Assembly (NCBI RefSeq): GCF_044704955.1
Contig: NC_091985.1
Span: forward strand, 204,290,001-204,354,000
Length of the DNA: 64,000 nt
Source of the DNA: Pristiophorus japonicus
Taxonomy: Eukaryota
Direction: 5' to 3'
Below the pieces are notes generated by a model that did no database searches, had not been told where the DNA came from, and was given only the letters and a program-made list of their open reading frames with translations. Positions within the stretch are counted from its first letter, which is position 1. Each line of letters begins with the position of its first letter. Below, in pieces: positions 1-64,000 of this stretch. Position numbers and translations under genes: made by a program.

Positions 1-512
1 AACGATCTTTAATTGGGTGATTAATAACAATCTTCAGCCTGGTAGCTCCAGCTATCCCAGGCTAGGCAAATGTGGGGGGTGGGGGGGGTTCCAATTGTGG
101 GGGGGGCCTAGTTGTAAGCACGGCCCCCACGCACACTACCACACACACACACACACCCCCCGCGATGTTCCGGCCCTCAGTGGTCTTCTTTCCTCCCCCC
201 ACCGAAACAACAAAGTCTTTTTGGGAAATGCACCCACACCCACCTGTAGAATGTAGAGTCTCCCTCCTTCCACACTGGATGTTGTTGTGGTTTTTCCCCC
301 TCTCTCCAACTCTTTGCAGAATGATAAAGTTGTAAAAGTTTTCTGTTCTCTTCCTCTCCCTCTGGATAAAAGTTTGAAGGTGAAGCCCCTTCCTTCCTTC
401 TATTCCTGGGCTGGTCTCAGGGCTCTCCAGGCAGGAGCTCAAGTTGCTAGCTGCTTCCCTCACTGCTCACAGCTCCAACTGAGCAGGACACGCCTCCACA
501 GCTCTCCAATTG
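1..512 (-). mobile_element. 5' UTR end of a second long Tx1-clade copy (continues off the left edge)
   Basis: Aligns with 7194-7719 (5' UTR of the intact copy) with scattered substitutions/indels; ends at the same CAATTG|GTCCTTGTG junction. Confidence 0.93.
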
Positions 513-612
513 GTCCTTGTGCATGAAACTCTTTTAGGAGTCTACCTGCAAAACATAAACAACATTAAACTGTGCCACCCGACCTGGGTGACACAGCAGA
601 CATTTTCAAGGC

Positions 613-663
<51 letters not shown>

Positions 664-761
664 GGGCGCTAAAATCAAATTTTTCCAGTGCCCCCTATAA
701 AAGGAGAGGGGGACACTAAAAACACCGGCAATTAAAACAAGTTAAACTTTAAAACGTAAAA

Positions 762-3700
762 TCAAATTAAAATTTGGTTGCCGGGCGTGATGATGCACTC
801 CAGTCCCTCCGGTGCCCACCTCTCGCGGAAGGCCGCGAGCGTACCGGTGGACACCGCGTGCTCCATCTCCAAGGACACCCTGGACCGGATGTAAGAGCGG
901 AAGAGAGGCAGGCAGTCAGGTTGAACGACCCCCTCGACCGCCCGCTGCCTGGACCGGCTGATGGCACCCTTGGCCGTGCCCAGGAGCAGTCCTACGAGGA
1001 GGCCTTCGGACCTACCCGCTCCCCTCCGCACAGGGTGCCCAAAGATCAGGAGAGTGGGACTGAAGTGCAGCCAGAATTTCAGGAGCAGCCCCTTCAAATA
1101 ATAAAACAGGGGCTGCAACCTCGTGCATTCCATAAAAACATGGAACACGGACTCCTCCAGACCGCAGAAATTGCAGGCGGCCTGGGAGTCCGTGAACCGG
1201 CTTAAAAATGTGTTGCACGGCACTGCTCCGTGCACCACCCTCCAGGCCAAGTCCCCGATGAATAGTGGGAGGACCCCTGCGTAGAGGGCCCTCCATCGGG
1301 GACCCCCGCCTCCTCCGGACGGCAAGATGGTACGCCATGGCGTGTCCGGACGGCCGGCGAGGATGGCAAAGTTGAGGGTGTGCAGGAGCAGCCCGTACAG
1401 GAAACCCCTCCGCGCGGAACTGAAAGGCACGGAGGGGATTTCCCCGAGGCGGCTCAAGTTGTGAGGCGCCGGCCCCCGAGGGAGGTTCCGGGGTTTGGCG
1501 CCGATGAGGAATTCCGTCCGGACGGGGGTCAGTTCGGACGGGATCTCCCCACGTGCTTGAGCCTCCTCGATACACCTAACGGAGTCAGGGCCCAGAGCTG
1601 TTTTTAGCGACTCGATGGCATCGGCCGCGCGGCGGACGTTGGCAGAATTTAGGCGCCGCGCCAGCGTGACTGGCGCCATCCAGCCCGCTCCTCCGCCATC
1701 GAGCAGGTCCCTGACCCTGGTCACCTCACCAGCCACAGCCCTCTCTTCCGACCGCCACATGAAGCCTCGGCCGTGGAGGTACGGATTCCCGAGCAGCGGT
1801 TCCTGCAGGACGGCCGCCACTCCAGCCGGCGGAGAGCTGCGCTTGGTGGAGACTTTGTTCCAGACCCTGATGAGTTCCCTGTAAAAGACAGGCAGCTCCC
1901 GGAGGGCGGTCCTGGCACCCCCCAAGTTCACAAACAGGAGCTGCGTGTCATAATTGAGGTCGAGCTGCTGGCGGAAGAAATACCTCGCCAGAGCACACCA
2001 CCTAGGAGGGGGCTCGACGTAAAGGTATCTCTGCAGGGTCTGAAGACGGAAAGTCGCGAGCTGGGCGCTGACGCACACCAACGACTGACCGCCCTCCTCA
2101 AGCGGGAGACTCAAGACCGCGGCAGAGACCCAGTGCTTCCTGTTGTTCCAGAAGAAGTCCACCAGCTTCTTCTGTATCTTGGCGACAAACGCAGGGGGAG
2201 GGGTCAAAGTGACCAGCCGGTACCACAGCATTGCGGCCACCAGCTGGTTTATGACTAGCGCTCGACCCCTGTAGGACAGCACTCGGAGCAGTCCTGTCCA
2301 GCGCCCTAGGCGAGCGGCGACCTTGGCCTCCAGCTCCTGCCAGTTCGCCGGCCAGGCTTCCTCGTCGGGGCTAAGGTAGACTCCCAGATAGAGGAGATGG
2401 GTCGTGCTCCAGGCAAAAGGCCTGAGCTCCTCCGGCAGGGAGTCCACCCGCCACTGACCCACCAGGAGTCCGGAACATTTCTCCCAGTTGATCCTGGCGG
2501 AGGACGCGGCCGAGTAAATCTCCTGGCACTCACGCATCCTCCGCAGGTCAGCGGGATCCTCTACCGCGAGGAGCACGTCATCGGCGTAAGCCGAGAGGAC
2601 GACCTCCACGCCCGGCCCTTGCAGAGCCAGTCCCGTCAACCTCGTCCGCAAGAGGCGCAGGAAAGGCTCCACGCAAACGGCGTATAACTGGCCGGACATG
2701 GGGCATCCCTGGCGTACCCCTCTCCTAAAGCGAAGGGGCGCCGTCAAGGACCCGTTAACCTTAATCAGACACTCCGCGGCGGCGTACAAAAGTCGGATCC
2801 GGGCGACGAAATGCGTCCCGAACCCGAAAGCGCGCAGAGTTCCGAGCAGATAGTCGTGATCCACCCTGTCGAACGCCTTCTCTTGGTCGAGGGATAGGAA
2901 GGCGACCGACAGACCAGCCTCCTGGGAGCAATGGATGAGGTCCCGGACCAGATGGATGTTGTCGTGGATTGTCCGGCCCGGGACCGTGTATGACTGGTCG
3001 GGGTGGATCATGTGGTCCAGCACGGCACCAAGGCGAGCAGACATCGCCCTGGCGAAGATTTTGTAGTCCGTGCTGAGGAGGGAGACCGGGCGCCAGTTCT
3101 TAAGGAGGCGGAGATCGCCCTTCTTAGGCAGCAGGACGATGACTGCCCTGCGCCAAGAGAGGGGCATCTCCCCGGTCGCCAGACATTCCCCCAGGACCCG
3201 CGCGTAGTCGCCCCCCAGGACGTCCCAGAACGCCCTGTGGAACTCCACGGTCAGCCCGTCCAGCCCCGGGGATTTTCCCCTCGAGAGCCGGGCGAGGGCA
3301 CCGGTCAGCTCCGCCAGGCTTAGCGGAGCTTCCAGATTTTCGGCGCCCTCCGGGCCGACCTTCGGCAGGTCCTCCCACAAAACTCTACGCGCTTCCTCGC
3401 TGGACGGATCCGGAGAGAACAGAGCCCCGTAATATTCACGGACCCTGTTGTTGACGCCCTCCGGATCCGAGACGAGAGAGCCGTCGTCGGCCAGCAGCGT
3501 CAAGAGCTGCTTACGGACACTCTGCCTTTTTTCCAGCGAGTAGAAGAAGGGGGAGCCGCGGTCCAGATCCCGCAGGAACCGGATCCGCGACCTCACGAAC
3601 GCGCCTCGGGACCCGACGAGCTGCAGGTCCTTCAGCGCGGCCTTCTTCGCTTCGTACACCGTCCGCAGGGCCGGGTCCTGGACGACTTGACCGAGACGGG

Positions 3701-4661
3701 CTTCCAGGTCGAGCACCTCTTTTTCTAGGCGCCCGACTCTGGCCGCCCGCCTCTTGGTCGACCCCCTCGCGTACTCTTGACAGAAGACGCGGACGTGAGC
3801 CTTGCCCACGTCCCACCATAGCCTCAAGGAGGGGAAGCCCCCCTGCTTCCTTCTCCAGTCGGACCAGAATCGACGGAACGAGTCCTGGAACCGCACGTCC
3901 TCCAGCAGCCGGTTGTTAAAGTGCCAGTACGCGGACCCCGTCCTCGCGCGGAGCGAAGCGAGCTCCGCCCACACCAGGTGGTGGTCCGAGCACGGCACCG
4001 GCCGCATGGAGGCCGCCGGGACGCAGGAAACGTACGCCCGAGACACGTAAAGGCGGTCGACTCTAGACCATCCAACTCCAGGCCTCACCCAAGTAAAGGC
4101 GCTGGAGTCGGGGTGGAGATTTCGCCAGACGTCCACCAAGTCGAAGGACCCGACCAGGTCCCTCAACTTCTCCATCGCCGTCATGCACTGCGGGGCACCG
4201 GAGCGGTCCCTCGCCTCGAGGGTGCAGTTAAAATCCCCCCCGAGGACAATGCAGTCGCCGACGTCGACGGAGCCAAGAAGAGCGGACACCTCTTCAAAGA
4301 AGCGCGTCTGCTGCGGGCCGGGATGAGGGGCGTACACGTTCACGAGATGGAGCGGCACGTCCCCCAGGCGAACCGTTACGTGCAGCAAGCGGCCTGGCAC
4401 GGGCTCCTCGACCCCCAAGATCTCCGGCTGAAAATGCGGGCCCAGCAAGATGGCCACCCCACTTGAAATGGCGGTGAGGTGGCTCATGCGGACCTCTCCT
4501 TGCCATTCCAGGAGCCACGTGGCTTCGTCTCCCGGAACGGTGTGGGTTTCTTGCAGGAAGCACACCGCATATTTCCCCTCCCGCAGGAGCGAAAAATTGT
4601 CAAATCTACGGCGTGCCCCTCTGCCGCCGTTGATGTTGAGGCTGGCTATGGTTATCTTCAT
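762..4661 (-). CDS. Tx1-type ORF2: AP endonuclease, reverse transcriptase, C-terminal CCHC zinc finger
   Basis: APE motifs SLNING, LQETH, GGDFN, SRVDRLY, SDHH; RT motifs PGLDG, DQEKAFD, QGCPMS, YADD; CNFCGLEESVFHVFMEC. First ATG at 4661 (ORF track starts at an upstream TTG). Confidence 0.96.
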   Translation of the reverse strand: MKITIASLNINGGRGARRRFDNFSLLREGKYAVCFLQETHTVPGDEATWLLEWQGEVRMSHLTAISSGVAILLGPHFQPEILGVEEPVPGRLLHVTVRLGDVPLHLVNVYAPHPGPQQTRFFEEVSALLGSVDVGDCIVLGGDFNCTLEARDRSGAPQCMTAMEKLRDLVGSFDLVDVWRNLHPDSSAFTWVRPGVGWSRVDRLYVSRAYVSCVPAASMRPVPCSDHHLVWAELASLRARTGSAYWHFNNRLLEDVRFQDSFRRFWSDWRRKQGGFPSLRLWWDVGKAHVRVFCQEYARGSTKRRAARVGRLEKEVLDLEARLGQVVQDPALRTVYEAKKAALKDLQLVGSRGAFVRSRIRFLRDLDRGSPFFYSLEKRQSVRKQLLTLLADDGSLVSDPEGVNNRVREYYGALFSPDPSSEEARRVLWEDLPKVGPEGAENLEAPLSLAELTGALARLSRGKSPGLDGLTVEFHRAFWDVLGGDYARVLGECLATGEMPLSWRRAVIVLLPKKGDLRLLKNWRPVSLLSTDYKIFARAMSARLGAVLDHMIHPDQSYTVPGRTIHDNIHLVRDLIHCSQEAGLSVAFLSLDQEKAFDRVDHDYLLGTLRAFGFGTHFVARIRLLYAAAECLIKVNGSLTAPLRFRRGVRQGCPMSGQLYAVCVEPFLRLLRTRLTGLALQGPGVEVVLSAYADDVLLAVEDPADLRRMRECQEIYSAASSARINWEKCSGLLVGQWRVDSLPEELRPFAWSTTHLLYLGVYLSPDEEAWPANWQELEAKVAARLGRWTGLLRVLSYRGRALVINQLVAAMLWYRLVTLTPPPAFVAKIQKKLVDFFWNNRKHWVSAAVLSLPLEEGGQSLVCVSAQLATFRLQTLQRYLYVEPPPRWCALARYFFRQQLDLNYDTQLLFVNLGGARTALRELPVFYRELIRVWNKVSTKRSSPPAGVAAVLQEPLLGNPYLHGRGFMWRSEERAVAGEVTRVRDLLDGGGAGWMAPVTLARRLNSANVRRAADAIESLKTALGPDSVRCIEEAQARGEIPSELTPVRTEFLIGAKPRNLPRGPAPHNLSRLGEIPSVPFSSARRGFLYGLLLHTLNFAILAGRPDTPWRTILPSGGGGGPRWRALYAGVLPLFIGDLAWRVVHGAVPCNTFLSRFTDSQAACNFCGLEESVFHVFMECTRLQPLFYYLKGLLLKFWLHFSPTLLIFGHPVRRGAGRSEGLLVGLLLGTAKGAISRSRQRAVEGVVQPDCLPLFRSYIRSRVSLEMEHAVSTGTLAAFRERWAPEGLECIITPGNQILI

Positions 4662-4687
4662 GGCAAAAGCATAGTGCAACCTCTACC

Positions 4688-6787
4688 TTAACCTATTGTG
4701 GGGGAGGGAGCGAAGTCTTTTGTTGAACTCCGCTCCCTCCGCAGCCCAGCGAGGAGTCCCTCGAGCTCGCGCAGCTCAAGGTGCTGCTCCTTTGTCAAGG
4801 GCCCGCCCGCGGCCAAGGTTTTAACGGCGGCGCGGACGGACCCCTTGATCAGCTCCGGCTCGGACCATTTTTCCAGGGCCAGTCGGGCTTGGTCGCGGCG
4901 ACCCCGGCTCTGGGCCAAAAAGTCCCGGAGTTCCTTTGCAGGAACGAGGAGGGCCTCAGCGGCGGCCGCGAGCAGATCCACCGCCTCCCTGGCGGTGGTC
5001 TCTAGGTCTTCACCCGCGTCCCCCACCGAGTCCCCGTCCTCCTCCGGGAGGTGGCCGCCAGCAGCCGGCCCATCGACCGCACAAGGTACGGCAAATGAAC
5101 CGGCCGCTCCAACCGGCCCTGGCACTGCCCCGATCCCACCCCCAGGATCGTCGGCAGAGGAGTCCCCACTGGGCTCTTTTAAAAATGGTGCCGGGTCGGG
5201 AAATGACAGCGGAAGGGGTTCCCCCTCCGCCCCAGGAACCGGAGAACAAGGAGAGACCCGGCCATAGGAAATCCCCAGGCCCTCCAAGTGCTCCAGCTCC
5301 AAAGTAAGGGGCGAGGGTGGGTGTTCCTCCCCCTCCCCGCTGCCACCCCCCGGCCCAGCATCTACAGTATCATTAAAATCAATTGTTTCATTCTCTGCCG
5401 GGTCGAGCAAATCCCGGGGTAAGTTGTGTATTGGCTGGGCGGGCTCAGGTTCGGCCTTTTCGGCCCCGCCCGCCTCGGTCCCCGGGACGCTCGACCCGGC
5501 GGCTACGCATTCTTCCACTGGCCCCACGCCCCCCACGACAGGCAGATCTTCCACGCCCTCCCCAGGAGGCAGCGGCTGGGCAGCCTCGACTGCCTCACCC
5601 TCCCCGGGGAAAGACTCCTCGCGCCTGCAGCGCAATTTGGGGGCGCTGGTGGGGGACGCGGGACACGCGGCGGGCACCGCCTCCTCCGCGGAGGGATGTT
5701 GTTCCCCCTCCGCCTCATTGGGGCGGTGCCTCTTTTTGTTCCTGGGGGCGCGCGGAGTCAGGGAGACCTCCATGTCTGCCGAGGCCTCCCGCTCCGCCCC
5801 CCCCTTTTCCTTTTCTTGCCCGCGCCTGGGCCCCTCTGTGGTGTTATTCAAGGGCCCGGGCACGGGCTCGGGGCACCCCGCGCTCGCCGGTGACTGGGTT
5901 GGGCTGAGCGCGGTGGTCAGACTTTCCGGCGCACCGAGGGGACCCGCCTCTAGATGTTTTTCCTTCTTCCGCGCCTTCTTTCCGCTCGGACGCTCTCCCT
6001 CCCCCCTGCCGGAGGCCCTGAAAACAAAGGCCTCCGACGATGCCCGCGCACCCATGGCTCCCGGCACGCGGACGCAACTAGGGGGAGGGGTGGCGGCGGC
6101 GCCAGCTATGGCCGCCTTCGGTGGTTTGGCGGCCTTGGAGGCGGGGCAGTTCTTGCGAACGTGCCCCACCTCCCTGCAGGCATGGCACCGCACGCCGTCC
6201 GACGTCCAGAAGACGCGGTAGGCAGTCCCCTCGTGCACCACATTAAAGTGCCCTTCTGTCAGGTCCTCCCGCGCCAGCCGGACAAAGAGCTGGCGGCGGA
6301 AGGAGAACACGTGGCGCAGGCTGTTCTCCCTGAGGCCGAGCGGTATGGGGTTGATCCCCGACCTTACCTCCCCCAGTTGGTGTAGGTGAGGGAGGAGGAG
6401 CTCAGCGGAAACAAAGGGCGGGACGTTTGACACGATGACCCTCTGCGCGGTGGCCTCGAGAGGGTCCACCGGCAGGAACGTCCCGCCCACCGTGAGCCCC
6501 TTTTCAAGGGCCAGGGACACCGCCCGCTCCGACCCCAGGAAGAACACGGCCTTCCCAGACATCTTGGAGGCTGCGACAATGGCCGAGGGGCCGACTACCC
6601 CAGCCATCGCCCGCACGCACTCCTCGATGGTCATTGTGGGGTGAGTGTAGCTCTTGACCCCGTGTTTTTTCGTAATTAACCTAAATGGTGGCAGGGCAGC
6701 GGGTGGCGCAGGAGGGGCCGTGGAAGCGGTTGCCACCTGCGCATACGTCCTTGCTGGCCCTGCCACCGGCGTGGATGGGGTCGCCAT
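4688..6787 (-). CDS. Tx1-type ORF1 nucleic-acid-binding protein
   Basis: RRM-like segment RVIVSNVPPFVSAELL, gag-like knuckle CHACREVGHVRKNC, long Pro/Glu/Gly-rich low-complexity region; immediately upstream of ORF2. Confidence 0.92.
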   Translation of the reverse strand: MATPSTPVAGPARTYAQVATASTAPPAPPAALPPFRLITKKHGVKSYTHPTMTIEECVRAMAGVVGPSAIVAASKMSGKAVFFLGSERAVSLALEKGLTVGGTFLPVDPLEATAQRVIVSNVPPFVSAELLLPHLHQLGEVRSGINPIPLGLRENSLRHVFSFRRQLFVRLAREDLTEGHFNVVHEGTAYRVFWTSDGVRCHACREVGHVRKNCPASKAAKPPKAAIAGAAATPPPSCVRVPGAMGARASSEAFVFRASGRGEGERPSGKKARKKEKHLEAGPLGAPESLTTALSPTQSPASAGCPEPVPGPLNNTTEGPRRGQEKEKGGAEREASADMEVSLTPRAPRNKKRHRPNEAEGEQHPSAEEAVPAACPASPTSAPKLRCRREESFPGEGEAVEAAQPLPPGEGVEDLPVVGGVGPVEECVAAGSSVPGTEAGGAEKAEPEPAQPIHNLPRDLLDPAENETIDFNDTVDAGPGGGSGEGEEHPPSPLTLELEHLEGLGISYGRVSPCSPVPGAEGEPLPLSFPDPAPFLKEPSGDSSADDPGGGIGAVPGPVGAAGSFAVPCAVDGPAAGGHLPEEDGDSVGDAGEDLETTAREAVDLLAAAAEALLVPAKELRDFLAQSRGRRDQARLALEKWSEPELIKGSVRAAVKTLAAGGPLTKEQHLELRELEGLLAGLRRERSSTKDFAPSPTIG

Positions 6788-7734
6788 CACGGGGTCCCTT
6801 TAAGGGCTACACCCACCCCAAAGTCACAGGCCTTAATGGTCTTAATTGGCCTCTTGTATAATGACTGAGCAGAGGAGCCCTTAATGAGGCACACCTCTCC
6901 CCTAGTTGGCAATTGGGGAGGGGCCTTGCTCCCTCTGCTCAGTTGTCTTAAATTGTTTGTTTTTTAAATTAAATTTGGAAGGAAGGGCTCTCAGAGAGAG
7001 AGGGGAGAAACAGAGTAACAGAGAAAAGAGAGAGGGGGGTGGGAAGGGGGGGGGGCTGCGAGGGCAGGTCTCTCGTCGCAGCTGTGGGTGGGTGCACTCC
7101 CCAGATGGCAAAACACAAAAGTCTTTGAGGTGGTCTTCAGGTGGGGGGAGAAGATGTCTTCACCTGGGGTAGCTGGAGCCACCAGGCACTCCTAACGATC
7201 TTTAATTGGATGATTAAGAAAAACAACAATCTTCAGCCTGGTAGCTCCAGCTATCCCAGGCTAGGCAAATGTGGGGGGGGTGGGGGGGGTGGGGGGGGTT
7301 CCAATTGTGGGGGGGGCCTAGTTGTAAGCAAGGCCCCCACACACACTACCACACACACACACACCCCCCGCGATGTTCCGGCCCTCAGTGGTCTTCTTTC
7401 CTCCCCCCACCGATACAACAAAGTCTGTTTGGGGAAATGCACCCACACCCACCTGTAGAATGTAGAGTCTCCCTCCTTCCACACTGGATATTGTTGGTCT
7501 TTTCCCCCTCTCTCCAACTCCTTGCAGAAATGATAAAGTTGTTTAAAGTTTTCTGCTTTTTCCTCTCCCTCTGGATAAAAGTTGTGTTGAAGCCCCTTCC
7601 TTCCTTCTCCTCCTGGGCTGGTCTCAGGGCTCTCCAGGCAGGAGCTCAAGTTGCTAGCAGCTCCTCTCACTGCTCACAGCTCCAACTGAGCAGGACACGC
7701 CTCTACTGCTGCACAATTGGTCCTTGTGCTTGAA

Positions 7735-8150
7735 ACTCTTTTAGGAGTCTACCTGCAAAACATAAACAACATTAAACTGTGCCACCCGACCTGGGTGACA
7801 CAGCAGACATTTTCAAGCCCCTTTTTTTTTTTGGTTTTTGGTTTTTTTTTTTGGGGCGCTAAAATCAAATTTTTCCAGTGCCCCCTATAAAAGGGAAGGG
7901 GACACTAAAAGCACCGGCAATTAAAACAAATTAACTTTAAAACGTAAAATCAAATTAAAATTTGGTTGCCGGGCGTGATGATGCACTCCAGTCCCTCCGG
8001 TGCCCACCTCTCGCGGAAGGCCGCGAGCGTACCGGTGGACACCGCGTGCTCCATCTCCAAGGACACCCTGGACCGGATGTAAGAGCGGAAGAGAGGCAGG
8101 CAGTCAGGTTGAACGACCCCCTCGACCGCCCGCTGCCTGGACCGGCTGAT
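7735..8150 (-). mobile_element. 5'-truncated Tx1 copy A
   Basis: Matches 528-962 (3' UTR plus end of ORF2); bounded by spacers 7720-7734 and 8151-8165. Confidence 0.95.
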
Positions 8151-8165
8151 GTCCTTGTGCTTGAA

Positions 8166-8586
8166 ACTCTTTTAGGAGTCTACCTGCAAAACATAAACAA
8201 TATTAAACTGTGCCACCCGACCTGGGTGACACAGCAGACATTTTCAAGCCCCTTTTTTTTTTTTGGTTTTTTTTTTTTTTTTTTTTGGGGCGCTAAAATC
8301 AAATTTTTCCAGTGCCCCCTATAAAAGGAGAGGGGGACACTAAAAACACCGGCAATTAAAACAAATTAAACTTTAAAACGTAAAATCAAATTAAAATTTG
8401 GTTGCCGGGCGTGATGATGCACTCCAGTCCCTCCGGTGCCCACCTCTCGCGGAAGGCCGCGAGCGTACCGGTGGACACCGCGTGCTCCATCTCCAAGGAC
8501 ACCCTGGACCGGATGTAAGAGCGGAAGAGAGGCAGGCAGTCAGGTTGAACGACCCCCTCGACCGCCCGCTGCCTGGACCGGCTGAT
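8166..8586 (-). mobile_element. 5'-truncated Tx1 copy B
   Basis: Same truncation point (GGACCGGCTGAT); spacer at 8587-8601. Confidence 0.95.
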
Positions 8587-8601
8587 GTCCTTGTGCTTGA
8601 A

Positions 8602-9049
8602 ACTCTTTTAGAGTCTACCTGTGAAAACATAAAACAATAACGGTGCCACCCAACCTGGGTGACACTCCAGACATTTACAAGGCCCTTTTTTTCCCCCCCT
8701 TTTTTTTTTTTTTTTTTTTTTGTGTTTTTCTTTTTTTGGTTTTTTTTTTGGGCACTAAAATCACAATTTTTCCCCAGTGCCCCCTATAAAAGGGAAGGGG
8801 ACACTAAAAGCACCGGCAATTAAAACAAATTAACTTTAAAACGTAAAATCAAATTAAAATTTGGTTGCCGGGCGTGATGATGCACTCCAGTCCCTCCGGT
8901 GCCCACCTCTCGCGGAAGGCCGCGAGCGTACCGGTGGACACCGCGTGCTCCATCTCCAAGGACACCCTGGACCGGATGTAAGAGCGGAAGAGAGGCAGGC
9001 AGTCAGGTTGAACGACCCCCTCGACCGCCCGCTGCCTGGACCGGCTGAT
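8602..9049 (-). mobile_element. 5'-truncated Tx1 copy C (variant 3' UTR)
   Basis: Same truncation point; 3' UTR has diagnostic variants (TTTAGAG, GACACTCCAG, TTTACAAGG); spacer at 9050-9064. Confidence 0.95.
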
Positions 9050-9064
9050 GTCCTTGTGCTTGAA

Positions 9065-9520
9065 ACTCTTTTAGAGTCTACCTGCGAAAACATAAACATT
9101 AAACTGTGCCACCCGACCTGGGTGACACTCCAGACATTTACAAGGCCCATTTTTTTTTTTCCCCCCTTTTTTGTGTTTTTTTTTTTTTTGTTTTTTCTTT
9201 TTTTTTTGTTTTTTTTTTTTGGGCACTAAAATCACAATTTTTCCCCAGTGCCCCCTATAAAAGGGAAGGGGACACTAAAAGCACCGGCAATTAAAACAAA
9301 TTAACTTTAAAACGTAAAATCAAATTAAAATTTGGTTGCCGGGCGTGATGATGCACTCCAGTCCCTCCGGTGCCCACCTCTCGCGGAAGGCCGCGAGCGT
9401 ACCGGTGGACACCGCGTGCTCCATCTCCAAGGACACCCTGGACCGGATGTAAGAGCGGAAGAGAGGCAGGCAGTCAGGTTGAACGACCCCCTCGACCGCC
9501 CGCTGCCTGGACCGGCTGAT
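9065..9520 (-). mobile_element. 5'-truncated Tx1 copy D (variant 3' UTR)
   Basis: Same truncation point; followed by spacer 9521-9535, which runs directly into CR1 sequence. Confidence 0.95.
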
Positions 9521-10235
9521 GTCCTTGTGCTTGAATGACAGAAGGATAGTTTGCAGGTGAAGCAGGCAATCAGGAAGGTGAATGGAATGCTGGCCTTCAT
9601 TGCGAGAGGGATGGAGTACAAAAGCAGGGAGGTCCTTCTGCAACTGTATAGGGTATTGGTGAGGCCGCACCTGGAGTACTGCGTGCAGTTTTGGTCGCCT
9701 TACTTAAGGAAGGATATACTGGCTTTGGAGGGGGTACAGAGATGATTCACTTGGTTGATTCCGGAGATGAGGGGGTTACCTTATGATGATAGATTGAGTA
9801 GACTGGGTCTTTACTCGTTGGAGTTCAGAAGGATGAGGGGTGATCTTATAGAAACATTCAAAATCATGAAAGGGATCGACAAGATAGAGGCAGAGAGGTT
9901 GTTTCCACTGGTCGGGGAGACTAGAACTCGGGGGCACAGCCTCAAAATACGGGGGAGCCAATTTAAAACCGAGTTGAGAAGGAATTTCTTCTCCCAGAGG
10001 GTTGTGAATCTGTGGAATTCTCTGCCCAGGGAAGCAGTTGAGGCTAGCTCATTGAATGTATTCAAGTCACAGATAGATAGATTTTTAACCAATAAGGGAA
10101 TTAAGGGTTACGGGGACCAGCCGGATAAGTGGAGCTGAGTCCATAGCCAGATCAGCCATGATCTTATTGAATGGCGGAGCAGGCTCGAGGGGCTCGATGG
10201 CCTACTCCTGTTCCTAATTCTTATGTTCTTATGTA
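9521..10235 (+). mobile_element. CR1/HER1-type LINE 3' part (host of the Tx1 array)
   Basis: Encodes [41 protein letters not shown]; ends with GGCCTACTCCTG and a TTCTTATG-type tail. Confidence 0.93.
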
Positions 10236-10381
10236 ATGGATAATCTTTATCCAAGAATTATGTAAATTCTGGTGTCCCCGAGTCAATGTTGGGACTATTG
10301 CTCTTCTGAATATAGAGAAATTATCTGAGCTTTGGTGTATGGGCCACAAGATCAAAATCTCCAGATGGCTCACTTTGGTGA

Positions 10382-10700
10382 TCATCATCATAGGTGGTCC
10401 CTCGAACGAGGATGACCTCCTTCCACATGAGTTCATAAATGTTTCAATGAAGGAGCCGATGTACCAGTCCTGAACTCCAGGGATGGAAGATGCCTGTGCG
10501 TGGATTTTTTTAAGGTGTGGTGACCATTGCACACCAGCCACCACACGGGCTTGACAGAGCTCGGCCTTTATCCAGTGCCAAGTGTTAAGCAGGACGACTG
10601 GAGACCTGCTCTGCTGCACGGACCTAGTGCGCACACATATCGCAGTGTGGGCTGGCCCGTGCTGCCCCGGGCCCTTGGCTCTTCTGGGTGCCGTACCCTC
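10382..10700 (-). mobile_element. Unclassified retroposon fragment with a short (ATG)n-like tail
   Basis: Begins with CATCATCAT and interrupts an old CR1 remnant; family not determinable by eye. Confidence 0.35.
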
Positions 10701-10849
10701 ATTAGCCGCACCCCCGCCACGATCTCCCATCGCTCCTCCACCACAAACATTCGCCGCACCTCCGCCATGATCTCTACCACCTCTACCTTGATAGCCTTGC
10801 TTAGATAGGTCACATGGAAAACTTTGCAAATGCAATATTGCCAAGAATC

Positions 10850-11010
10850 AGGTGGTGTTGGTTGAAGGAGAAATGCTGGCCAGGAAATTGGGAGGCCTCC
10901 CAATAGTGCCGGGGGATCTTTTAATATCCAGGCAAACAGGGCCTCGGTTTAACTTCTCGTCTAAAAGATGGCACTTCCGACACTGCAGCACTTCCTCAGT
11001 ACTGTACTGA
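10850..11010 (-). mobile_element. Deu-domain-like SINE fragment
   Basis: Reverse complement resembles 12395-12540. Confidence 0.6.
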
Positions 11011-11015
11011 AACCT

Positions 11016-12105
11016 CAGCATGGATTTATGAAAGGGAAATCATGCTTGACAAATCTTCTGGAATTTTTTGAGGATGCAACTAGTAGAGTGGACAAGGGAG
11101 AACCAGTGGATGTGGTGTATTTGGACTTTCAAAAGGCTTTTGACAAGGTCCCACACAAAAGATTGGTGTGCAAAATTAAAGCACATGGTATTGGGGGTAA
11201 TGTACTGACGTGGATAGAGAACTGGTTGGCAGACAGGAAGCAGAGAGTCGGGATAAACGGGTCCTTTTCAGAATGGCAGGCAGTGACTAGTGAGGTGCCG
11301 CAGGGCTCAGTGCTGGGACCCCAGCTATTTACAATATACATTAATACATTAATGATTTAGATGAAGGAATTGAGTGTAATATTTCCAAGTTTGCAGATGG
11401 CACTAAGCTGGGTGGTGGTGTGAGCTGTGTGGAGGCCGCTAAGAGGCTGCAGGATGACTTGGACAGGTTAGGTGAGTGGGCAAATGTATGGAAGATGCAG
11501 TATAATATGGATAAATGTGAGGTTATCCACTTTGGGGGCAAAAACACGAAGGCAGAATATTATCTGAATGGCGGCAGATTAGGAAAAGGGGAGGTGCAAT
11601 GAGACCTGGGTGTCATGGTACATAGAAAGTTGGTATGCAGGTACAGCAGGCGGTGAAGAAGACAAATGGTATGTTAGCCTTCATAGCTAGGGGATTTGAG
11701 TATAGGAGCAGGGAGGTCTTACTGCAGTTGTACAGGGCCTGGAATATTGTGTTCAGTTTTGGTCTCCTAATCTGAGGAAGGACATTCTTGCTATTGAGAG
11801 AGTGCAGCGAATGTTCACCAGACTGATTCCCAGGATGGCAGGACTGACATATGAGGAGAGACTGGATCGACTATGCCTGTATTCACAGGAATTTAGAAGG
11901 ATGAAAGGGGATCTCATAGAAACATATAAAATTCTGACGAACTGGACAGGTTAGATGCAGGAAGAATGTTCCCGATGTTGGGGAAGTCCAGAACCAGGGA
12001 ACACAGTCTAAGGATAAGGGGTAAGCCATTTAGGACTGAGATGAGGAGAAACCTTTTCACTGAGAGAGTTGTTAACCTGTGAAATTCCCGACCGCAGAGA
12101 GTTGT
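11016..12105 (+). mobile_element. CR1 LINE RT fragment (frameshifted)
   Basis: QHGFMKGKSCLTNLLEFF, YLDFQKAFDKVPH, PQGSVLGP. Confidence 0.93.
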
Positions 12106-12297
12106 TAGATACAGAGTAAAGCTTCCTCTACACTGTCCCATCAAACACTCCCAGGGCATGTACACGGGCGTGTTACTAATGGCTTCCCTGGATCCCAAGG
12201 CTGGGAGCGGCGCTCTGGAAGGTATGGGGAGCTCGGACTTGTCCATGATAATAACCAACAGCAAGAGAACTGAAATAATCCAGAGTAATGAGGTGTT

Positions 12298-12718
12298 GGT
12301 CATGGCTCAGTGGTAGCATTCTTGTCTCTGAGTCAGTAGATTGTGGATTGAAGTCCACCTCCAGAGCCTTGAGCATAAAATCTAGGCCGGCATTCCAATG
12401 CAATACAGAGGGAGCACTGCACTTTCAGAGGTGCCGTCTTTCACATGAGACGTTCAATCAAGGCCCCATCTGACCTCTCAAATGGGCGTAAATGATCCCA
12501 TGACATTATTCAAAGAAAAAGGGAGTTTACCCCAGTGTCCCTCAACCAACATTACTAAAACAGATTATCTGGCCATTATCACATTGCTGTTTGTGGGAGC
12601 CTGCTGTGTGCAAATTGGTTGCTGCATTTCCTCCATTACAACAGTGACTGCACTTAAAAAGCACTTGCTTGTCAAGTGCTTTGGCATGAAAAGCACTTTA
12701 TAAATACAAGTCTTCCTT
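12298..12718 (+). mobile_element. tRNA-headed SINE with Deu-domain-like core (SacSINE1/AmnSINE1-like)
   Basis: A-box-like TGGCTCAGTGG head, GGTGCCGTCTTTC core, TTGCTGTTTGTGGGA...GTGCAAATTGG, ends ATAAATACAAGTCTT. Confidence 0.7.
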
Positions 12719-12829
12719 TAACAAAGGAGAAAAGGCTCAAAAATGGAACAGGATATCAATTAGTCTCCTCTTGGAGAAATCAAGGAATCGACTGTATGTT
12801 GGAAACAAAGCTGATTTATTTGAGAGTTG

Positions 12830-13267
12830 TTTGACAGAGGGTGCAGAAAAGATATACAAGAATGGTTCCAAGGCTGAGGGACTTCAGTTATGTGGATATA
12901 CTGCAGAAGCTGGGGTTGTTCTCCTTACAGCAGAGAAGATTGAGAGGAGATTTGATAGAGGTGTTCAAGATCATGAGGGGTATAGACAGAGTGGATCCAG
13001 AGGACAAAAGGTGATTGGCAAAAGAACCAAAGGCGACATTAGAAAAAAAAATTTTACGCAGCGAGTGGTTAGGATCTGGAATGCACTCCTGAAAGGGTGG
13101 GAGGCAGACTCAATTGTCGCTTTCAAAAGGGAATTGGATAAGTACCTGAAGGAAAAAATTCACAGGGTTACGGGGCAAGGGCGGGGGAGTGGGACTAGCT
13201 GAGGTGTTCTTGCAGAGAGCCTGCATGGGCTTGATGGGTCGAAAGCTGTAACCATTCTATGATTCTA
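12830..13267 (+). mobile_element. Degraded CR1 3' fragment
   Basis: FTQRVVRIWNAL, FKRELDKY; TTCTATGATTCTA tail. Confidence 0.85.
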
Positions 13268-13354
13268 AGCTTTCCAGAAAATTAAACTCCAGTCCAGTTA
13301 TAGGGATTAATTACATCAGTGGCAACAAACCTCTTCTGTCCAAGTGAACACGGT

Positions 13355-14437
13355 TCAGTCCTGGATGTGATTAACAGCAGAATCCACACCTGCAGTGTGA
13401 ACTCGCTGGTGTCTCAGTAGGTGGGACGACTGAATGAATCCCTTCCCACACTCAGAGCAGGTGAACGGCATCTCTGCAGTGTGAGTGCGTTGGTGTGCCA
13501 GCAGGTTGAATGAACGAGTGAATCTCTTCCCACACTCAGAACAGGTGAACGGCCTCTCCCCAGTGTGAGTGCGTTGGTGTGTCATCAGATCCTTTCTGCT
13601 TTTAAAGCTCTTCTCACAGTCAGGACATTTAAACGGTCTCTTATTGGTGTGAACAAGTTGGTGTTCAGTGAGCTGGGATGAACGAGTGCATGCCTTCCCA
13701 CACACAGAACAGGTAAAATGTTTCTCCCCGGTGTGAACAGGTTGGTGTGCAGTGAGCTGGCATGAACGAGCGAATTCCATACCACACATGGAACACGTGA
13801 ACGGCCTTTCCCCGGTGTGAACTCGCTGGTGTTCAGTGAGGATGGATGAACGAGCGAATCCCTTCCCACACACAGAGCAGATGAACGGCCTCTCCCCGCT
13901 GTGAACTCGCTGGTGTCTCAGCTGATGAGATGATTTAACAAACCCTTTCCCACATATGGAGCAGATGAATGGTCTCTCCCCAGTATGAACTCGCTGGTGT
14001 TCAGTGAGGCGTGAAGAACAAGTGAATTCCTTCCCACACACGGAGCAGATGAATGGTTTCTCCCCAGTGTGAACTCGCTGGTGCTCAGTGAGGTTGGATG
14101 ACTGCCTGAACCTCTTCTCGCAGTAAGAGCAACTGAACGGCCTCTCCCCAGTGTGAACTCGTTGGTGTTGATTTAGTTCACGAGAGGTTTTAAAGCTGTT
14201 CCCACAGTCAGAGCATTTAAAAGGTCTCTCATTCGTGTGAACTCGCTGGTGTGATAGAAGGTGAGCTGAACGAATGAATCCCTTCCCACACACAGGGCAG
14301 GTGAACGGCCTCTCCCCGGTGTGACGACGTCGATGAGTTTCCAGCTCAGAGGGGCAATTGAATCCCTTCCCACAATCTCCGCATTCCCATGGTTTCTCCG
14401 TGATGTGGGTGTCCTTGTGTCTCTCCAGGTTGTACAA
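13355..14437 (-). pseudogene. C2H2 zinc-finger gene with 12 fingers; open frame but probable start loss
   Basis: 12 CxxC-12-HxxxH units with TGERP linkers; the paralog's MEKPW start is ACG (TEKPW) here, with in-frame TGA stops upstream; acceptor-like TTTTACAG|G near 14620. Confidence 0.7.
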
Positions 14438-14939
14438 TCAGTTGAAGCCTCATCCACACACACACACATGTACGGTTTCTCCCCGTTGTGAATGGTGTGA
14501 TGTTTCTCCTTCCACTTTAAAAGGCCGATGATATCCAGCTCCTGATGAATGGAGTGACTCTGTCAGATCTGACATATTTGGTTGGGTTTTCCGTCTGCAA
14601 ATGCTCCCCTTCTAATATCCTGTAAAAGGATTTTACAAAAGTCAGCACTGGAAGTGCAGGATAGAAATTGAAGACAGACAATTCTCATTTCTATGGCACA
14701 GTCTTTCCCCTCTATTGTTCCCCCAAAGCTGTAAATCCCTGTCCCGCACACTCTCCCTCCTCGCTGTGCTGAAATCCAAACCCATCGCACCATCTCCAAC
14801 ATGTCTTTACCCTCCCCCCTCCACCGTTTGCTCCCTCCCTCTGCTCTGGTTGGGTTCAGTTCTACACCCGCTGTGTGGAAAGTGAGAATAAAATCAATGA
14901 GGCATTAATGTTTTTCTCCTGGGTACTGGGACCCTGAAG

Positions 14940-15380
14940 CCCCGCCCACTCTCTGCTCCTGTACGAAAATGGCCGCGCAGTCGCAATAATCCGGGCTTGT
15001 CACCGGGGAAAAGCCTTTGCGACTATGGCCGCACAGCCGCCCTGAACGTCCCTGTCCAAGATGGCGGCCAGTGAACCCGGGCGGTCGGGCCTATCTCCGC
15101 GGTGCAAACACGGGCCTGCGGGCTCTTATTCGGAGCCAGTCCGCTCATATTCGGTGCCTCTATGCTCTTATTCAGTGTCTGAGGCTTTCGCGACCTGTTT
15201 ATGAAGCTTCCCAGCGTATCCGGCTGTCCAATTCCTCCGCTCAGACCACAATCTCCCGGCGCCTCGCAGAACCGTATCTTCTGTCACAAACGATCTTCAC
15301 CACTGGCACTGCGCATGCCCAGAGCACAGACCGGCCGCGCGCCTGCGTACTGGGCTCCTGTAGTCATTGATAGGCCACTT
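14940..15380 (-). promoter_or_regulatory. CpG-rich promoter upstream of the ZNF gene
   Basis: YY1-type AAGATGGCGGC (~15059) and AAAATGGCCGC (~14966), NRF1-type TGCGCATGC (~15311), ZNF143-like ACTACAGGAGCCCA on minus strand (~15351-15364). Confidence 0.65.
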
Positions 15381-16054
15381 TGAGCCTCGTGGGGGTTTCT
15401 GGGTAAACATCCTTCCATTTCATTGAAAGCCCCAGGTGGTGAAGATAACATTTATTTTGTGTCAGCCGATTGAAATTGTTTTTTTTCACTACCTGTAGGG
15501 GGTCACACCAAGTTGCTCCAGTGTTAGCAGATGGGAACAGAAATCTTTAAAGCAAGTGCCCTCGTATACCACAAATATGAAATAAATAGTAATAACTATT
15601 TACACACAAATCATAAAGTGATTGTGAGGATCAATTATCACCTCTTTAACCTGCGGTGCCCACCGGTCACGAAAGTTATCAAGCTTTCCACATGGACACC
15701 ACATGGTCCCTCTCCATAGCCAGCCGGGCAAGACCGTGGAAGCGAGGTAGGCAGCCAGTGTGACCTCCCAATGGGCCCGCTCATCTTGGACTTGCAAATT
15801 TTATGTTTTTGCCAGACCCAAGAGCAGGTCCAGGAGAAGATCCTCTGACTTACTCATCCGACATCTCCACTCCATCACCCTCCACATCGGGCAATCGAAG
15901 AATAGGGGCATGGTGCTGAAGTGTAACCAAAACTTGAGGAGCAGCCGCTTCAGGTAACTATGCAGGGGCTGAAAAATCGATCACTGAATATATACATAGC
16001 CCATGGACTCCTCTCCCCACAAAAATCCACATCTGGCCTTGGAGCCCGGAAAGG

Positions 16055-16632
16055 GGAGTTATGCTGGAACTGTATACAACACTAGTTTGGCCACAGCTGG
16101 ATTACTGTGTGCAGTTCTGGTCACCACATTACAGGAAGTATGTGATTGCACTAGAAAGGGTTCTGAGAAGAGGCTGTTTCCAGGATCGGAAAACTTTAGC
16201 TATGAGGAAGGATTGGGTAGGCTGGGGTTGTTTTCCTTGGAACAGAGGAGGCCGAGGAGAGATTTAATTGAGGTGTATAAAATTATGAGGGGCCTAGATA
16301 CAGTGGATAGGAAGGACATTTCCCTTAGCTGAAGGGTCAATAACCAGGGCTATAGATTTAAAGTATATGGTAAAAGGATTAGAGGGGAAATAAGGAAACA
16401 TTTCTTTCCCTGGAGGGTGAGAGTCTGGAACTCACTGCCTGAAAGGGTGGTAGAGGCAGAAACCCTCATCACATTTAAATAGTTCTTGATGTGCACGTGA
16501 AGAGCCGCAACCTGCAGGGCTACGGGCCTAGTGCTGGAAGGTGGGCATAGGCTGTTTAGCTCTTTTTCGACTGGCATGGACATTATGGGCCGAATGGCCT
16601 CCTCTGTCTTAATTTTTCTATGATTCTATGAA
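16055..16632 (+). mobile_element. CR1 3' fragment
   Basis: [37 protein letters not shown]; TTCTATGATTCTATG tail. Confidence 0.88.
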
Positions 16633-17389
16633 AAATGATTGCACATGACTGCTCCGTGTAACAGTCTCCGCCCTAGACCCCAGTGGTGCAGGGGAGGACT
16701 CGCGCGTAGAAAGCCCCCATTGGGGAACCCAGCCTCGGTCGGAAGATAACCCACCAGTCTGATTTTTCAATAAACAAACTTAATAAATAAATTATACAAA
16801 GACCGGAGTGCCAGGGTCCTCAGCCATGGTGCTGATACATTTCCGTTACTAACTCGCATCTCAGGACACACCGTGTCTGAGTTCATTGCTAAATATATTC
16901 TAACTGTTTTGTAACTTGAGTTCTGGCCTCATTCTGAGGGAAATTTACGAGGTCTCATTTTGTTTGTGTGTCCCACTGGAGAGGCTGTTAATGGCTTTAA
17001 TAAACTGGCAACAAGTTTTTTTTAATTTTGGAGGTGAAAAACACTATTAGTGATGCCTCAAAACACATGGGACAGAGAAATCTAGTTCACAGTGCCCCTG
17101 CCACAGCACTCAGTATCCACCCTCTCTACCATTGGTACTGTTTCTGCAGTAATTATGGTCTATAAGATGACGCAAGTCAGACCATGTGGAGTCAAGGGCC
17201 AGGTAGTAGAATGGATGGAAAGATGACTACTAAACGGAAATCAGAGGATATGAGCTAAGTGAAGTTTCTCAGACTGGCAGGAAGTGAGAAGTGATGTCCC
17301 GCAGGGATCCGTGCCAGGACCACTGTTGTTCACCATTATATAGACTCAGAAATTGTGGCATGTTTTCCAAATTTGCAGAGGATACCAAG

Positions 17390-17995
17390 TTGGCCCATGT
17401 GGAGACCAAGTTCTGCCTTCACACTGAGGACAACCACCATCATATTGTGTGGCACTACCACTGTGCCATATGGAATAGACTAATAATTGACCTAGCAGCT
17501 CAAAACTGGGCAGCCATAAGGTGCTCTGGGCTATCCACAGCTGCAGAATTGTATTCCAACACAATCTGCAAGCTCATGGCCTGGCATATTTTTACTCCTT
17601 CATTACCATCAAGCAAGCTGACCAACCTCCGTTCAATGAGGAGTGTAGAAGAGCATGCTGGGAGCAGCACCAGGTGTACCTAAAAATGAGCTACCAAACT
17701 GGAGAAGCTACAACACAGGACTACCTGCCTGTTAACCAGCATAAGCAGCATGCTATGGTCAGAGCTAAGTGATCCCATAACCAATGGATCAGATCACAGC
17801 TCTGCAGTCCTGCCACATCCAGTTATGAATGGTGGTGGACAATTAAACAACTAACAGAAGGAGGCGTCTCCATGAACATTTCCATCCTCAATGATGGCAG
17901 AGCCCAGCACCTAAGTGCAAAAGAAAGGCTGAAGCATTCATAACTATCTTCAGCCAGAAATGTTGAGTGTATGATCCTTCTCTACCTCCTCTGAA
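17390..17995 (+). mobile_element. Degraded LINE ORF2-like fragment, family unassigned
   Basis: Broken frames with VWHYH, QPPFNEECRRA and WWWTIK-like motifs typical of the EN-RT linker. Confidence 0.5.
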
Positions 17996-17999
17996 GTCA

Positions 18000-18310
18000 A
18001 CAACAACAACTTGCATTTATATAGCTCCTTTAACATAGTAAAGTATTCCCAGGCTCTTCACAAGAGTCTTATCAAAAAAGATTTGACACAGAGCCACATA
18101 AAGAGATGTTAGGTCAGGTAGCCTAGAGCATGCTCAAAGTGTCTAAACTGAGACATTTAGGAAGGGTGGAAGTTGTGAGGCTGGCCAGGAGAACACTGGA
18201 ATAGTTAAGTCTGGAGGCAACAAAGGCATGGATGAGGGTTTCAGCAGCAGATGAGTTGAGGCAGGGGCGAAGCAGGGTGATATTACGGAGGTGAAAGGAT
18301 GTCTCAGCTG
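18000..18310 (-). mobile_element. L2-type LINE 3' fragment
   Basis: AAETLIHAFVASRLNYS; (GTT)n tail. Confidence 0.75.
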
Positions 18311-18349
18311 ATCTACTGCTGAAACCCACAACCATTCCTTTGTTACATC

Positions 18350-19800
18350 CACACTTCAGTATTCCAATGTTCTCCTGCCACCTTCAAAGATTTGTATACA
18401 TACACCCCAGGTCTCTCTGTTCCTGCATCCCTTTCAAAATTGTACCATTTCATTCATATTGCCTCTCTTTATTTTTCCTACCAAAATATATCACTTCACA
18501 CTTCTCTGCATTAAATTCCATCTGCCACGTGGCTGCCCATTTCATCAGTCTGTCTATTATCACCTGAAGTCTTTTACTACTCTCCTCCAAGTTTTGTGTC
18601 ATCTGCAAACGATGAAATGATGCCCTGTATACCCAAATCCAGCCCAAAAAGAGCAGTGGTCCTAACGACCGCTGGAAAACACCACTGGATATTTACCTCC
18701 AGTCTGAAAAACAACCATTCACCACTACTCTCTGCTTTCTGTCCCTTACCCAATTATGTACACATGCTGCCACTGTCCCATTAATCCCATAGGCTTTAAT
18801 TTTGCTAACAATTCTATTATGTGGTGCTTTGTCAAGTGCTTTTTGTAAGTCATCTGCACAACATCAACCGCACTACCCTCATCAACCCTCCCCATTACTT
18901 CATCAAAAACCTCGGTCAAGTTACTCAAACATGATCTGCCTTTAACAAATCTGTGCTGACTTCCAGTTATTAGCCCATAGTTTCCCAAATGCCAATGAAT
19001 TTTGTCCCAGATTATTGTTTCTAGAAGTTTCCCTATCACCGACGTTAGGCTCACTGATCTGTAGTTTCCGGGTTTATCTCTCGCCCCTTTTTTAAACAGG
19101 GGTGTAACATTTGCAGTCCTGCAGTCCTCTGGCACCACGCCGATATCCAAGGAGGATTGGAAGATTGTGGCTAGAGCCTCCGCAATTTTCATCCTTACTT
19201 CCCTCAGTAATGTAGGGTCATGTAACCTTTCTACTTTGAGGATTGCCAACCTTTTAAGCACTTCCTCTTCATCGATTTTTGTCCTATCCAATATCACTAC
19301 TGCCTCCTTCTTTACTGCTACATTGGTAGCATCCTCTTCTCTAGTGAAGACAGCTGTAACAGACTCATTTAATACCTCAGCCATGCCCTCTGCCTGCACA
19401 AGATCTCCTTTTTGGTCCCTAATCAACCCAACCCTTCCTTCGACCACCCTTTTACTAGTTATGTGTTTATAAAAGACTTTTCGGATCCCCTTTATGTTAG
19501 CTGCTAATCTATTTTCATACTCTCTCTTTGACCCTCTTATTCCATATTTTAGATCTCCTCTGTACTTTCTATATTCAGCTTGATTCCCCACTGTATCTGA
19601 ACCTTGCATTTGTCAAATGGCTCCTTTTTTGTCATTTTAACCTCTATACGTTTAGTCATTCAGGGAGCTCTGGCTTTGGATGCCCGTCCTTTCCCCTAAT
19701 AGAAATGTGTCTCCTCTGTCCCCGAACCATCTCCTCTTTGAAGGCCTCCCATTGTTCACTTGCTGTTTTGCCTCCCATCCACCTGGGCCAGATCCTTTTC
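18350..19800 (-). mobile_element. Old CR1 LINE ORF2 fragment
   Basis: ANVTPLFKKG, PGNYRSVSLTS, WQMEFNAEKCEV. Confidence 0.9.
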
Positions 19801-19825
19801 ATTCTAGCTCACTGCATAATGGGAA

Positions 19826-20110
19826 CGGTAACATAGTGGTAACATCACTTGGCTGATAATCCTGAGGCCTAGACTAATAATCCAGAGATGTGAGTTCAAA
19901 TCCCACCATGGCAGCTGGGGAATTTAAATTCAATTAATTAAATAAATCTAGAATAAAAAGCTACTATCAGTAATGGAACTACTGGATTGTTGTAAAAACC
20001 CATCTGGCTCACTGATGTTTTTGAGAGAAGGAAATCTGATGCCCTTATCTGGTCTGGCCGATATGTGACTCCAGATCCCACAGCAATGTGGTTGACTCTG
20101 AAATATCACT
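19826..20110 (+). mobile_element. tRNA-headed SINE, second family
   Basis: A-box-like TAACATAGTGG and B-box-like GAGTTCAAATCC; a related reverse-strand piece lies at ~23232-23340. Confidence 0.55.
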
Positions 20111-21502
20111 CAGTTGTAACACACTACGACAAAGTTGTTGGGGGGGTTATTTCTCGGACTTGCTGGATCGCCGCCGTTTCTTGCTACTCTCTGTTTTCCA
20201 GAGATTCCCGACTTTATTTTATTATTTTAAATGTAATTTTTGTGCGACTATATCCGGGCCTCGGGCCCTGGGTCAGGGTGTGCGGGGGGCTGGGGGTTAG
20301 TGCGGTTTTCGGGATGGTGTCTCGGGTCAATCGGTGGTTTGTGTGTTCGGGCCTAGTGCCGATGATGAGCCTCGGACTGGATTTCTGTGTGGCACGGGAG
20401 GGAGGCGGGTTGGAGCGGAGGTCCTGTTGTTCCCGGGGAAGGGAATCAGTCTCCGGGTTTTTTAGGTTGATTTTAAGTCGCTGTTACGTTCTTTGGGGAG
20501 ACTGAGTTTTGTACTTTGGTGGTGTGATTGTCTGATTTTTATTTTTGGATTTTTAATTTAATTGTTTAATAACAACAAATGACCTTGTTTTAACTGTTTG
20601 GGTGAGGGTTGTGTTTATGAATGATGGGGCGGGGGGTTTAGGACGCACTTTGCTCTTGTTTTTCGATGTATTTTTGTCTGTGTACACTCCGGTACCACGG
20701 CAATAATGCCCTGTTGTGGGACAAGGGGACAGAGACATCAGGCCCGGCGGCACACACTGACATTGATTGTAACTAATGGGACAGGAGCACCGTGGGTCCG
20801 AAATCTGATAGAGTGAGAGAGAAATCCGTGTCTCGGTGGCTGATTGTAGTCTGTCGGCCTCACCTTTCACCCTGACTGGGGCTTCACCACAGGCCGGGGG
20901 GAGGGGGCGTTCAAGGGTCAGAGGGTATTAGAATGAAAAACGTACAGTGAGAGGTTATGGAGGGTTTAGAGCTCCTCACCTTCCGCTAGGTCAGTCAAAA
21001 CGAGAAGGACTGTGAGCAGGGACAAGAACTATTTAAACCTACTGCTTCTCTCAGTGATGTGGTGTTAATTGTTTGTTTTGTCTGGTCTTATGGTTCTTAT
21101 TTCTCCCTCTGCTGTGCTCGAAGGGCCGAATGGCCTACTCCTGCACCTATTTTCTATGTTTTTGTAGTCTGTTGTCCTACCTGTTTGTTAGGTGAAAATG
21201 TAGAGGCCCGCCCTCTTTTTGTTCTGTTAGTATGTGATGCCACACCAAGTTGAATACCTGTGGTTTGGGGTGGGCATTTTTTGTGGGAGGGGTCTAATGT
21301 TTTATTTTCCTACTGGTTTGTTTGTTTCTTTTCTGCCGTATATCTCCTTTTCCCTTACTTTCCATAAATTTTTGTTTTTTGATTTAAATAATAAAAAATA
21401 TAAATTTTTTAAATTATTGTTTAGGGTTTGGTTCTGTTATATTCTTATTACTGTCTTAGTTTTGCTATCTGTTTTTATATTTTGTGCTAGTTTACTTTCA
21501 TA

Positions 21503-22325
21503 GTCTACCTTCCCTTAATCATTTTTTTGGTCATTCTTTGCTGGTTTTTAAAAGCTTCCCAATCTTCTGTCCTCCCACTAGTTTTGGCCACTTTGTATGC
21601 CCTTGTTTTTAATTAGGTACCATCCTTTATTTCTTTAGTTAGCCATGGATAGCTATTTTTTCTTTTACACCCTTTCCTCCTCACTTGAATGTATTTTTCT
21701 TGAGTTATGAACTAGCTCCTTAAATGTACGCCACTGTTCATCAACTGTCCTATACTTGAATCTATTTTCCCAGTCCACTTTATCAAACTCTGCCCTCATA
21801 ACTTTTTCTCTCCTTTATTTAACCTTAGTACGCTGGTTTGAGATCCAACTTTCTCGCCCCCCCCCATCTGAATTTGAAATTTAACCATGCTATGGTCACT
21901 CATTCCAAATGGATCCTTTACTAGGAGATTGTTTATTAATCCTGTCTCATTACACAGGACTAGATCTAAGATCGCCTTCCCCCTGGTTGGTTCCGTTACA
22001 TATTGCTCAAGGAACCCGTCCCTTATGCACTCTATGAATTCTTCCTCAGGGCTATCCTGACCAATTTGATTTGTCCAATAAATACAGAGGTTAAAATCCC
22101 CCATTATTATTGCTGTTCCCTTTTTACAAGCCCCCACTATTTCTTGGTTTATACTCTGACCAACAGAATTGCTACTGTTAGGGGGCCTATAGACTATGCC
22201 CACCAGTGACTTTTTCCCCTTTATTATTCCTTATCTCCACCCAAACTGTTTCATCATCCTGATCATTCGAGCCAATGTCATTTCTCACTATTGCAGTGAT
22301 TCCATCCTTTATCAACACAGCTATT
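21503..22325 (-). mobile_element. CR1 endonuclease-region fragment
   Basis: YRPPNS, IMGDFN, EPTRGKAILDLVL, SDHSMV. Confidence 0.9.
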
Positions 22326-23396
22326 TTGTTTCCCTGGAGTTCCTATTATGAGTTTCAGAAACTTCGGTGCCAAGTGGACCAGGTGTTTAAAGATTTCCCT
22401 CTTTCCATGTTGCTGTTAGTTAAAGGTACAGAGACTGATTTCCCCCCCATTATGCATCTTTAGTAGTTAAACAAAAATCCTTCCTGTTCGTAATGAGTCA
22501 CATTCTGCACTGGGGGAGATGGCTGGTGACTTCAGCCTTTAAAATACTCCTCCTCTTGTTCAAATCCCTCCAAGGCCTCGCCCCTCCCTATCTCTGTAAC
22601 CTCCTCCAGCCCGCCAACCCTCTTAAGAAGGAGAAACAATTTTCAGTGTCAGAAGGGTCGGTAACCAGAGTGGAGTTGAGGTAAAAGATCAGCCATGATC
22701 TTACTGAATGGTGGAGCAGGCTCAAGGGGCCAATGGGCCTACTCCTGCTCCAATTTCTTATGTTCGTAAAGGGTTGTGGAAATGCAGAACTCGATGTTTT
22801 CCATATAACTGAGACTGGGGGCCAATTGAACAGGCTCAAGGGGCCGAATGGCCTATTCCTCTTTCTATGTTCCAGTGATGACTTTTGTAAACAGCTTTTA
22901 CAGGGGTTTAGAAGGGGAGGATACGCCGAGGGGATTAAACCTGGGCCCCTCCTGTGAATGTGACTCAGTCACACTGGTCAGTGCCTGTAGCCACTGAGCC
23001 ATTGGGAGGATAGTCCAGTGACCCTGCTGGAAAATGCATGATGAGGCCTCAGGCGAGGGCAATGGAATAGCCTGTCGACACTCACTGTCGAGGTTCACAC
23101 ATGGACATTGGGCACATGAGTCACATATTGGAGAGAAACTGGTGAGTGTAGAACTGAACCCAGCCAGAGTCAGCACCTTTAGGGGAGGAGAACCAGTGAG
23201 TGTAGAACTGAACCCAGCCAGAGTCAGACATTAGTGAACCAGTTGGGTTTTTACGACAATCCGGCCACTTTCAAGGTCACTTTGTTGTCATGCCGCCCCC
23301 ACAAATTAGCAGATTCATTAAGTTTAAATTACTAACCTGCCTCTTTGTATGTTCTCTCTCACACTGCCTTTTTCCTGTTCTAAATTAATTTTACAG

Positions 23397-23870
23397 GGTA
23401 TTCGAAGGGGAGGATTTGCCAACGGGAAACTCAAATCGCACACCGCATCAAGATCTGACAGCGTCACTCGATTCATCGGGACCTGAATATCATCGGCCTC
23501 TCAATATAGAAGCAAAAAGCACCGTTGACAGTGGGGAGAAAGTGTACACGTGTTCTGTGTGTGGACGAGGCTTCAGCCAAATCTCTGGCCTATCGAGACA
23601 CAAGCGCAGTCACACCGGGGAGAGGCCGTTCACCTGCTCCGAGTGTGGGAAGGGATTCGCTCGTTCATCCCACCTTCTGATACACCAGCGAGTTCACACT
23701 GACGAGAGACCTTTTAAATGTCCGGACTGTGGGAACTGCTATAAAAGCTCTGGGGAACTGATGTACCATCAACATGTTCACACTGGGGAGAGACCGTTCA
23801 CCTGCTCTGAGTGTGGGAAGGGATTCACTCGTTCATCCATCCGCTGACACACCAGCGAGTTCACAAGTGA
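23397..23870 (+). pseudogene. C2H2 zinc-finger exon: 3 intact fingers plus 1 frameshifted
   Basis: TTTTACAG|G acceptor at 23396/23397; ATCCGCTG in the last finger indicates a 1-nt deletion relative to ATC CTG CTG. Confidence 0.75.
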
Positions 23871-24289
23871 CTGCAGGGGATGGATTCTGCTGTTGTTGCT
23901 GCTGTTAGTCACATCCAGGACTGAACCATGTTCATTCTGACAGTTGGGGTTTGTTTCTGCTTAATAACCCTATAACTGGGCTGGAGTTTAATATTCTGGA
24001 TGAATGGGAAATAAATCAGCTTTGCTTTAAACACATTGCTGTGGATTTTTGTCTTTCCCACCTGAGTGTTTAGCATCACCTGGCTGGAGCTCAGAGAGGA
24101 CAATCTGGGGGGAGGATTGTACGGGTGAAACAGAACTTCAGCCTGGACACAGTCCTTCAGGGAGAGAGGCAAACAGCACTTTGGTCTTTCTCGTCTCTCT
24201 GCACTGACAACAAAGTCGCCGTGCGGGTTAATCTTGAGCTGTGTAAGAAATGTTCCCAGCCGCTCTCTTCCATGGTTCAGACTCCTGGG

Positions 24290-25262
24290 CATGGAACAGA
24301 AGGCTCCTTTAGAAATGAACCCCGGTGCTTTGTTTGCTTTTTAAAATGGCCGTATTAACCTGCGTCACTACTTTTAGTGATTTGTGTATCTGTACCGCTC
24401 GATCCCTTTGGTCCTCGGCCCCATTTAGACTCTTATTTCCCAAATAGAATGTGGCCTCCTTATTCTTCCTACCAAAACGCACCACCTCACACTGATCTAT
24501 ACTGAAATTCATTTCCCAATTACACACGCATTCTGCAAACTTATTAATGTCTTGCATTTTGTCACAGTCTTCCTCAGTATTAACTCTACCTCCCAATTTG
24601 TGTCATCTAAAAATTTGGAAATTTTACTTCTCATTCCCGAGTCCAAATCCTTTATTTAATTAGTGAACAACAGTGGTCCCAGCACCAATCCCTGTGGAAC
24701 ATCACCTCCCACCTATTGCCAGAACAGTGGTCCCAGCACCGATCCCTGTGGAACCACCTCCCACCTATTGCCGGAACAGTGGTCCCAGCACCGATCCCTG
24801 TGGAACCACCTCCCACCTATTGCGTGAACAGCGGTCCCAGCACCGATCCCTGTGGAACACCACCTCCCACCTATTGCCAGAACAGTGGTCCCAGCACTGA
24901 TCCCTGTGGAACACCACCTCCCACCTATTGCCAGAACAGTGGTCCCAGCACCGATCCCTGTGGAACAGCACCTCCCACCTATTGCCAGAACAGTGGTCCC
25001 AGCACTGATCCCTGTGGTACACCACTGCCCACCTATTGCCAGAACAGTGATCCCAGCACCGATCCCTGTGGAACACCACCTCCCACCTATTACCAGAACA
25101 GCGGTCCCAGCACTGATCCTTGTGGAACACCACCTCCCACCTAATGCCAGAACAGTGGTCCCAGCACCGATCCCTGTGGAACACCACCTCCCACCTATTG
25201 CCAGTCTGAGTAGCTACTCTTAACCCTACTCTGTTTCCTGTTTTGTAACCAGCTTGCTATCC
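24290..25262 (-). mobile_element. Old CR1 RT fragment with internal tandem amplification
   Basis: WEMNFSIDQCEVVRFGRKN; PQGSVLGP. Confidence 0.8.
24669..25204. repeat. 54-bp minisatellite (~10 copies)
   Basis: Unit AACAGTGGTCCCAGCACCGATCCCTGTGGAACACCACCTCCCACCTATTGCCAG. Confidence 0.95.
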
Positions 25263-25999
25263 ACAACAATATGTAAGATCTACAAGATGATCAAAGTCAG
25301 GCCACGTGGAGTGAAGGGCCAGGCAGCAGAATGGATGGAAAGATGGCTGCAAAATAGGAATCATTTGTTGGAGTTGAGGGCAGTTTTTTGCCATATTTCC
25401 ATTCATTCTGTTACCTGACCTTTGACTCCACACTACCTGACCGTGGTCATTTTGTAAGACCGTACATACTGCAGACACAGTGCACCAGTGGTGGGAGGGG
25501 GTGGATATTGAGCCCTGTGGCACGGGCGCTGATGAAGTGGGTTTCTCTGAGTTTTGAGGCAGCCCAAGTGGCATTTTTCACCACTTTCCAATTTTTAAAA
25601 TAAAAATCTTATTGCCAGTTTATTGAAGCCATTAAAAGCCTCTCGGGTCGCACAATAAAATGAGGCCTCATAGCTTTCCACCAGAGTTAGAATCACAGTT
25701 AGAAAGCATTTAGTGACTGAGCCAGACTGGGCCGGGCCTAAGGTGCGAGTTAGTGATGGAAAAGTGGCGGCCAGCGTACTTGGCTCCAGGACTGAGAACC
25801 CGGGCACTCAGGTCTGTGTATATTGATTGATGAATTTTGTTCATTGCCCAGTCTCAGTCGCAATGGTGGGACATCCTGCTGTCCAGCCGAGGCGGAGATC
25901 CCCAATGGAGGGCTCTCTACGCAGGGGTCCTTCCCTGCACCATTGGGGATCTGGGGTGGAGAGTGTTGCATGGAACAGTCGTGTGAAACGGTTTTTATA

Positions 26000-26580
26000 A
26001 TAACTTTTATTTATATAGCGCCTTTAACTTAGTAAATCGTCCCAAAGGTGCTTCACAGCAGTGTTAACAAGACACAACATAAATTTGACACCGAGCCACA
26101 AAAGCAGATGACCGAAAGCTTGGTTAAAGAGGTAGGTTTTAAGGAGCGTCTTAAAGGAGGAAAGACAGGTAGAGACTGAGGTTTAGGGAGGGAGTTCCAG
26201 AGCTTGGGGCACAAACAGCTGAAGGCATAGCCACCGATGGTTGAGTAGAGATAATGAGGGTTGTTCAAGAGGGCAGAATTTGAGGAGCACAGACGTCTTG
26301 TGGGGCTGTGAGGCTGAAAAAGACAGGGAGGGGTGAGGCCATGGAGTGATTTGTAAACAAGGATGAGAATTTTGAAATCGAGGTGTTGTGTAACCGGGAG
26401 CCAGCGTAGGTCAGAAAGCACAGGGGTGATCGTGACTTGGTGCGAGTTAGGACACAGGCTGCTGAGTTTTGGATGACCTCAAGTTTATGTAGTATAGAAT
26501 GTGGGAGGCCAGCCAGGAGTGAGTTGGAGTAGTCAAGTCTAGAGGTAACAAAGGCATGGATGAGAGTTTCAGCAGCAAGA
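26000..26580 (-). mobile_element. L2-type LINE 3' fragment
   Basis: AAETLIHAFVTSRLDYSNSLLAG, LRWLPV.QHLDFKIL, KLWNSLP. Confidence 0.88.
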
Positions 26581-26581
26581 G

Positions 26582-26720
26582 AGTTCTTAACGCCCTTCCA
26601 GACTCGAAGGCTGGTTTGTGTTTTGCAGCCTAGAGGAGTCCATGGCCCATGTATATATTCAATGTGAGAGGTTGCAGTCCCTGTATAGTTACCTGAAGGG
26701 GTGCTCCTCAATTTTTGGTT
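26582..26720 (+). mobile_element. Old Tx1-type ORF2 C-terminal fragment
   Basis: FCSLEESMAHVYIQCERLQSLYSYLKG aligns with FCGLEESVFHVFMECTRLQPLFYYLKG of the intact ORF2. Confidence 0.85.
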
Positions 26721-27001
26721 CCCCTCCGTCTCCTCCCCTGAAACTGCTGACTCTGGCTGGGTTCAGTTCTACACTCACTGGTTCCCTACTTTTTGTGAAG
26801 TGCTCTTGGCACTTTATTAAACACACACAGCAGACGCACATTAATGTGATGGGAGATCACTGACATACAAGCAGCCAGTGGTGTGGAGCCTCCTGAGAGT
26901 CTGGTCCTTTTACAGCCAATATTTACAGGAGCTGGGGCACAGGAAGAGTCCCATTAAAATCACTGATACATTTGTTAATTAAAAATAGTAATTTTGCCTT
27001 A

Positions 27002-27442
27002 ATTTACAGATGCTTCCTGACCAGTCCTCATTTCTCCTCCATTTAGAGATGCTCCCTGACCAGTCTCCATTTCTACATTTACAGACACTCCCTGACCAGT
27101 CCCCATTTCTCCTCCATTTACAGACGCTCCTTAACCAGTCGCCATTTCTCCTCCATTTACAGACGCTCCCTGACCAGTCCCCATTTCTCCATTTACAGAC
27201 ACTACTTGACCAGTCCCCATTTCTCCTCCATTTACAGACGCTCCCTGACCAGTCCCCATTTCTCCTCTATTTACAGATGCTCCCTGACCAGTACCCATTT
27301 CTCCTCCATTTACAGACACTCCCTGACCAGTCCCCATTTCTCCATTTACAGACGCCCCCTGACCAGTCCCCTATTCTCCTCCATTTATAGACACTCCCTG
27401 GCCAGTCCCCATTTCTCCTCCATTTACAGACGCTCCCTGACT
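27002..27442. repeat. 36/39-bp minisatellite (~11 copies)
   Basis: Unit ATTTACAGACGCTCCCTGACCAGTCCCCATTTCTC(CTC)C. Confidence 0.95.
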
Positions 27443-27444
27443 CG

Positions 27445-27770
27445 CTGGGGATTTCCCGGCACTTCCTGGTTGTCCCGGAGTTTGTGTCTGAAACTGGCGG
27501 GTAGTTGTGGGGAGGTGGATAATGCGGAGTGTTGTCTCTCGGGCCTGGGCCCGCACTCGGTGTGTGTGAAGACCCCCCAGGGATTAGGAAGAGCGGGGCG
27601 GGGCCAGAGCAGCAGTCGGATGGTCCTCCAACCAATCAGTGTCCGAGGGGCGGGGCTTGCGGCACCCAGTGGGCGGGGATGAGCCCGGATGTCCCTGATT
27701 GGCTGAAACTCTGCCCCATTGTTAAAGCTGATTTCTCTCAAACTCCAGGAGGAAACGGGACCTTTCTGTT
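27445..27770. promoter_or_regulatory. Promoter-like GC-rich patch
   Basis: GGGGCGGGGC boxes, CCAATCAG and CTGATTGG, ETS-like ACTTCCTG. Confidence 0.5.
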
Positions 27771-27889
27771 GTGGCTTTAAACAGATGGAACCCTGAAGGG
27801 TGGAGCAAACATTGCAACATTTGTTTGTGAAATGGATTGATTCAGGACAGACAGCAGGGATTCAGGAAATAACACAATGCAGTGAGAAA

Positions 27890-28380
27890 GGAAATGCAGT
27901 GGAGGTTGTGTAGATGGATTGTCAAAAGATGTTTGATAAGGTGCCGGACAGGAGGCTTGTTGATCAAATTAAGGCTCACGGTATTAAAGGGAATGGGGCA
28001 GTGTGGAGAGGAATTTGGGTAAAGGGCAGAAAACAGAGAGTAGTGGTTAATGGATGTTCTTCAGACTGGAGGGATGTAAACAGTGGTGTCCCCAGGGTCA
28101 GTGTTAGGACCATTGCTCTTCTCAATACAGAGAAATGATCTGGGCTTTGGTATATGGGGCACATGATCAAAATCTCCAGGGAACACCAAAAAGGGCCCAT
28201 GGCCAACTGTGAAGAGGACTTTAAGTGCCTTCATTGTTTTTACATAGGTTAGTAATTGGGGCAGGTAGATGTGTAATGAAATTTAATGCAAAGAAATGTG
28301 CTGTGATAGATTTTGGGAGGAAATGTACATTAAATGGTAAAACTTTCAATGGAGTAGAGGAGCAGAGAGATTTAGGGTTG
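27890..28380 (+). mobile_element. Old CR1 RT fragment
   Basis: DCQKMFDKVP, RKQRVVVNG. Confidence 0.8.
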
Positions 28381-29951
28381 TAAGATTCTAGCTAATTCCT
28401 TGTCTTATTAGGGATTGAGAGTCCACTGTTAGAACACAAGAACATAAGAAATAGGAGCAGGAATAGGCCATCTGGCTTCTCGAGCCTGCTCTGCCATTCA
28501 ATAAGATCATGGCTGATCTGATCCTGGTCTCAACTCCACTTCCCTGCCTGCTCCCCATAACCCTTGACTCCCTTATCTTTCAAAACTCTGTCTATCTCCA
28601 CCTTAAATATATTCAATGATTAATTATTAGCAATTTTAATATCTTAAGAAATATAATTTGACCAGATTCTCTGTGCTCTACCACATCAGAGTAAACATGC
28701 AAGTCCCACGTGTCCACAGTAACAGACACGAGGTCAACCCGCTGGATGGAACCTCAGGCACCCTGAGCTTGATCTCCGGTGTCTCCAGTCCTGATTACCT
28801 CCTTACATCAGTCTCCCCTCACTGTTATACCCTGCAGTGATCCACCTCTGGCACCGGACTCTTCTTTGTCTTCTCTGCTCGGTTTGGGCAAGAAGCTGGG
28901 AAAAGACAGCTGGAATTTCTCTAATTTACAAGGACACTTTCCCTGGTTCCCAGCAGTTACTTTTCTTCAGTAATTTTGTCAGTATCGCTAAACTCCCCTG
29001 CCTGCTGTTAGTAGTTGTTTCTTATAGTTTCACAATTCTAGGTATAAACATCACACATTATAATCTAATCTATTGTGTTACTCACTCTGGTTTGAGCTTA
29101 CATTGTGGTTACTAACAGACAAACCCTGTTCTTTCCCCTGATCTGATTACAGATTCCAACAGTGGGTTCAGTGAATGGAATGTCTCATCAGTGTTGCCAT
29201 AGTGACCTGTCTGCAGTGAATCGATTGTTTGAGTTACCTCAGATTAAACTTCTCTTTCCCATGATGCACATTATATCAGCCACTTTATGTCAATGTGTTT
29301 TAGCCATGTTATGTTAATATCTCTAAAACCTACAAGGGCTTCAGATACATAAACCTTTAAAAGTAGGAGGGACAAGTGATAAAGTGGTTAAAAAGCACAT
29401 GGGATCTGAGGTTTTATAAATAGGGATGTGGAGTACAATGGGGCAAAGGTCATGTAAACCTGCACAAATCATTGGTTAGGCTGCAGTTCGAATATTGTGT
29501 CAGGTTTTGGGGATCTTATACCAGGAAGGATGTGGAGGCCATGGAGATTCACTGAGATGATACCAGGGACAAGAGCCTTTAGTTATTGGGGAGATTGGAG
29601 AAACTGGGGTTCTTTTCATTAGAACAAAGGGTAATTGGAGATCTGAGGGAGGTGTTCAAAATTTGATCATGTAAATGAGGATAAACTATTTCCACCAGTC
29701 GATGAGTCAGTAACTCGAGGGCATCAAATTCAAATCATCACCAAAAGGCTCAGACCCAGGGAGGAACTATTGAGCACACTGTACAACAATGTTCAGGACA
29801 CTCACCCCTCCGGATCTGTGTCCAGGGGAGGAACTGATGGGTTTCTCTTATCTTTGGGTTAAATGATGTTCTCATCGAGGTGATGGATGTCAGTGCTGGG
29901 GAATGGGGTATTCTGAGATCATATTGTCTGCCTGAAGCACTCTGCAGTCAG

Positions 29952-30298
29952 GAACAGCACAGGTTAGATACAGAGTAAAGTTCCCTCTACACTGTCCCAT
30001 CAAACACTTCCAGGGCAGGTACAGCACGGGTTAGATACATAAAGCTCAATCTACACTGTCCCATCAAACACTTCCAGGGCAGGTACAGCACGGGGTTAGA
30101 TACAGAGTAAAGCTCCCTCTACACTGTCCCATCAAACACTTCCAGGGCAGGTACAGCACGGGGTTAGATACAGAGTAAAGCTCCCTCTACACTGTCCCAT
30201 CAAACACTTCCAGGGCAGGTACAGCACGGGGTTAGATAGAGAGTAAAGCTCCCTCTACACTGTCCCATCAAACACTCCCAGGGCAGGTATAGCACAGG
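29952..30298. repeat. ~68-bp tandem repeat (~5 copies)
   Basis: Unit GGTTAGATACAGAGTAAAGCTCCCTCTACACTGTCCCATCAAACACTTCCAGGGCAGGTACAGCACG; also at ~12103-12170 and ~32260-32303. Confidence 0.93.
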
Positions 30299-30299
30299 A

Positions 30300-30562
30300 T
30301 TGCTGCATTGTCGGCGTTGCCATCTTTCAGATGAGTCGTTCAACGGAGGCCCCATCAGCCCTCAAACAATATCACTCAAACAGATTATCTGGCCATTGCT
30401 GTTCATGGCAGCTTGCTGTGTGCAAATCATCTGCTGCATTTCCTATACTACAGCAGTGAATGCACTTCAAATGTACTTTGATATTGTTGTACTTCATTGG
30501 CTGTAAAGCACTTTGGGACATCCTGAGGTCATGTGAGGTGCTGCATAAGGACAAGTCTTTGT
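30300..30562 (+). mobile_element. Deu-domain-like SINE 3' part
   Basis: Similar to 12415-12715. Confidence 0.65.
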
Positions 30563-30797
30563 TAAATGGAGGAGAAAAGTTCCAAAAAAGGAACAGTTGG
30601 TAACAGGACAACAATTAGTCTCCTCTTATAATGGAGAAATCAAGGAATCGACACAGTGTGTTGGAACCAAAACTGATTTATTTGTCAGATAGCCAGAAAA
30701 TTAAACTCCGGCCCAGTTACAGGAGAAACACAGCCCGACTATCAGAATGAACACGGTTCAGTCCCGATGTGGTTCACAGCAGAATCCAACCCTGCAA

Positions 30798-31556
30798 TCA
30801 CTTGTGAACTCGCTGGTGTTTCAGCAGGTTGGATGAACAAGTGAATCCCTTCCCACACTCAGAGCAGGTGAACGGTCTCTCCCCAGTGTGAGTGCGTTGG
30901 TGCATCATCAGACTACTTCTGCTTTTAAAGCTCTTCTCACAATCAGAACAGTTAAAAGGCCTCTTATTAGTGTGAACAAGTTGGTGTGTAGTGAGATGGC
31001 ATGACTGAGTGAAACCCTTCCCACACTCTGAGCAGGTGAACGGTCTCTCCCCAGTGTGAGTGTGTTGGTGCATCATCAGCTGATTTCTGCTTTTAAAGCT
31101 CTTCTCACAGTCAGAGCATTTAAAAGGCCTCTTATTGGTGTGAACAAGGAGGTGGGCAGTGAGGCTGGATGACTGAGTGAATCCTTTCCCACACACAGAG
31201 CAGGTGAATGGCCTCTCCCCGGTGTGAACTCGCTGATGTCTCAGCAAATCCATTTTGATTTTAAAGCTTTTCTCACAGTCAGAACATTTAAAAGCTCCCT
31301 TATCAGAGTGAACAAGTTTATGGCGCCTCAGTTCCCCGGAACTTTTAAAGCATTTCCCGCAGTCCAAACATTTAAAAGGTCTCTCCGCAGTGTGAACTCG
31401 CTGGTGAGCTACAAGGCTGGATGAATGAGTGAATCCCTTCCCACACACCGAGCAGGTGAACGGCCTCTCCCCAGTGTGACTGCGTCGATGAATTTCCAGC
31501 TCAGATGGGTAACCGAATCCCTTCCCACAGTCACTACATTTCCACGGTTTCTCCAT
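30798..31556 (-). CDS. C2H2 zinc-finger protein, 9 fingers
   Basis: ATG in ACCATGG context; MEKPW followed by 9 intact fingers; degenerate fingers and an acceptor (~31911) upstream. Confidence 0.85.
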
Positions 31557-32304
31557 GGTGTGGCTATCCTTGTGTCTCTCCAGGTTGGACGATCAGTTAA
31601 AGCCTCGCCCACGCACATAACACGTTTGCAGTTTCTCCCCGCTGTACATGGTGCGATTTTTTTCAGGCTGTGTAACTGGTTAAAGCTCTTTCCGCAGTCA
31701 GTGCACTGGAACACTCTCACTCGGGTGTGTGTGTCTGGTGCTTTTCCAGTCACACTGATGTTTGAAATCTTTTCCCACAGACAAACATTTCTCCTTTCCC
31801 TTTCAAAGGCCGATGATATTCAGATCCTGATGCATCGAGTGACTCTGTCAGATCTTGACACAATGTTTGGTTCGAGTTCCCCGTCTGTAAATCCTCCCCT
31901 TATAATACCCTGTGAAAGGAGTTTGCAAAACTCATCACTGTAAGGACAGGACAGAAATTCAGAACAGACAATTCTAGTTTCTATGGAACATTCTTTTCTG
32001 TCTTGTTCCCCCCAAAGCTGTAAATCCCCATCCCTCCTCCCTGAGCGGAAATCCAAACCCATCGCACAATCTCCATCATTTCTTCCTTCTCGCTATTTTC
32101 TTCCTCCCCTGAAGGTGCTGACTCTGGCTGACTTCAGTTCCACACTCAATGGTTCCCCTCCCTCTCCTCCCCTGAAGGTGCTGACTCTATCTGGGTTCAG
32201 TTCTACACTGTATTCTACGGGTATGCTGAGCACCGAGTGTGTGCCTGAAATACGTTCTGGTCAGATACAGAGTAAAGCTCCCTCTATACTGTCCCATCAA
32301 ACAT

Positions 32305-33318
32305 GTAGAAAGTAAGTTTGAAGTCAGAGGAAACAAGGGGAAAAAAATAAATTGAAAAGCTTTGTCTAAATGCATGTAGCATTCGCAACAAAATAGATGA
32401 ATTGACGGCACAAATAGATACAAATGGGTATGATCTGATAGCCATTACAGAGACATGGTTGTAAGGTAACCAGGACTGGGAGCAAAATATTCAGGGGTAT
32501 TTGACAATTCGGAAGGACAGACAGAAAGGAAAAGGAGGTGGGGTAGCATTGTTAATAAAGGATGGGATCAGTGCGTTAATGAGAAACGATATTGGCTCAG
32601 AGGATCAAGAGGTTGAATCAGTTTGGGTGGTGATAAGGAATAATAAAGGGAAAAAGTCGCTGGTGGGCATAATCTGTAGGCCCCCTAATAGTAGCTACAC
32701 AATTGGACGGAGCATAAATCAAGAAATAATGGAAACTTGTAAAAAAGGAACGGCAATAATCATGGGCGATTTTAACCTTCATATATTTTGGTCTCCGTAT
32801 TTAAGGAAGGATATACTTGCATTGGAGGATATTCAGAGAAGGTTCACTAGGTTGATTCCAGAGATGAGGGGGTTGACTTATGAGGATAGGTTGAGTAGGT
32901 TGGGCCTAGACATATTGGAGTTCAGAAGAATGAGAGGTGATCTTATTGAAACTTATAAGATAATGAGGGGGCTCGACAGGGTGGAAGCAGAAAGGATATT
33001 TCCACTCATAGTGGAAATTAAAACTAGGGGACATAGTTTTAGAATAAGGGTCCGCCCATTTAAAACTGAGACGAGGAGAAATTTATTTTCTGAGGGTTGT
33101 AAATCTGTGGAATTCTCTGCCCCAGAGGGCTATGGAGGCTGGGTCATTGAATATATTTAAGGCGGAGATGGACAGATTTTTGAGCGATAAGAGAGTAAAG
33201 GATTATGAGGAGCGGGCAGAGAAGTGGAGCTGAATCCATGATCAGATCAGCCATGATCTTATTGAATGGCGGAGCAGGCTAGAGGGTCCAAATGGCCTAC
33301 TCTTGCTCCTATTTCTTA
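32305..33318 (+). mobile_element. Internally deleted CR1 LINE
   Basis: EN motifs (GGGVALL, RPPNS, GDFN) fused at ~32785 to FWSPYLRKD...RRMRGDLIE and the 3' tail. Confidence 0.9.
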
Positions 33319-33319
33319 T

Positions 33320-33518
33320 ACACTTCCAGGGCAGGTACACACGGGTTAGATACAGAGTAAAGCTCTCTCTACACTGTCCCATCAAACACTCCAGGGCAGG
33401 TACAGCACGGATTAGATACAGAGTAAAGCTCCCTCGACACTGTCCCATCAAACACTCCAGGGCAGGTACAGCACGGGTTAGATACAGAGTAAAGCTCACT
33501 CTACACTGTCCCATCAAA
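33320..33518. repeat. ~66-68-bp tandem repeat (3 copies)
   Basis: Same family as 29952-30298. Confidence 0.92.
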
Positions 33519-33824
33519 TGCTAAACCCAGACCATAATGAGCACGGCTCAGGGAGGTTAGTTGCTAGGCACTGCAGTGATGTTATAAAGCAGGGCCAGTC
33601 AGCCCAGCGGGTCCTCTCCTTGTCCCGGGGAAGGACCAGGGCCTAGAGTGTGGAACACAACCAAGGGGGGGAAGGAGGTGTAAATGAAGGAGTCGGGACG
33701 GAGGGACACCAAGCTTCAGTTTTAGAGCCTGTAGACTTCAGATGGGAAGAGTGAGTTCAGTAGTTTTAGGATCCAGGGAGAGAGCAAGGCACATTGCACA
33801 TATTCCTATTATTTTATCCTTCTC

Positions 33825-34003
33825 TCCTCTCCTCCCCTGAAGACGCTGACTCTGACTGGGTTCAGTTCTACACTCACTGGTTCCCCTCCCTCTCCTCCCC
33901 TGAAGGTACTGACTCTGGCTGGGTTCAGTTCTACACTCACTGGTTCCCCTCCCTCTCCTCCCCTGAAGGTACTGACTCTGGCTGGGTTCAGTTCTACACT
34001 CAC
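33825..34003. repeat. ~63-bp ZNF-cassette repeat (3 copies)
   Basis: CTCCTCCCCTGAAGGT(A/G)CTGACTCTGGCTGGGTTCAGTTCTACACTCAC; dispersed copies at ~23140-23230 (inverted), 26730-26790, 32100-32210, 36195-36380. Confidence 0.9.
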
Positions 34004-34477
34004 CAATGTATGACCTATGTGCCCAATCTCCATGTGTGATCCTCGACAGTGAGTGTCGACAGGCTATTCCACTGTCCTCACCTGCATTTTCCAACAGGGT
34101 CACTGGAGCCTCCTCCCAATGGCTCACTGGGTAAAGGTAACACCCAGTGTGACTGAGTCATAGCCACAGGAGGGGCCCAGGTTTAATCCTGTTTGAATAT
34201 CCTCACCTTCTAATCCCCTGTAAAAGCTGTTTACAAAAGTCATCACTGTAAGTAGGAACATAGGAACAGGAAAAGGCCATTCAGCCCCTTGAGCCTGTCC
34301 CACCATTCAATTAATCGTGGCTGATCAGTATTTTAACTCCGCCTACCTGCCTTGGTTCCATTACCTTAATACCCCTGCCTAAGAAGAATTTATCAATCTC
34401 AGTTTTGGGATTTTCAATTGGCCCCCAGCCTCCGTTTTATGGGGAACAGAGTTCCGGATTTCCACTATGCTTTAAGA

Positions 34478-34985
34478 GCATAAGAAATAGGTACAGGAGT
34501 AGGCTAAACAGCCCCTCGAGCCTGCCGCGCCATTCAACAAGATCATGGCTGATCTTCTACGTCAACTCCACTTTCCCGCACTATCCCCATATCCCTGGAT
34601 TTCTTTGCTGTCCAAACATCTATCGATCTCAGCCCTGAATACACTCAATGACTGAGCATCCACAGCTCTTTGGGGCAGAGAATTCCAAAGATTCACAACG
34701 CTTTGAGTGAAGACATTTCTCCACATCTCAGTCCTAAATGGCCGTCCGTTATCCTGAGACTATGACCCCTAGTTCTAGACTCTCCAGACAAGAGAAACAG
34801 CCAATCAGCATTTGTGTGAGGAAGTGCTTCCTGACATTAGTCCTGAATGGCCGAGCTCTGATTTGAAGGTTGTGTCCCCTTGTTGTGGACTCCCTCACCA
34901 GAGGAAATAGTTTCTCTCCATCCACCCCATCAACTCCTTTAATCATCTTAAACACCTCAATTACATCACCCCTTAATCTTCTATA
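34478..34985 (-). mobile_element. Two adjacent CR1 3' fragments
   Basis: CATAAGAAATAGG tail; RLRGDVIEVFKM, TRGHNL. Confidence 0.8.
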
Positions 34986-35024
34986 TTTCTCATAATTTAC
35001 AAACTTCATCACTGTCAGTACAGG

Positions 35025-35730
35025 ATCATAGAATCACAGAAGTTTACAGCATTGAAGGAGGCCATTCAGCCCATCGTGTCCATGCCAGCCAACAAAGAGC
35101 TATCCAGCCTAATCCCACTTTTCAGCTCTTGGTCCATGGCCTTGTAGGTCTCAACAATTCAAATGCATAATCCAAGTTCATTTTAAATGCTGCAAGGGTT
35201 TCTGTCTCTACTATCCTTTCAGGCAGTGGTTTCCAGACCCCCACCACCCTCTGGGTGAAGAGATTTCCCCTCTAAACATCCTACCACTTTAAATCTACGC
35301 CCCCTGGTTGTTGACCCTCTGCTAAGGGAAATAGGTCCTTCCTATCCACTCTATCTCGGCCCCTCATAATTTTATACACCTCAATTAGGTCTCCCCTCAG
35401 CCTCCTCTGTTACAAAGAAAAAAACCCCCAGCCTATCCAATCTTTCCTCATAACTAAAATTCTCCAGTCCAGATAACATCCTCCTAAATCTCCTCTGTAC
35501 CCTCTCTAGTGCAATGACATCTTTCCTGAAATGTGGTAACCAGAACTGCACACAGTACTCTAGCTGTGGCCTAACTAGTGTTTTATACAGTTCAAGCATA
35601 ACCTCGCTGCTCTTGTATTCTGCGCCTCGGATAATAAAGGCAAGTATTCTGTATGCCTTCTTAACCATCTTATCTACCTGTCCTGCTACCTTCAGGGATC
35701 TGTGAACATGCCTTCCAAGGCCCTCCGTTC
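35025..35730 (-). mobile_element. CR1 3' fragment
   Basis: [17 protein letters not shown]; ATCATAGAATCA tail. Confidence 0.88.
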
Positions 35731-36459
35731 CTTGACACGTCCGTGCAAGCACATACACCAAATGTTTGAACCTGCGGTTCCTCTTGTACTGAGCAGGATT
35801 ACTATTGCAACAACACTACTATTTTCTAATTTATTTTTAAAATAAGGAAGATATCCCTAAAAATAGATGAGTGAAAGTTCTTGTTGAATTTTCCTCATGA
35901 GTGTCACTTAGTGGGATCAAGTTTTGGCCTGAGTTGCTCCTATTTTCTTGGAGCAACTAGTTTAGAATGGAGTATCTTAGAAATTGCAATTCTCGTCATT
36001 TAGTTTGCTCCAGTTCTAGTGAGTTAGAACAGTTTCATTTTAGAACAGATTTTTTTTCAAAAGAGAGCGTGTCTGGCCACTTACGCCCGTTTTGCAAGTT
36101 TAGGCAGCGAAAACTTACTCCAAACTAACTTAGAATGGAGTAAGTGTAGATTTTTGCACGCTCAGAAAAACACTTGGAAATCAGGCGTAAGGTACTGAAG
36201 GTACTGACTCTGGCTGGGTTCAGTTCTACACTCACTGGTTCTCCTCGCCTGAAGGTGCTGACTCTGGCCGAATTGAGTTCTAAACTCACTTGTTCCCTTC
36301 CCTTTCCCTCCCCTGATGGTGCTGACTCTGGCTGGGTTTAATTCTACAATCACTGGTTTCCTCTCCCTCTCTGAAGTGCTGGCTATCTTAGATCTGGTCC
36401 TGTGTAATGAGATAGGATTAATAAACAATCTCCTAGTGAAGGATCCCCTTGAAATGAGT

Positions 36460-37435
36460 GATCGGTACCTCTCTGTTTCTGGTATCAGAGTGTGTGTTTT
36501 ATTCTGTACCTGTCAGTTTTTGTGAAGTGAGTGAGAGATTTATTCTGTACCTGTCAATCTCTGCTATGTGTGAGTTGGGATTTATTGTGTACCCGTCAAG
36601 TTTTGATATGCGAGTATGGGTTTTATTCTGTACCTGCCAGTTTCTGGTATGTGAGTGTGGGTTTTATTCTGTACCTGTCAGTTTCTGGTATCTGAGTGTG
36701 TACTTTAACCTATATCATCAGCTTCTGGAAGGTAAGTGTGGATATTGACCAGTATCTGTCAGTTTTTCGGATTGGAATATGGATTTTATTCTGTACCTAT
36801 CAGATTCCGGTATGGGAGTATGGGGTTGAATCGGTACCTGTCAGTTTCTGATATGTGACTGTGGTTTTAATCTGTACCGGTCACTTTCTGGTATCCAAGT
36901 GTGGATTGCATTCTGTACCTGACAGTTTCTGGAATCTGGGTGTTGATTATATTCTGTACCTGTCAGTTTTTGCTTTGTGAATGTGGATTTTATTCTGTTC
37001 TGGTCAGTTACTGCTGTGTGAGTGTAGGAATTAATATATACCTCCAGTTTCTGGTATGTGATTGTGTTTTTTTTCTGCACCTGTCAGTTTGTGGTAGATG
37101 TGTAGGGTGTCAGTTTCTGGTATTCAAATGTGGATTTTTATCTTTATATGTCAGTTTGTGCAATGTGAATGTGGGATTCATTTTGTATCTCTCATTCTGG
37201 GGTAAGTGAGCGTGTGTTTCCTCTGTACCTGTTAGTTTCTGGTATGAGAGTGTGGGTTTTATTCTGTATCTCTCATTCTGGGGTAAGTGAGCGTGTGTTT
37301 CCTCTGTACCTGTCAGTTTCCGGTATGTGAGTGTGGGTTTTATTCTGAACCTGTCATTTTCTAGTATCTGAGTGGGATTTATTCTGTATCTGTCAGCTTC
37401 TGGTATGTTAGTGTGTTTTATCCTATATCTGTGAA
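36460..37435. repeat. Degenerate ~39-bp satellite
   Basis: Consensus approximately TCTGTACCTGTCAGTTTCTGGTATGTGAGTGTGGGTTTTAT. Confidence 0.9.
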
Positions 37436-37944
37436 TTTTTTTTCCTCATTATATTGGATGAATGCGATTCAGAAATATTTCGAGTAGAGACGAGCTATTA
37501 TGCGTCAGTGGTACAGTGAGTGAGTGTGGGATTCACTCTGTATCTGACAGTCAGGGGTACAGTGAGTGAGTGTGAGATTCATGCTGTATCTGTCATAAAT
37601 GCAAATGTTTGTTGTTGTTGTAGAAATGAAATTTTTCAGTTACTTACGGTGGTTAACATTTACGCAGAAGAAAATGTCAGAAGCAGCCTCGTGGATAACC
37701 GTGAGGAAAGTGCTGTTACTGGTGAGATCACGATTTGCTCGATGCAAACTTGGCTAATAACTCTAGAGGTGATGGAAAAGAAAGCAACATTTTGTGACGT
37801 TTGAGCGAGATGAGAAAACATAATCAGCGCGAGGAGCCCGATCAGAGAGCTGGCGGGCAAGAAGCATTGAGCTCCTGTTTACTGCCCGATGCTATTTCCA
37901 AAACAGCAGGGAAGAACGGTCCCTGGATCTGGGAACTTGCGGAG

Positions 37945-39730
37945 GCCTTACAGCACATGGATCCAGGAGGCCATTCAGTCCCTCGAGCCTGTTACATAAG
38001 GAACAGGGGGAGGCCATTCAGTCCCTCGAGCCTGTTACATAAGGTACAGGAGGAGGCCATTCAGGCCCTCGAGCCTGATACATAAGGAACAGGAGGAGGC
38101 CATTCAGTCCCACAAGTCTGTTACATAAGGAACAGGGGGAGGCTATTCAGTCCCTCGAGCCTGTTACAGTGGAACAGGAGGAGGCCATGCAGTTCCTAGA
38201 GTCTGTTAAATTAGAATTGGAGGAGGCCATTCAGTCCCTCGACGTGTTACATAAGGAACAGGGGGAGGCCATTCAGTCCCTCGAATCTGTTACATAGGAA
38301 CAGGAGGAGGCCATTCAGCCCACCGAGAATGTTATAGGAACTGGAAGAGGCCAATAAGCCAGTTGCACATGTTATAATGCAATTGGAGGAGGCCACTCAT
38401 CCCATCTAACTTATTACACAGGAACAGAAAGTGGCTGTTCAGCACCGAATGTTGTTAGACAGGAACAGGATGAGGCTATTCTTCCCCTCGAGCCTGTTTC
38501 ATTGGATCAGGAGAATGCCATTCAGCCCTTCCATTCTGTTATGTGGGAAGAAGTGGAGACCATTCAGCCTCTCTAACATTAGAAACATGAGCAGACCACT
38601 CAGCCTTTGATTCTGTGACATGGGAACAGCAGGATGTTTTTCATCCCCTCGAGCTTCTTACATTAGGAACAGGAGAAGACCACTCAGTCCCTCGGGTCTG
38701 TTACATAGGAACAGGAGTAGGCCAATTCCACCCCTCGGAACTGTTAACCAGGAACAGGAGGTGACCATTCATCCCCTCGAGCCTGTTAGAGGAATTGGAG
38801 GAGGCCATTCAGCCCCTCCTGCATGTTATATGGGAACTGGGGGAGGACATTCAGCCACTCGAGCATGTGGTATAGGAACAGGGGGAAGACATTCAGCCCC
38901 CAAGCATGTTTAATTAGGATCATGAGCAGGCCATTCAGCCCTTTGACCCTGTGACATGGGAGCAGGAGAAGGCCATAGAACCCGTCAAGAATGTTATATA
39001 GGAAGAGGAGGAGGCCATTCAGCTCCTCGAGCCTATTACATTAGGAACTGGAGAGGGCTTTTCAGTTCCTCGAGCCTATTACATTAGGAACCGGAGGAGG
39101 CCATTCAGCTCCTCGAGCCTATTACATTAGGAACTGGAGAGGGCTTTTCAGCTCCTCGAGCCTATTACATTAGGAACTGGAGGAGGCCATTCAGCTCCTC
39201 AAGCCTATTACATTAGGAACTGGAGAAGGCCATTCAGCTCCTTGAGCCGATTACATTAGGAACTGGAGAAGGCCATTCAGCAACTGGAGTTAAAAAGCAA
39301 TAGGACAACACAATTCTGCCCCTCGGGTCTGTTACATTAGGAATAGGACAAGGGCAATCATCCCCATGGGATTGTTTCATGGGAACAGGAGGAAGGCATT
39401 CAGCCCCTCGAGCTTGTTCCATCGGGACTGGAGGAGGCTATTCAGCCCCTGGAACCTGTTACACAGGAATAGAAGTGGCTATTCATAAGAACTAAAGGAG
39501 GCTATTCAACCTATTCTAACCTGATACACAGGTACAGGGGAAGGTCATTCTGCCCCGAGAGCTTGTTACATATTAACAGGAGGAAGCCATTAAGCCCCTC
39601 GTGTTTATTACATTAGGAACAGGAGAAGGCCACTCAGTATCTCCAGTCTGTTAATTTAGGAACAGGAGGTGGCCATCAGCCCCCTCGGGCCTGTTACACA
39701 GGAATAGGAGGAGGCCATTCAGCACCACAA
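37945..39730. repeat. ~39-40-bp minisatellite derived from the CR1 3' tail
   Basis: Unit AGGAACAGGAGGAGGCCATTCAGCCCCTCGAGCCTGTTACAT resembles the CR1 tail AGGAGTAGGCCATTCGGCCCTTCGAGCCTG. Confidence 0.9.
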
Positions 39731-41011
39731 ACATGTTTAATTTGGATAACCTGTCTATGTACCCGCACACTGTGATCGGTACCGAACCTACTGTGTGTGA
39801 GAAGGAGCTGGTTGCACTGTTCCTTATGTCTCAGGTGGAGGAAACTTCACATTTGTTCCAGTTCCTTCAATTCCTTGCCTGCAGGAGGATAAGGTATCTC
39901 TGATCATTCAAGAACAGGAGAGGTAGAAAAGACTAAAGTGATGAATGTAATCGTTCAATTAATATTCATTATGAACATTCACAAAGGGAAGCCAGCGATA
40001 CAAACAGTGTCAGTGTCTGACTCCTCTGCAGCACTGAGCTTCTGCACACCAAGTGTGTTGGGCAGATTTACAGCAATTTACTGACATCCAGATACAACCC
40101 AACCCCTGCCCTGCTTCAGGAATGGGACTACCCGATGGGGCACGGACTTTTACACAGCTCAGATTGCTACTCCCCTCTCCCAGGGCACTAACCGTTCAAC
40201 CAAAAACAAAGAGCCACTGTTTAAAACATGTCCTTCACATTTCTCACCCGGTGCCTGCAATAGATGCTCCTTGTATAAATCCTCAGTGTCCGGCTCTGCT
40301 TCCACTGCTCGCTGTCCAATGACAACAAACACGATGAGACTGGAACTAAAGCAGGAACGTTCACTACTGATTTGCAGGGAGAAAGCAGGAATGATTGTCA
40401 ACAGCAGATCCTTCCCATTCTGTCTCCCTTACCCGGGACACACGCTGTCCACACACAGCCCGAGAATGGCCTCTCCCTTCCCCCACTCACTCCACGCACT
40501 GAGACCAGTTCTTGCTCCACTCCGCCTGTTACACACAGACTCCGACTCCCCCTGAATTTCCCCCGGACTCAGTGCCGATCTCTGAGCCCATCTGCGGACA
40601 CGCTCCTAAAGCGATGTGCTGCTGTAAGGAGGCTGCAGCTCGCTGCCTTACCCCGGGGCCGCGGTGACTCAATTCCCGGTTGTTTAAACCACCTTCTTCC
40701 GCTCACTGAGCGAATGGCGCTCACAGGCAGGGCTGGGGGAGGGGAGGGCGTATGCGCTCTTCTGCTCACTGGCAATCGACCCAAGGGGCGGGGCTTATCC
40801 GCGCACGCGCAGCTCGCTGCAATAATTCAGCCTTTAAAAATCAAAGTGAACTTTTCCAAATTTACTTTTATCAGAATCTGAGCAAAGGAACTGGGCCTGG
40901 GGGGGCAAGGACAGAGAATGTTTAAAGCTGGGAACCTTGCCCCTTTGAGATGCTCAATTTGGGATCATTCCGTGCAGGGTGTTTTTCTCTTCGTGAGCCC
41001 GTCTTCACAAA

Positions 41012-42940
41012 ACATAGAAACATAGAAACATAGAAAATAGGTGCAGGAGTAGGCCATTCGGCCCTTCTAGCCTGCACCGCCATTCAATGAGTTCATGGCT
41101 GAACATTCAACTTCAGTACCCCATTCCTGCTTTCTCGCCATACCCCTTGATCCCCCTAGCAGTAAGGACCTCATCTAACTCCTTTTTGAATATATTTAGT
41201 GAATTGGCCTCAACAACTTTCTGTGGTAGAGAATTCCACAGGTTCACCACTCTCTGGGTGAAGAAGTTCCTCCGCATCTCGGTCCTAAATGGCTTACCCC
41301 TTATCCTTAGACTGTGACCCCTGGTTCTGGACTTCCCCAACATTGGGAACATTCTTCCTGCATCTAACCTGTCTAACCCCGTCAGAATTTTATATGTTTC
41401 TATGAGGTCCCCTCTCATTCTTCTGAACTCCAGTGAATACAAGCCCAGTTGATCCAGTCTTTCTTGATAGGTCAGTCCCGCCATCCCGGGAATCAGTCTG
41501 GTGAACCTTCGCTGCACTCCCTCAATAGCAAGAATGTCCTTCCTCAGGTTAGGAGACCAAAACTGTACACAATACTCCAGGTGTGGCCTCACCAATGCCC
41601 TGTACAACTGTAGCAACACCTCCCTGCCCCTGTACTCAAATCCCCTTGCTATGAAGGCCAACATGCCATTTGCTTTCTTAACCGCCTGCTGCACCTGCAT
41701 GCCAACCTTCAATGACTGATGTACCATGACACCCAGGTCTCTTTGCACCTCCCCTTTTCCTAATCTGTCACCATTCAGATAATAGTCTGTCTCTCTGTTT
41801 TTACCACCAAAGTGGATAACCTCACATTTATCCACATTATACTTCATCTGCCATGCATTTTCCCACTCACCTAACCTATCCAAGTCGCTCTGCAGCCTCA
41901 CAGCATCCTCCTCGCAGCTCATACTGCCACCCAACTTAGTGTCATCCGCAAATTTGGAGATACTACATTTAATCCCCTCATCTAAATCATTAATGTACAG
42001 TGTAAACAGCTGGGGCCCCAGCACAGAACCTTGCGGTACCCCACTAGTCACTGCCTGCCATTCTGAAAAGTACCCATTTACTCCTACTCTTTGCTTCCTG
42101 TCTGACAACCAGTTCTCAATCCATGTCAGTACACTACCCCCAATCCCATGTGCTCTAACTTTGCACATCAATCTCTTGTGTGGGACCTTGTCGAACGCCT
42201 TCTGAAAGTCCAAATATACCACATCAACTGGTTCTCCCTTATCCACTCTACTGGAAACATCCTCAAAAAATTCCAGAAGATTTGTCAAGCATGATTTCCC
42301 TTTCACAAATCCATGCTGACTTGGACCTATCATGTCACCTCTTTCCAAATGCACTGCTATGACATCCTTAATAATTGATTCCATCATTTTACCCACTACC
42401 GATGTCAGGCTGACCGGTCTATAATTCCCTGTTTTCTCTCTCCCTCCTTTTTTAAAAAGTGGGGTTACATTGGCTACCCTCCACTCCATAGGAACTGATC
42501 CAGAGTCAATGGAATGTTGGAAAATGACTGTCAACGCATCCACTATTTCCAAGGCCACCTCCTTAAGTACTCTGGGATGCAGTCCATCAGGCCCTGGGGA
42601 TTTATCGGCCTTCAATCCCATCAATTTCCCCAACACAATTTCCCGGCTAATAAGGATTTCCCTCAGTTCCTCCTCCTTACTAGACCCCCCGACCCCTTTT
42701 ATAACCGGAAGGTTGTTCGTGTCCTCCTTCGTGAATACCGAACCAAAGTACTTGTTCAATTGGTCCGCCATTTCTTTGTTCCCCGTTATGACTTCCCCTG
42801 ATTCTGACTGCAGGGGACCTACATTTGTCTTTACTAACCTTTTTCTCTTTACATATCTATAGAAACTTTTGCAATCCGTCTTAATGTTCCCTGCAAGCTT
42901 CTTCTCATACTCCATTTTCCCTGCCCTAATCAAACCCTTT
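41012..42940 (-). mobile_element. Young 5'-truncated CR1/HER1 LINE with an uninterrupted 606-aa RT frame (41113-42933)
   Basis: PGPDG, YLDFQKAFDKVPH, GVPQGSVLGP, FADD; (TTTCTATG)n tail. Confidence 0.96.
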
Positions 42941-43449
42941 GAAACATCGGAGGGACGGCGGAGTAGGAGTGTTTGCTGGGACTGTGCAGGAGTTAATATC
43001 TGACAGAAACTGTCCCAGTTTAGTTGAATCAGAGTGAAACACTCGGTTACTGAGAGTAATACCGAACGGCCCTGAGCTGCAAGATTACAGGGAGTACAAC
43101 AGGCAAGCGAGGGTTAAATGTGGGACCTTGTTTCTCTCACTCTCTGACACTGTCCCGCAGTGTGGGATTAATAATGTGTCTGTATGTGGTACAATATCAG
43201 TGAGAGAGGGGACTGTATCTTCTGTCTCCCCAATGGGAACTTTCAGGATAAAACCGGACCTCACAGATCAATTGGGACAGATACCGTGTAAGTCTTTCTG
43301 TGTCTCACCGTCCTGCCTCGATCTCTCCGATCTCTCACTTAGCACTCTCCCCCATCTCTGACTCTGTTACAATCCTTTTCTCTTGTACTGTCTGTGAAGG
43401 GGGGATACTGTTATTTCGCGTGATGTGGAAACACTTGTGAGTACAACAC

Positions 43450-44062
43450 TATAGGAGCAGGGAGGTCTTACTGCAGTTGTACAGGGCCTTGGTGAGGTCA
43501 CACCTTGAATATTGTGTACAGTTTTGGTCTCCTAATCTGAGGAAGGACATTCTTGCTATTGAGGGAGTGCAGCGAAGGTTCACCAGATTGATTCCAGGAT
43601 GGCAGGACTGTCATATGAAGAAAGACTGGATAGACTAGGTTTATATTCACTGGAATTTAGAAGAATGAGAGGGGATCTCATAGAAACATATAACATTCTG
43701 ACGGGATTGCACAGGTTAGATGCAGGAAGAATGTTCCCAATGGTGGGGATGTCCAGAACCGGGGGTCACGGTTTAAGAATAAGGGGTAAGCCATTTAGGA
43801 CCGAGATGAGAAGAAACTTCTTCACTCAGAGAATTGTGAGCCTGTGGAATTTTCTACCACAGAAAGTTGTTGAGGCCAGTTCGTTAGATATATTCAAAAG
43901 GGAGTTAGATATGGCCCTTACGGTGAAAGGGATCAAGGGGTATGGAGAGAAAGCAGGAATGGGGTACTGAAGTTGCATGATCAGCCATGATCATATTGAA
44001 TGGTGGTGCAAACTTGAAGGGCCGAATGGCCTACTCCTGCACCTATTTTCTATGTTTCTATG
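43450..44062 (+). mobile_element. CR1 3' fragment
   Basis: Close to the reverse complement of 41020-41640; TTTCTATG tail. Confidence 0.93.
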
Positions 44063-45221
44063 ATACTGTTTCTGTTTCTCTCTCTGGTGCTATACATGAC
44101 GGTGTGGCACTGTTACTGAGCGTAATATGGAAACACTGATACCAAGTGTAAGACTGATAATGTGTCTGTCTCTTTCTCTCTCTTTCGGTGGTGCTATACA
44201 TGAATGTGTGATACTATTATTGAGAGTAATATTGAGACACAGTTAGGGAGTTTAAGACTGATTCTGTGTCTGTCTCTCTGTCGCTCCCTCTGATAGCCAT
44301 CTCTGGGTGGTGAGTATGGGATGGATAGGATACCAGTTACTGTTATATGTCCCTCATTTTCGGAGGAGAGAGAGAGAGAGAGACAAAGAGAGGGTGGAGG
44401 GGCGGTGAACTCATAATTTCTATTTTCACGTTAATCAAACATATTTCTGCGTGCGAACAATGTAATAACTTAACAGCATATATGGGTTAAGCCAGCCTCT
44501 GCTGTGATTGGCTCCTGCCCCTGAATCTGGGGAACAGACACTCTGAGGAACGCCGGCCTCAGAGTGTTTAACACTTACTGAGCTAGGAAACTACAACTAA
44601 CCCCGAGAATCGGCAGCACAGGCCGAGCGGAGAGGTAACCCTGTGCTGGGAGCTGTAAATCTGGGACAGTTTGTGCTGTGAATGTGCAGATGTGAACATT
44701 GTGTGAGCGAGAGTGTGTTAAAGGGGCGGGCCGGTGAGACGAATGTCACTTTGTTTGTGTCATCGCCGGATTCCAGAGTCCCGCTTGTGTAAAATTCAAA
44801 GATTTTCCTGTCACAGGATCGCCCTGCTGCCCTGCTCAGGTCTAAAGTGGGAATTAAACGTCAAGTTTGATGTGATTTCAAATTTCAATCGAAAAACAGA
44901 GAAAATGTCCGCGATCGGGTGAGAGAGCGCGATCAGTGCAGCAATGCTGCCATTAATTCGGAGGAAGCTTTCTCGACAACAAACATCCCGGTCTTCGGGA
45001 CAGAAAGAGGCCAGTCTGGGAATCTGGAGGGCCCGGGTTGAATTGGAATCGGACAGTTAATGAGGAGAGAGAAACACAGAGAGGCTGGAGGGGCGGGGAG
45101 CTGACAGCAGGATGTCTCGCCCCGTCCGCTCGCTGCCTTTAAGTTGCTCTGTGCCGCCGCCTCCCGTTTCATTTCTGACCGAGCTCTGACTGTCAGAGAG
45201 ATTTTCCACAGAGTCGCCGAC

Positions 45222-45920
45222 ATGACTGACACTTCAGCCGCCGAAACAGCTCCTTCTGCCGCCGCCGCTCAAGCCAAGGCCCCCCGCAAGAAGAAGAAGG
45301 CAGCTCCCCGCTCCAAGCCAGCCGGCCCCACGTTGGGCGAACAGATCCTCAAGGTTGTGACCGATGGCAGCGATCGCAAGGGGATGTCTCTGGCCGCGAT
45401 AAAGAAGGCTCTGGCGGCCAAAGGCGTGGATGTGGAGAAGCGCGGGTCCCAGATCAGGTTCAGTATCAAGAGGAATGTGACAAATGGCTTCCTGGTGCAG
45501 ACCAAGGGCACGGGCGCCTCGGGCTCCTTCAAAGTCGCTAAGAAGGAAAACCAGGGGAAAGTGGGAAGGAAGGTGAATAAACCAGCAGCCAAGAACTCTC
45601 CAGCCAAGAAACCAGCAGCCAAGAAATCTCCAGCCAAGAAACCAGCAGCCAAGAAATCTCCGGCCAAGAAACCAGCAGCCAAGAAATCTCCGGCCAAGAA
45701 ACCAGCAGCCAAGAAATCTCCGGCCAAGAAAACGAGCACCAAGAAGGCGCTAACAGTAAAAAAGTCAGCGAAAGCGGCGGCTGGGAAGAAGGCGGCAGCG
45801 GCGAAGCCCAAGAGCCCCAAGAAGGCCTCGGGCGCAAAGGTGAAGGCGGCCAAAAAGGTGGGAAAACCGAGGGCCAAGGCCAAATCAACAAAACCCAAGA
45901 AACCAGCGCTCAAAAAGTAA
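45222..45920 (+). CDS. H1: Histone H1 (replication-dependent type)
   Basis: Globular domain ...SLAAIKKAL...[14 protein letters not shown] and Lys/Ala/Pro tail; H1-box AAACACA (~45072) and GC box upstream; 3' stem-loop. Confidence 0.95.
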
Positions 45921-45955
45921 ATAAAAAGTGCAACTTGTAAACATCTGAACCCAAA

Positions 45956-45971
45956 GGCTCTTCTCAGAGCC
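45956..45971 (+). terminator. Histone 3' stem-loop (H1)
   Basis: GGCTCTTCTCAGAGCC followed by ACCCA and a purine-rich AAAAGAG element. Confidence 0.95.
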
Positions 45972-46720
45972 ACCCACGCCTCTCAGAAAAGAGTTGATCC
46001 CCGAATCAAATGATCCCTGTCCCGGGGCCGGGCTCAGATTTCAGACAGAAATCATTGAACATGAAGCCAGGATCCCTGGTGACTCGCTGACATTGGCTGC
46101 ACCCACCCCTCCCCCAGTGTCTGCAATAAAACACACAGAGAATGGGATGTCCGGCCCGGGCCTCACTGTAACTGGGGATGTGTTCAGCTCCAGTCTCAGT
46201 TCCTGGTCATTGTCATTTCACAGATTCAGGGGGAGAGTCTGTGAGACGGTGACACTGGCGGAGATACCCCGCCTCACAACTCAAACCCCAAACACCACAT
46301 TCTCCAAATCAGCTGGAATAAGGTGTTTGAAAACTGCTGAACCCGTCTGTGAGAGGAAGTGTGGGGAGATGGAACAAGGTCTGAGATTGACAGGGAAGGG
46401 GCTGTATATAGGCGGGAATATTCGCGATTGTTAATTGTAGCGGGACTTTATTTAAAAGCTTCAGGTTCCTGGAAGCTTTGAATATAAATTCCGAGTCTGT
46501 TTCGGTTCTATTGTCGGAAAACGGTTTGAAATTAGCGGCTGCAGAAAGCTGGAGCGGAGCTGGAAGATCAGAGGCCGCTCTCTGCTCTGTCTGTCAATCT
46601 TGACTATGTCTCCTCCCCTTCCCGCCTCTCTCACTCTGCGCTTTCTCAGTCAGGTCGGCTCCGGCTCTATAAAAAGGAGCCGGCAGCCGTTCACTTCTCA
46701 TTCAGCGGCAGTTTAAGTGA

Positions 46721-47044
<324 letters not shown>

Positions 47045-47890
47045 ATAACTCGACCCTTTTCCCCCAAACACAACACAAAGGCTCTTCTAAGAGCCACCCA
47101 CCGGCACACAGAGAGAGCAGCGACCTGGGGATCGGAGCGCGGACAGTTTGGTTGGGAAATGGTTTCGGCTGTTTAATTAATGGAAAGAAAGGTTTGGATT
47201 TATATTGCGCCTTTCACGACCACCGAACGTCTCAAGACAGAAAAATAGAAAATAGGTGCAGGAGTAGGCCATTCGGCCCTTCGAGCCTGCACCGCCATTC
47301 AACAAGATCACAGCTGATCACCTCCCCACGCCCCCTCCACACTCCCCAACCCCCGCCCCCCCCCCCCTCAGCCGCAAGGACCACATCCAATGAACAAGAC
47401 CAATGAAGTACTTTTGGAGTGTAGTCTCTAGGAATATGGGAATTATTAAATATTTTACAACTATTGTAAATATGAGAGATCAGAAACTCCGGCTGACAGT
47501 CACAATTACCGGGCAGGATACACAGTCCTCTTTACACATTACAGTCTCCCCTCACAGATAATTCCTGTCATGTGAGGTTTCTGTGTGAGAATCGGTTAAG
47601 TGGGACGGCACTGGCGGGATCGATGCGGGACTTTATGTTTACAGGAAGCAGTGACCGCGGATTTATTCCCGCCCGGTACAGACGGATCAGGGAATGGAAC
47701 ATAATTCAAACCGGAATGTGACAGAATGGGATTGGTGACTTATAATGGGGCACAATCGCCGTTATAAAGAGCGGGATTCTTAAATTGCTGGCGGGAAATT
47801 AGATTTTATTTAATCTCTGTTGGTTGATATTCTGAAATTGGCGGGCTTTTTGAAAATTGACCAAATGTCAGTTTCAGTTCAGCCAATTAG

Positions 47891-48478
<588 letters not shown>

Positions 48479-49580
48479 ACTCCCCCTGCCCCGGCTCCAA
48501 GCTTCAGCACCAAGTGCAACAACGGCTCTTTTCAGAGCCACCAAATCAGCAAAGGAAAGAGCTGCGATCTACTGTAACCAGAGCTTCGTGTTGTTCATTA
48601 ACCCATTGTAGGGACGGGCAGAGGGTGTGGGACTGATTACTGATCGTGTGTTCATATACCAGCTCGGTTCACATGGGAATTATTGACGATTAACTGGTGA
48701 GTCTTTTAATATTTTCAGAAACTGACATCGGCTTTGCGTCGCTCTGACCTCGAGTTCCCCGGGGCAGAGCACAGATTTCCTCATTCGGTGTTGCCGGAGA
48801 ATGGGGGCAGGTAGATCTGGGAAGCACTGCAATGGACTCGGGTCCTGTATGTGTGCATCGCTCGCTGCTCCAGTGCGGTCTAAACTGACCGGCTTAGCGG
48901 AGAAATACAGAGCCCGGGAACGGCCAGAGCTCCCGAGAACAAAATCAGCATTCAAACTATCTCAAACCAGACCAGAATTAAACTAGGCCCTTTTATTACT
49001 ACATTAATTCATCATTGCCGACTCTCGTTTTCAGACAGATTAAAGAATATTTAAAGAACCGGTGGCAGTATTTATACAATTGTTGAGTGACAACTGTAGT
49101 TCAATTATTCGCTGTTAACGGGAAGTGTATGTGTGAGCAGAGAACCGTAATGCAGAGACCGGGAACTGAAAACTCCCGCGTACGGATAAGGGGAAAGCCA
49201 TTTAGGACTGAGATGAGGAGAAACTTATTCACTCAGAGTTGTTAACCTGTGGAATTCCCTACCGCAGAGTTGTTGATGCCAGTTCGTTACATATATTCAA
49301 GAGGGAGTTAAATGTGGCCCTTATGGCTAAAGGGATATGGAGAGAAAGCAGGAAAGGGGTACTGAGGGAATAATCAGCTATGATCTTATTGAATGGTGGT
49401 GCAGGCTCGAAGGCCTACTCCTGCACCTATTTTCTATGTTTCCAGGTCTAAAACAGGCCCATCTATCGGTACATGAATTAAAGGGCTCTGACTCCATTAA
49501 GACAGTAAGCATCCCCTTCACAGATACTGTGGGTGGCTCTGAAAAGAGCCTTTGGGTTATTAGATTAAATCTTGTCCGCT

Positions 49581-49976
<396 letters not shown>

Positions 49977-50923
49977 TCACAAGTTCAGACAAAGAATGAG
50001 AAACTCCTCCCACATCTGCCCTTCTTATACATTCTGGAGGGATGCAGGGAGCGAACTTGTGATTGGTCGCTCTGAAGTGGATTTCATTGGTCTTTTCCGC
50101 TGACCAATCACCGTCTGTTTAGCCCGCCAATGTAAACAGGGCGAAAATTACTGTTCGACTGCCAACGAATCTTCAATTTCAAAAACCCCGCCAATAATTT
50201 TTACAATGCGGATTATGTTAATAAATTCAACATTAGCCAAAGATTTCCACACTTTTTATTTCCTTTTGCCGTATTCTTTATTGCCTTCCAAATTCCAGGA
50301 TGTTACAATCAGGATTAAATTCGGGTTCAGTTTCAAACGTTCTGTAACGGGACACATTCCAGCTCAATCTTTGTACAATTTGGGAATCACAGATCATGGA
50401 TCGATCATCCGCACAGGCGGCAGTGAGACCAGAACTGGGAGTTCTTCTGTGAAAAGAGGGACAGAGGGTTCAAACTCCCTGTTCTGGTCTCTGTAAGAAC
50501 TCCCAGTCTGGGCTGTTGCACTCGGAATCTCGGATTAATAAGCGGGTTGACCCGAACTAGAATTTTTTTTATATTGTAAAGGGTTTGAGAGAGAATGAGG
50601 TGACTAAAGTCTGAGTTTCACCTCCTAAAACAAGATCATAATTCATTGGCAGGCGACCAGGGACAGTGTGTGCAGTTTACTGGGAGGAAAATTCATCAGA
50701 GAAGCTAAGGTTGAACCGGACAGTAAAACCGCTTATCTGAGAATTCAAATCTAAATCTACAGCTGGAATTTTAAATGCTGTCAAACACACTTGCTCAGGA
50801 AATAACTACAGTAAATTGAGTTTAAAGGGTGATGTGTTTGTGCAGCTCTTTCAGAGACGTTGTGGGTGGCTCTTAAAAGAGCCGTTGTGTTTAGGGTTTG
50901 TTGTGTCAGGACAACGTGGAGTT

Positions 50924-51301
50924 TTACTTGGAGCTGGTGTACTTGGTCACCGCCTTTGTCCCTTCCGATACGGCGTGCTTGGCCAGCTCCCCGGGTAGCA
51001 GCAGACGCACGGCGGTCTGGATCTCCCGGGAGCTGATGGTGCGGCGCTTGTTGTAATGGGCCAGGCGGGAAGCCTCACCTGCGATGCGCTCGAAAATATC
51101 GTTCACAAAAGAGTTCATGATGCCCATGGCCTTGGAGGAGATGCCGGTGTCGGGGTGAACCTGCTTCATCACTTTGTAGATGTAGATGGAGTAACTCTCC
51201 TTCCTCGACTTCCTGCGCTTCTTACCGCCCTTTGGTGGTGTTTTCTTGATCACTTTCTTGGCGCCTTTCTTGGCAGTAACTGATTTCTTCTCTTCAGGCA
51301 T
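50924..51301 (-). CDS. H2B: Histone H2B
   Basis: MPEEKK...[11 protein letters not shown]...KYTSSK; TATATAA, octamer-like ATTAGCAT and CCAAT upstream; stem-loop at 50868-50883. Confidence 0.97.
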
Positions 51302-51824
51302 CGTCTTGTTCAATCCAACCCAGACATGACGTAAATTTAGCTCGGAGCTCGCATTATATAGGCAGCCCCACACTCCGCCCACAGCCCTATGCTAATGACG
51401 GATGGGTGAAGGCAACAATTGTGATTGGTTCACTCACTGCGTTGTCAATTTCTATTGTTCTGTAATTCTCTGATTGGATGTTTAAAGAGACCAATCAGAT
51501 TTACTGCTCGCCACAATCTCAAATTCTTCAATTAGGTCATCAGTTACATCCCCTCCCGACTTATACTCTGTTCTTTATCGATCTAGATTTCTACATGTTT
51601 GACAGACATTGACCGGTTTGTAACCGAGATTGCCTGAGGGCCACTTCTGGTCAGGACTTGGAAGTCTATGAGGGCAAAAGACCCTCAATGTCCTTCCTCC
51701 CTGATGCTGCCTTCCTCCCACCGTTTAATTAAACACCTTTCTTATCTTTCACTGCTGTAACTACATTAGTTGTTTCAGTGTTACCTTCACCTGGAATATG
51801 CCGTACCTTCTGTGCCGTAAAGGG

Positions 51825-52110
51825 CCTATTTCCCTTAGCACAGGAGGCATAAATTTAAAGTAATTGGTAGAAGATTTAGAGGGGAAATATCTTCACGCAG
51901 AGGGTGGCTGCGCTCTGGAACTCACTGCCTGAAAGGGTGGTAGAGGCAGAAACCCTCACCACATTTAAAACTACTTGGATGTGCACTTGAAGTGCCGTAA
52001 CCTGCAGGGTTACGGACCTAGAGCTGGAAAGTGGGATTCGGCTGGATAGCCTTTTGTTGGCCGGCACGGACACGATGGGCCGAAGTGGCCTCATTCCGTG
52101 TTGTAAGCTT
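51825..52110 (+). mobile_element. CR1 3' fragment
   Basis: Similar to 16320-16610. Confidence 0.8.
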
Positions 52111-52242
52111 CGATGATAAATATCTATAATTCTGAAACTAAAAGGATATTCCGTCCATCGTGCATATGCTGATTTAAAATATCTATCGATACCGAACAAA
52201 ATGTAAATGAACTATATCTCCCTCCCTCCCCCCGTGAGGCGG

Positions 52243-52384
52243 TGGGTGGGACTTAGAAGAGCCTTTGCTTTGTGCTTGGGGGAAGAGAGTCCCGTTGAAT
52301 CCATAGAAAGTGCGGCCCTGCCGTTTCAGAGTGTACACCACATCCATGGCAGTGACCGTCTTGCGCTTGGCTGCTCAGTGTAGG
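52243..52384 (-). pseudogene. H4: H4 3' fragment with deletions and a damaged stem-loop
   Basis: [25 protein letters not shown] remnant. Confidence 0.9.
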
Positions 52385-52811
52385 CCTAAACTGACCGGCT
52401 TAGGAGAAAATACACAGCCCGGAACGACTGGAGCTCCCGGGAACAGAACCAGCATTCAAACTCTCAAACCAGACCAGAATTAAACTGGGCCCTTTTAATA
52501 ACCGCCGACTTTCTTCATACAGCTTTCATTGATAAGATTAAATATTTAGGGAACCGGTTGCGGTATTTATACAAGTTTTGAGTCTCTGACAACTGTAGTT
52601 TAATTATTAGCTGCTAACTAAAACAGTTTGTGAGCAGAAAACCATAATGCAGATACCAGGAACTGAAAACTCCCGCATACAGGTCTGAAATAGACCAATT
52701 TATCGGTATCTGAACTCAAGGTCTCCATTAATACAGTAAGGAGCCCTTTCACAGATACTGTGAGTGGCTCTGAAAAGAGCCTTTGGGTTATTAGTTTAAA
52801 TCTTGTCCGCT

Positions 52812-53255
<444 letters not shown>

Positions 53256-54586
53256 TTATCCCTTCTGGAGGGATGCAGGGAGCGAACTTGTGATTGGTCA
53301 CTCTGTCGTGGATTTCATTGGCCGTTTCCGATGACCAATCACAGCCTGTCTAGTCCACCAATGAAAGGAGGGCGGAAATTACTGGTTCCCAACAGCCAGA
53401 ACCTAACGATTTTTTAAATTCAAAAATCCCGCCAATAATTGTGAAAATTGCGGATTGAGTTAGTAACTTCACCATTAGCCAAATACTTCAAAACACTTTT
53501 TGTTTCCTTTTGTCTTATTCCATATTTCCCTTGCAAATTCCAGCCTGTAACAATTAGGATTAAATTCGGCTTCAGCTTCAAACTGTCTGTAACGGGCGGG
53601 ACTCAGTCCCCACTGATTCTGTAACGGGACACATTCCAGCTCCATCTTCGTAAAAGTGAACTTGTTTTCACAGGAGCTGCTGTGGGAGTGAGACCAGAAC
53701 TGAGAGTCCTTCTGTAAAAAGAGAAGAGGGACAGGGTGTTCAAACTGCCCCTGTTCCAGTCTCTAAGAACTCCCATTCTGGGTTGTTACACTGCGGGGAG
53801 TCTCGGGTTAATAAACGGACTGAGCGCAACGGAATAAAAAAAACTCGTAAAAAGGGCTTGAGTGAGAATGTGACTGAAATCGGAGTTTCCCCGCCCCCCA
53901 AAATAAATTCGTCGGCAGGCGCTGTGAATGAACGGGTCTGAGAACAAAGGGAAAGCGACCAGGGACCGTGTTTGTAGTTTACTCACTGCAGGAAATTCCA
54001 GCGACGCCAAGGTCAAGCCGGTCAGTGAAGCTACTTATGAGAATTCAAAACTAAATCTACAGCTGGAACTACAAAGGTTTTCACACACACTTGTTCAGGA
54101 AATAATTACAGTAAATTCAGTCTAAAGGGTGATGTTTGTGCAGCTCTTTCAATTATGTTGTGGGTGGCTCTTAAAAGAGCCGTTGTGTTTGGGGTTTGTT
54201 CTGTCAGGACAGCGTGGAGTTTTACTTGGAGCTGGTGTATTTGGTCACCGCCTTTGACCCTTCCGACACGGCGTGCTTGGCCAGCTCCCCGGGCAGCAGC
54301 AGGCGCACGGCGGTCTGGATCTCCCGGGAACTGATGGTGCGACGCTTGTTGTAATGGGCCAGGCGGGAAGCCTCACCCGCAATGCGCTCGAAAATATTAT
54401 TCACAAACGAGTTCATGATGCCCATGGCCTTGGAGGAGATGCCGGTGTCGGGGTGAACCTGCTTCATCACTTTGTAGATGTAGATAGCATAACTCTCCTT
54501 CCTCGAATTTCGGCGCTTCTTGCCGCCATTTGGTGATGTTTTTTTGATGACTTTTTTGGCACCCTTTTTCGAAGCTGGTTTCTTTT

Positions 54587-54896
54587 TTTATTATTCGTTG
54601 CCAATCTTTCCAATTCTTTGTGAGATCATAAACGCCAGAGGTCACCTTGCGCCCATCAAGGATCACTCTGCGCCAATGCTCTTAGCCAAAAGGCCTCGAG
54701 CCCAAGCACCGTTCCTGGAAGTACTGCAATATCAGGTTCGTGCCATGGAGGTGGATGGGTCAAGCCCCACACCCACCTCCTATTTCCAAAAAGCATAAGA
54801 GAACCACCTTCCTGATCCAGGGAGAACCACTTTCTGGTCATGGTTATTCCCCTGTCAGGTCAGTTACGCATGATCTTAGCCAAAAAACCGAGAAGC
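54587..54896 (-). mobile_element. U2/U1-snRNA-derived SINE-like element, copy 1
   Basis: Minus strand: U2 5' end, U1 5' region, U2 3' half, second U2 stem-loop I, unique body, A-rich tail; flanked by target duplication. Confidence 0.88.
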
Positions 54897-54907
54897 TGGT
54901 TTCTTTT

Positions 54908-55258
54908 TTTTAAAATTCGTAGCCAATCGTTCCAATTCTTTGTCAAATCACAAACGCCAGAGGTCACCTTGGGCCCATTCAAGGATCACTCTGCGCCAAT
55001 GCTCTTAGCCAAAAGGCCTAGAGCCACTGCACTGTTCCTGGAAGTACTGCAATACCAGGTTCGTGCCATGGAGGTGGATAGGTCAGGTCCCCCACACACC
55101 TCCGTGGAGGTGGATGGGTCAAACCACCCCACCCACCTCCTATTTCCAAAAAAGCAAGCATATACCTTCCTGATCCAGGGAGAACCACCTTGGGGTTATG
55201 GTGGTTACTCCCCTGTCAGGTCAGTTACGCATGATCTTAGCCAAAAGGCCGAGAAGCG
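54908..55258 (-). mobile_element. U2/U1-snRNA-derived SINE-like element, copy 2
   Basis: Starts CGCTTCTCGGCCTTTTGGCTAAGATCA (U2 nt 3-29); contains CCTGGTATTGCAGTACTTCCAGGAAC (U2 stem-loop IV). Confidence 0.9.
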
Positions 55259-55858
55259 GGTTTCTTTTCCTCAGGCATCGTCTTGTTCAGTCAGGTAGAT
55301 ATGAAGGAAATTTTGCTCCGGGCTCGCATTATGTAGGTAGCCCCACACTCTGCCCACAACCTTATGCTAATGACGGATGGGTGAAGGCAATGACTGTGAT
55401 TGGTTCATTGGCTGCGTTGTCAATTTCCATTGTTCTGTATCTCTCTGATTGGTATCTTTAAACATCCAATCAGATTTATTGTTTGCCACAATCTCAAATT
55501 CTTAAATTAGGTCATCAATGACATCCCCTCCCGATTTATATTCCGTTTTTGTTTCTATTCTGCTCTCAGGCAAAAATGGTTAATGACGGCCGGACTTATG
55601 AGGAAGGTTCTTTCACGTTTTTTTCTATATATACATTCAATAATCTGAACAGCTGTGTTTGTCGATCTACATTTCTACATGTTCGAGACATTGACCGGTT
55701 TGTAACCGAGATTTCCTGAGGGTCACTTCTGATCAGGACTTGGGAGTCCTTCTATGAGGGCAAGGGACCCTCACTGTTCTTCTGCCCTGATGCTGCCTTC
55801 CTCCCATCGTTTAATTCAACACCTTTCTTATCTGTCACTGCTGTAACATGGATGTAAC

Positions 55859-57120
55859 AGCATGGATTTATGAAGGGGAAGTCATGTTTGACAAATTTGC
55901 TGGAATTCTTTGAGGATGTCACGCACAGGGTGGATAATGGGGAAGTAGTGGATGTGGTGTATTTGGACTTCCAGAACGCATTTGACAAGGTGCCACATAA
56001 AAGGTTACTGACTGCACAAGATAAAAGTTCACGGGGTTGGGGGTAATATATTAGCATGGATAGAGGATTGGCTAACAAACAGAAACCAGAGAGTGGGGAT
56101 AAATGGTTCATTCCCGGGTTGGCAATCAGTAACCAAGGGGATGCCACAGGGATCAGTGCTAGGACCCCAACTATTTATGATCTATATTAACGACTTGGAA
56201 GAAGGGACCGAGAGTAACGCAGCCAAGTTTGCTGACGATACAAAGATAGGAGGAAAAGCAATGGGTGAGGAGGACACAAATTCTGCAAAAGGACATAGAC
56301 AGGCTAAGTGAGTGAGCAAGGATTTGGCAGATGGAGTATAATATTGGAAAGTGTGAGGTCATGCTCTTTGATTTGTGCAAGTGCAAGTTATTATTTTAAT
56401 GGTGAAAGATTGCAAAGTGCTGCAGTGCAGCGGGACCTGGGGGTACTTGTGCATGAAACACAAAAGGTTAGTATGCAGGTACAGCAAGTGATCAGGAAGG
56501 CCAATGGAATCTGGCCTTTATTGCAAAGGGGATGGAGTATAAAAGCAGGGAAGTCTTGCTACAGTTGTACAGGGTATTGGTGAGGCCACACCTGGAATAC
56601 TTCATGCAGTTTTGGTTTCTATATTTACAAAAAGGATATACTTGCTTTGGAGGCAGTTCAGAGAAGTTTCACAAGGTTGATTCCAGAATGAGGGGGTTGA
56701 CTTGAGGAAAGGTAGAGTAGGTTGGGCTTCTACTCATTGGAATTCAGAAGAATGAGAGGTGATCTTATCGAAACATATAAGATTATGAGGGGGCTTAACA
56801 AGGTGGATGCAGAGAGGATGTTTCCACTGCTAGGGGAAACTAGAACTAGAGGGCTTAATCTTAGAATAAGAGGTCGCACATTTAAAACTGAGATGAGGAG
56901 AAATTTCTTCTCTGAGGATTGTGAATCTGTGGAATTCGCTGCCTCAGAGAGCTGGGACATTGAATAAAATTAAGACAGAAACAGACAGTTTCTTAATGAT
57001 AAGGGAATATGGGGCAGGGAAGTAGACCAGAGTCCATGATCGTATTAAATGGCGGAGCAGGCTCGAGGGGCCGTATGGCCTACATTTGCTCCTATTTCTT
57101 ATGTTTTTATGTTTTTATGT
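55859..57120 (+). mobile_element. CR1 RT/3' fragment (frameshifted)
   Basis: PQGSVLGPQLF, KFADDTK, QRDLGVLVHETQ, RRMRGDLIE. Confidence 0.93.
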
Positions 57121-57396
57121 TCTAACTACATTAGTTTTTTCAGTATTACCTTCATCTGGAATGCCCCGTAAATGTCTATGATTTGAAGACTAAAAGGACA
57201 TTCTGTCCATCGTTTATATGCTGATTTAAAACACCTAACACCACAATATAGATCTTGGCAAAAAACATATCTATACAGAACAAAATGTAAATCAACGATC
57301 TCGCCCCCGTTCCCCAGGTCACTGCTCTCTCTGTGAAGAGGTGGGTGGCTCTGAGAAGAGCCTTTGTGTTGTGTTTGGGGGAAAGGGTCACGTTAT

Positions 57397-57701
<305 letters not shown>

Positions 57702-58635
57702 GATGATTCTTTACTGAAATCGCCGCTGAATGTTAATCTCTCGCCTTACCCATTGTCTGTTGAGACCACCAATGAAACGAGGGTGGAAATTCCTGTCCTC
57801 AACAGTCACACCTCGAACTATTTTTAATTTCAAAAACACCGCCAATAATTTTTTAAAGTGCGGATTATGTTAATAAATGCACCATTAGCCAAAGGTTTAC
57901 AAACAGGTTTTACTTCCTTTTATTTTATTCCATATTTCCCTTACTAATTCCAGGCTGTTACAATCAAAATTAAATTCGCGTTCACTGTCAATCTGTCTGT
58001 AACGGACGGCAATCAATCCCCACTGATTCTGTAACAGGACACATTCCAGCTCAAACTGTGTAAAAGTTGGGAATCACAAATCATGGATTGATCTTCCGCA
58101 CAGGCGGGAGTGAGACCAGAACTGGGAGCCCTTATGTGAAAAGGGAAGAGGGATAGAGTGTTCACACTGCTCCCGTTCTGGTCTCTGTACGAACTCCCAT
58201 TCTGGGTTTTTACATTGCAGGGAGTCCCGAGTTAATAAACAGATTGACCGTAACAGGAATTGAAAAATAAATTTGTAAAGGGCTTGCGAGAGAATGAGGT
58301 GACTGAAATCTGAGCCTCATTTCCTAAACAAGCTCTTAATTCCTCGGCAGGCGCTGTAAATGGGAACGAGCGACAAGGAATCGTGTTTGTAGCTTGAATG
58401 GTGGGAAATTCAACAGCGGTCCTAACGTCGAACCAGACAGTGAAGCTGCTTATGAGAATTCAAAACTAACTCCACAGCTGGAACTGCAAAGGTTCCCAAA
58501 CACACTTGTTCAGGAAATAATTACAGAATATTGAGTCTAAAGGGTGATGCGCTTTAGGTCTTTCAGAGAGGTTGTGGGTGGCTCTTAAAAGAGCCGTTGT
58601 GTTTCTGTTTTTTTCTCTCAGGACAGCGTGGAGTT

Positions 58636-59580
<945 letters not shown>

Positions 59581-61184
59581 GATATGTTTCAATAGTGAAA
59601 CAGCATTTGATCCTACCGCTCTGTGTGGCTGTAAGATTCACAATGAAACTCAGCCACTTCGGATCACTGTTGGACTGACAGCTTCTGCTGCCTGTGATAA
59701 CAGGATTGAGGTCAGTTCTGTGTCTCTGTGCTCTGTGAGTGATAATGTACTTACTGTATGCGAGAAGGAGCTGCCTGCACTTTGTCTTGTGTTCTGGATG
59801 GAAGAAATATCATATTTATACTGGCTCAATGAAGTATTTTGCTTTGAGACTAATAATACCAGAAAAATATTAGTTATGATATGGACAACTGATGGGGAAA
59901 ATATAAAATAAAGTTGCAATGAATGTATATGTTTATAATAAAGTAAAATATCTGGAGAGAGGAAACCGTGATACAAACAGTGTCCTTGTCTGACCTCACT
60001 GCAGTACAGCGGCACTCAGATTTTCCACACCAGGTGTGTAGGACGGTTCTATAGAAAGTTATCAGCAACCAGACACAACCCAAACCCAGCACTGGTCCAT
60101 GAATGGGATCACCCGATTAATACAATCAAGGTTTATATCCTCCACTCCCATAGGACTACCTGTAAAATTCTGAATCGCTTTCTGGATTATAACCACAGGT
60201 ACCTGGGCTGTACAACAATTGTTCTCAGTCTATTGGAACCGAGTTAAGTGCCTGTGCAGTCAACAGAATGTCACAGAGCCCGGATCATGATGTATCGGAG
60301 GGAGCAACAATGTATCTCTCGATCACCTTCAACACGGTTCTGGAGAACTCAACGCACCAAAACAAAATTACCAAATTTGAAATGTCTACTTTCTGTCCTG
60401 GTGCCTGCAATAGATACACTTTGTGACACTCCTCACATCCTCACTGTCAGGCTGTGTTTCCACTGTTCAATGTCCAAGGAGGGCAGACACGGTGAGATTG
60501 GGACTGAATCAGGAACATTCACTACTGGTTTAGTGACAGAAACCAGCAATGATTTGAAAGAGTGTGGTGATTAACTTTCTCTGTTACCTTACACTGTACA
60601 CACACAGCCCGGGATATCTCCGCTCCCTTCCCCCACTCACTCCACGTTCCCGAACTACTTCCTGCTCCATTCTGCCTCTTACAAACAGCCCCCGATTCCC
60701 TGACACAAAGCCCATTTGCGGACACAGTCCCAACGCGATGAGCTGCTGTAAGGTGGCTGCTGTTTGCTCCCTTACACTGGCCCGGGATATCTCCGCTCCC
60801 TGATGTGTTCAACGATTATCAGCCCAGCACAGAGGAAATGGCAGCCACAGGCAGAGTTGGGGGAGGGGAGGTCGCATGGGCCCTTCCCGTCGGTTTAAAC
60901 ACTGGGCGGGGAGACGAGTGGCCGGGGGCGGGGGGCAGCAGGCAAGTATTTCAATGCTCGAGTGTGAAGTTTGGAGGTGGATCTGGAAGCTCAGAGGCCG
61001 CTGTCTCTGCTCAATCTGTCACCCTGTATTGTTCAGACTATGGGATGGGAGTCTGAGTTTAACATTGTATAGTTCTGACTATGGGATGTGAGTGTGTGTT
61101 TTACACTGTATAGTTCAGACTATGGGATGTGAGTGTGTGTTTCACACTGTATTGATCAGACTATGGGATGTGAGTGTGTGTTAA

Positions 61185-62195
61185 ATTTTATATGAATGGA
61201 AAAGCCGAATGTTTAAAAGAAGAGAGACTAGTAAATGTAGTTATTCAGGGGGATTTGAGTATCATTGTACACGAATCACATATAGTTAACTTGCAGCTAC
61301 TGCAAGCAATTAGGAAGGTAAAGGATATGTTGGCCTTTATTACAAGGGGTTTGGAGTATAAGAGTAAAGAAGTGTGGCTGCAATTATGTCGGGCTTTGGT
61401 GAGACCACACCTGGTTTACTGGGCACAGTTTTGGTCTCAGTGCCTAAGGAAGGATATTAGAGGGGGTGCAACATTGAATCCTGGGATAGAGAGATTGAGT
61501 GAAATGCACCTATACACTCTGGAGTTTAGAAGAATGAGAGCTGAGCTCATTGAAACCTAAAAAAAAAAATCTTAGAAGGCTTGACAGGGTAGGTGCTGTG
61601 AGGATGTTTCCCTTTGCTGGATAGTCTCGATCTAGGGGGTCATAGAAACATAGAAAATAGGTGCAGGAGTCGGCCATTCGGCCCTTCTAGCCTGCACCGC
61701 CATTCAATGAGTTCATGGCTGAACATGCAACTTCAGTACCCCATTCCTGCTTTCTCGCCATACCCCTTGATCCCCCTAGTAATAAGGACTTCATCTAACT
61801 CCTTTTTGAATATATTTAGTGAATTAGCCTCAACAACTTTCTGTGGTAGAGAATTCCACAGGTTCACCACTCTCTGGGTGAAGAAGTTCCTCCTCATCTC
61901 GGTCCTAAATGGCTTACCCCTTATCCTTAGACTGTGTCATAGTCTCAGGATAAGGGATCAGGCACTTAGGACTGAGATGAGGAGAAATATATTCACTCAG
62001 AGGGATGTGAATCCTTGGAATTCTATACACATAGGTCTGAGACGCTCAGTCATTGAGTATATTCAAGACAGAGAACAAAGGGAATCAAGGGAAATGGGTA
62101 TCAGGCAGGAGTTCAGGGTGAAGTTCAGCCATGAATGTAATGAATTGCGGAGCAGGCTCGAGCGGCCTTACTGCCTGCTATTTCTTATTTTCTTA
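61185..62195 (+). mobile_element. Old CR1 3' fragment containing a nested opposite-strand young CR1 (61641-61936)
   Basis: LVRPHLVYWAQFWS; the nested piece is near-identical to 41021-41316. Confidence 0.9.
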
Positions 62196-64000
62196 TAGCT
62201 GTCAGTATCTGGTACGTGAGTGTTGTTCTTTCTTCAGTTTTTGGTGGGCAAAAGTGGGTTTTATTATACACCATGTCAGCTTCTGGAATATGACTGCGAG
62301 TTCCACTCTGTTTTTGCCTGTCTCCAGGATGCAAGTGTGGATTTTACTCTGTACCTGTCGGTCTCTGGTATGTCAATGCAGGTATTACCCTGCACCTGTC
62401 AGTTTCTCGTATGTGATTGGGGATTTATTCTGTACTTGTCATTTTCTGAATTTGTAACATGGGTTTTCCTCTGTACCTGCCAGTTTCTGGGATGTGAGTG
62501 TTAATTCTTTCTGTACCTGTCTGTTTCCGGTATAGGAATGTAGGTAAAACTCTGTAGTTCTCAGTCTCTGGGATGTGAGTGTGCGTTTTACTCTATCAGT
62601 CAGTCTTCGGTATGTGAGTGTGGGTTTTATTCTATAGCTGTCCTTCTCTGCTGTGCGAGTGTGATTTTACACTTTATCATTCAGACTCTGGTATGTGAGT
62701 GGGGTTTTATTCTGTACCTATCATTTTATGATATGTTAACGTGGGCTTTAATCAGAACCTGCCAGTTTCTGATATGCGAGTGTGGATTTTAGCCCATATC
62801 TGTCAGTTTATGATATGTGAGAGTGGGTATCTCTCATTGTCTTTTATGTAAGTGTAAGTTTTACTCTGTATTGCTTAGTCTTGGATATGGGAGTACAGAA
62901 TTTGCTCTATGGTTGTCTGTCTGTGTGATGCAAGTGTAGATTTTACTCTGTATCTGTTAGTCTCTGATGTGAGAGTGAGAGTTTTACTCTGTATCTGTCA
63001 GTTTCTGGTATGCAAGTGTGATTTTCTTCTATCATTCAGGCTCTGGGATGAAAGTGAGAGTTTTACTCTGTATGTTAATATCTGCGACGTGAGTCTGGGT
63101 TGTCCTCTGCAACTTTCATTTTCTCAAATCTGAGTTGGGTTTTATTTTGTACCTGTTAGTTTCTAGTATATGAATAGGGGTTTTAATCTGTACCTGTCAG
63201 TATCTGCTGTGATAGTGCTGCTTTTGTGCTGTATCTGTCAGTTTCTGATATGTGAGTCTGTTTTAATCTGTACCTGTTAGGTTGTGGTACGTGAGCGTGT
63301 GTTTGTTTGACTCTGCATCGATCAGTATCTTTTATGTGGCTGTTGATTTTGCTCTGTAGCTGTCACTCTCTGGGATGTGAACGTGGGTTTGACTCTGTAG
63401 CTGTCATTTTCTTATGTGTGAGTGTGTCATAGACTGTATGTGTCACTCTATGGTGTGAGTGTGGGCTTTACTCTGTATCTGTCAGTTTTTGGAATGTGAG
63501 TTTGGTTTTAATCTTTACCTGTCAATTTCTGGTATTTGTCTGTTGTTGTTACACTCCAACCGTTAGTTTCCAGGATGTGATTGTGTATTTTAATCAGTAC
63601 CTGCCAGTTTCTTGTACCGGAGTGTGGATATTAGTCATATCTTCCAGTCTCTGGTATGTGAGTGTGTGTTTTACTTTATAGCTGTCTGACTCTGGGATGC
63701 AAGTGTATATTTTATTCTGTATCTATTGGTTTACAGAATGTGTTAACAAAAGCTGAAGGGTACAGAATAAAAGTTATGTGAATATCCATTTTACTCTGCA
63801 CCAGTCACTTTCCAATAGGTGTGTGTGGATTTTAACCTATATCTGCCAGTCAGTCAGTCTGTTACCATATGTGATTGTGATTCAATCGCAACCTGTCATT
63901 CACTGTACCCGAGTGTATGTATCATTCTGTGTGTCTCAGTCTCTGGCACTGTGTGTGAGTGTGGGGTTCATTCTGTGTGTCTCAGTCCCTGACACTGTTT
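62196..64000. repeat. Degenerate ~39-bp satellite
   Basis: Same family, more diverged. Confidence 0.85.

Follow-up and report, generated by a model that had tools for sequence, protein, structure and literature searches.

Targeting of DNA transposons and LTR elements by Tx1-clade retrotransposons is already known, as are the tandem arrays of R1. Xenopus Tx1L resembles the element described here in having two ORFs, with an APE-RT ORF2 of matching length (1,308 against 1,306 aa), and in using another transposon as target (accessible parts of PMC4494074 and PMC1950540); its target, Tx1D, is a non-autonomous DNA transposon of the piggyBac type, whereas here it is ORF2 of a LINE. The crocodilian Tx1-Mar, Tx1-8_Crp, Tx1-4_AMi, Tx1-9_AMi and SINEU prefer transposons (Mariner-N4_AMi, LTR retrotransposons, Harbinger), tandem SINEU-3 copies enclose a target duplication and one Mariner site is entered antisense; in contrast to the present case, no non-LTR target is named for these families in the accessible parts of PMC4494074. 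By the same source they are old (85–87% to consensus), whereas the present element is young, and, compared by description, it has at least 4,048 full-length 5' ends and arrays of up to 42 units. Drosophila R1 is similar in being APE-type and site-specific with a 14-bp target duplication between tandem copies, and in melanogaster-type R1 the RNA bears upstream target sequence, which anneals as the 5' end is joined (accessible parts of PMC2718515 and PMC5932611). R1 differs in belonging to the R1 clade, in its rDNA target and, as far as the accessible literature goes, in averaging at most 2–3 copies per unit except in one amplified array. In R2, upstream target sequence on the RNA helps 5' integration by homology (PMC12203849), which was used here as a model for imported spacers and for the altered flank U* (below); R2 has an RLE endonuclease, a single ORF and an HDV-like ribozyme, unlike the present element, in which no ribozyme was found. 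No prior description of the present target (a LINE) or growth pattern was found in the literature, nor was any CR1- or LINE-targeting family, with Repbase, Dfam and the supplementary target lists of PMC4494074 lying outside the search.

Structure of the array

The window (the whole 64,000-nucleotide stretch analysed) contains the end of a 42-unit array of ~275 kb (38 full-length and 4 short units), far larger than the six units noticed in the initial annotation; the array begins 265,370 bases upstream of the window, with 37 further 3' ends in that upstream part. Within the window the six units were confirmed to lie in one orientation (a 5' part, one full-length unit and four short units), as follows:

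1..512, minus strand: 5' UTR of a full-length unit running on upstream of the window
513..527, plus strand: spacer (duplicated CR1 target), common form
528..7719, minus strand: full-length Tx1-clade element, 7,192 bp, 3' end fixed at 528, terminal poly(A) absent
7720..7734, plus strand: spacer, T-variant
7735..8150, minus strand: 5'-truncated unit, breakpoint equivalent to 963
8151..8165, plus strand: spacer, T-variant
8166..8586, minus strand: 5'-truncated unit, breakpoint equivalent to 963
8587..8601, plus strand: spacer, T-variant
8602..9049, minus strand: 5'-truncated unit, breakpoint equivalent to 963, 3' end of a different type
9050..9064, plus strand: spacer, T-variant
9065..9520, minus strand: 5'-truncated unit, breakpoint equivalent to 963, yet another 3' end variant
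9521..9535, plus strand: terminal spacer (target duplication), T-variant
9536..10235 (end approximate), plus strand: half of the interrupted CR1 that lies downstream, comprising the C-terminal end of ORF2 and the 3' tail, 93–95% to empty-site copies

All six annotated motifs were recovered in place with 0 mismatches, and a seventh, at 56443, with 1 mismatch; these 7 occurrences in the window compare with a chance expectation of 0.39, and 7 was reached in none of 100 shuffles. The last spacer does continue into CR1 ORF2, and the far (left) flank of the array, named beforehand as a deciding point, proved to be the corresponding upstream CR1 half, from the same family and in frame with the downstream half; a single base distinguishes the spacers at the two ends of the array, and the flanks were matched at the level of the CR1 family. 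Such long chains are not unique, arrays at 7.2-kb spacing being present at many places on C1. An assembly artefact or collapsed repeat is unlikely, given this recurrence and the differences between all 38 full-length units, no two neighbours being identical (minimum difference 0.25%).

Coding capacity and relationships of the element

The full-length unit has the following parts:

528..761, minus strand: 3' UTR, with a terminal 4-bp hairpin (528–541), a 12-bp hairpin (569–597) and an internal A-rich tract from ~616
762..4682, minus strand: ORF2, open, 1,306 aa stop to stop, first ATG at ~4661
4688..6799, minus strand: ORF1, 703 aa between stops, containing a CCHC zinc knuckle
6800..7719, minus strand: 5' UTR, ~920 bp, with an inverted repeat (7163–7260)

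ORF2 contains an APE endonuclease, an RT (YADD) and a C-terminal zinc motif, with Pfam matches in the order APE (Exo_endo_phos, residues 13–234) then RT (RVT_1, residues 519–768); L1 ORF2p was its top match among solved structures (E 5e-84), and the catalytic motifs of both domains line up with those of L1 ORF2p. A separate ORF1 with a zinc knuckle is a trait of the Tx1 clade. The zf-CCHC of ORF1 (residues 204–219) gave a weak Pfam match (E 0.0044, under the Pfam cut-off), and 19 relatives of ORF1 were found, in sturgeon, turtles and lamprey. The 12-bp hairpin of the 3' UTR had a z of −3.47. A search of positions 6700–8300 returned no ribozyme family at E≤5, HDV-like ribozymes included, and a custom ribozyme topology search of four regions, run with no positive control, gave 0 matches.

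The ORF2 of Xenopus laevis Tx1L (UniProt 'Transposon TX1 uncharacterized 149 kDa protein', P0029) is 53% identical to the present ORF2 over residues 1–800 and 49% over the whole length. In an EN-RT tree of the query and 24 of the 120 matches listed (FastTree, midpoint root, L1 and CR1 outgroups left out), the query, sturgeon, Xenopus Tx1L and turtle sequences formed one clade (support 0.979), and membership of the Tx1 clade, as first annotated, is supported by these comparisons. Between its anchors, the endonuclease loop that has been linked to target choice measures 8 residues, against 11 in Tx1L, and it lacks the RDGH tip of the Tx1L loop (accessible part of PMC1950540).

ORF2 is open in 32 and ORF1 in 29 of the 38 full-length units of the array, which diverge from each other by a mean of 1.64%. 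A search of the genome gave 146 scored matches (of 14,805 candidates), all 100% identical, and at least 4,048 full-length 5' ends were counted; if every 5' end belongs to a whole unit, full-length copies occupy at least ~29 Mb (4,048 × 7.2 kb), which bears on the growth of this 5.9-Gb genome. Element copies carry marks of target-primed reverse transcription (TPRT), namely a fixed 3' end, 5' truncation and target duplication. The element is probably an autonomous and recently active Tx1-clade LINE, and its intact APE-type enzyme, new ~14-bp target and changed specificity loop would make it a test case for the evolution of target specificity.

The CR1 target and its occupancy

Insertion takes place at one site in CR1 ORF2, with the element antisense to CR1. 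The spacer had been read as the duplicated target; the duplication holds, with a length of ~14 bp (TCCTTGTGCATGAA) and a leading G that is shared or variable. Bases common to both junctions numbered 12–16 in 14 of 16 resolved insertions and 5 in the other two, and 5' truncation points vary between independent loci. The target falls in a conserved coding motif of CR1 ORF2, the DLGVLVHE codons, which lie ~700 bp from the CR1 3' end, so that the site is kept in most truncated CR1 copies. An empty counterpart that had been annotated elsewhere in the window is present, in a CR1 of a different family:

56443..56457, plus strand: empty homologous site, in a CR1 79–81% identical to the main target family

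Genome-wide, 5,931 exact sites were filled and 25,597 empty, both counts including segmental duplicates and thus inflated by an unquantified amount. Among 3' ends of one pattern, 2,252 of 3,039 had the exact 9-base target directly before the element 3' end, compared with the >20% of flanks in one repeat that Kojima's criterion asks for target preference; the site-specific insertion into CR1 proposed initially, with most copies at that site, is thus borne out. Of the first 100 3' ends listed, 82 lay at the CR1 site or the duplicated spacer by exact motif, and inspection added 7, making 89. The 18 beyond the exact matches were all examined: these 7 were in arrays or in CR1 sites of variant sequence or another family, and 11, representing 9 loci, were off target with their own duplications. 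A spacer carrying two mismatches had 22 units added around it. Since roughly one copy in ten is off target and this mismatched spacer was used repeatedly, the specificity is a preference and not absolute.

The flanks examined contained no U2, 5S, tRNA array or microsatellite target (the sites of Keno, Mutsu, Dewa, Kibi and Koshi); on both sides they are CR1 ORF2, with no piggyBac, Mariner, Harbinger or LTR-element target. The motif was rejected as a part of the element itself because off-target copies carry their own duplications in its place, and the supposed members of a CR1 subfamily propagating a 33-bp Tx1 scar (L089, L090, L092, L095) were segmental duplicates (98.7–99.8% over 4.3–4.4 kb). 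Three short blocks of the target are echoed in the 3' UTR, yet they are broken by 3'-end variants, including in the hairpin loop; RNA-guided targeting was set aside on this ground and is a weak lead at most. In two other organisms thousands of related contigs (14,978 and 5,590), mostly 80–95% alike, were found, and among the matches listed none bridges CR1 and the element 3' end. Low-depth near-identical matches in two further organisms may be traces of the same DNA.

An element of this kind would extend the targets of sequence-specific retrotransposons to another non-LTR retrotransposon. As a parasite of a parasite it can knock out CR1 ORF2, its target pool would be renewed through CR1 activity, and CR1 may serve it as a 'safe haven'.

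Growth of the arrays

Neighbouring units have locus-specific 5' truncation points and spacer variants in common, and their 3' ends differ. Over the first 250 columns, the 38 full-length units gave ratios of neighbour to all-pair divergence of 0.22, 0.32 and 0.41 (permutation P=0.0005); over the last 550 the ratios were 1.01 and 0.94 (P=0.61 and 0.22). At the 5' end 21 of 27 units had a neighbour as nearest relative, as against 6 of 27 at the 3' end. Mid-element ratios were 0.88–0.93 (P=0.0065–0.025 in columns 4000–6800), a slight likeness indicating that some long tracts or unequal exchange occur. Of 11 arrays in which at least two truncated units were resolved, 10 had units with an exact breakpoint in common, a biased rate, several short arrays having been chosen for closely spaced matches. 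Single arrays showed the same truncation base in 4/4, 4/4 and 7/8 units, with breaks elsewhere at other loci, and all five units L188–L192 have an extra G at the junction. Likewise, the breakpoint common to all four short units of the window indicates that they were not truncated independently. Units with the same breakpoint formed 28 pairs; in 23 of them the 54 bases at the 5' junction were identical, and in 17 the last 80 bases differed by at least three. The repeated independent insertions proposed in the initial annotation thus agree with the 3' ends and bodies, which look fresh, and not with the 5' junctions, which neighbours share.

The pattern is best explained, and with fair probability, by a CR1-targeting Tx1 LINE whose arrays grow by joining of cDNA onto the 5' end of a resident copy. 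The steps of this process are all deduced from end products in the sequence. By analogy with standard TPRT, the APE domain would nick the CR1 sense strand after ...CATGAA, reverse transcription would begin at the structured 3' end of the RNA, and a second nick 14 bases off on the opposite strand would create the target duplication. The sequence itself shows the duplicated spacer re-used as a target, with head-to-tail arrays as the product. If a spacer next to a resident copy is nicked, the new cDNA would often quit its RNA, pair with the resident copy, copy its 5' end and spacer and then rejoin at the spacer, so that each added unit would combine a newly made 3' part with a 5' junction inherited from the resident. 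The resident template would most likely be the upstream neighbour or its sister chromatid, an identity drawn from one locus, L022, a repeated dimer in which the inner 85-bp unit is identical five times and the 3' end of the outer unit varies. The 5' end of some RNAs probably includes the spacer together with a stretch of upstream CR1, by which foreign spacers would be imported; at C1:31.9 Mb a full-length unit has a spacer that differs from the one typical of the locus, and CR1-type spacers occur in an off-target array at C1:122.07 Mb. For R1, the accessible parts of PMC2718515 and PMC5932611 do not report truncation points inherited in this polar way alongside fresh 3' ends. Thousands of young junctions would make 5' joining, the poorly understood second half of LINE integration, readable from a genome; they suggest that a resident homologous copy is often used and that a dispersed LINE can become a tandem array by a route not reliant on unequal exchange.

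It is unlikely that the same site-specific element was instead amplified by unequal crossing-over or slippage, with 3' ends of a few hundred to a few thousand bases later converted by abortive retrotransposition that added no unit. Unequal exchange is the accepted route for R1 arrays (PMC5932611, accessible part), and the higher-order dimer of L022, the weak mid-element likeness and an empty U* site resembling a contracted array are in keeping with this rival, as are the 11 of 28 same-breakpoint pairs with fewer than three differences at the 3' end, as plain duplication would give (4 of them inner units of L022). However, crossover predicts symmetric likeness, to one neighbour at the 5' end and to the other at the 3' end, whereas the observed likeness is 5'-polar, and with no identical neighbours in 38 units nearly all 3' ends would need to have been replaced.

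The same polar hybrids would be expected if reverse transcriptase left the incoming RNA for a read-through transcript of the local array, thereby gaining the local 5' junction and spacer. Read-through RNAs are suggested by the foreign spacers and by a two-unit piece in an off-target array, and a spacerless end-to-end fusion of units at L104 is as expected from a template jump. The pattern is nevertheless also seen in arrays consisting solely of 85–650 bp truncated units without a promoter-bearing 5' UTR (L015, L022, C1:122 Mb), where host-driven transcription would be required, and an RNA-to-RNA switch is accordingly a poor candidate.

Ordinary independent insertion of all units into a regenerated spacer, to which tandem R1 copies with a 14-bp duplication between them are ascribed in Drosophila (sequential insertion; PMC2718515, accessible part), could explain blocks of spacer variants and some clearly de novo units (odd breakpoints 791 and 825; C1:43.46 Mb), but it does not account for truncation bases repeated within single arrays or for shared junction bases such as the extra G of L188–L192, is contradicted as the sole mechanism and has very little probability left.

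The altered CR1 flank U*

Beyond the terminal spacer of the window, the CR1 flank departs from the family sequence:

9536..9580, plus strand: altered CR1 flank 'U*', in which TGACAGAAGGATAG replaces TCCCAAAAAGTTAG, with further changes at +25, +32 and +44

U* was counted 326 times genome-wide and just once at an empty site, the one that resembles a contracted array. An RNA 5' leader with the spacer and upstream CR1 may have written this flank, which is the weakest step of the proposed mechanism: the leader reading is strained by truncated units adjoining 12 of 26 U* sites, by three of four fully traced U* loci being without any full-length unit and by the differing 5' haplotypes of full-length units beside U*. 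The fuller proposal is held tentatively, at somewhat less than even probability: a LINE specialised on a LINE, filling about one-fifth of the sites of one CR1 family and forming satellite-like arrays of intact elements by hybrid growth (3' part templated by RNA, 5' part by a neighbour), would include a sub-population whose CR1-derived homology arm rewrites 11–60 flank bases at hundreds of loci, marking sites that become large arrays. If true, an APE-type element would, in nature and across the genome, be editing its target flank through retrotransposition.

U* might instead be an older CR1 variant, so good a target that nearly all its copies were filled, with insertion not its source. The varied 5' ends and truncations of adjoining units would fit such a property of the site, but this is distinctly unlikely: U* copies have no private CR1 markers in common beyond ~45 bases, U* places a stop codon in CR1 ORF2, and at L209 a U* tract of ~60 bases lies on a CR1 of another family (76% identical). 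Moreover, changes at +32 always accompany those at +25 (6/6, Fisher P=0.024), resembling tracts of varying length, and at C1:43.46 Mb the spacer on the U* side is unlike the local spacer. A hairpin between U* and spacer RNA was not significant (z −0.25), and conversion of the left flank was not supported, the 100 GAGCTG-variant sites listed comprising 19 filled, 42 empty target-family and 39 empty other-family sites. No leader ends were seen as breaks in the U* flank; the break at L226 is a second CR1 insertion.

Target specificity in CR1

The element under study lies antisense in the second open frame (ORF2) of a CR1 LINE:
528–7719, minus strand: Tx1-clade element, 7,192 bp, two open frames

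The six bounding motifs and the empty site at 56443 reported in the initial annotation were recovered (7 matches, 0.39 expected), and the proposed insertion into a CR1 site was borne out when the flanks of element 3' ends were tabulated. One 3'-end pattern was matched 3,039 times in the 5.92-Gb host genome, and 9 target bases stood immediately ahead in 2,252 of the 3,039 (chance about 1 in 130,000 per site). Of the 100 3' ends listed first, 82 had an exact 9-base match; 12 of these flanks were inspected and led to upstream CR1 (5), another unit (6) or a rearranged CR1 piece (1). All 18 others were examined: 7 lay in CR1 sites or arrays of variant or other-family type, and 11 (9 loci) were off target. 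Off-target copies have duplications of their own, most with GAA at the end, so the motif is part of the target and not of the element; insertions at the homologous site of other CR1 families (loci L050 and L053) show that the target spans families.

Downstream CR1 was reached in 16 of 27 spaced filled sites, with many different truncation points, and 12–16 bases were common to both junctions in 14 of these 16 insertions. Exact CR1-to-element junctions numbered 5,931 against 25,597 exact empty sites, an occupancy of about 19% in counts that include segmental duplicates and leave out sites of other CR1 families. Copy number was at least 10,896 by 3'-UTR hairpins and at least 4,048 by full-length 5' ends. 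The element almost certainly targets CR1; the original observation is real, that of a member of the Tx1 clade whose class of target is new. The window also holds CR1 copies of another family at 41113–43113 (minus strand) and 11603 (plus strand), one with a 666-aa open reverse transcriptase (RT) frame; both are empty at the homologous site, whose sequence is different (GTCATGGTAC...).

In Kojima 2015 (PMC4494074), Tx1 families with piggyBac, Mariner, Harbinger and LTR elements as targets are described, as are SINEU copies in tandem around a duplication; Stage and Eickbush 2009 (PMC2718515) and McGurk and Barbash 2018 (PMC5932611) describe arrays of R1 in which the duplication serves as spacer. 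Further comparison literature comprised PMC4640811, PMC8869645, PMC3747384 and PMC12203849. In the mostly open-access literature searched, no family was described whose target is CR1 or another LINE; an earlier description may exist elsewhere, for instance in Repbase or Dfam.

Structure and relatives of the element

The two frames encode 703 and 1,306 aa on the minus strand. The ORF2 product has an APE endonuclease, an RT and a weak zinc motif, and human L1 ORF2p can be aligned with it. Among named matches it shared 53% with Xenopus Tx1L over residues 1–800, about 56% with turtle proteins, 61% with sturgeon and 68% with a stingray fragment, the closest match, which makes a cartilaginous fish the likely host. 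Membership of the Tx1 clade, as initially assigned, agrees with a tree of the query and 23 of the 120 matches listed, built without an outside clade, in which the element groups with Tx1L, sturgeon and turtles (support 0.979). In the endonuclease loop associated with target choice, Tx1L has 11 residues (PMC1950540) and the element 8. The 3' end has no poly(A); its fold combines a 12-bp hairpin with a terminal one (z −3.47). Ribozyme searches found none. The 5' UTR contains an inverted repeat (7163–7260; arms of about 25 bp), for which miRNA-family matches were sub-threshold only.

Array composition and growth

From the window's edge the array extends a further 265,370 bases upstream; it comprises 42 units, 38 of full length. 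As the initial reading anticipated for the left end, the far flank is upstream CR1, and the two CR1 halves rejoin in one frame across the site; they are 93–96% identical to empty-site copies. They may be halves of one CR1 copy, though a one-base difference between the end spacers leaves this unproved. Of the 38 full-length units, 32 have an open ORF2 and 29 an open ORF1. Upstream of the window, units L031–L039 and L054–L063 have a mosaic make-up that draws on several haplotypes of ORF1 and the 5' UTR, with ORF2 nearly invariant (about 0.5–0.7%) against about 3% in ORF1; the most variable part of array units is the last 300 columns (about 6%).

The window's four short units have one common breakpoint base (5' truncation point), yet their 3' ends differ. 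A common breakpoint was seen in 10 of 11 arrays with at least two resolved truncated units, off-target arrays included, several having been selected for close spacing. Of 28 same-breakpoint pairs, 23 were identical at the 5' junction and 17 differed by at least 3 bases over the final 80. Full-length array units form two blocks, of 22 and 14, each having spacers and 5' haplotypes of its own; no identical neighbours were found among them. With controls drawn from other loci, divergence of neighbours relative to all pairs climbed along the element, being 0.22 at the 5' end, 0.69 at 1–2 kb and about 1 at the 3' end; mid-element, neighbours showed a small excess likeness (ratio 0.88–0.93).

Repeated independent insertion, as first proposed, accounts for the differing 3' ends but predicts zero sharing, and neighbours have 5' breakpoints and junctions in common. 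Unequal crossing-over predicts symmetric sharing, and the sharing seen is 5'-polar. We therefore infer hybrids: cDNA of a new unit would be started on new RNA and completed on a resident copy, giving a fresh 3' part and an inherited 5' junction. Arrays probably grow by this route. At L022, a repeated dimer, the inner unit is constant and the 3' end of the outer unit variable, a pattern that favours the upstream neighbour or the sister chromatid as copied template. Hybrid growth and the rewritten flank described below are the parts likeliest to surprise specialists.

Altered CR1 flank

At 5 of 11 positions directly after the window's last spacer (9536 onward), CR1 departs from its family, and these changes create a stop codon. 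This flank, termed U*, was counted 326 times, only once at an empty site; all 26 sampled U* sites were filled. No private markers common to U* copies were found beyond about 45 bases, the outer changes are nested, and one copy sits on a different CR1 family. These comparisons give U* the appearance of a donor tract transferred to the target. That the tract comes from an RNA leader like that of melanogaster-type R1 has about an even chance: it is consistent with imported spacers and with the full-length units adjoining U* at 14 of 26 sites, and fits poorly with the truncated units at the other 12 and with three traced U* loci lacking a full-length unit.

The sole empty site with a U* flank (L214, contig C1009) may be a scar from array loss. 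On contig C1 the oppositely oriented U* loci L202 and L203, separated by 2 Mb, have flanks identical over the first 120 bases, with extra private changes.

Abortive and irregular junctions

Abortive inserts of about 10–13 element bases with full target duplication have the terminal hairpin as their stopping point; 6 of the 27 spaced filled sites held such inserts, of about 10–12 bases.
Abortive insertions: L115, L119, L122, L126, L129, L136, L094

Two units are joined without a spacer at L104, the left flank is duplicated over a longer stretch after an 11-base insert at L128, and the right-hand duplication is absent at L109 and L118. Loci L089, L090, L092 and L095 (first 3.3 Mb of C1) are segmental duplicates, 98.7–99.8% identical over 4.3–4.4 kb and adjoined by a 21-bp tandem repeat.

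Other genes in the window

Three further features were recorded, the zinc-finger arrays being recognised by eye:
13355–14437, minus strand: C2H2 zinc-finger array, open frame of 360 aa
30798–31592, minus strand: C2H2 zinc-finger array, open frame of 264 aa
45105–45920, plus strand: linker histone H1 gene (Pfam Linker_histone, E 1e-17)

Follow-up and report, generated by a model that had tools for sequence, protein, structure and literature searches.

Two copies of a U2/U1-derived SINE inserted successively at one H2B codon of Pristiophorus japonicus, probably by a Keno-type LINE

The interrupted H2B gene

In the window, the whole stretch of 64,000 nucleotides of the Pristiophorus japonicus genome that was analysed, a histone cluster with H1, H3, H2A, H2B and H4 genes and eight 3′ stem-loops occupies positions 45105-58600, and some of its H4 and H2B copies look broken. 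One H2B gene holds two different SINE copies at the same nucleotide, which raises the question of how two elements came to share a single base of a coding sequence. In the model that we consider probable, both were placed there successively, at one nick in codon 4, by the reverse transcriptase of a Keno-type LINE, using RNA predicted to come from SINE copies that have captured U2 promoters.

The insert had been noticed in a sequence-only reading through 16-base repeats, which are found exactly where they had been placed: GAAGCTGGTTTCTTTT at 54571 and 54892 and GAAGCGGGTTTCTTTT at 55253, with no further occurrences in the window. The real target duplication is AAAAGAAACC, 10 bp on the minus strand in H2B codon 4, and it is common to both SINE copies. 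The remaining 6 bases of the repeat represent target/element microhomology (GCTTC) in the case of copy 1, and the element head beginning at U2 nt 3 in the case of copy 2, in agreement with the earlier assignment of the variant base in the third repeat to that U2 position.

Along the minus strand, on which all features of the locus lie, the H2B start is followed by AAAAGAAACC, SINE copy 2, again AAAAGAAACC, SINE copy 1, a last AAAAGAAACC and the remaining H2B. The H2B start (55259-55278) runs from the ATG to codon 7 and closes with the head-side duplication (55259-55268). Copy 2 (54908-55258), on the head side and second to insert, is composed of U2 nt 3-29, a U1-like part, an Sm-like U-rich site (55146-55153), a doubled stem-loop III (duplicated arms at 55066-55125) and stem-loop IV, after which come a second U2 head fragment (54999-55022), the tail and an A tract. 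Beyond the middle duplication (54898-54907), copy 1 (54587-54896), on the tail side and first to insert, has its GCTTC microhomology junction at 54892-54896, one stem-loop III and an internal second U2 head fragment at 54676-54695. The tail-side duplication (54577-54586) belongs to the remaining coding sequence, which extends through the stop codon (54222-54586), and the histone 3′ stem-loop of the interrupted gene lies at 54141-54186 (Rfam Histone3, 38.4 bits). Removal of the insert restores an open H2B frame, as had been claimed, with 124 codons ending in ...KYTSSK. With 58.9 and 56.8 bits, both SINE copies exceed the U2 cut-off of Rfam, and the U1-like part is present in both at sub-threshold level (E 0.0025 and 0.0059). 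They also have in common the Sm-like site, stem-loops III and IV, a tail of unique sequence and the A tract.

A SINEU-like family

Both inserted copies belong to a U2/U1-derived, SINEU-like SINE, likened to SINEU by its structure and by its presumed mobilisation by a Tx1-clade LINE. The element is 310-351 bp long, A-tailed and dispersed, the genome contains 5,472 exact matches to its 23-base tail pattern, and target duplications of at least 7 bp were found at 67 of 111 sites. Its head derives from U2 and not from tRNA, 7SL or 5S, and T4 and T5-6 runs occur inside it, which places it outside the classical Pol III SINEs.

SINEU-1 to -3 were described from crocodilians, where they are targeted to Mariner-N4 by Tx1-Mar (Kojima 2015, PMC4494074). 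As far as the accessible text of that paper describes them, they share with our element a short, non-coding U1/U2 patchwork with an A tail, oligo-T runs and repeatedly added U2/U1 pieces, as well as tandem copies round one target duplication and mobilisation, apparently also in our case, by a Tx1-clade LINE without a shared tail. On the other hand, the presumed partner keeps the U2 target here, copies are present inside U2 genes at +1, and stacks occur at unrelated dispersed sites and in H2B, with their polarity shown. The element targets U2, H2B and a Gypsy element as well as a variety of sites; a preference for Mariner-N4 was not found, so the element is not one of SINEU-1 to -3. No further SINEU host is named in the accessible parts of a 2017 review (PMC5381603) and a 2018 paper (PMC5786205), and our literature search, which stopped short of Repbase and subscription journals, found no such element shown outside crocodilians. 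The present family extends SINEU-like elements beyond that group.

In the set of 101 copies with a complete 3′ end, the start lies within the first 19 bases in 47 and immediately 3′ of the Sm-like site in 35. Both hairpins are kept in 35 of 51 copies truncated after the Sm-like site, a pattern that would be more in keeping with an Sm ring as the obstacle to the enzyme than with a stall at the hairpins.

Independent insertions and the growth of stacks

Two neighbouring copies could also go back to a single insertion that was duplicated in tandem on the spot and then decayed, and duplication at the scale of the whole locus did happen later, as the dimer is present at five paralogous loci with 99% identity in the 5.9-Gb genome. 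The two copies themselves, however, are not a tandem duplicate, because each has closer relatives on other contigs: the best matches elsewhere reach 95.8% for copy 1 and 98.8% for copy 2, while the neighbours differ from each other at 28 of 308 aligned bases, with 46 gap columns in addition. The divergence and the doubled stem-loop III of copy 2, both pointed out in the sequence-only reading, are borne out, but these differences are subfamily traits, the doubled arms reflecting no local event, and the 5′ junctions of the two copies are also unlike. As both copies have nearer kin elsewhere, tandem duplication is refuted and retains next to no probability.

Sequential, site-preferring insertion, as first proposed for this locus, is supported by the copies not being closest relatives, by H2B paralogs having been hit separately, and by a later third copy in one paralog of the dimer (L003). 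That copy is truncated and sits on the head side of the dimer at the same nick, its target duplication taking in the head base of copy 2. Compared with its best match, 20 of 45 A have become G, with a single further change, an RNA-editing-like signature, which we read as putative hyperediting of the RNA intermediate.

Head-to-tail stacks of two or three copies were found at 14 of 87 distinct unselected sites, drawn from the first 100 tail matches listed with three listed places left out, and within 1.5-2 kb of these 87 sites no other nick clearly held a further copy. The direction of growth can be read from duplication lengths in 26 well-parsed neighbour pairs (32 parsed, of which 6 mis-seeded ones were dropped, with 10 stacks unparsed and one pair common to paralogs). 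The head-side duplication was shorter than the tail-side one in 11 pairs, equal in 15 and longer in none, and in the 15 equal pairs the duplication runs on into the head of the resident copy. It follows from these lengths that stacks grow on the head side and that copy 1 of the window came first. An age proxy, nested insertions included, agrees weakly with this direction (head side younger in 46 cases, tail side younger in 13, with 12 ties); some of the subfamily labels assigned in that comparison were wrong and carry no weight here.

Alternatively, stacks could be built in a single episode by repeated priming at one nick, and two of them (L193 and L199) indeed hold near-identical copies with identical junctions. 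Yet the third H2B copy is present in only one of the five paralogs of the dimer, and stacks mix subfamilies, the tail-side place being taken by an old full-U2 family in all four head-to-tail cases (L018, L023, L044 and L061). Mixed-age stacks already contradict such an origin, which we hold to be very unlikely. In the older family (these four loci and L241-L258), a near-complete U2 precedes another U2 head, which ends near nt 38, and younger copies enter its members both at the head and at the internal Keno site. Two other structures were seen beside stacked or single copies: at L209, an A tract alone has inserted next to the head of a SINE copy and is flanked by a target duplication of its own, and at L246 (upstream of 1500) five tandem 41-nt repeats of U2 head plus target region precede a SINE stack.

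Successive insertion had originally been explained by the identity of the H2B bases GCTTC with the U2 5′ end, each insertion thereby regenerating its site. This identity does account for the microhomology of copy 1, but it is the target duplication that restores the site; regeneration via GCTTC does not hold, since stacks also occur at unrelated sequences and one H2B event, with a 5′ extension described below, lies in a paralog that lacks GCTTC today. Sequential stacking alone is already known: tandem SINEU copies round one target duplication were read as sequential insertions (Kojima 2015, PMC4494074), and tandem insertion in U2 genes was reported for Utopia (PMC4640811, PMC4494074). What is new here is the probable Keno partnership, the candidate copies under U2 promoters, the polarity of the stacks and the H2B hot spot.

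A probable partner LINE of Keno type

Keno, as characterised in the available text of two papers, is a U2-specific member of the Tx1 clade with an APE endonuclease (PMC4640811, PMC4494074), and the site that it shares with Utopia lies before U2 nt 39 (PMC4640811). In the shark genome, A tracts joined to U2 nt 39 give 95 matches, comprising SINE in true U2 genes, SINE in the older full-U2 family and a LINE end. Full-length copies of this LINE are inserted in the tandem U2 arrays at U2 nt 38|39; they begin with a U2 head at +1 and encode an ORF1 of 584 aa with a zinc knuckle and an ORF2 of 1,147 aa with APE and RT domains. Typed by site and domains, the LINE resembles Keno in its two ORFs, its APE and RT and its insertion at U2 nt 38|39, and differs from it in that its specificity is relaxed here and that it likely carries a SINE. 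Matches to the LINE tail number 447, many of them dispersed, and by exact tail counts the SINE is about twelve times as numerous. Among the first 30 tail matches listed, 3 abut a SINE head and 4 are dispersed ends in repeat hot spots used by the SINE.

The pairing of the two elements is based on shared sites, because they have no 3′ tail in common. Judged by the U2 site, the hot spots and the stacks that they share, the Keno-type Tx1-clade LINE likely moves the SINE, presumably through recognition of its poly(A).

The window itself contains another Tx1 LINE, full-length on the minus strand (762-6799), with an open ORF1 of 703 aa and ORF2 of 1,306 aa, and four short 3′ ends of its family are stacked upstream (7194-9613, minus strand). 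The sequence-only reading saw at H2B the same array-forming logic as in the Tx1 cluster. Sequential stacking is supported at H2B, but the likely driver there is the other, Keno-type LINE; the Tx1 element of the window was rejected as the SINE partner, as it shows no tail similarity.

Related to this, R2 and the R2 SIDEs of 28S rRNA genes have target-derived 5′ sequence that anneals to the target, which leads to uniform 5′ junctions (PMC3774820, PMC3414825). Like the SIDEs, our SINE is probably a non-autonomous rider of a target-specific LINE, with transcription from the target gene predicted. According to the accessible descriptions, however, R2 depends on a restriction-like endonuclease, on co-transcription by Pol I and on a ribozyme, and it is the LINE from which SIDEs originate, whereas the SINE described here derives from the target RNA itself and is spread genome-wide.

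Recurrent use of single nicks

The first 20 bases are identical in 91 H2B genes, of which 70 are uninterrupted and 21 carry an interruption. Together with 12 interrupted loci that fall outside the 20-mer pattern, 33 of the 103 loci examined are interrupted, one histone codon having thus been knocked out repeatedly. By junction, subfamily and paralog background, 12 insertion events can be distinguished at codon 4, although conversion may connect a few of them; ten fall at one nick at the resolution of the A run, one 1 base upstream and one five bases downstream. Haplotype duplicates may be present among the small contigs. The same 13-mer occurs 393 times genome-wide. SINE ends preceding this duplication are located in H2B in 28 of 29 cases, with the remaining one in a different context, and no SINE was found at the ~300 non-H2B sites carrying the 13-mer. 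Because these sites are empty, context beyond the motif matters. The window also holds a second H2B type, without the target site and therefore unsuited as a control.

Enrichment in histone genes in general, for which a check had been proposed, was not found: the 43 H1/H2A/H3/H4 matches within 145 kb of cluster, in a survey where 7 of 14 regions were chosen for having an H2B insertion, are SINE-free. A preference for histone loci as such was rejected on this basis, with one further event located in an H2B promoter. There, a SINE lies beside a CCAAT box, ~200 bp upstream of an intact H2B gene (L311 and L321, ~450-830). In a separate group of loci (L128, L137 and L148, ~1500-1920), H2B holds a truncated SINE that has lost its tail where a 3′ fragment belonging to the window's Tx1 family cuts it off.

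The insertion-site motif is RY|AW, 3.2 bits over 67 sites (78 called, 11 of them dropped as short or mis-called, and 33 uncalled). This motif predicts a re-hit enrichment of ~22-fold, compared with the thousands-fold observed, and a long sequence motif was rejected as the cause of re-hits, 3.2 bits being far too weak. Two other candidates were also rejected. A target hairpin produced only a small energy shift across the nick (p 0.002 for the top strand, 0.026 for the bottom), possibly due to G+C, and no shift for the flanks alone; likeness to the U2 target beyond the core amounted to 8.6 versus 8.2 of 26 bases, with H2B scoring 6. Head microhomology showed a slight rise at real targets (3.6 versus 3.2 nt, p 0.002) and none when both zones were scored (p 0.23).

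A second hot spot is a single base of a Gypsy element, where 56 of 61 pattern matches are true junctions and 5,394 sites are empty, so that ~1% are filled. Stacks make up 6 of the 26 filled loci examined, while ~0.5% would be expected by arithmetic. These counts bear on the possibility that certain nicks are intrinsically hot, through local chromatin or long-range sequence context, and that a resident copy adds nothing. Nine first hits at H2B codon 4 without a resident, the SINE-free 13-mer sites outside H2B, the additional event in an H2B promoter, and an H2B re-hit number (2) not clearly above the first-hit rate are all in line with such hot nicks. However, the Gypsy sites are identical over 24 nt and rarely filled, yet filled ones are often stacked, the ~60 RY|AW sites per kb that adjoin occupied sites have received no insertions, and the other histone genes surveyed are likewise free of SINE. 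Hot nicks as the whole explanation therefore seem unlikely to us.

In the model favoured here, in which the resident copy contributes, the LINE endonuclease would nick RY|AW, a relaxed form of the U2 target GT|AT, and prime on the A tail of the SINE. As an insertion would keep the original upstream flank together with an intact duplication only on the head side, it is this side that would be re-cut, and the resident head would supply homology for joining the new cDNA, making occupied sites much likelier to be hit again. Homology-assisted 5′ joining has a precedent in R2 (PMC3774820). Homology joining cannot account for all stacking, because several head-side copies (L031, L094 and L105) were joined by short microhomology and not by long homology. 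The slightness of the microhomology enrichment at targets and the H2B event without GCTTC also weigh against the model. At H2B codon 4, an A-rich priming end, the GCTTC match to the element head and an active promoter-proximal position could together create the hot spot, the heat of which is only partly explained. Recurrent insertion at a single base with a motif of about 3 bits bears on presence/absence SINE markers, which are assumed to be homoplasy-free, and also on how LINE targeting makes its choice after the nick.

U2 arrays as candidate sources

The same homology, acting inside a U2 gene, would fuse the SINE to +1 and bring it under the external U2 promoter. Seventeen SINE copies do begin at +1 of U2 genes and are preceded by the upstream flank that intact genes have. 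All belong to the youngest subfamily, with 15 identical over 338 bases and two differing at two sites, and their A tracts measure 26-116 bases. Dispersed members of the youngest subfamily match the array copies at 98.5-99.6%, and one H2B insertion (L174) matches the majority array copy except at the two sites that set array copies L291/L292 apart. The 17 copies are candidate source genes, proposed from sequence comparison, and a possible answer to the question of SINEU transcription, which Kojima 2015 left open while proposing Mariner-N4 read-through (PMC4494074); their sole promoter evidence is the common upstream flank, beyond which no promoter element was identified. With candidate sources at U2 +1 and an intact partner LINE, the question of how a promoterless snRNA-derived SINE is transcribed becomes testable. 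The U2 genes at L271-L276 form two clusters with unlike upstream flanks (C19 type, with a unit of ~770 bp, and C9 type), and many units are interrupted by LINE or SINE.

It could also be argued that the U2-gene copies are sinks and not sources, the SINE being transcribed by read-through from other flanks. As U2 nt 38|39 is the preferred target, young copies would gather there anyway, and the identity of 15 copies may have been spread by array homogenisation. Furthermore, one SINE in H2B (L354 and L355, 1366-1417) carries a 52-nt 5′ extension ending in GGCT, like the U2 upstream flank; no source of the extension was found among the loci retrieved, and this event without GCTTC points to another source. 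Against sinks, the array copies start exactly at +1 with the flank of intact U2 genes, dispersed copies of full length have their start at U2 +1 or shortly after it, as in the 47 of 101 copies mentioned above, and the youngest dispersed copies are very close to the array copies. We consider sinks a rather doubtful reading, and sources under U2 promoters remain the preferred one. The H2B promoter was rejected as a SINE source, as each of the 91 20-mers from the H2B start maps to the C9 cluster or to a small contig.

A more tentative extension, which we would give somewhat less than an even chance, is that the SINE impersonates U2. Such an element would take over U2 promoters by homology, its RNA would load an Sm ring, its copies would become landing pads, and turnover of the U2 arrays would replace the source genes, thus driving the succession of subfamilies. 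Loading of the Sm ring would explain the sharp truncation peak beside the Sm site.

Elsewhere in the window, a CR1-like RT frame of 666 aa lies at 41113-43113, and an exon with a C2H2 zinc-finger array of 360 aa at 13355-14437.

What the first reader, a model, noticed from the sequence alone, without database searches (positions are those of the whole stretch)
54587..55258. Chimeric U2-U1-U2 snRNA-derived SINE (SINEU-like) in an apparent shark genome
Seen on the minus strand, twice: (i) U2 5' end GCTTCTCGGCCTTTTGGCTAAGATCA; (ii) U1-like ACTGACCTGACAGGGGA...ACCATGACCAGAAAGTGGTTCTCCCTGG (U1: ACTTACCTGGCAGGGGAGATACCATGATCACGAAGGTGGTTTTCCCAGGG), plus a partial repeat GATCAGGAAGG; (iii) U2 Sm-like TTTTTGG, stem-loop III and stem-loop IV CCTGGTATTGCAGTACTTCCAGGAAC; (iv) a second GGCCTTTTGGCTAAGA; (v) a ~100-nt unique body and A-rich tail. 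The U2 branch-pairing/stem II region is replaced by U1 sequence, so this is not an ordinary snRNA pseudogene. Established: U1/U2-derived SINEU families were described from crocodilians, and Keno (Tx1) and Utopia elements insert near this 5' region of U2. Inference: an independent snRNA-derived SINE lineage probably mobilised by L1/Tx1 machinery, or the retrocopy of a novel chimeric snRNA.
Basis: partly seen in the sequence, partly recalled or inferred. Interest (0 to 1): 0.9.

Follow-up and report, generated by a model that had tools for sequence, protein, structure and literature searches.

The report
U2/U1-headed SINE nesting in U2 genes
A short jumping element built from pieces of two splicing RNAs (U2 and U1) has about 5,000 or more copies in this genome, and some copies sit inside real U2 genes at the exact spot used by a known U2-targeting retrotransposon, so it likely borrows both that retrotransposon's enzymes and the U2 gene's on-switch, which would explain how such promoter-less elements get expressed.

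Summary
Confirmed, and more than reported. The two copies are tandem insertions, separated and flanked by a 16-bp target-site duplication, that break a histone H2B gene. They belong to a young dispersed retroposon family (4,957 exact 3'-body hits; 2,227 exact U2/U1-junction hits): U2(1-35)+U1(3-51)+U1(28-47)+U2(3' half)+U2(7-29)+85-nt body+A tail. An older U2-only sister family and six successive head types are ordered in tandem trains 18 of 18 times. A Tx1 LINE with the Keno target (U2 nt 38/39) shares insertion sites with it, and 17 copies of the youngest subfamily sit inside U2 array genes, starting exactly at U2's first base; dispersed copies are 98.5-100% identical to them. Best reading: a SINEU-like SINE, mobilised by Keno-type Tx1 (about 0.9) and likely transcribed from captured U2 promoters (about 0.6). 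No RNA evidence was obtainable; Repbase could not be checked; the shark host is untested. SINEU is described only from crocodilians in the papers searched. The scan noted an analogous spliced-leader-targeting LINE/SINE system in another genome (unchecked). New variant of a known kind.

The parts
55253..55278 (-). 5' end of a histone H2B gene (start codon 55278-55276; first 8 codons), interrupted by the insertion
   Evidence: translation; intact paralog at 51301-50924
55253..55268 (-). Target-site duplication, copy 1 (16 bp; its last 6 bases overlap U2 nt 3-8 of the head: microhomology)
54908..55258 (-). SINE copy A (head type H3, younger; 5' in the train)
55226..55258 (-). Copy A: U2 nt 3-35 head (stem-loop I); holds the stop codon 55239-55237 that ends H2B
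55164..55225 (-). Copy A: U1 nt 3-51 plus shortened repeat of U1 nt 28 onward
55029..55156 (-). Copy A: altered Sm site, duplicated U2 stem-loop III (55140-55106, 55103-55070), stem-loop IV (55066-55029)
55000..55022 (-). Copy A: second U2 5' fragment (nt 7-29)
54908..54999 (-). Copy A: unique hairpin-forming body and short A tail
54892..54907 (-). Target-site duplication, copy 2 (between the two SINE copies)
54587..54896 (-). SINE copy B (head type H1, older; 3' in the train): U2 head 54896-54865, U1 54864-54816 and 54817-54799, Sm-like 54795-54783, stem-loop III 54780-54747, stem-loop IV 54743-54706, second U2 fragment 54695-54677, body 54676-54593, A-rich tail
54571..54586 (-). Target-site duplication, copy 3
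54222..54570 (-). Remainder of the H2B coding sequence
   Evidence: Pfam Histone E 1.4e-22
54141..54186 (-). Histone 3' stem-loop of the broken H2B gene
   Evidence: Rfam Histone3 38.4 bits

Best explanation
This is a non-coding, A-tailed retroposon (a SINEU-like SINE) built from U2 and U1 snRNA pieces, present in thousands of dispersed copies with target-site duplications, that shares insertion sites with a Keno-type Tx1 LINE and is therefore likely copied by that LINE's enzymes, and whose source copies are likely those lodged inside U2 genes, where the U2 promoter would transcribe them. Shown: the LINE and the SINE both occupy the Keno site (before U2 nt 38/39) in real U2 array genes, and sit head to tail with one shared duplication elsewhere; in 17 places the youngest subfamily's U2-like head stands in place of the gene's first 38 bases, so the SINE begins at U2's first base; dispersed copies of it are 98.5-100% identical to these and none carries the upstream flank; new copies enter at the 5' side of older ones. 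Inferred: (1) target-primed reverse transcription by the Tx1 ORF2 protein, recognising the A tail rather than a shared 3' sequence; (2) the cDNA end pairs with the U2 5' end at the target, swapping heads; (3) the U2 promoter drives the hybrid RNA; (4) U2 heads were gained repeatedly by insertion of truncated copies into U2 sequence (target capture), and the older U2-only family arose when a short U2-headed element joined just behind a whole U2 gene; (5) the U1 pieces came by template switching to U1 RNA and then decayed. The two window copies are relaxed-specificity insertions that killed an H2B gene before the histone cluster was duplicated.
For: Copy number and dispersal. Exact duplications of 6-23 bp (median 12.5) in 54 of 94 arrays under a strict rule. 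Partner: full-length LINE with ZCCHC3-like and zinc-knuckle ORF1, AP endonuclease, RT and zf-RVT; locus L201 reads SINE-tail-duplication-LINE-tail-duplication-SINE; 38 exact LINE 5' ends carry U2 nt ~25-44. Keno site: 90 A-run/U2-39 junctions; of 42 junction rows classified in 34 hand-picked loci, 25 lie in canonical U2 genes: 13 chimeric SINE, 8 LINE, 3 U2-only SINE, 1 unclassified; this 3' flank is the published Keno flank (PMC6136364, PMC4640811 passages). 17 exact hits of U2 upstream flank joined to the youngest head, all in U2 arrays on C19 and three unplaced contigs, of 401 such heads genome-wide; identities. The six bases before 51 dispersed SINE nicks match U2 nt 32-37 at 2.41 of 6 against 1.54 +/- 0.14, 0 of 5000 background draws as high. 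Truncated SINE behind a captured U2 head seen at L283, L284, L291. Order in trains fits the U1-decay ranking in 18 of 18 informative pairs. One copy has 13 of 13 differences A-to-G, an editing-like mark of an RNA intermediate.
Against: No expression data at all. The upstream flank of the C19-type array shows no clear match to the -60 element shared by the U1 genes and the C9-type U2 genes (by eye), although a 3' box-like motif is present. The 17 in-gene copies are nearly identical (two variants) and may stem from one to three insertions spread by array homogenisation; unplaced contigs may be second haplotypes; they could be recipients, not sources. Only the youngest head type was counted behind the U2 flank; no in-gene copy of the window's types H1 or H3 was seen. 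No 3' sequence similarity between SINE and 30 Tx1 loci. Seven dispersed Tx1 sites match U2 32-37 at only 1.14 of 6. The Gypsy hot spot (121 sites) does not resemble the U2 target. About 21 of 30 U2-headed LINE copies carry a shared extension upstream of U2's first base (by eye), so at least those did not start at +1. No 3' transduction of canonical U2 in 11 dispersed junction loci examined. 40 of 94 arrays gave no exact duplication.
Confidence: 0.65

Rival explanations
1. Same SINE and same Tx1 partner, but the in-gene copies are dead-end recipients; RNA comes from read-through of unrelated host promoters and heads are added by template switching, as proposed for crocodilian SINEU.
For: PMC4494074 Discussion proposes upstream promoters and template switching. 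No clear -60 element in the C19 flank; 5' extensions on U2-headed LINE copies; copies sit in transcribed settings such as the H2B gene here; the U1 pieces need template switching anyway (no SINE or LINE found inside the 12 U1 genes fetched).
Against: About 10 of 30 unselected copies begin at U2 nt 1-2 (by eye), and none of about 384 dispersed youngest-type heads carries the 11-base upstream flank; the subfamily resident in the array is the youngest one and its dispersed copies are near-identical; the older family also sits at the same site in the other U2 array.
Confidence: 0.24
2. The SINE is mobilised by a different LINE (Utopia, RTE, L2 or CR1), or by several Tx1 families, one of them aimed at Gypsy elements.
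For: Utopia uses the same U2 site (PMC4640811 passages) and was not searched for here; no shared 3' tail with Tx1; the Gypsy hot spot holds a more distant Tx1 tail (75%, L220).
Against: The LINE actually found at the U2 site in 8 of 8 LINE rows is the AP-endonuclease Tx1; pure A tails with 6-23 bp duplications fit the L1/Tx1 group (recalled); SINE and Tx1 share one duplication at L201, L026, L080.
Confidence: 0.07
3. A functional chimeric snRNA variant gene whose retrocopies accumulated.
For: Modular hairpins fold well (z -2.9 and -6.6); stem-loop IV pairs are kept; in-gene copies look like genes.
Against: Branch-pairing region lost, U1 5' splice-site-pairing end mutated and then deleted in younger types, Sm site altered, genomic A tails in the in-gene copies, fast subfamily turnover.
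Confidence: 0.03
4. A local chimeric retrocopy duplicated in tandem.
For: Five near-identical histone-cluster paralogs share this very insertion.
Against: Thousands of dispersed copies with unrelated flanks; the two window copies belong to different subfamilies.
Confidence: 0.01

Closest known systems
SINEU-1, -2, -3 of crocodilians (Kojima 2015, PMC4494074)
   Same: U1- and U2-derived heads added repeatedly, partial duplication inside the U1 piece, A tail, under 500 bp, internal T runs, no LINE-like 3' tail, tandem copies around a duplication, Tx1 partner inferred from shared targets, Tx1 families with snRNA heads.
   Different: Different host group (SINEU 'found only from crocodilians' in that paper); U1 is inserted inside a U2 frame and followed by a second U2 fragment and a distinct body; much younger (median 1.25% from column majority); targets are U2 genes and a Gypsy site, not Mariner-N4; and candidate source copies inside U2 genes are seen, whereas transcription was left as an open question there. 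Sequence homology of the bodies could not be tested.
Keno (Tx1 clade, U2-specific LINE; Kojima and Fujiwara 2004, seen only as cited in PMC4494074, PMC4640811, PMC6136364)
   Same: The partner LINE has an AP endonuclease and the published 3' flank in U2.
   Different: Specificity here is relaxed (many dispersed copies); no Keno-dependent SINE was found in the papers searched; the finding itself is the non-autonomous passenger.
Utopia (PMC4640811)
   Same: Same U2 site; reptile families show weakened specificity with U2-like off-target sites.
   Different: Restriction-like endonuclease, autonomous.
R2 and its short derivatives in rDNA (R2 co-transcription cited in PMC4494074; the SIDE derivatives are recalled)
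   Same: Promoter-less element that depends on transcription of the multicopy RNA gene it targets.
   Different: R2 is released by a ribozyme from a Pol I transcript; here the head mimics the target's own 5' end under a snRNA-type Pol II promoter (inferred).

Membership tests
SINEU (class) | 5' head derived from U1 or U2 snRNA | tested here: met
SINEU (class) | Short (<500 bp), non-coding, 3' A tail | tested here: met
   310-350 bp copies with A tails; only short or antisense frames
SINEU (class) | A real family with shared junctions and subfamilies, not a sum of independent retrocopies | tested here: met
   2,227 exact junction hits; six head types
SINEU (class) | No tRNA, 5S or 7SL head; internal T runs that argue against Pol III | tested here: met
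   Rfam scan shows only U2/U1 there; T runs of 4-6 in the sequence. A and B boxes were not scanned separately.
SINEU (class) | Target preference shared with a Tx1 LINE | tested here: met
SINEU-1/-2/-3 (named crocodilian families) | Sequence homology beyond the snRNA pieces | not testable with these tools
   Repbase is not on hand; the paper's supplements could not be read
SINEU-1/-2/-3 (named crocodilian families) | Preference for Mariner-N4 | tested here: inconclusive
   Flank clustering of 101 arrays showed U2, Gypsy and common LINE repeats as shared sites; no Mariner reference was available
SINEU-1/-2/-3 (named crocodilian families) | Crocodilian host | not tested
Keno (partner LINE) | AP-type endonuclease plus RT | tested here: met
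   PF03372 E 2.5e-08; PF00078, PF13966
Keno (partner LINE) | 3' flank starting at U2 nt 38/39 | tested here: met
   flank as printed in PMC6136364
Keno (partner LINE) | Groups with known Keno families in an RT tree | not tested
   No named Keno sequences were fetched
Utopia (as partner) | Restriction-like endonuclease LINE at the U2 site | tested here: not met
   All 8 LINE rows in canonical U2 genes carry the Tx1 tail; a genome-wide search for Utopia was not run
Functional U2 or U1 snRNA | Intact branch-pairing region or 5' splice-site-pairing end, and Sm site | tested here: not met

The most novel reading that the evidence does not exclude
A promoter-less SINE that lives by a cycle through its host's U2 genes: Keno enzymes drop it at U2 nt 38/39, its U2-mimicking head replaces the gene's 5' end so that the U2 promoter expresses it, each generation gains new heads by capturing its own target, and the A-to-I-edited, hairpin-rich RNA keeps U2 and U1 protein-binding loops. 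This would be the first snRNA-headed SINE outside crocodilians and the general answer to how the SINEU class arises and is transcribed.
Probability: 0.5. Interest if true: 0.85.

Novelty: new variant of a known kind. Interest (0 to 1): 0.72.

Why it matters
SINEs are defined by internal Pol III promoters; snRNA-headed SINEs have none, and how they are transcribed was left as an explicit open question in the only paper on them (PMC4494074). This genome shows named loci where such a SINE sits under a U2 gene's upstream region at the Keno site, beside its probable LINE partner, with a dated series of subfamilies from a U2-only ancestor to the present. That makes the question directly testable and suggests that snRNA-headed SINEs arise independently wherever a U2-targeting LINE exists. 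It also shows a still-young family eroding U2 arrays and histone genes.

Tried and rejected
Shared 3' tail with Tx1: none found in 30 Tx1 loci. Insertions inside U1 genes as the source of the U1 piece: none in 12 U1 loci; the U1 upstream flank resembles head nt 26-36, so the exact U2/U1 joint is ambiguous. Re-cleavage at the 3' side of old copies: rejected, because upstream duplications include the 5' end of the downstream copy (L071, L084). Hitch-hiking on Gypsy amplification: rejected, since the 30 hot-spot loci hold different subfamilies and junctions. Covariation: only 2 of 19 predicted pairs show two-sided change and the stem III alignment is shifted, so selection on structure is not shown. 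Sequencing runs: no RNA holder listed, and no reads were laid, so expression is open. A count of 5' start positions by script was not obtained; those numbers are read by eye. Earlier scan notes by sequence and by place: nothing. Literature searches without a prior description in fishes or sharks; Repbase, Dfam and subscription journals were not searchable, so the family may already be catalogued.

Full report
OBSERVATION. Rfam scores both above the U2 cut-off and finds a weak U1 match inside copy B. With this genome's own U1 and U2 genes as references, each copy reads U2 1-35, U1 3-51, a repeat of U1 28-47, the U2 3' half, U2 7-29, an 85-nt body and an A tail. A 16-bp duplication occurs before, between and after the copies, and the target is codon 8 of a histone H2B gene, now ended by a stop at codon 14. 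Four more histone-cluster paralogs, 98-99% identical, share the insertion; one has a third copy.

A FAMILY. A DNA search gave 2,011 candidates, of which 40 were scored at 93-100% identity on many contigs. Exact patterns give 2,227 U2/U1 junctions and 4,957 3' bodies, reversed controls 0; both are lower bounds. In 94 arrays a strict script found exact duplications of 6-23 bp in 54 and none in 40. Median distance from the column majority is 1.25% over 209 copies. Of 101 arrays 33 held two to four copies (includes paralogs and top-ranked hits); in the unselected loci 8 of 44 did.

HISTORY. An older family without U1 exists: a near-whole U2, a second U2 5' fragment and a shorter body with the same hairpin. 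Its most basal form keeps the last U2 bases and first flank bases of the C19-type gene (read). Six chimeric head types lose U1 likeness step by step (scores 37, 33, 31, 27, 16, 13). Because upstream duplications include the 5' end of the downstream copy (L071, L084), trains grow at their 5' side; ranking by U1 decay, with U2-only oldest, predicts the order in 18 of 18 informative pairs from 44 trains, pairs within a train not being independent. The window's pair (H3 upstream of H1) is one of them.

PARTNER. A Pfam search found many Tx1-type copies. They share no 3' sequence with the SINE. But L201 holds a full-length LINE, with ZCCHC3-like and zinc-knuckle ORF1 and an AP endonuclease-RT-zinc finger ORF2, between two SINE copies with one shared duplication, and it begins with U2 nt 2-44. 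Thirty-eight such U2-headed 5' ends exist. A pattern for an A run followed by U2 from nt 39 gave 90 hits, mostly in U2 arrays. This is the published Keno flank (PMC6136364 and PMC4640811, passages). In 34 hand-picked loci, 42 junction rows were classified: 25 in canonical U2 genes (13 chimeric SINE, 8 LINE, 3 U2-only SINE, 1 unclassified) and 17 in older U2-only SINE copies or variants (11 chimeric, 4 LINE, 2 U2-only). Dispersed SINE sites keep a trace of the U2 target: 2.41 of 6 bases against 1.54 +/- 0.14 for 51 sites (three sites inside trains or with duplications under 7 bp were dropped). Seven dispersed LINE sites did not (1.14 of 6). A second hot spot lies in a Gypsy RNase H region, with 121 filled sites, and does not resemble U2.

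SOURCE LOCI. In the C19-type array the youngest subfamily stands in place of U2 nt 1-38: upstream flank, SINE from +1, A tail, U2 38-191, 3' flank. There are 17 such places, all in arrays, among 401 heads of this type. Dispersed copies such as L011, L024, L027, L212 and L224 match the array copy at 124/124, 226/227, 227/228, 215/216 and 337/341; none carries the upstream flank. The LINE does the same at L263. Truncated SINEs behind a captured U2 head (L283, L284, L291) show how new U2 heads can arise without template switching. I infer that the U2 promoter makes the RNA and that the A tract primes reverse transcription. Against this: no RNA evidence; no clear -60 promoter element in the C19 flank; the 17 copies may be few events; older head types were not counted behind the flank; many U2-headed LINE copies extend upstream of +1.

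RNA. Whole copies fold into separate hairpins (z -2.9 and -6.6); stem-loop IV is kept, but two-sided changes are too few to show selection. The Sm site and both splicing-active sequences are lost, so a working snRNA is unlikely. One copy has 13 of 13 differences A-to-G, best read as A-to-I editing before reverse transcription (inference).

KNOWN SYSTEMS. PMC4494074 (parts 1-4 of 5 read: whole main text; supplements not available, and they hold the SINEU alignments that bear on homology) describes SINEU from crocodilians only, infers Tx1 mobilisation and calls transcription an open question. PMC5381603 and PMC5786205 (passages) add nothing on fishes. Nine searches found no snRNA-headed SINE in cartilaginous fishes and no Keno-dependent SINE; Repbase and Dfam were not searchable. 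The element meets the class features of SINEU; membership of the named families is untestable here and the host group is untested. An earlier scan note reports an analogous spliced-leader system in another genome; I did not check it.

VERDICT. Real, young SINEU-like family; Keno-type Tx1 partner about 0.9; captured U2 promoter about 0.6; new variant of a known kind; interest 0.72.

Noticed in passing
L151 (G000:C4006, paralog of the window's histone cluster), third copy 5' of copy A: An extra 5'-truncated copy, absent from the other four paralogs, differs from the column majority at 13 of 160 columns, all A-to-G on the element's strand; L099 has 4 of 6. Looks like an ADAR-edited RNA fixed by retrotransposition (2 of 209 copies).
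   Followed up: yes
L202-L231; 121 exact sites genome-wide: Single-base insertion hot spot, antisense at the end of the RNase H region of a Gypsy-type element; 28 of 30 loci hold this SINE family (24 chimeric, 4 U2-only), 1 a Tx1 3' piece, 1 a bare tail. Why this site is favoured is unexplained.
   Followed up: partly
L018, L022, L071, L080, L084, L089, L277-L279, L289: Older U2-only sister SINE family: near-whole U2 with a short internal deletion, the C19-type gene's 3' flank bases, a second U2 5' fragment and a shorter homologous body. Not counted genome-wide.
   Followed up: partly
L232-L261: About 21 of 30 U2-headed Tx1 copies share a 15-60 base extension upstream of the U2 head, whose end resembles the U2 upstream flank; origin unknown.
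   Followed up: no
L146, L147 (C9-type U2 array): A truncated Keno-type copy lies between a whole U2 gene plus about 65 flank bases and a second U2 from nt 38: an apparent 220-base target duplication, the kind of event that could have made the U2-only SINE.
   Followed up: partly
G000:C19 69.62-69.73 Mb, C1003, C1832, C1868, C4309; C9 111.0-113.8 Mb: Two U2 gene types with unrelated flanks; the C19 array (764-bp unit with microsatellite) is heavily invaded by full-length Keno and the SINE.
   Followed up: partly
L074: The stem-loop III segment of one copy has expanded into a minisatellite over 1 kb long.
   Followed up: no
window 45222-58600: Histone gene cluster (H1, H4, H3, two H2A, H2B genes; nine 3' stem-loops), present as at least five 98-99% identical paralogs or haplotypes that share the H2B insertion.
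   Followed up: partly
window 613-912 and 7720-9535: Five A-tailed 300-470 bp elements, four in tandem, on the minus strand; unrelated at DNA level to the Keno-type LINE; probably 3' ends of another L1/Tx1-type LINE; one match beside a U1 gene (L035).
   Followed up: partly
window 13353-14408, 23595-23842, 30826-31563: 84-bp repeat arrays typical of C2H2 zinc-finger genes, in both orientations.
   Followed up: no
L026, L099, L112 and others: Many tails hold runs of T inside the A tail.
   Followed up: no
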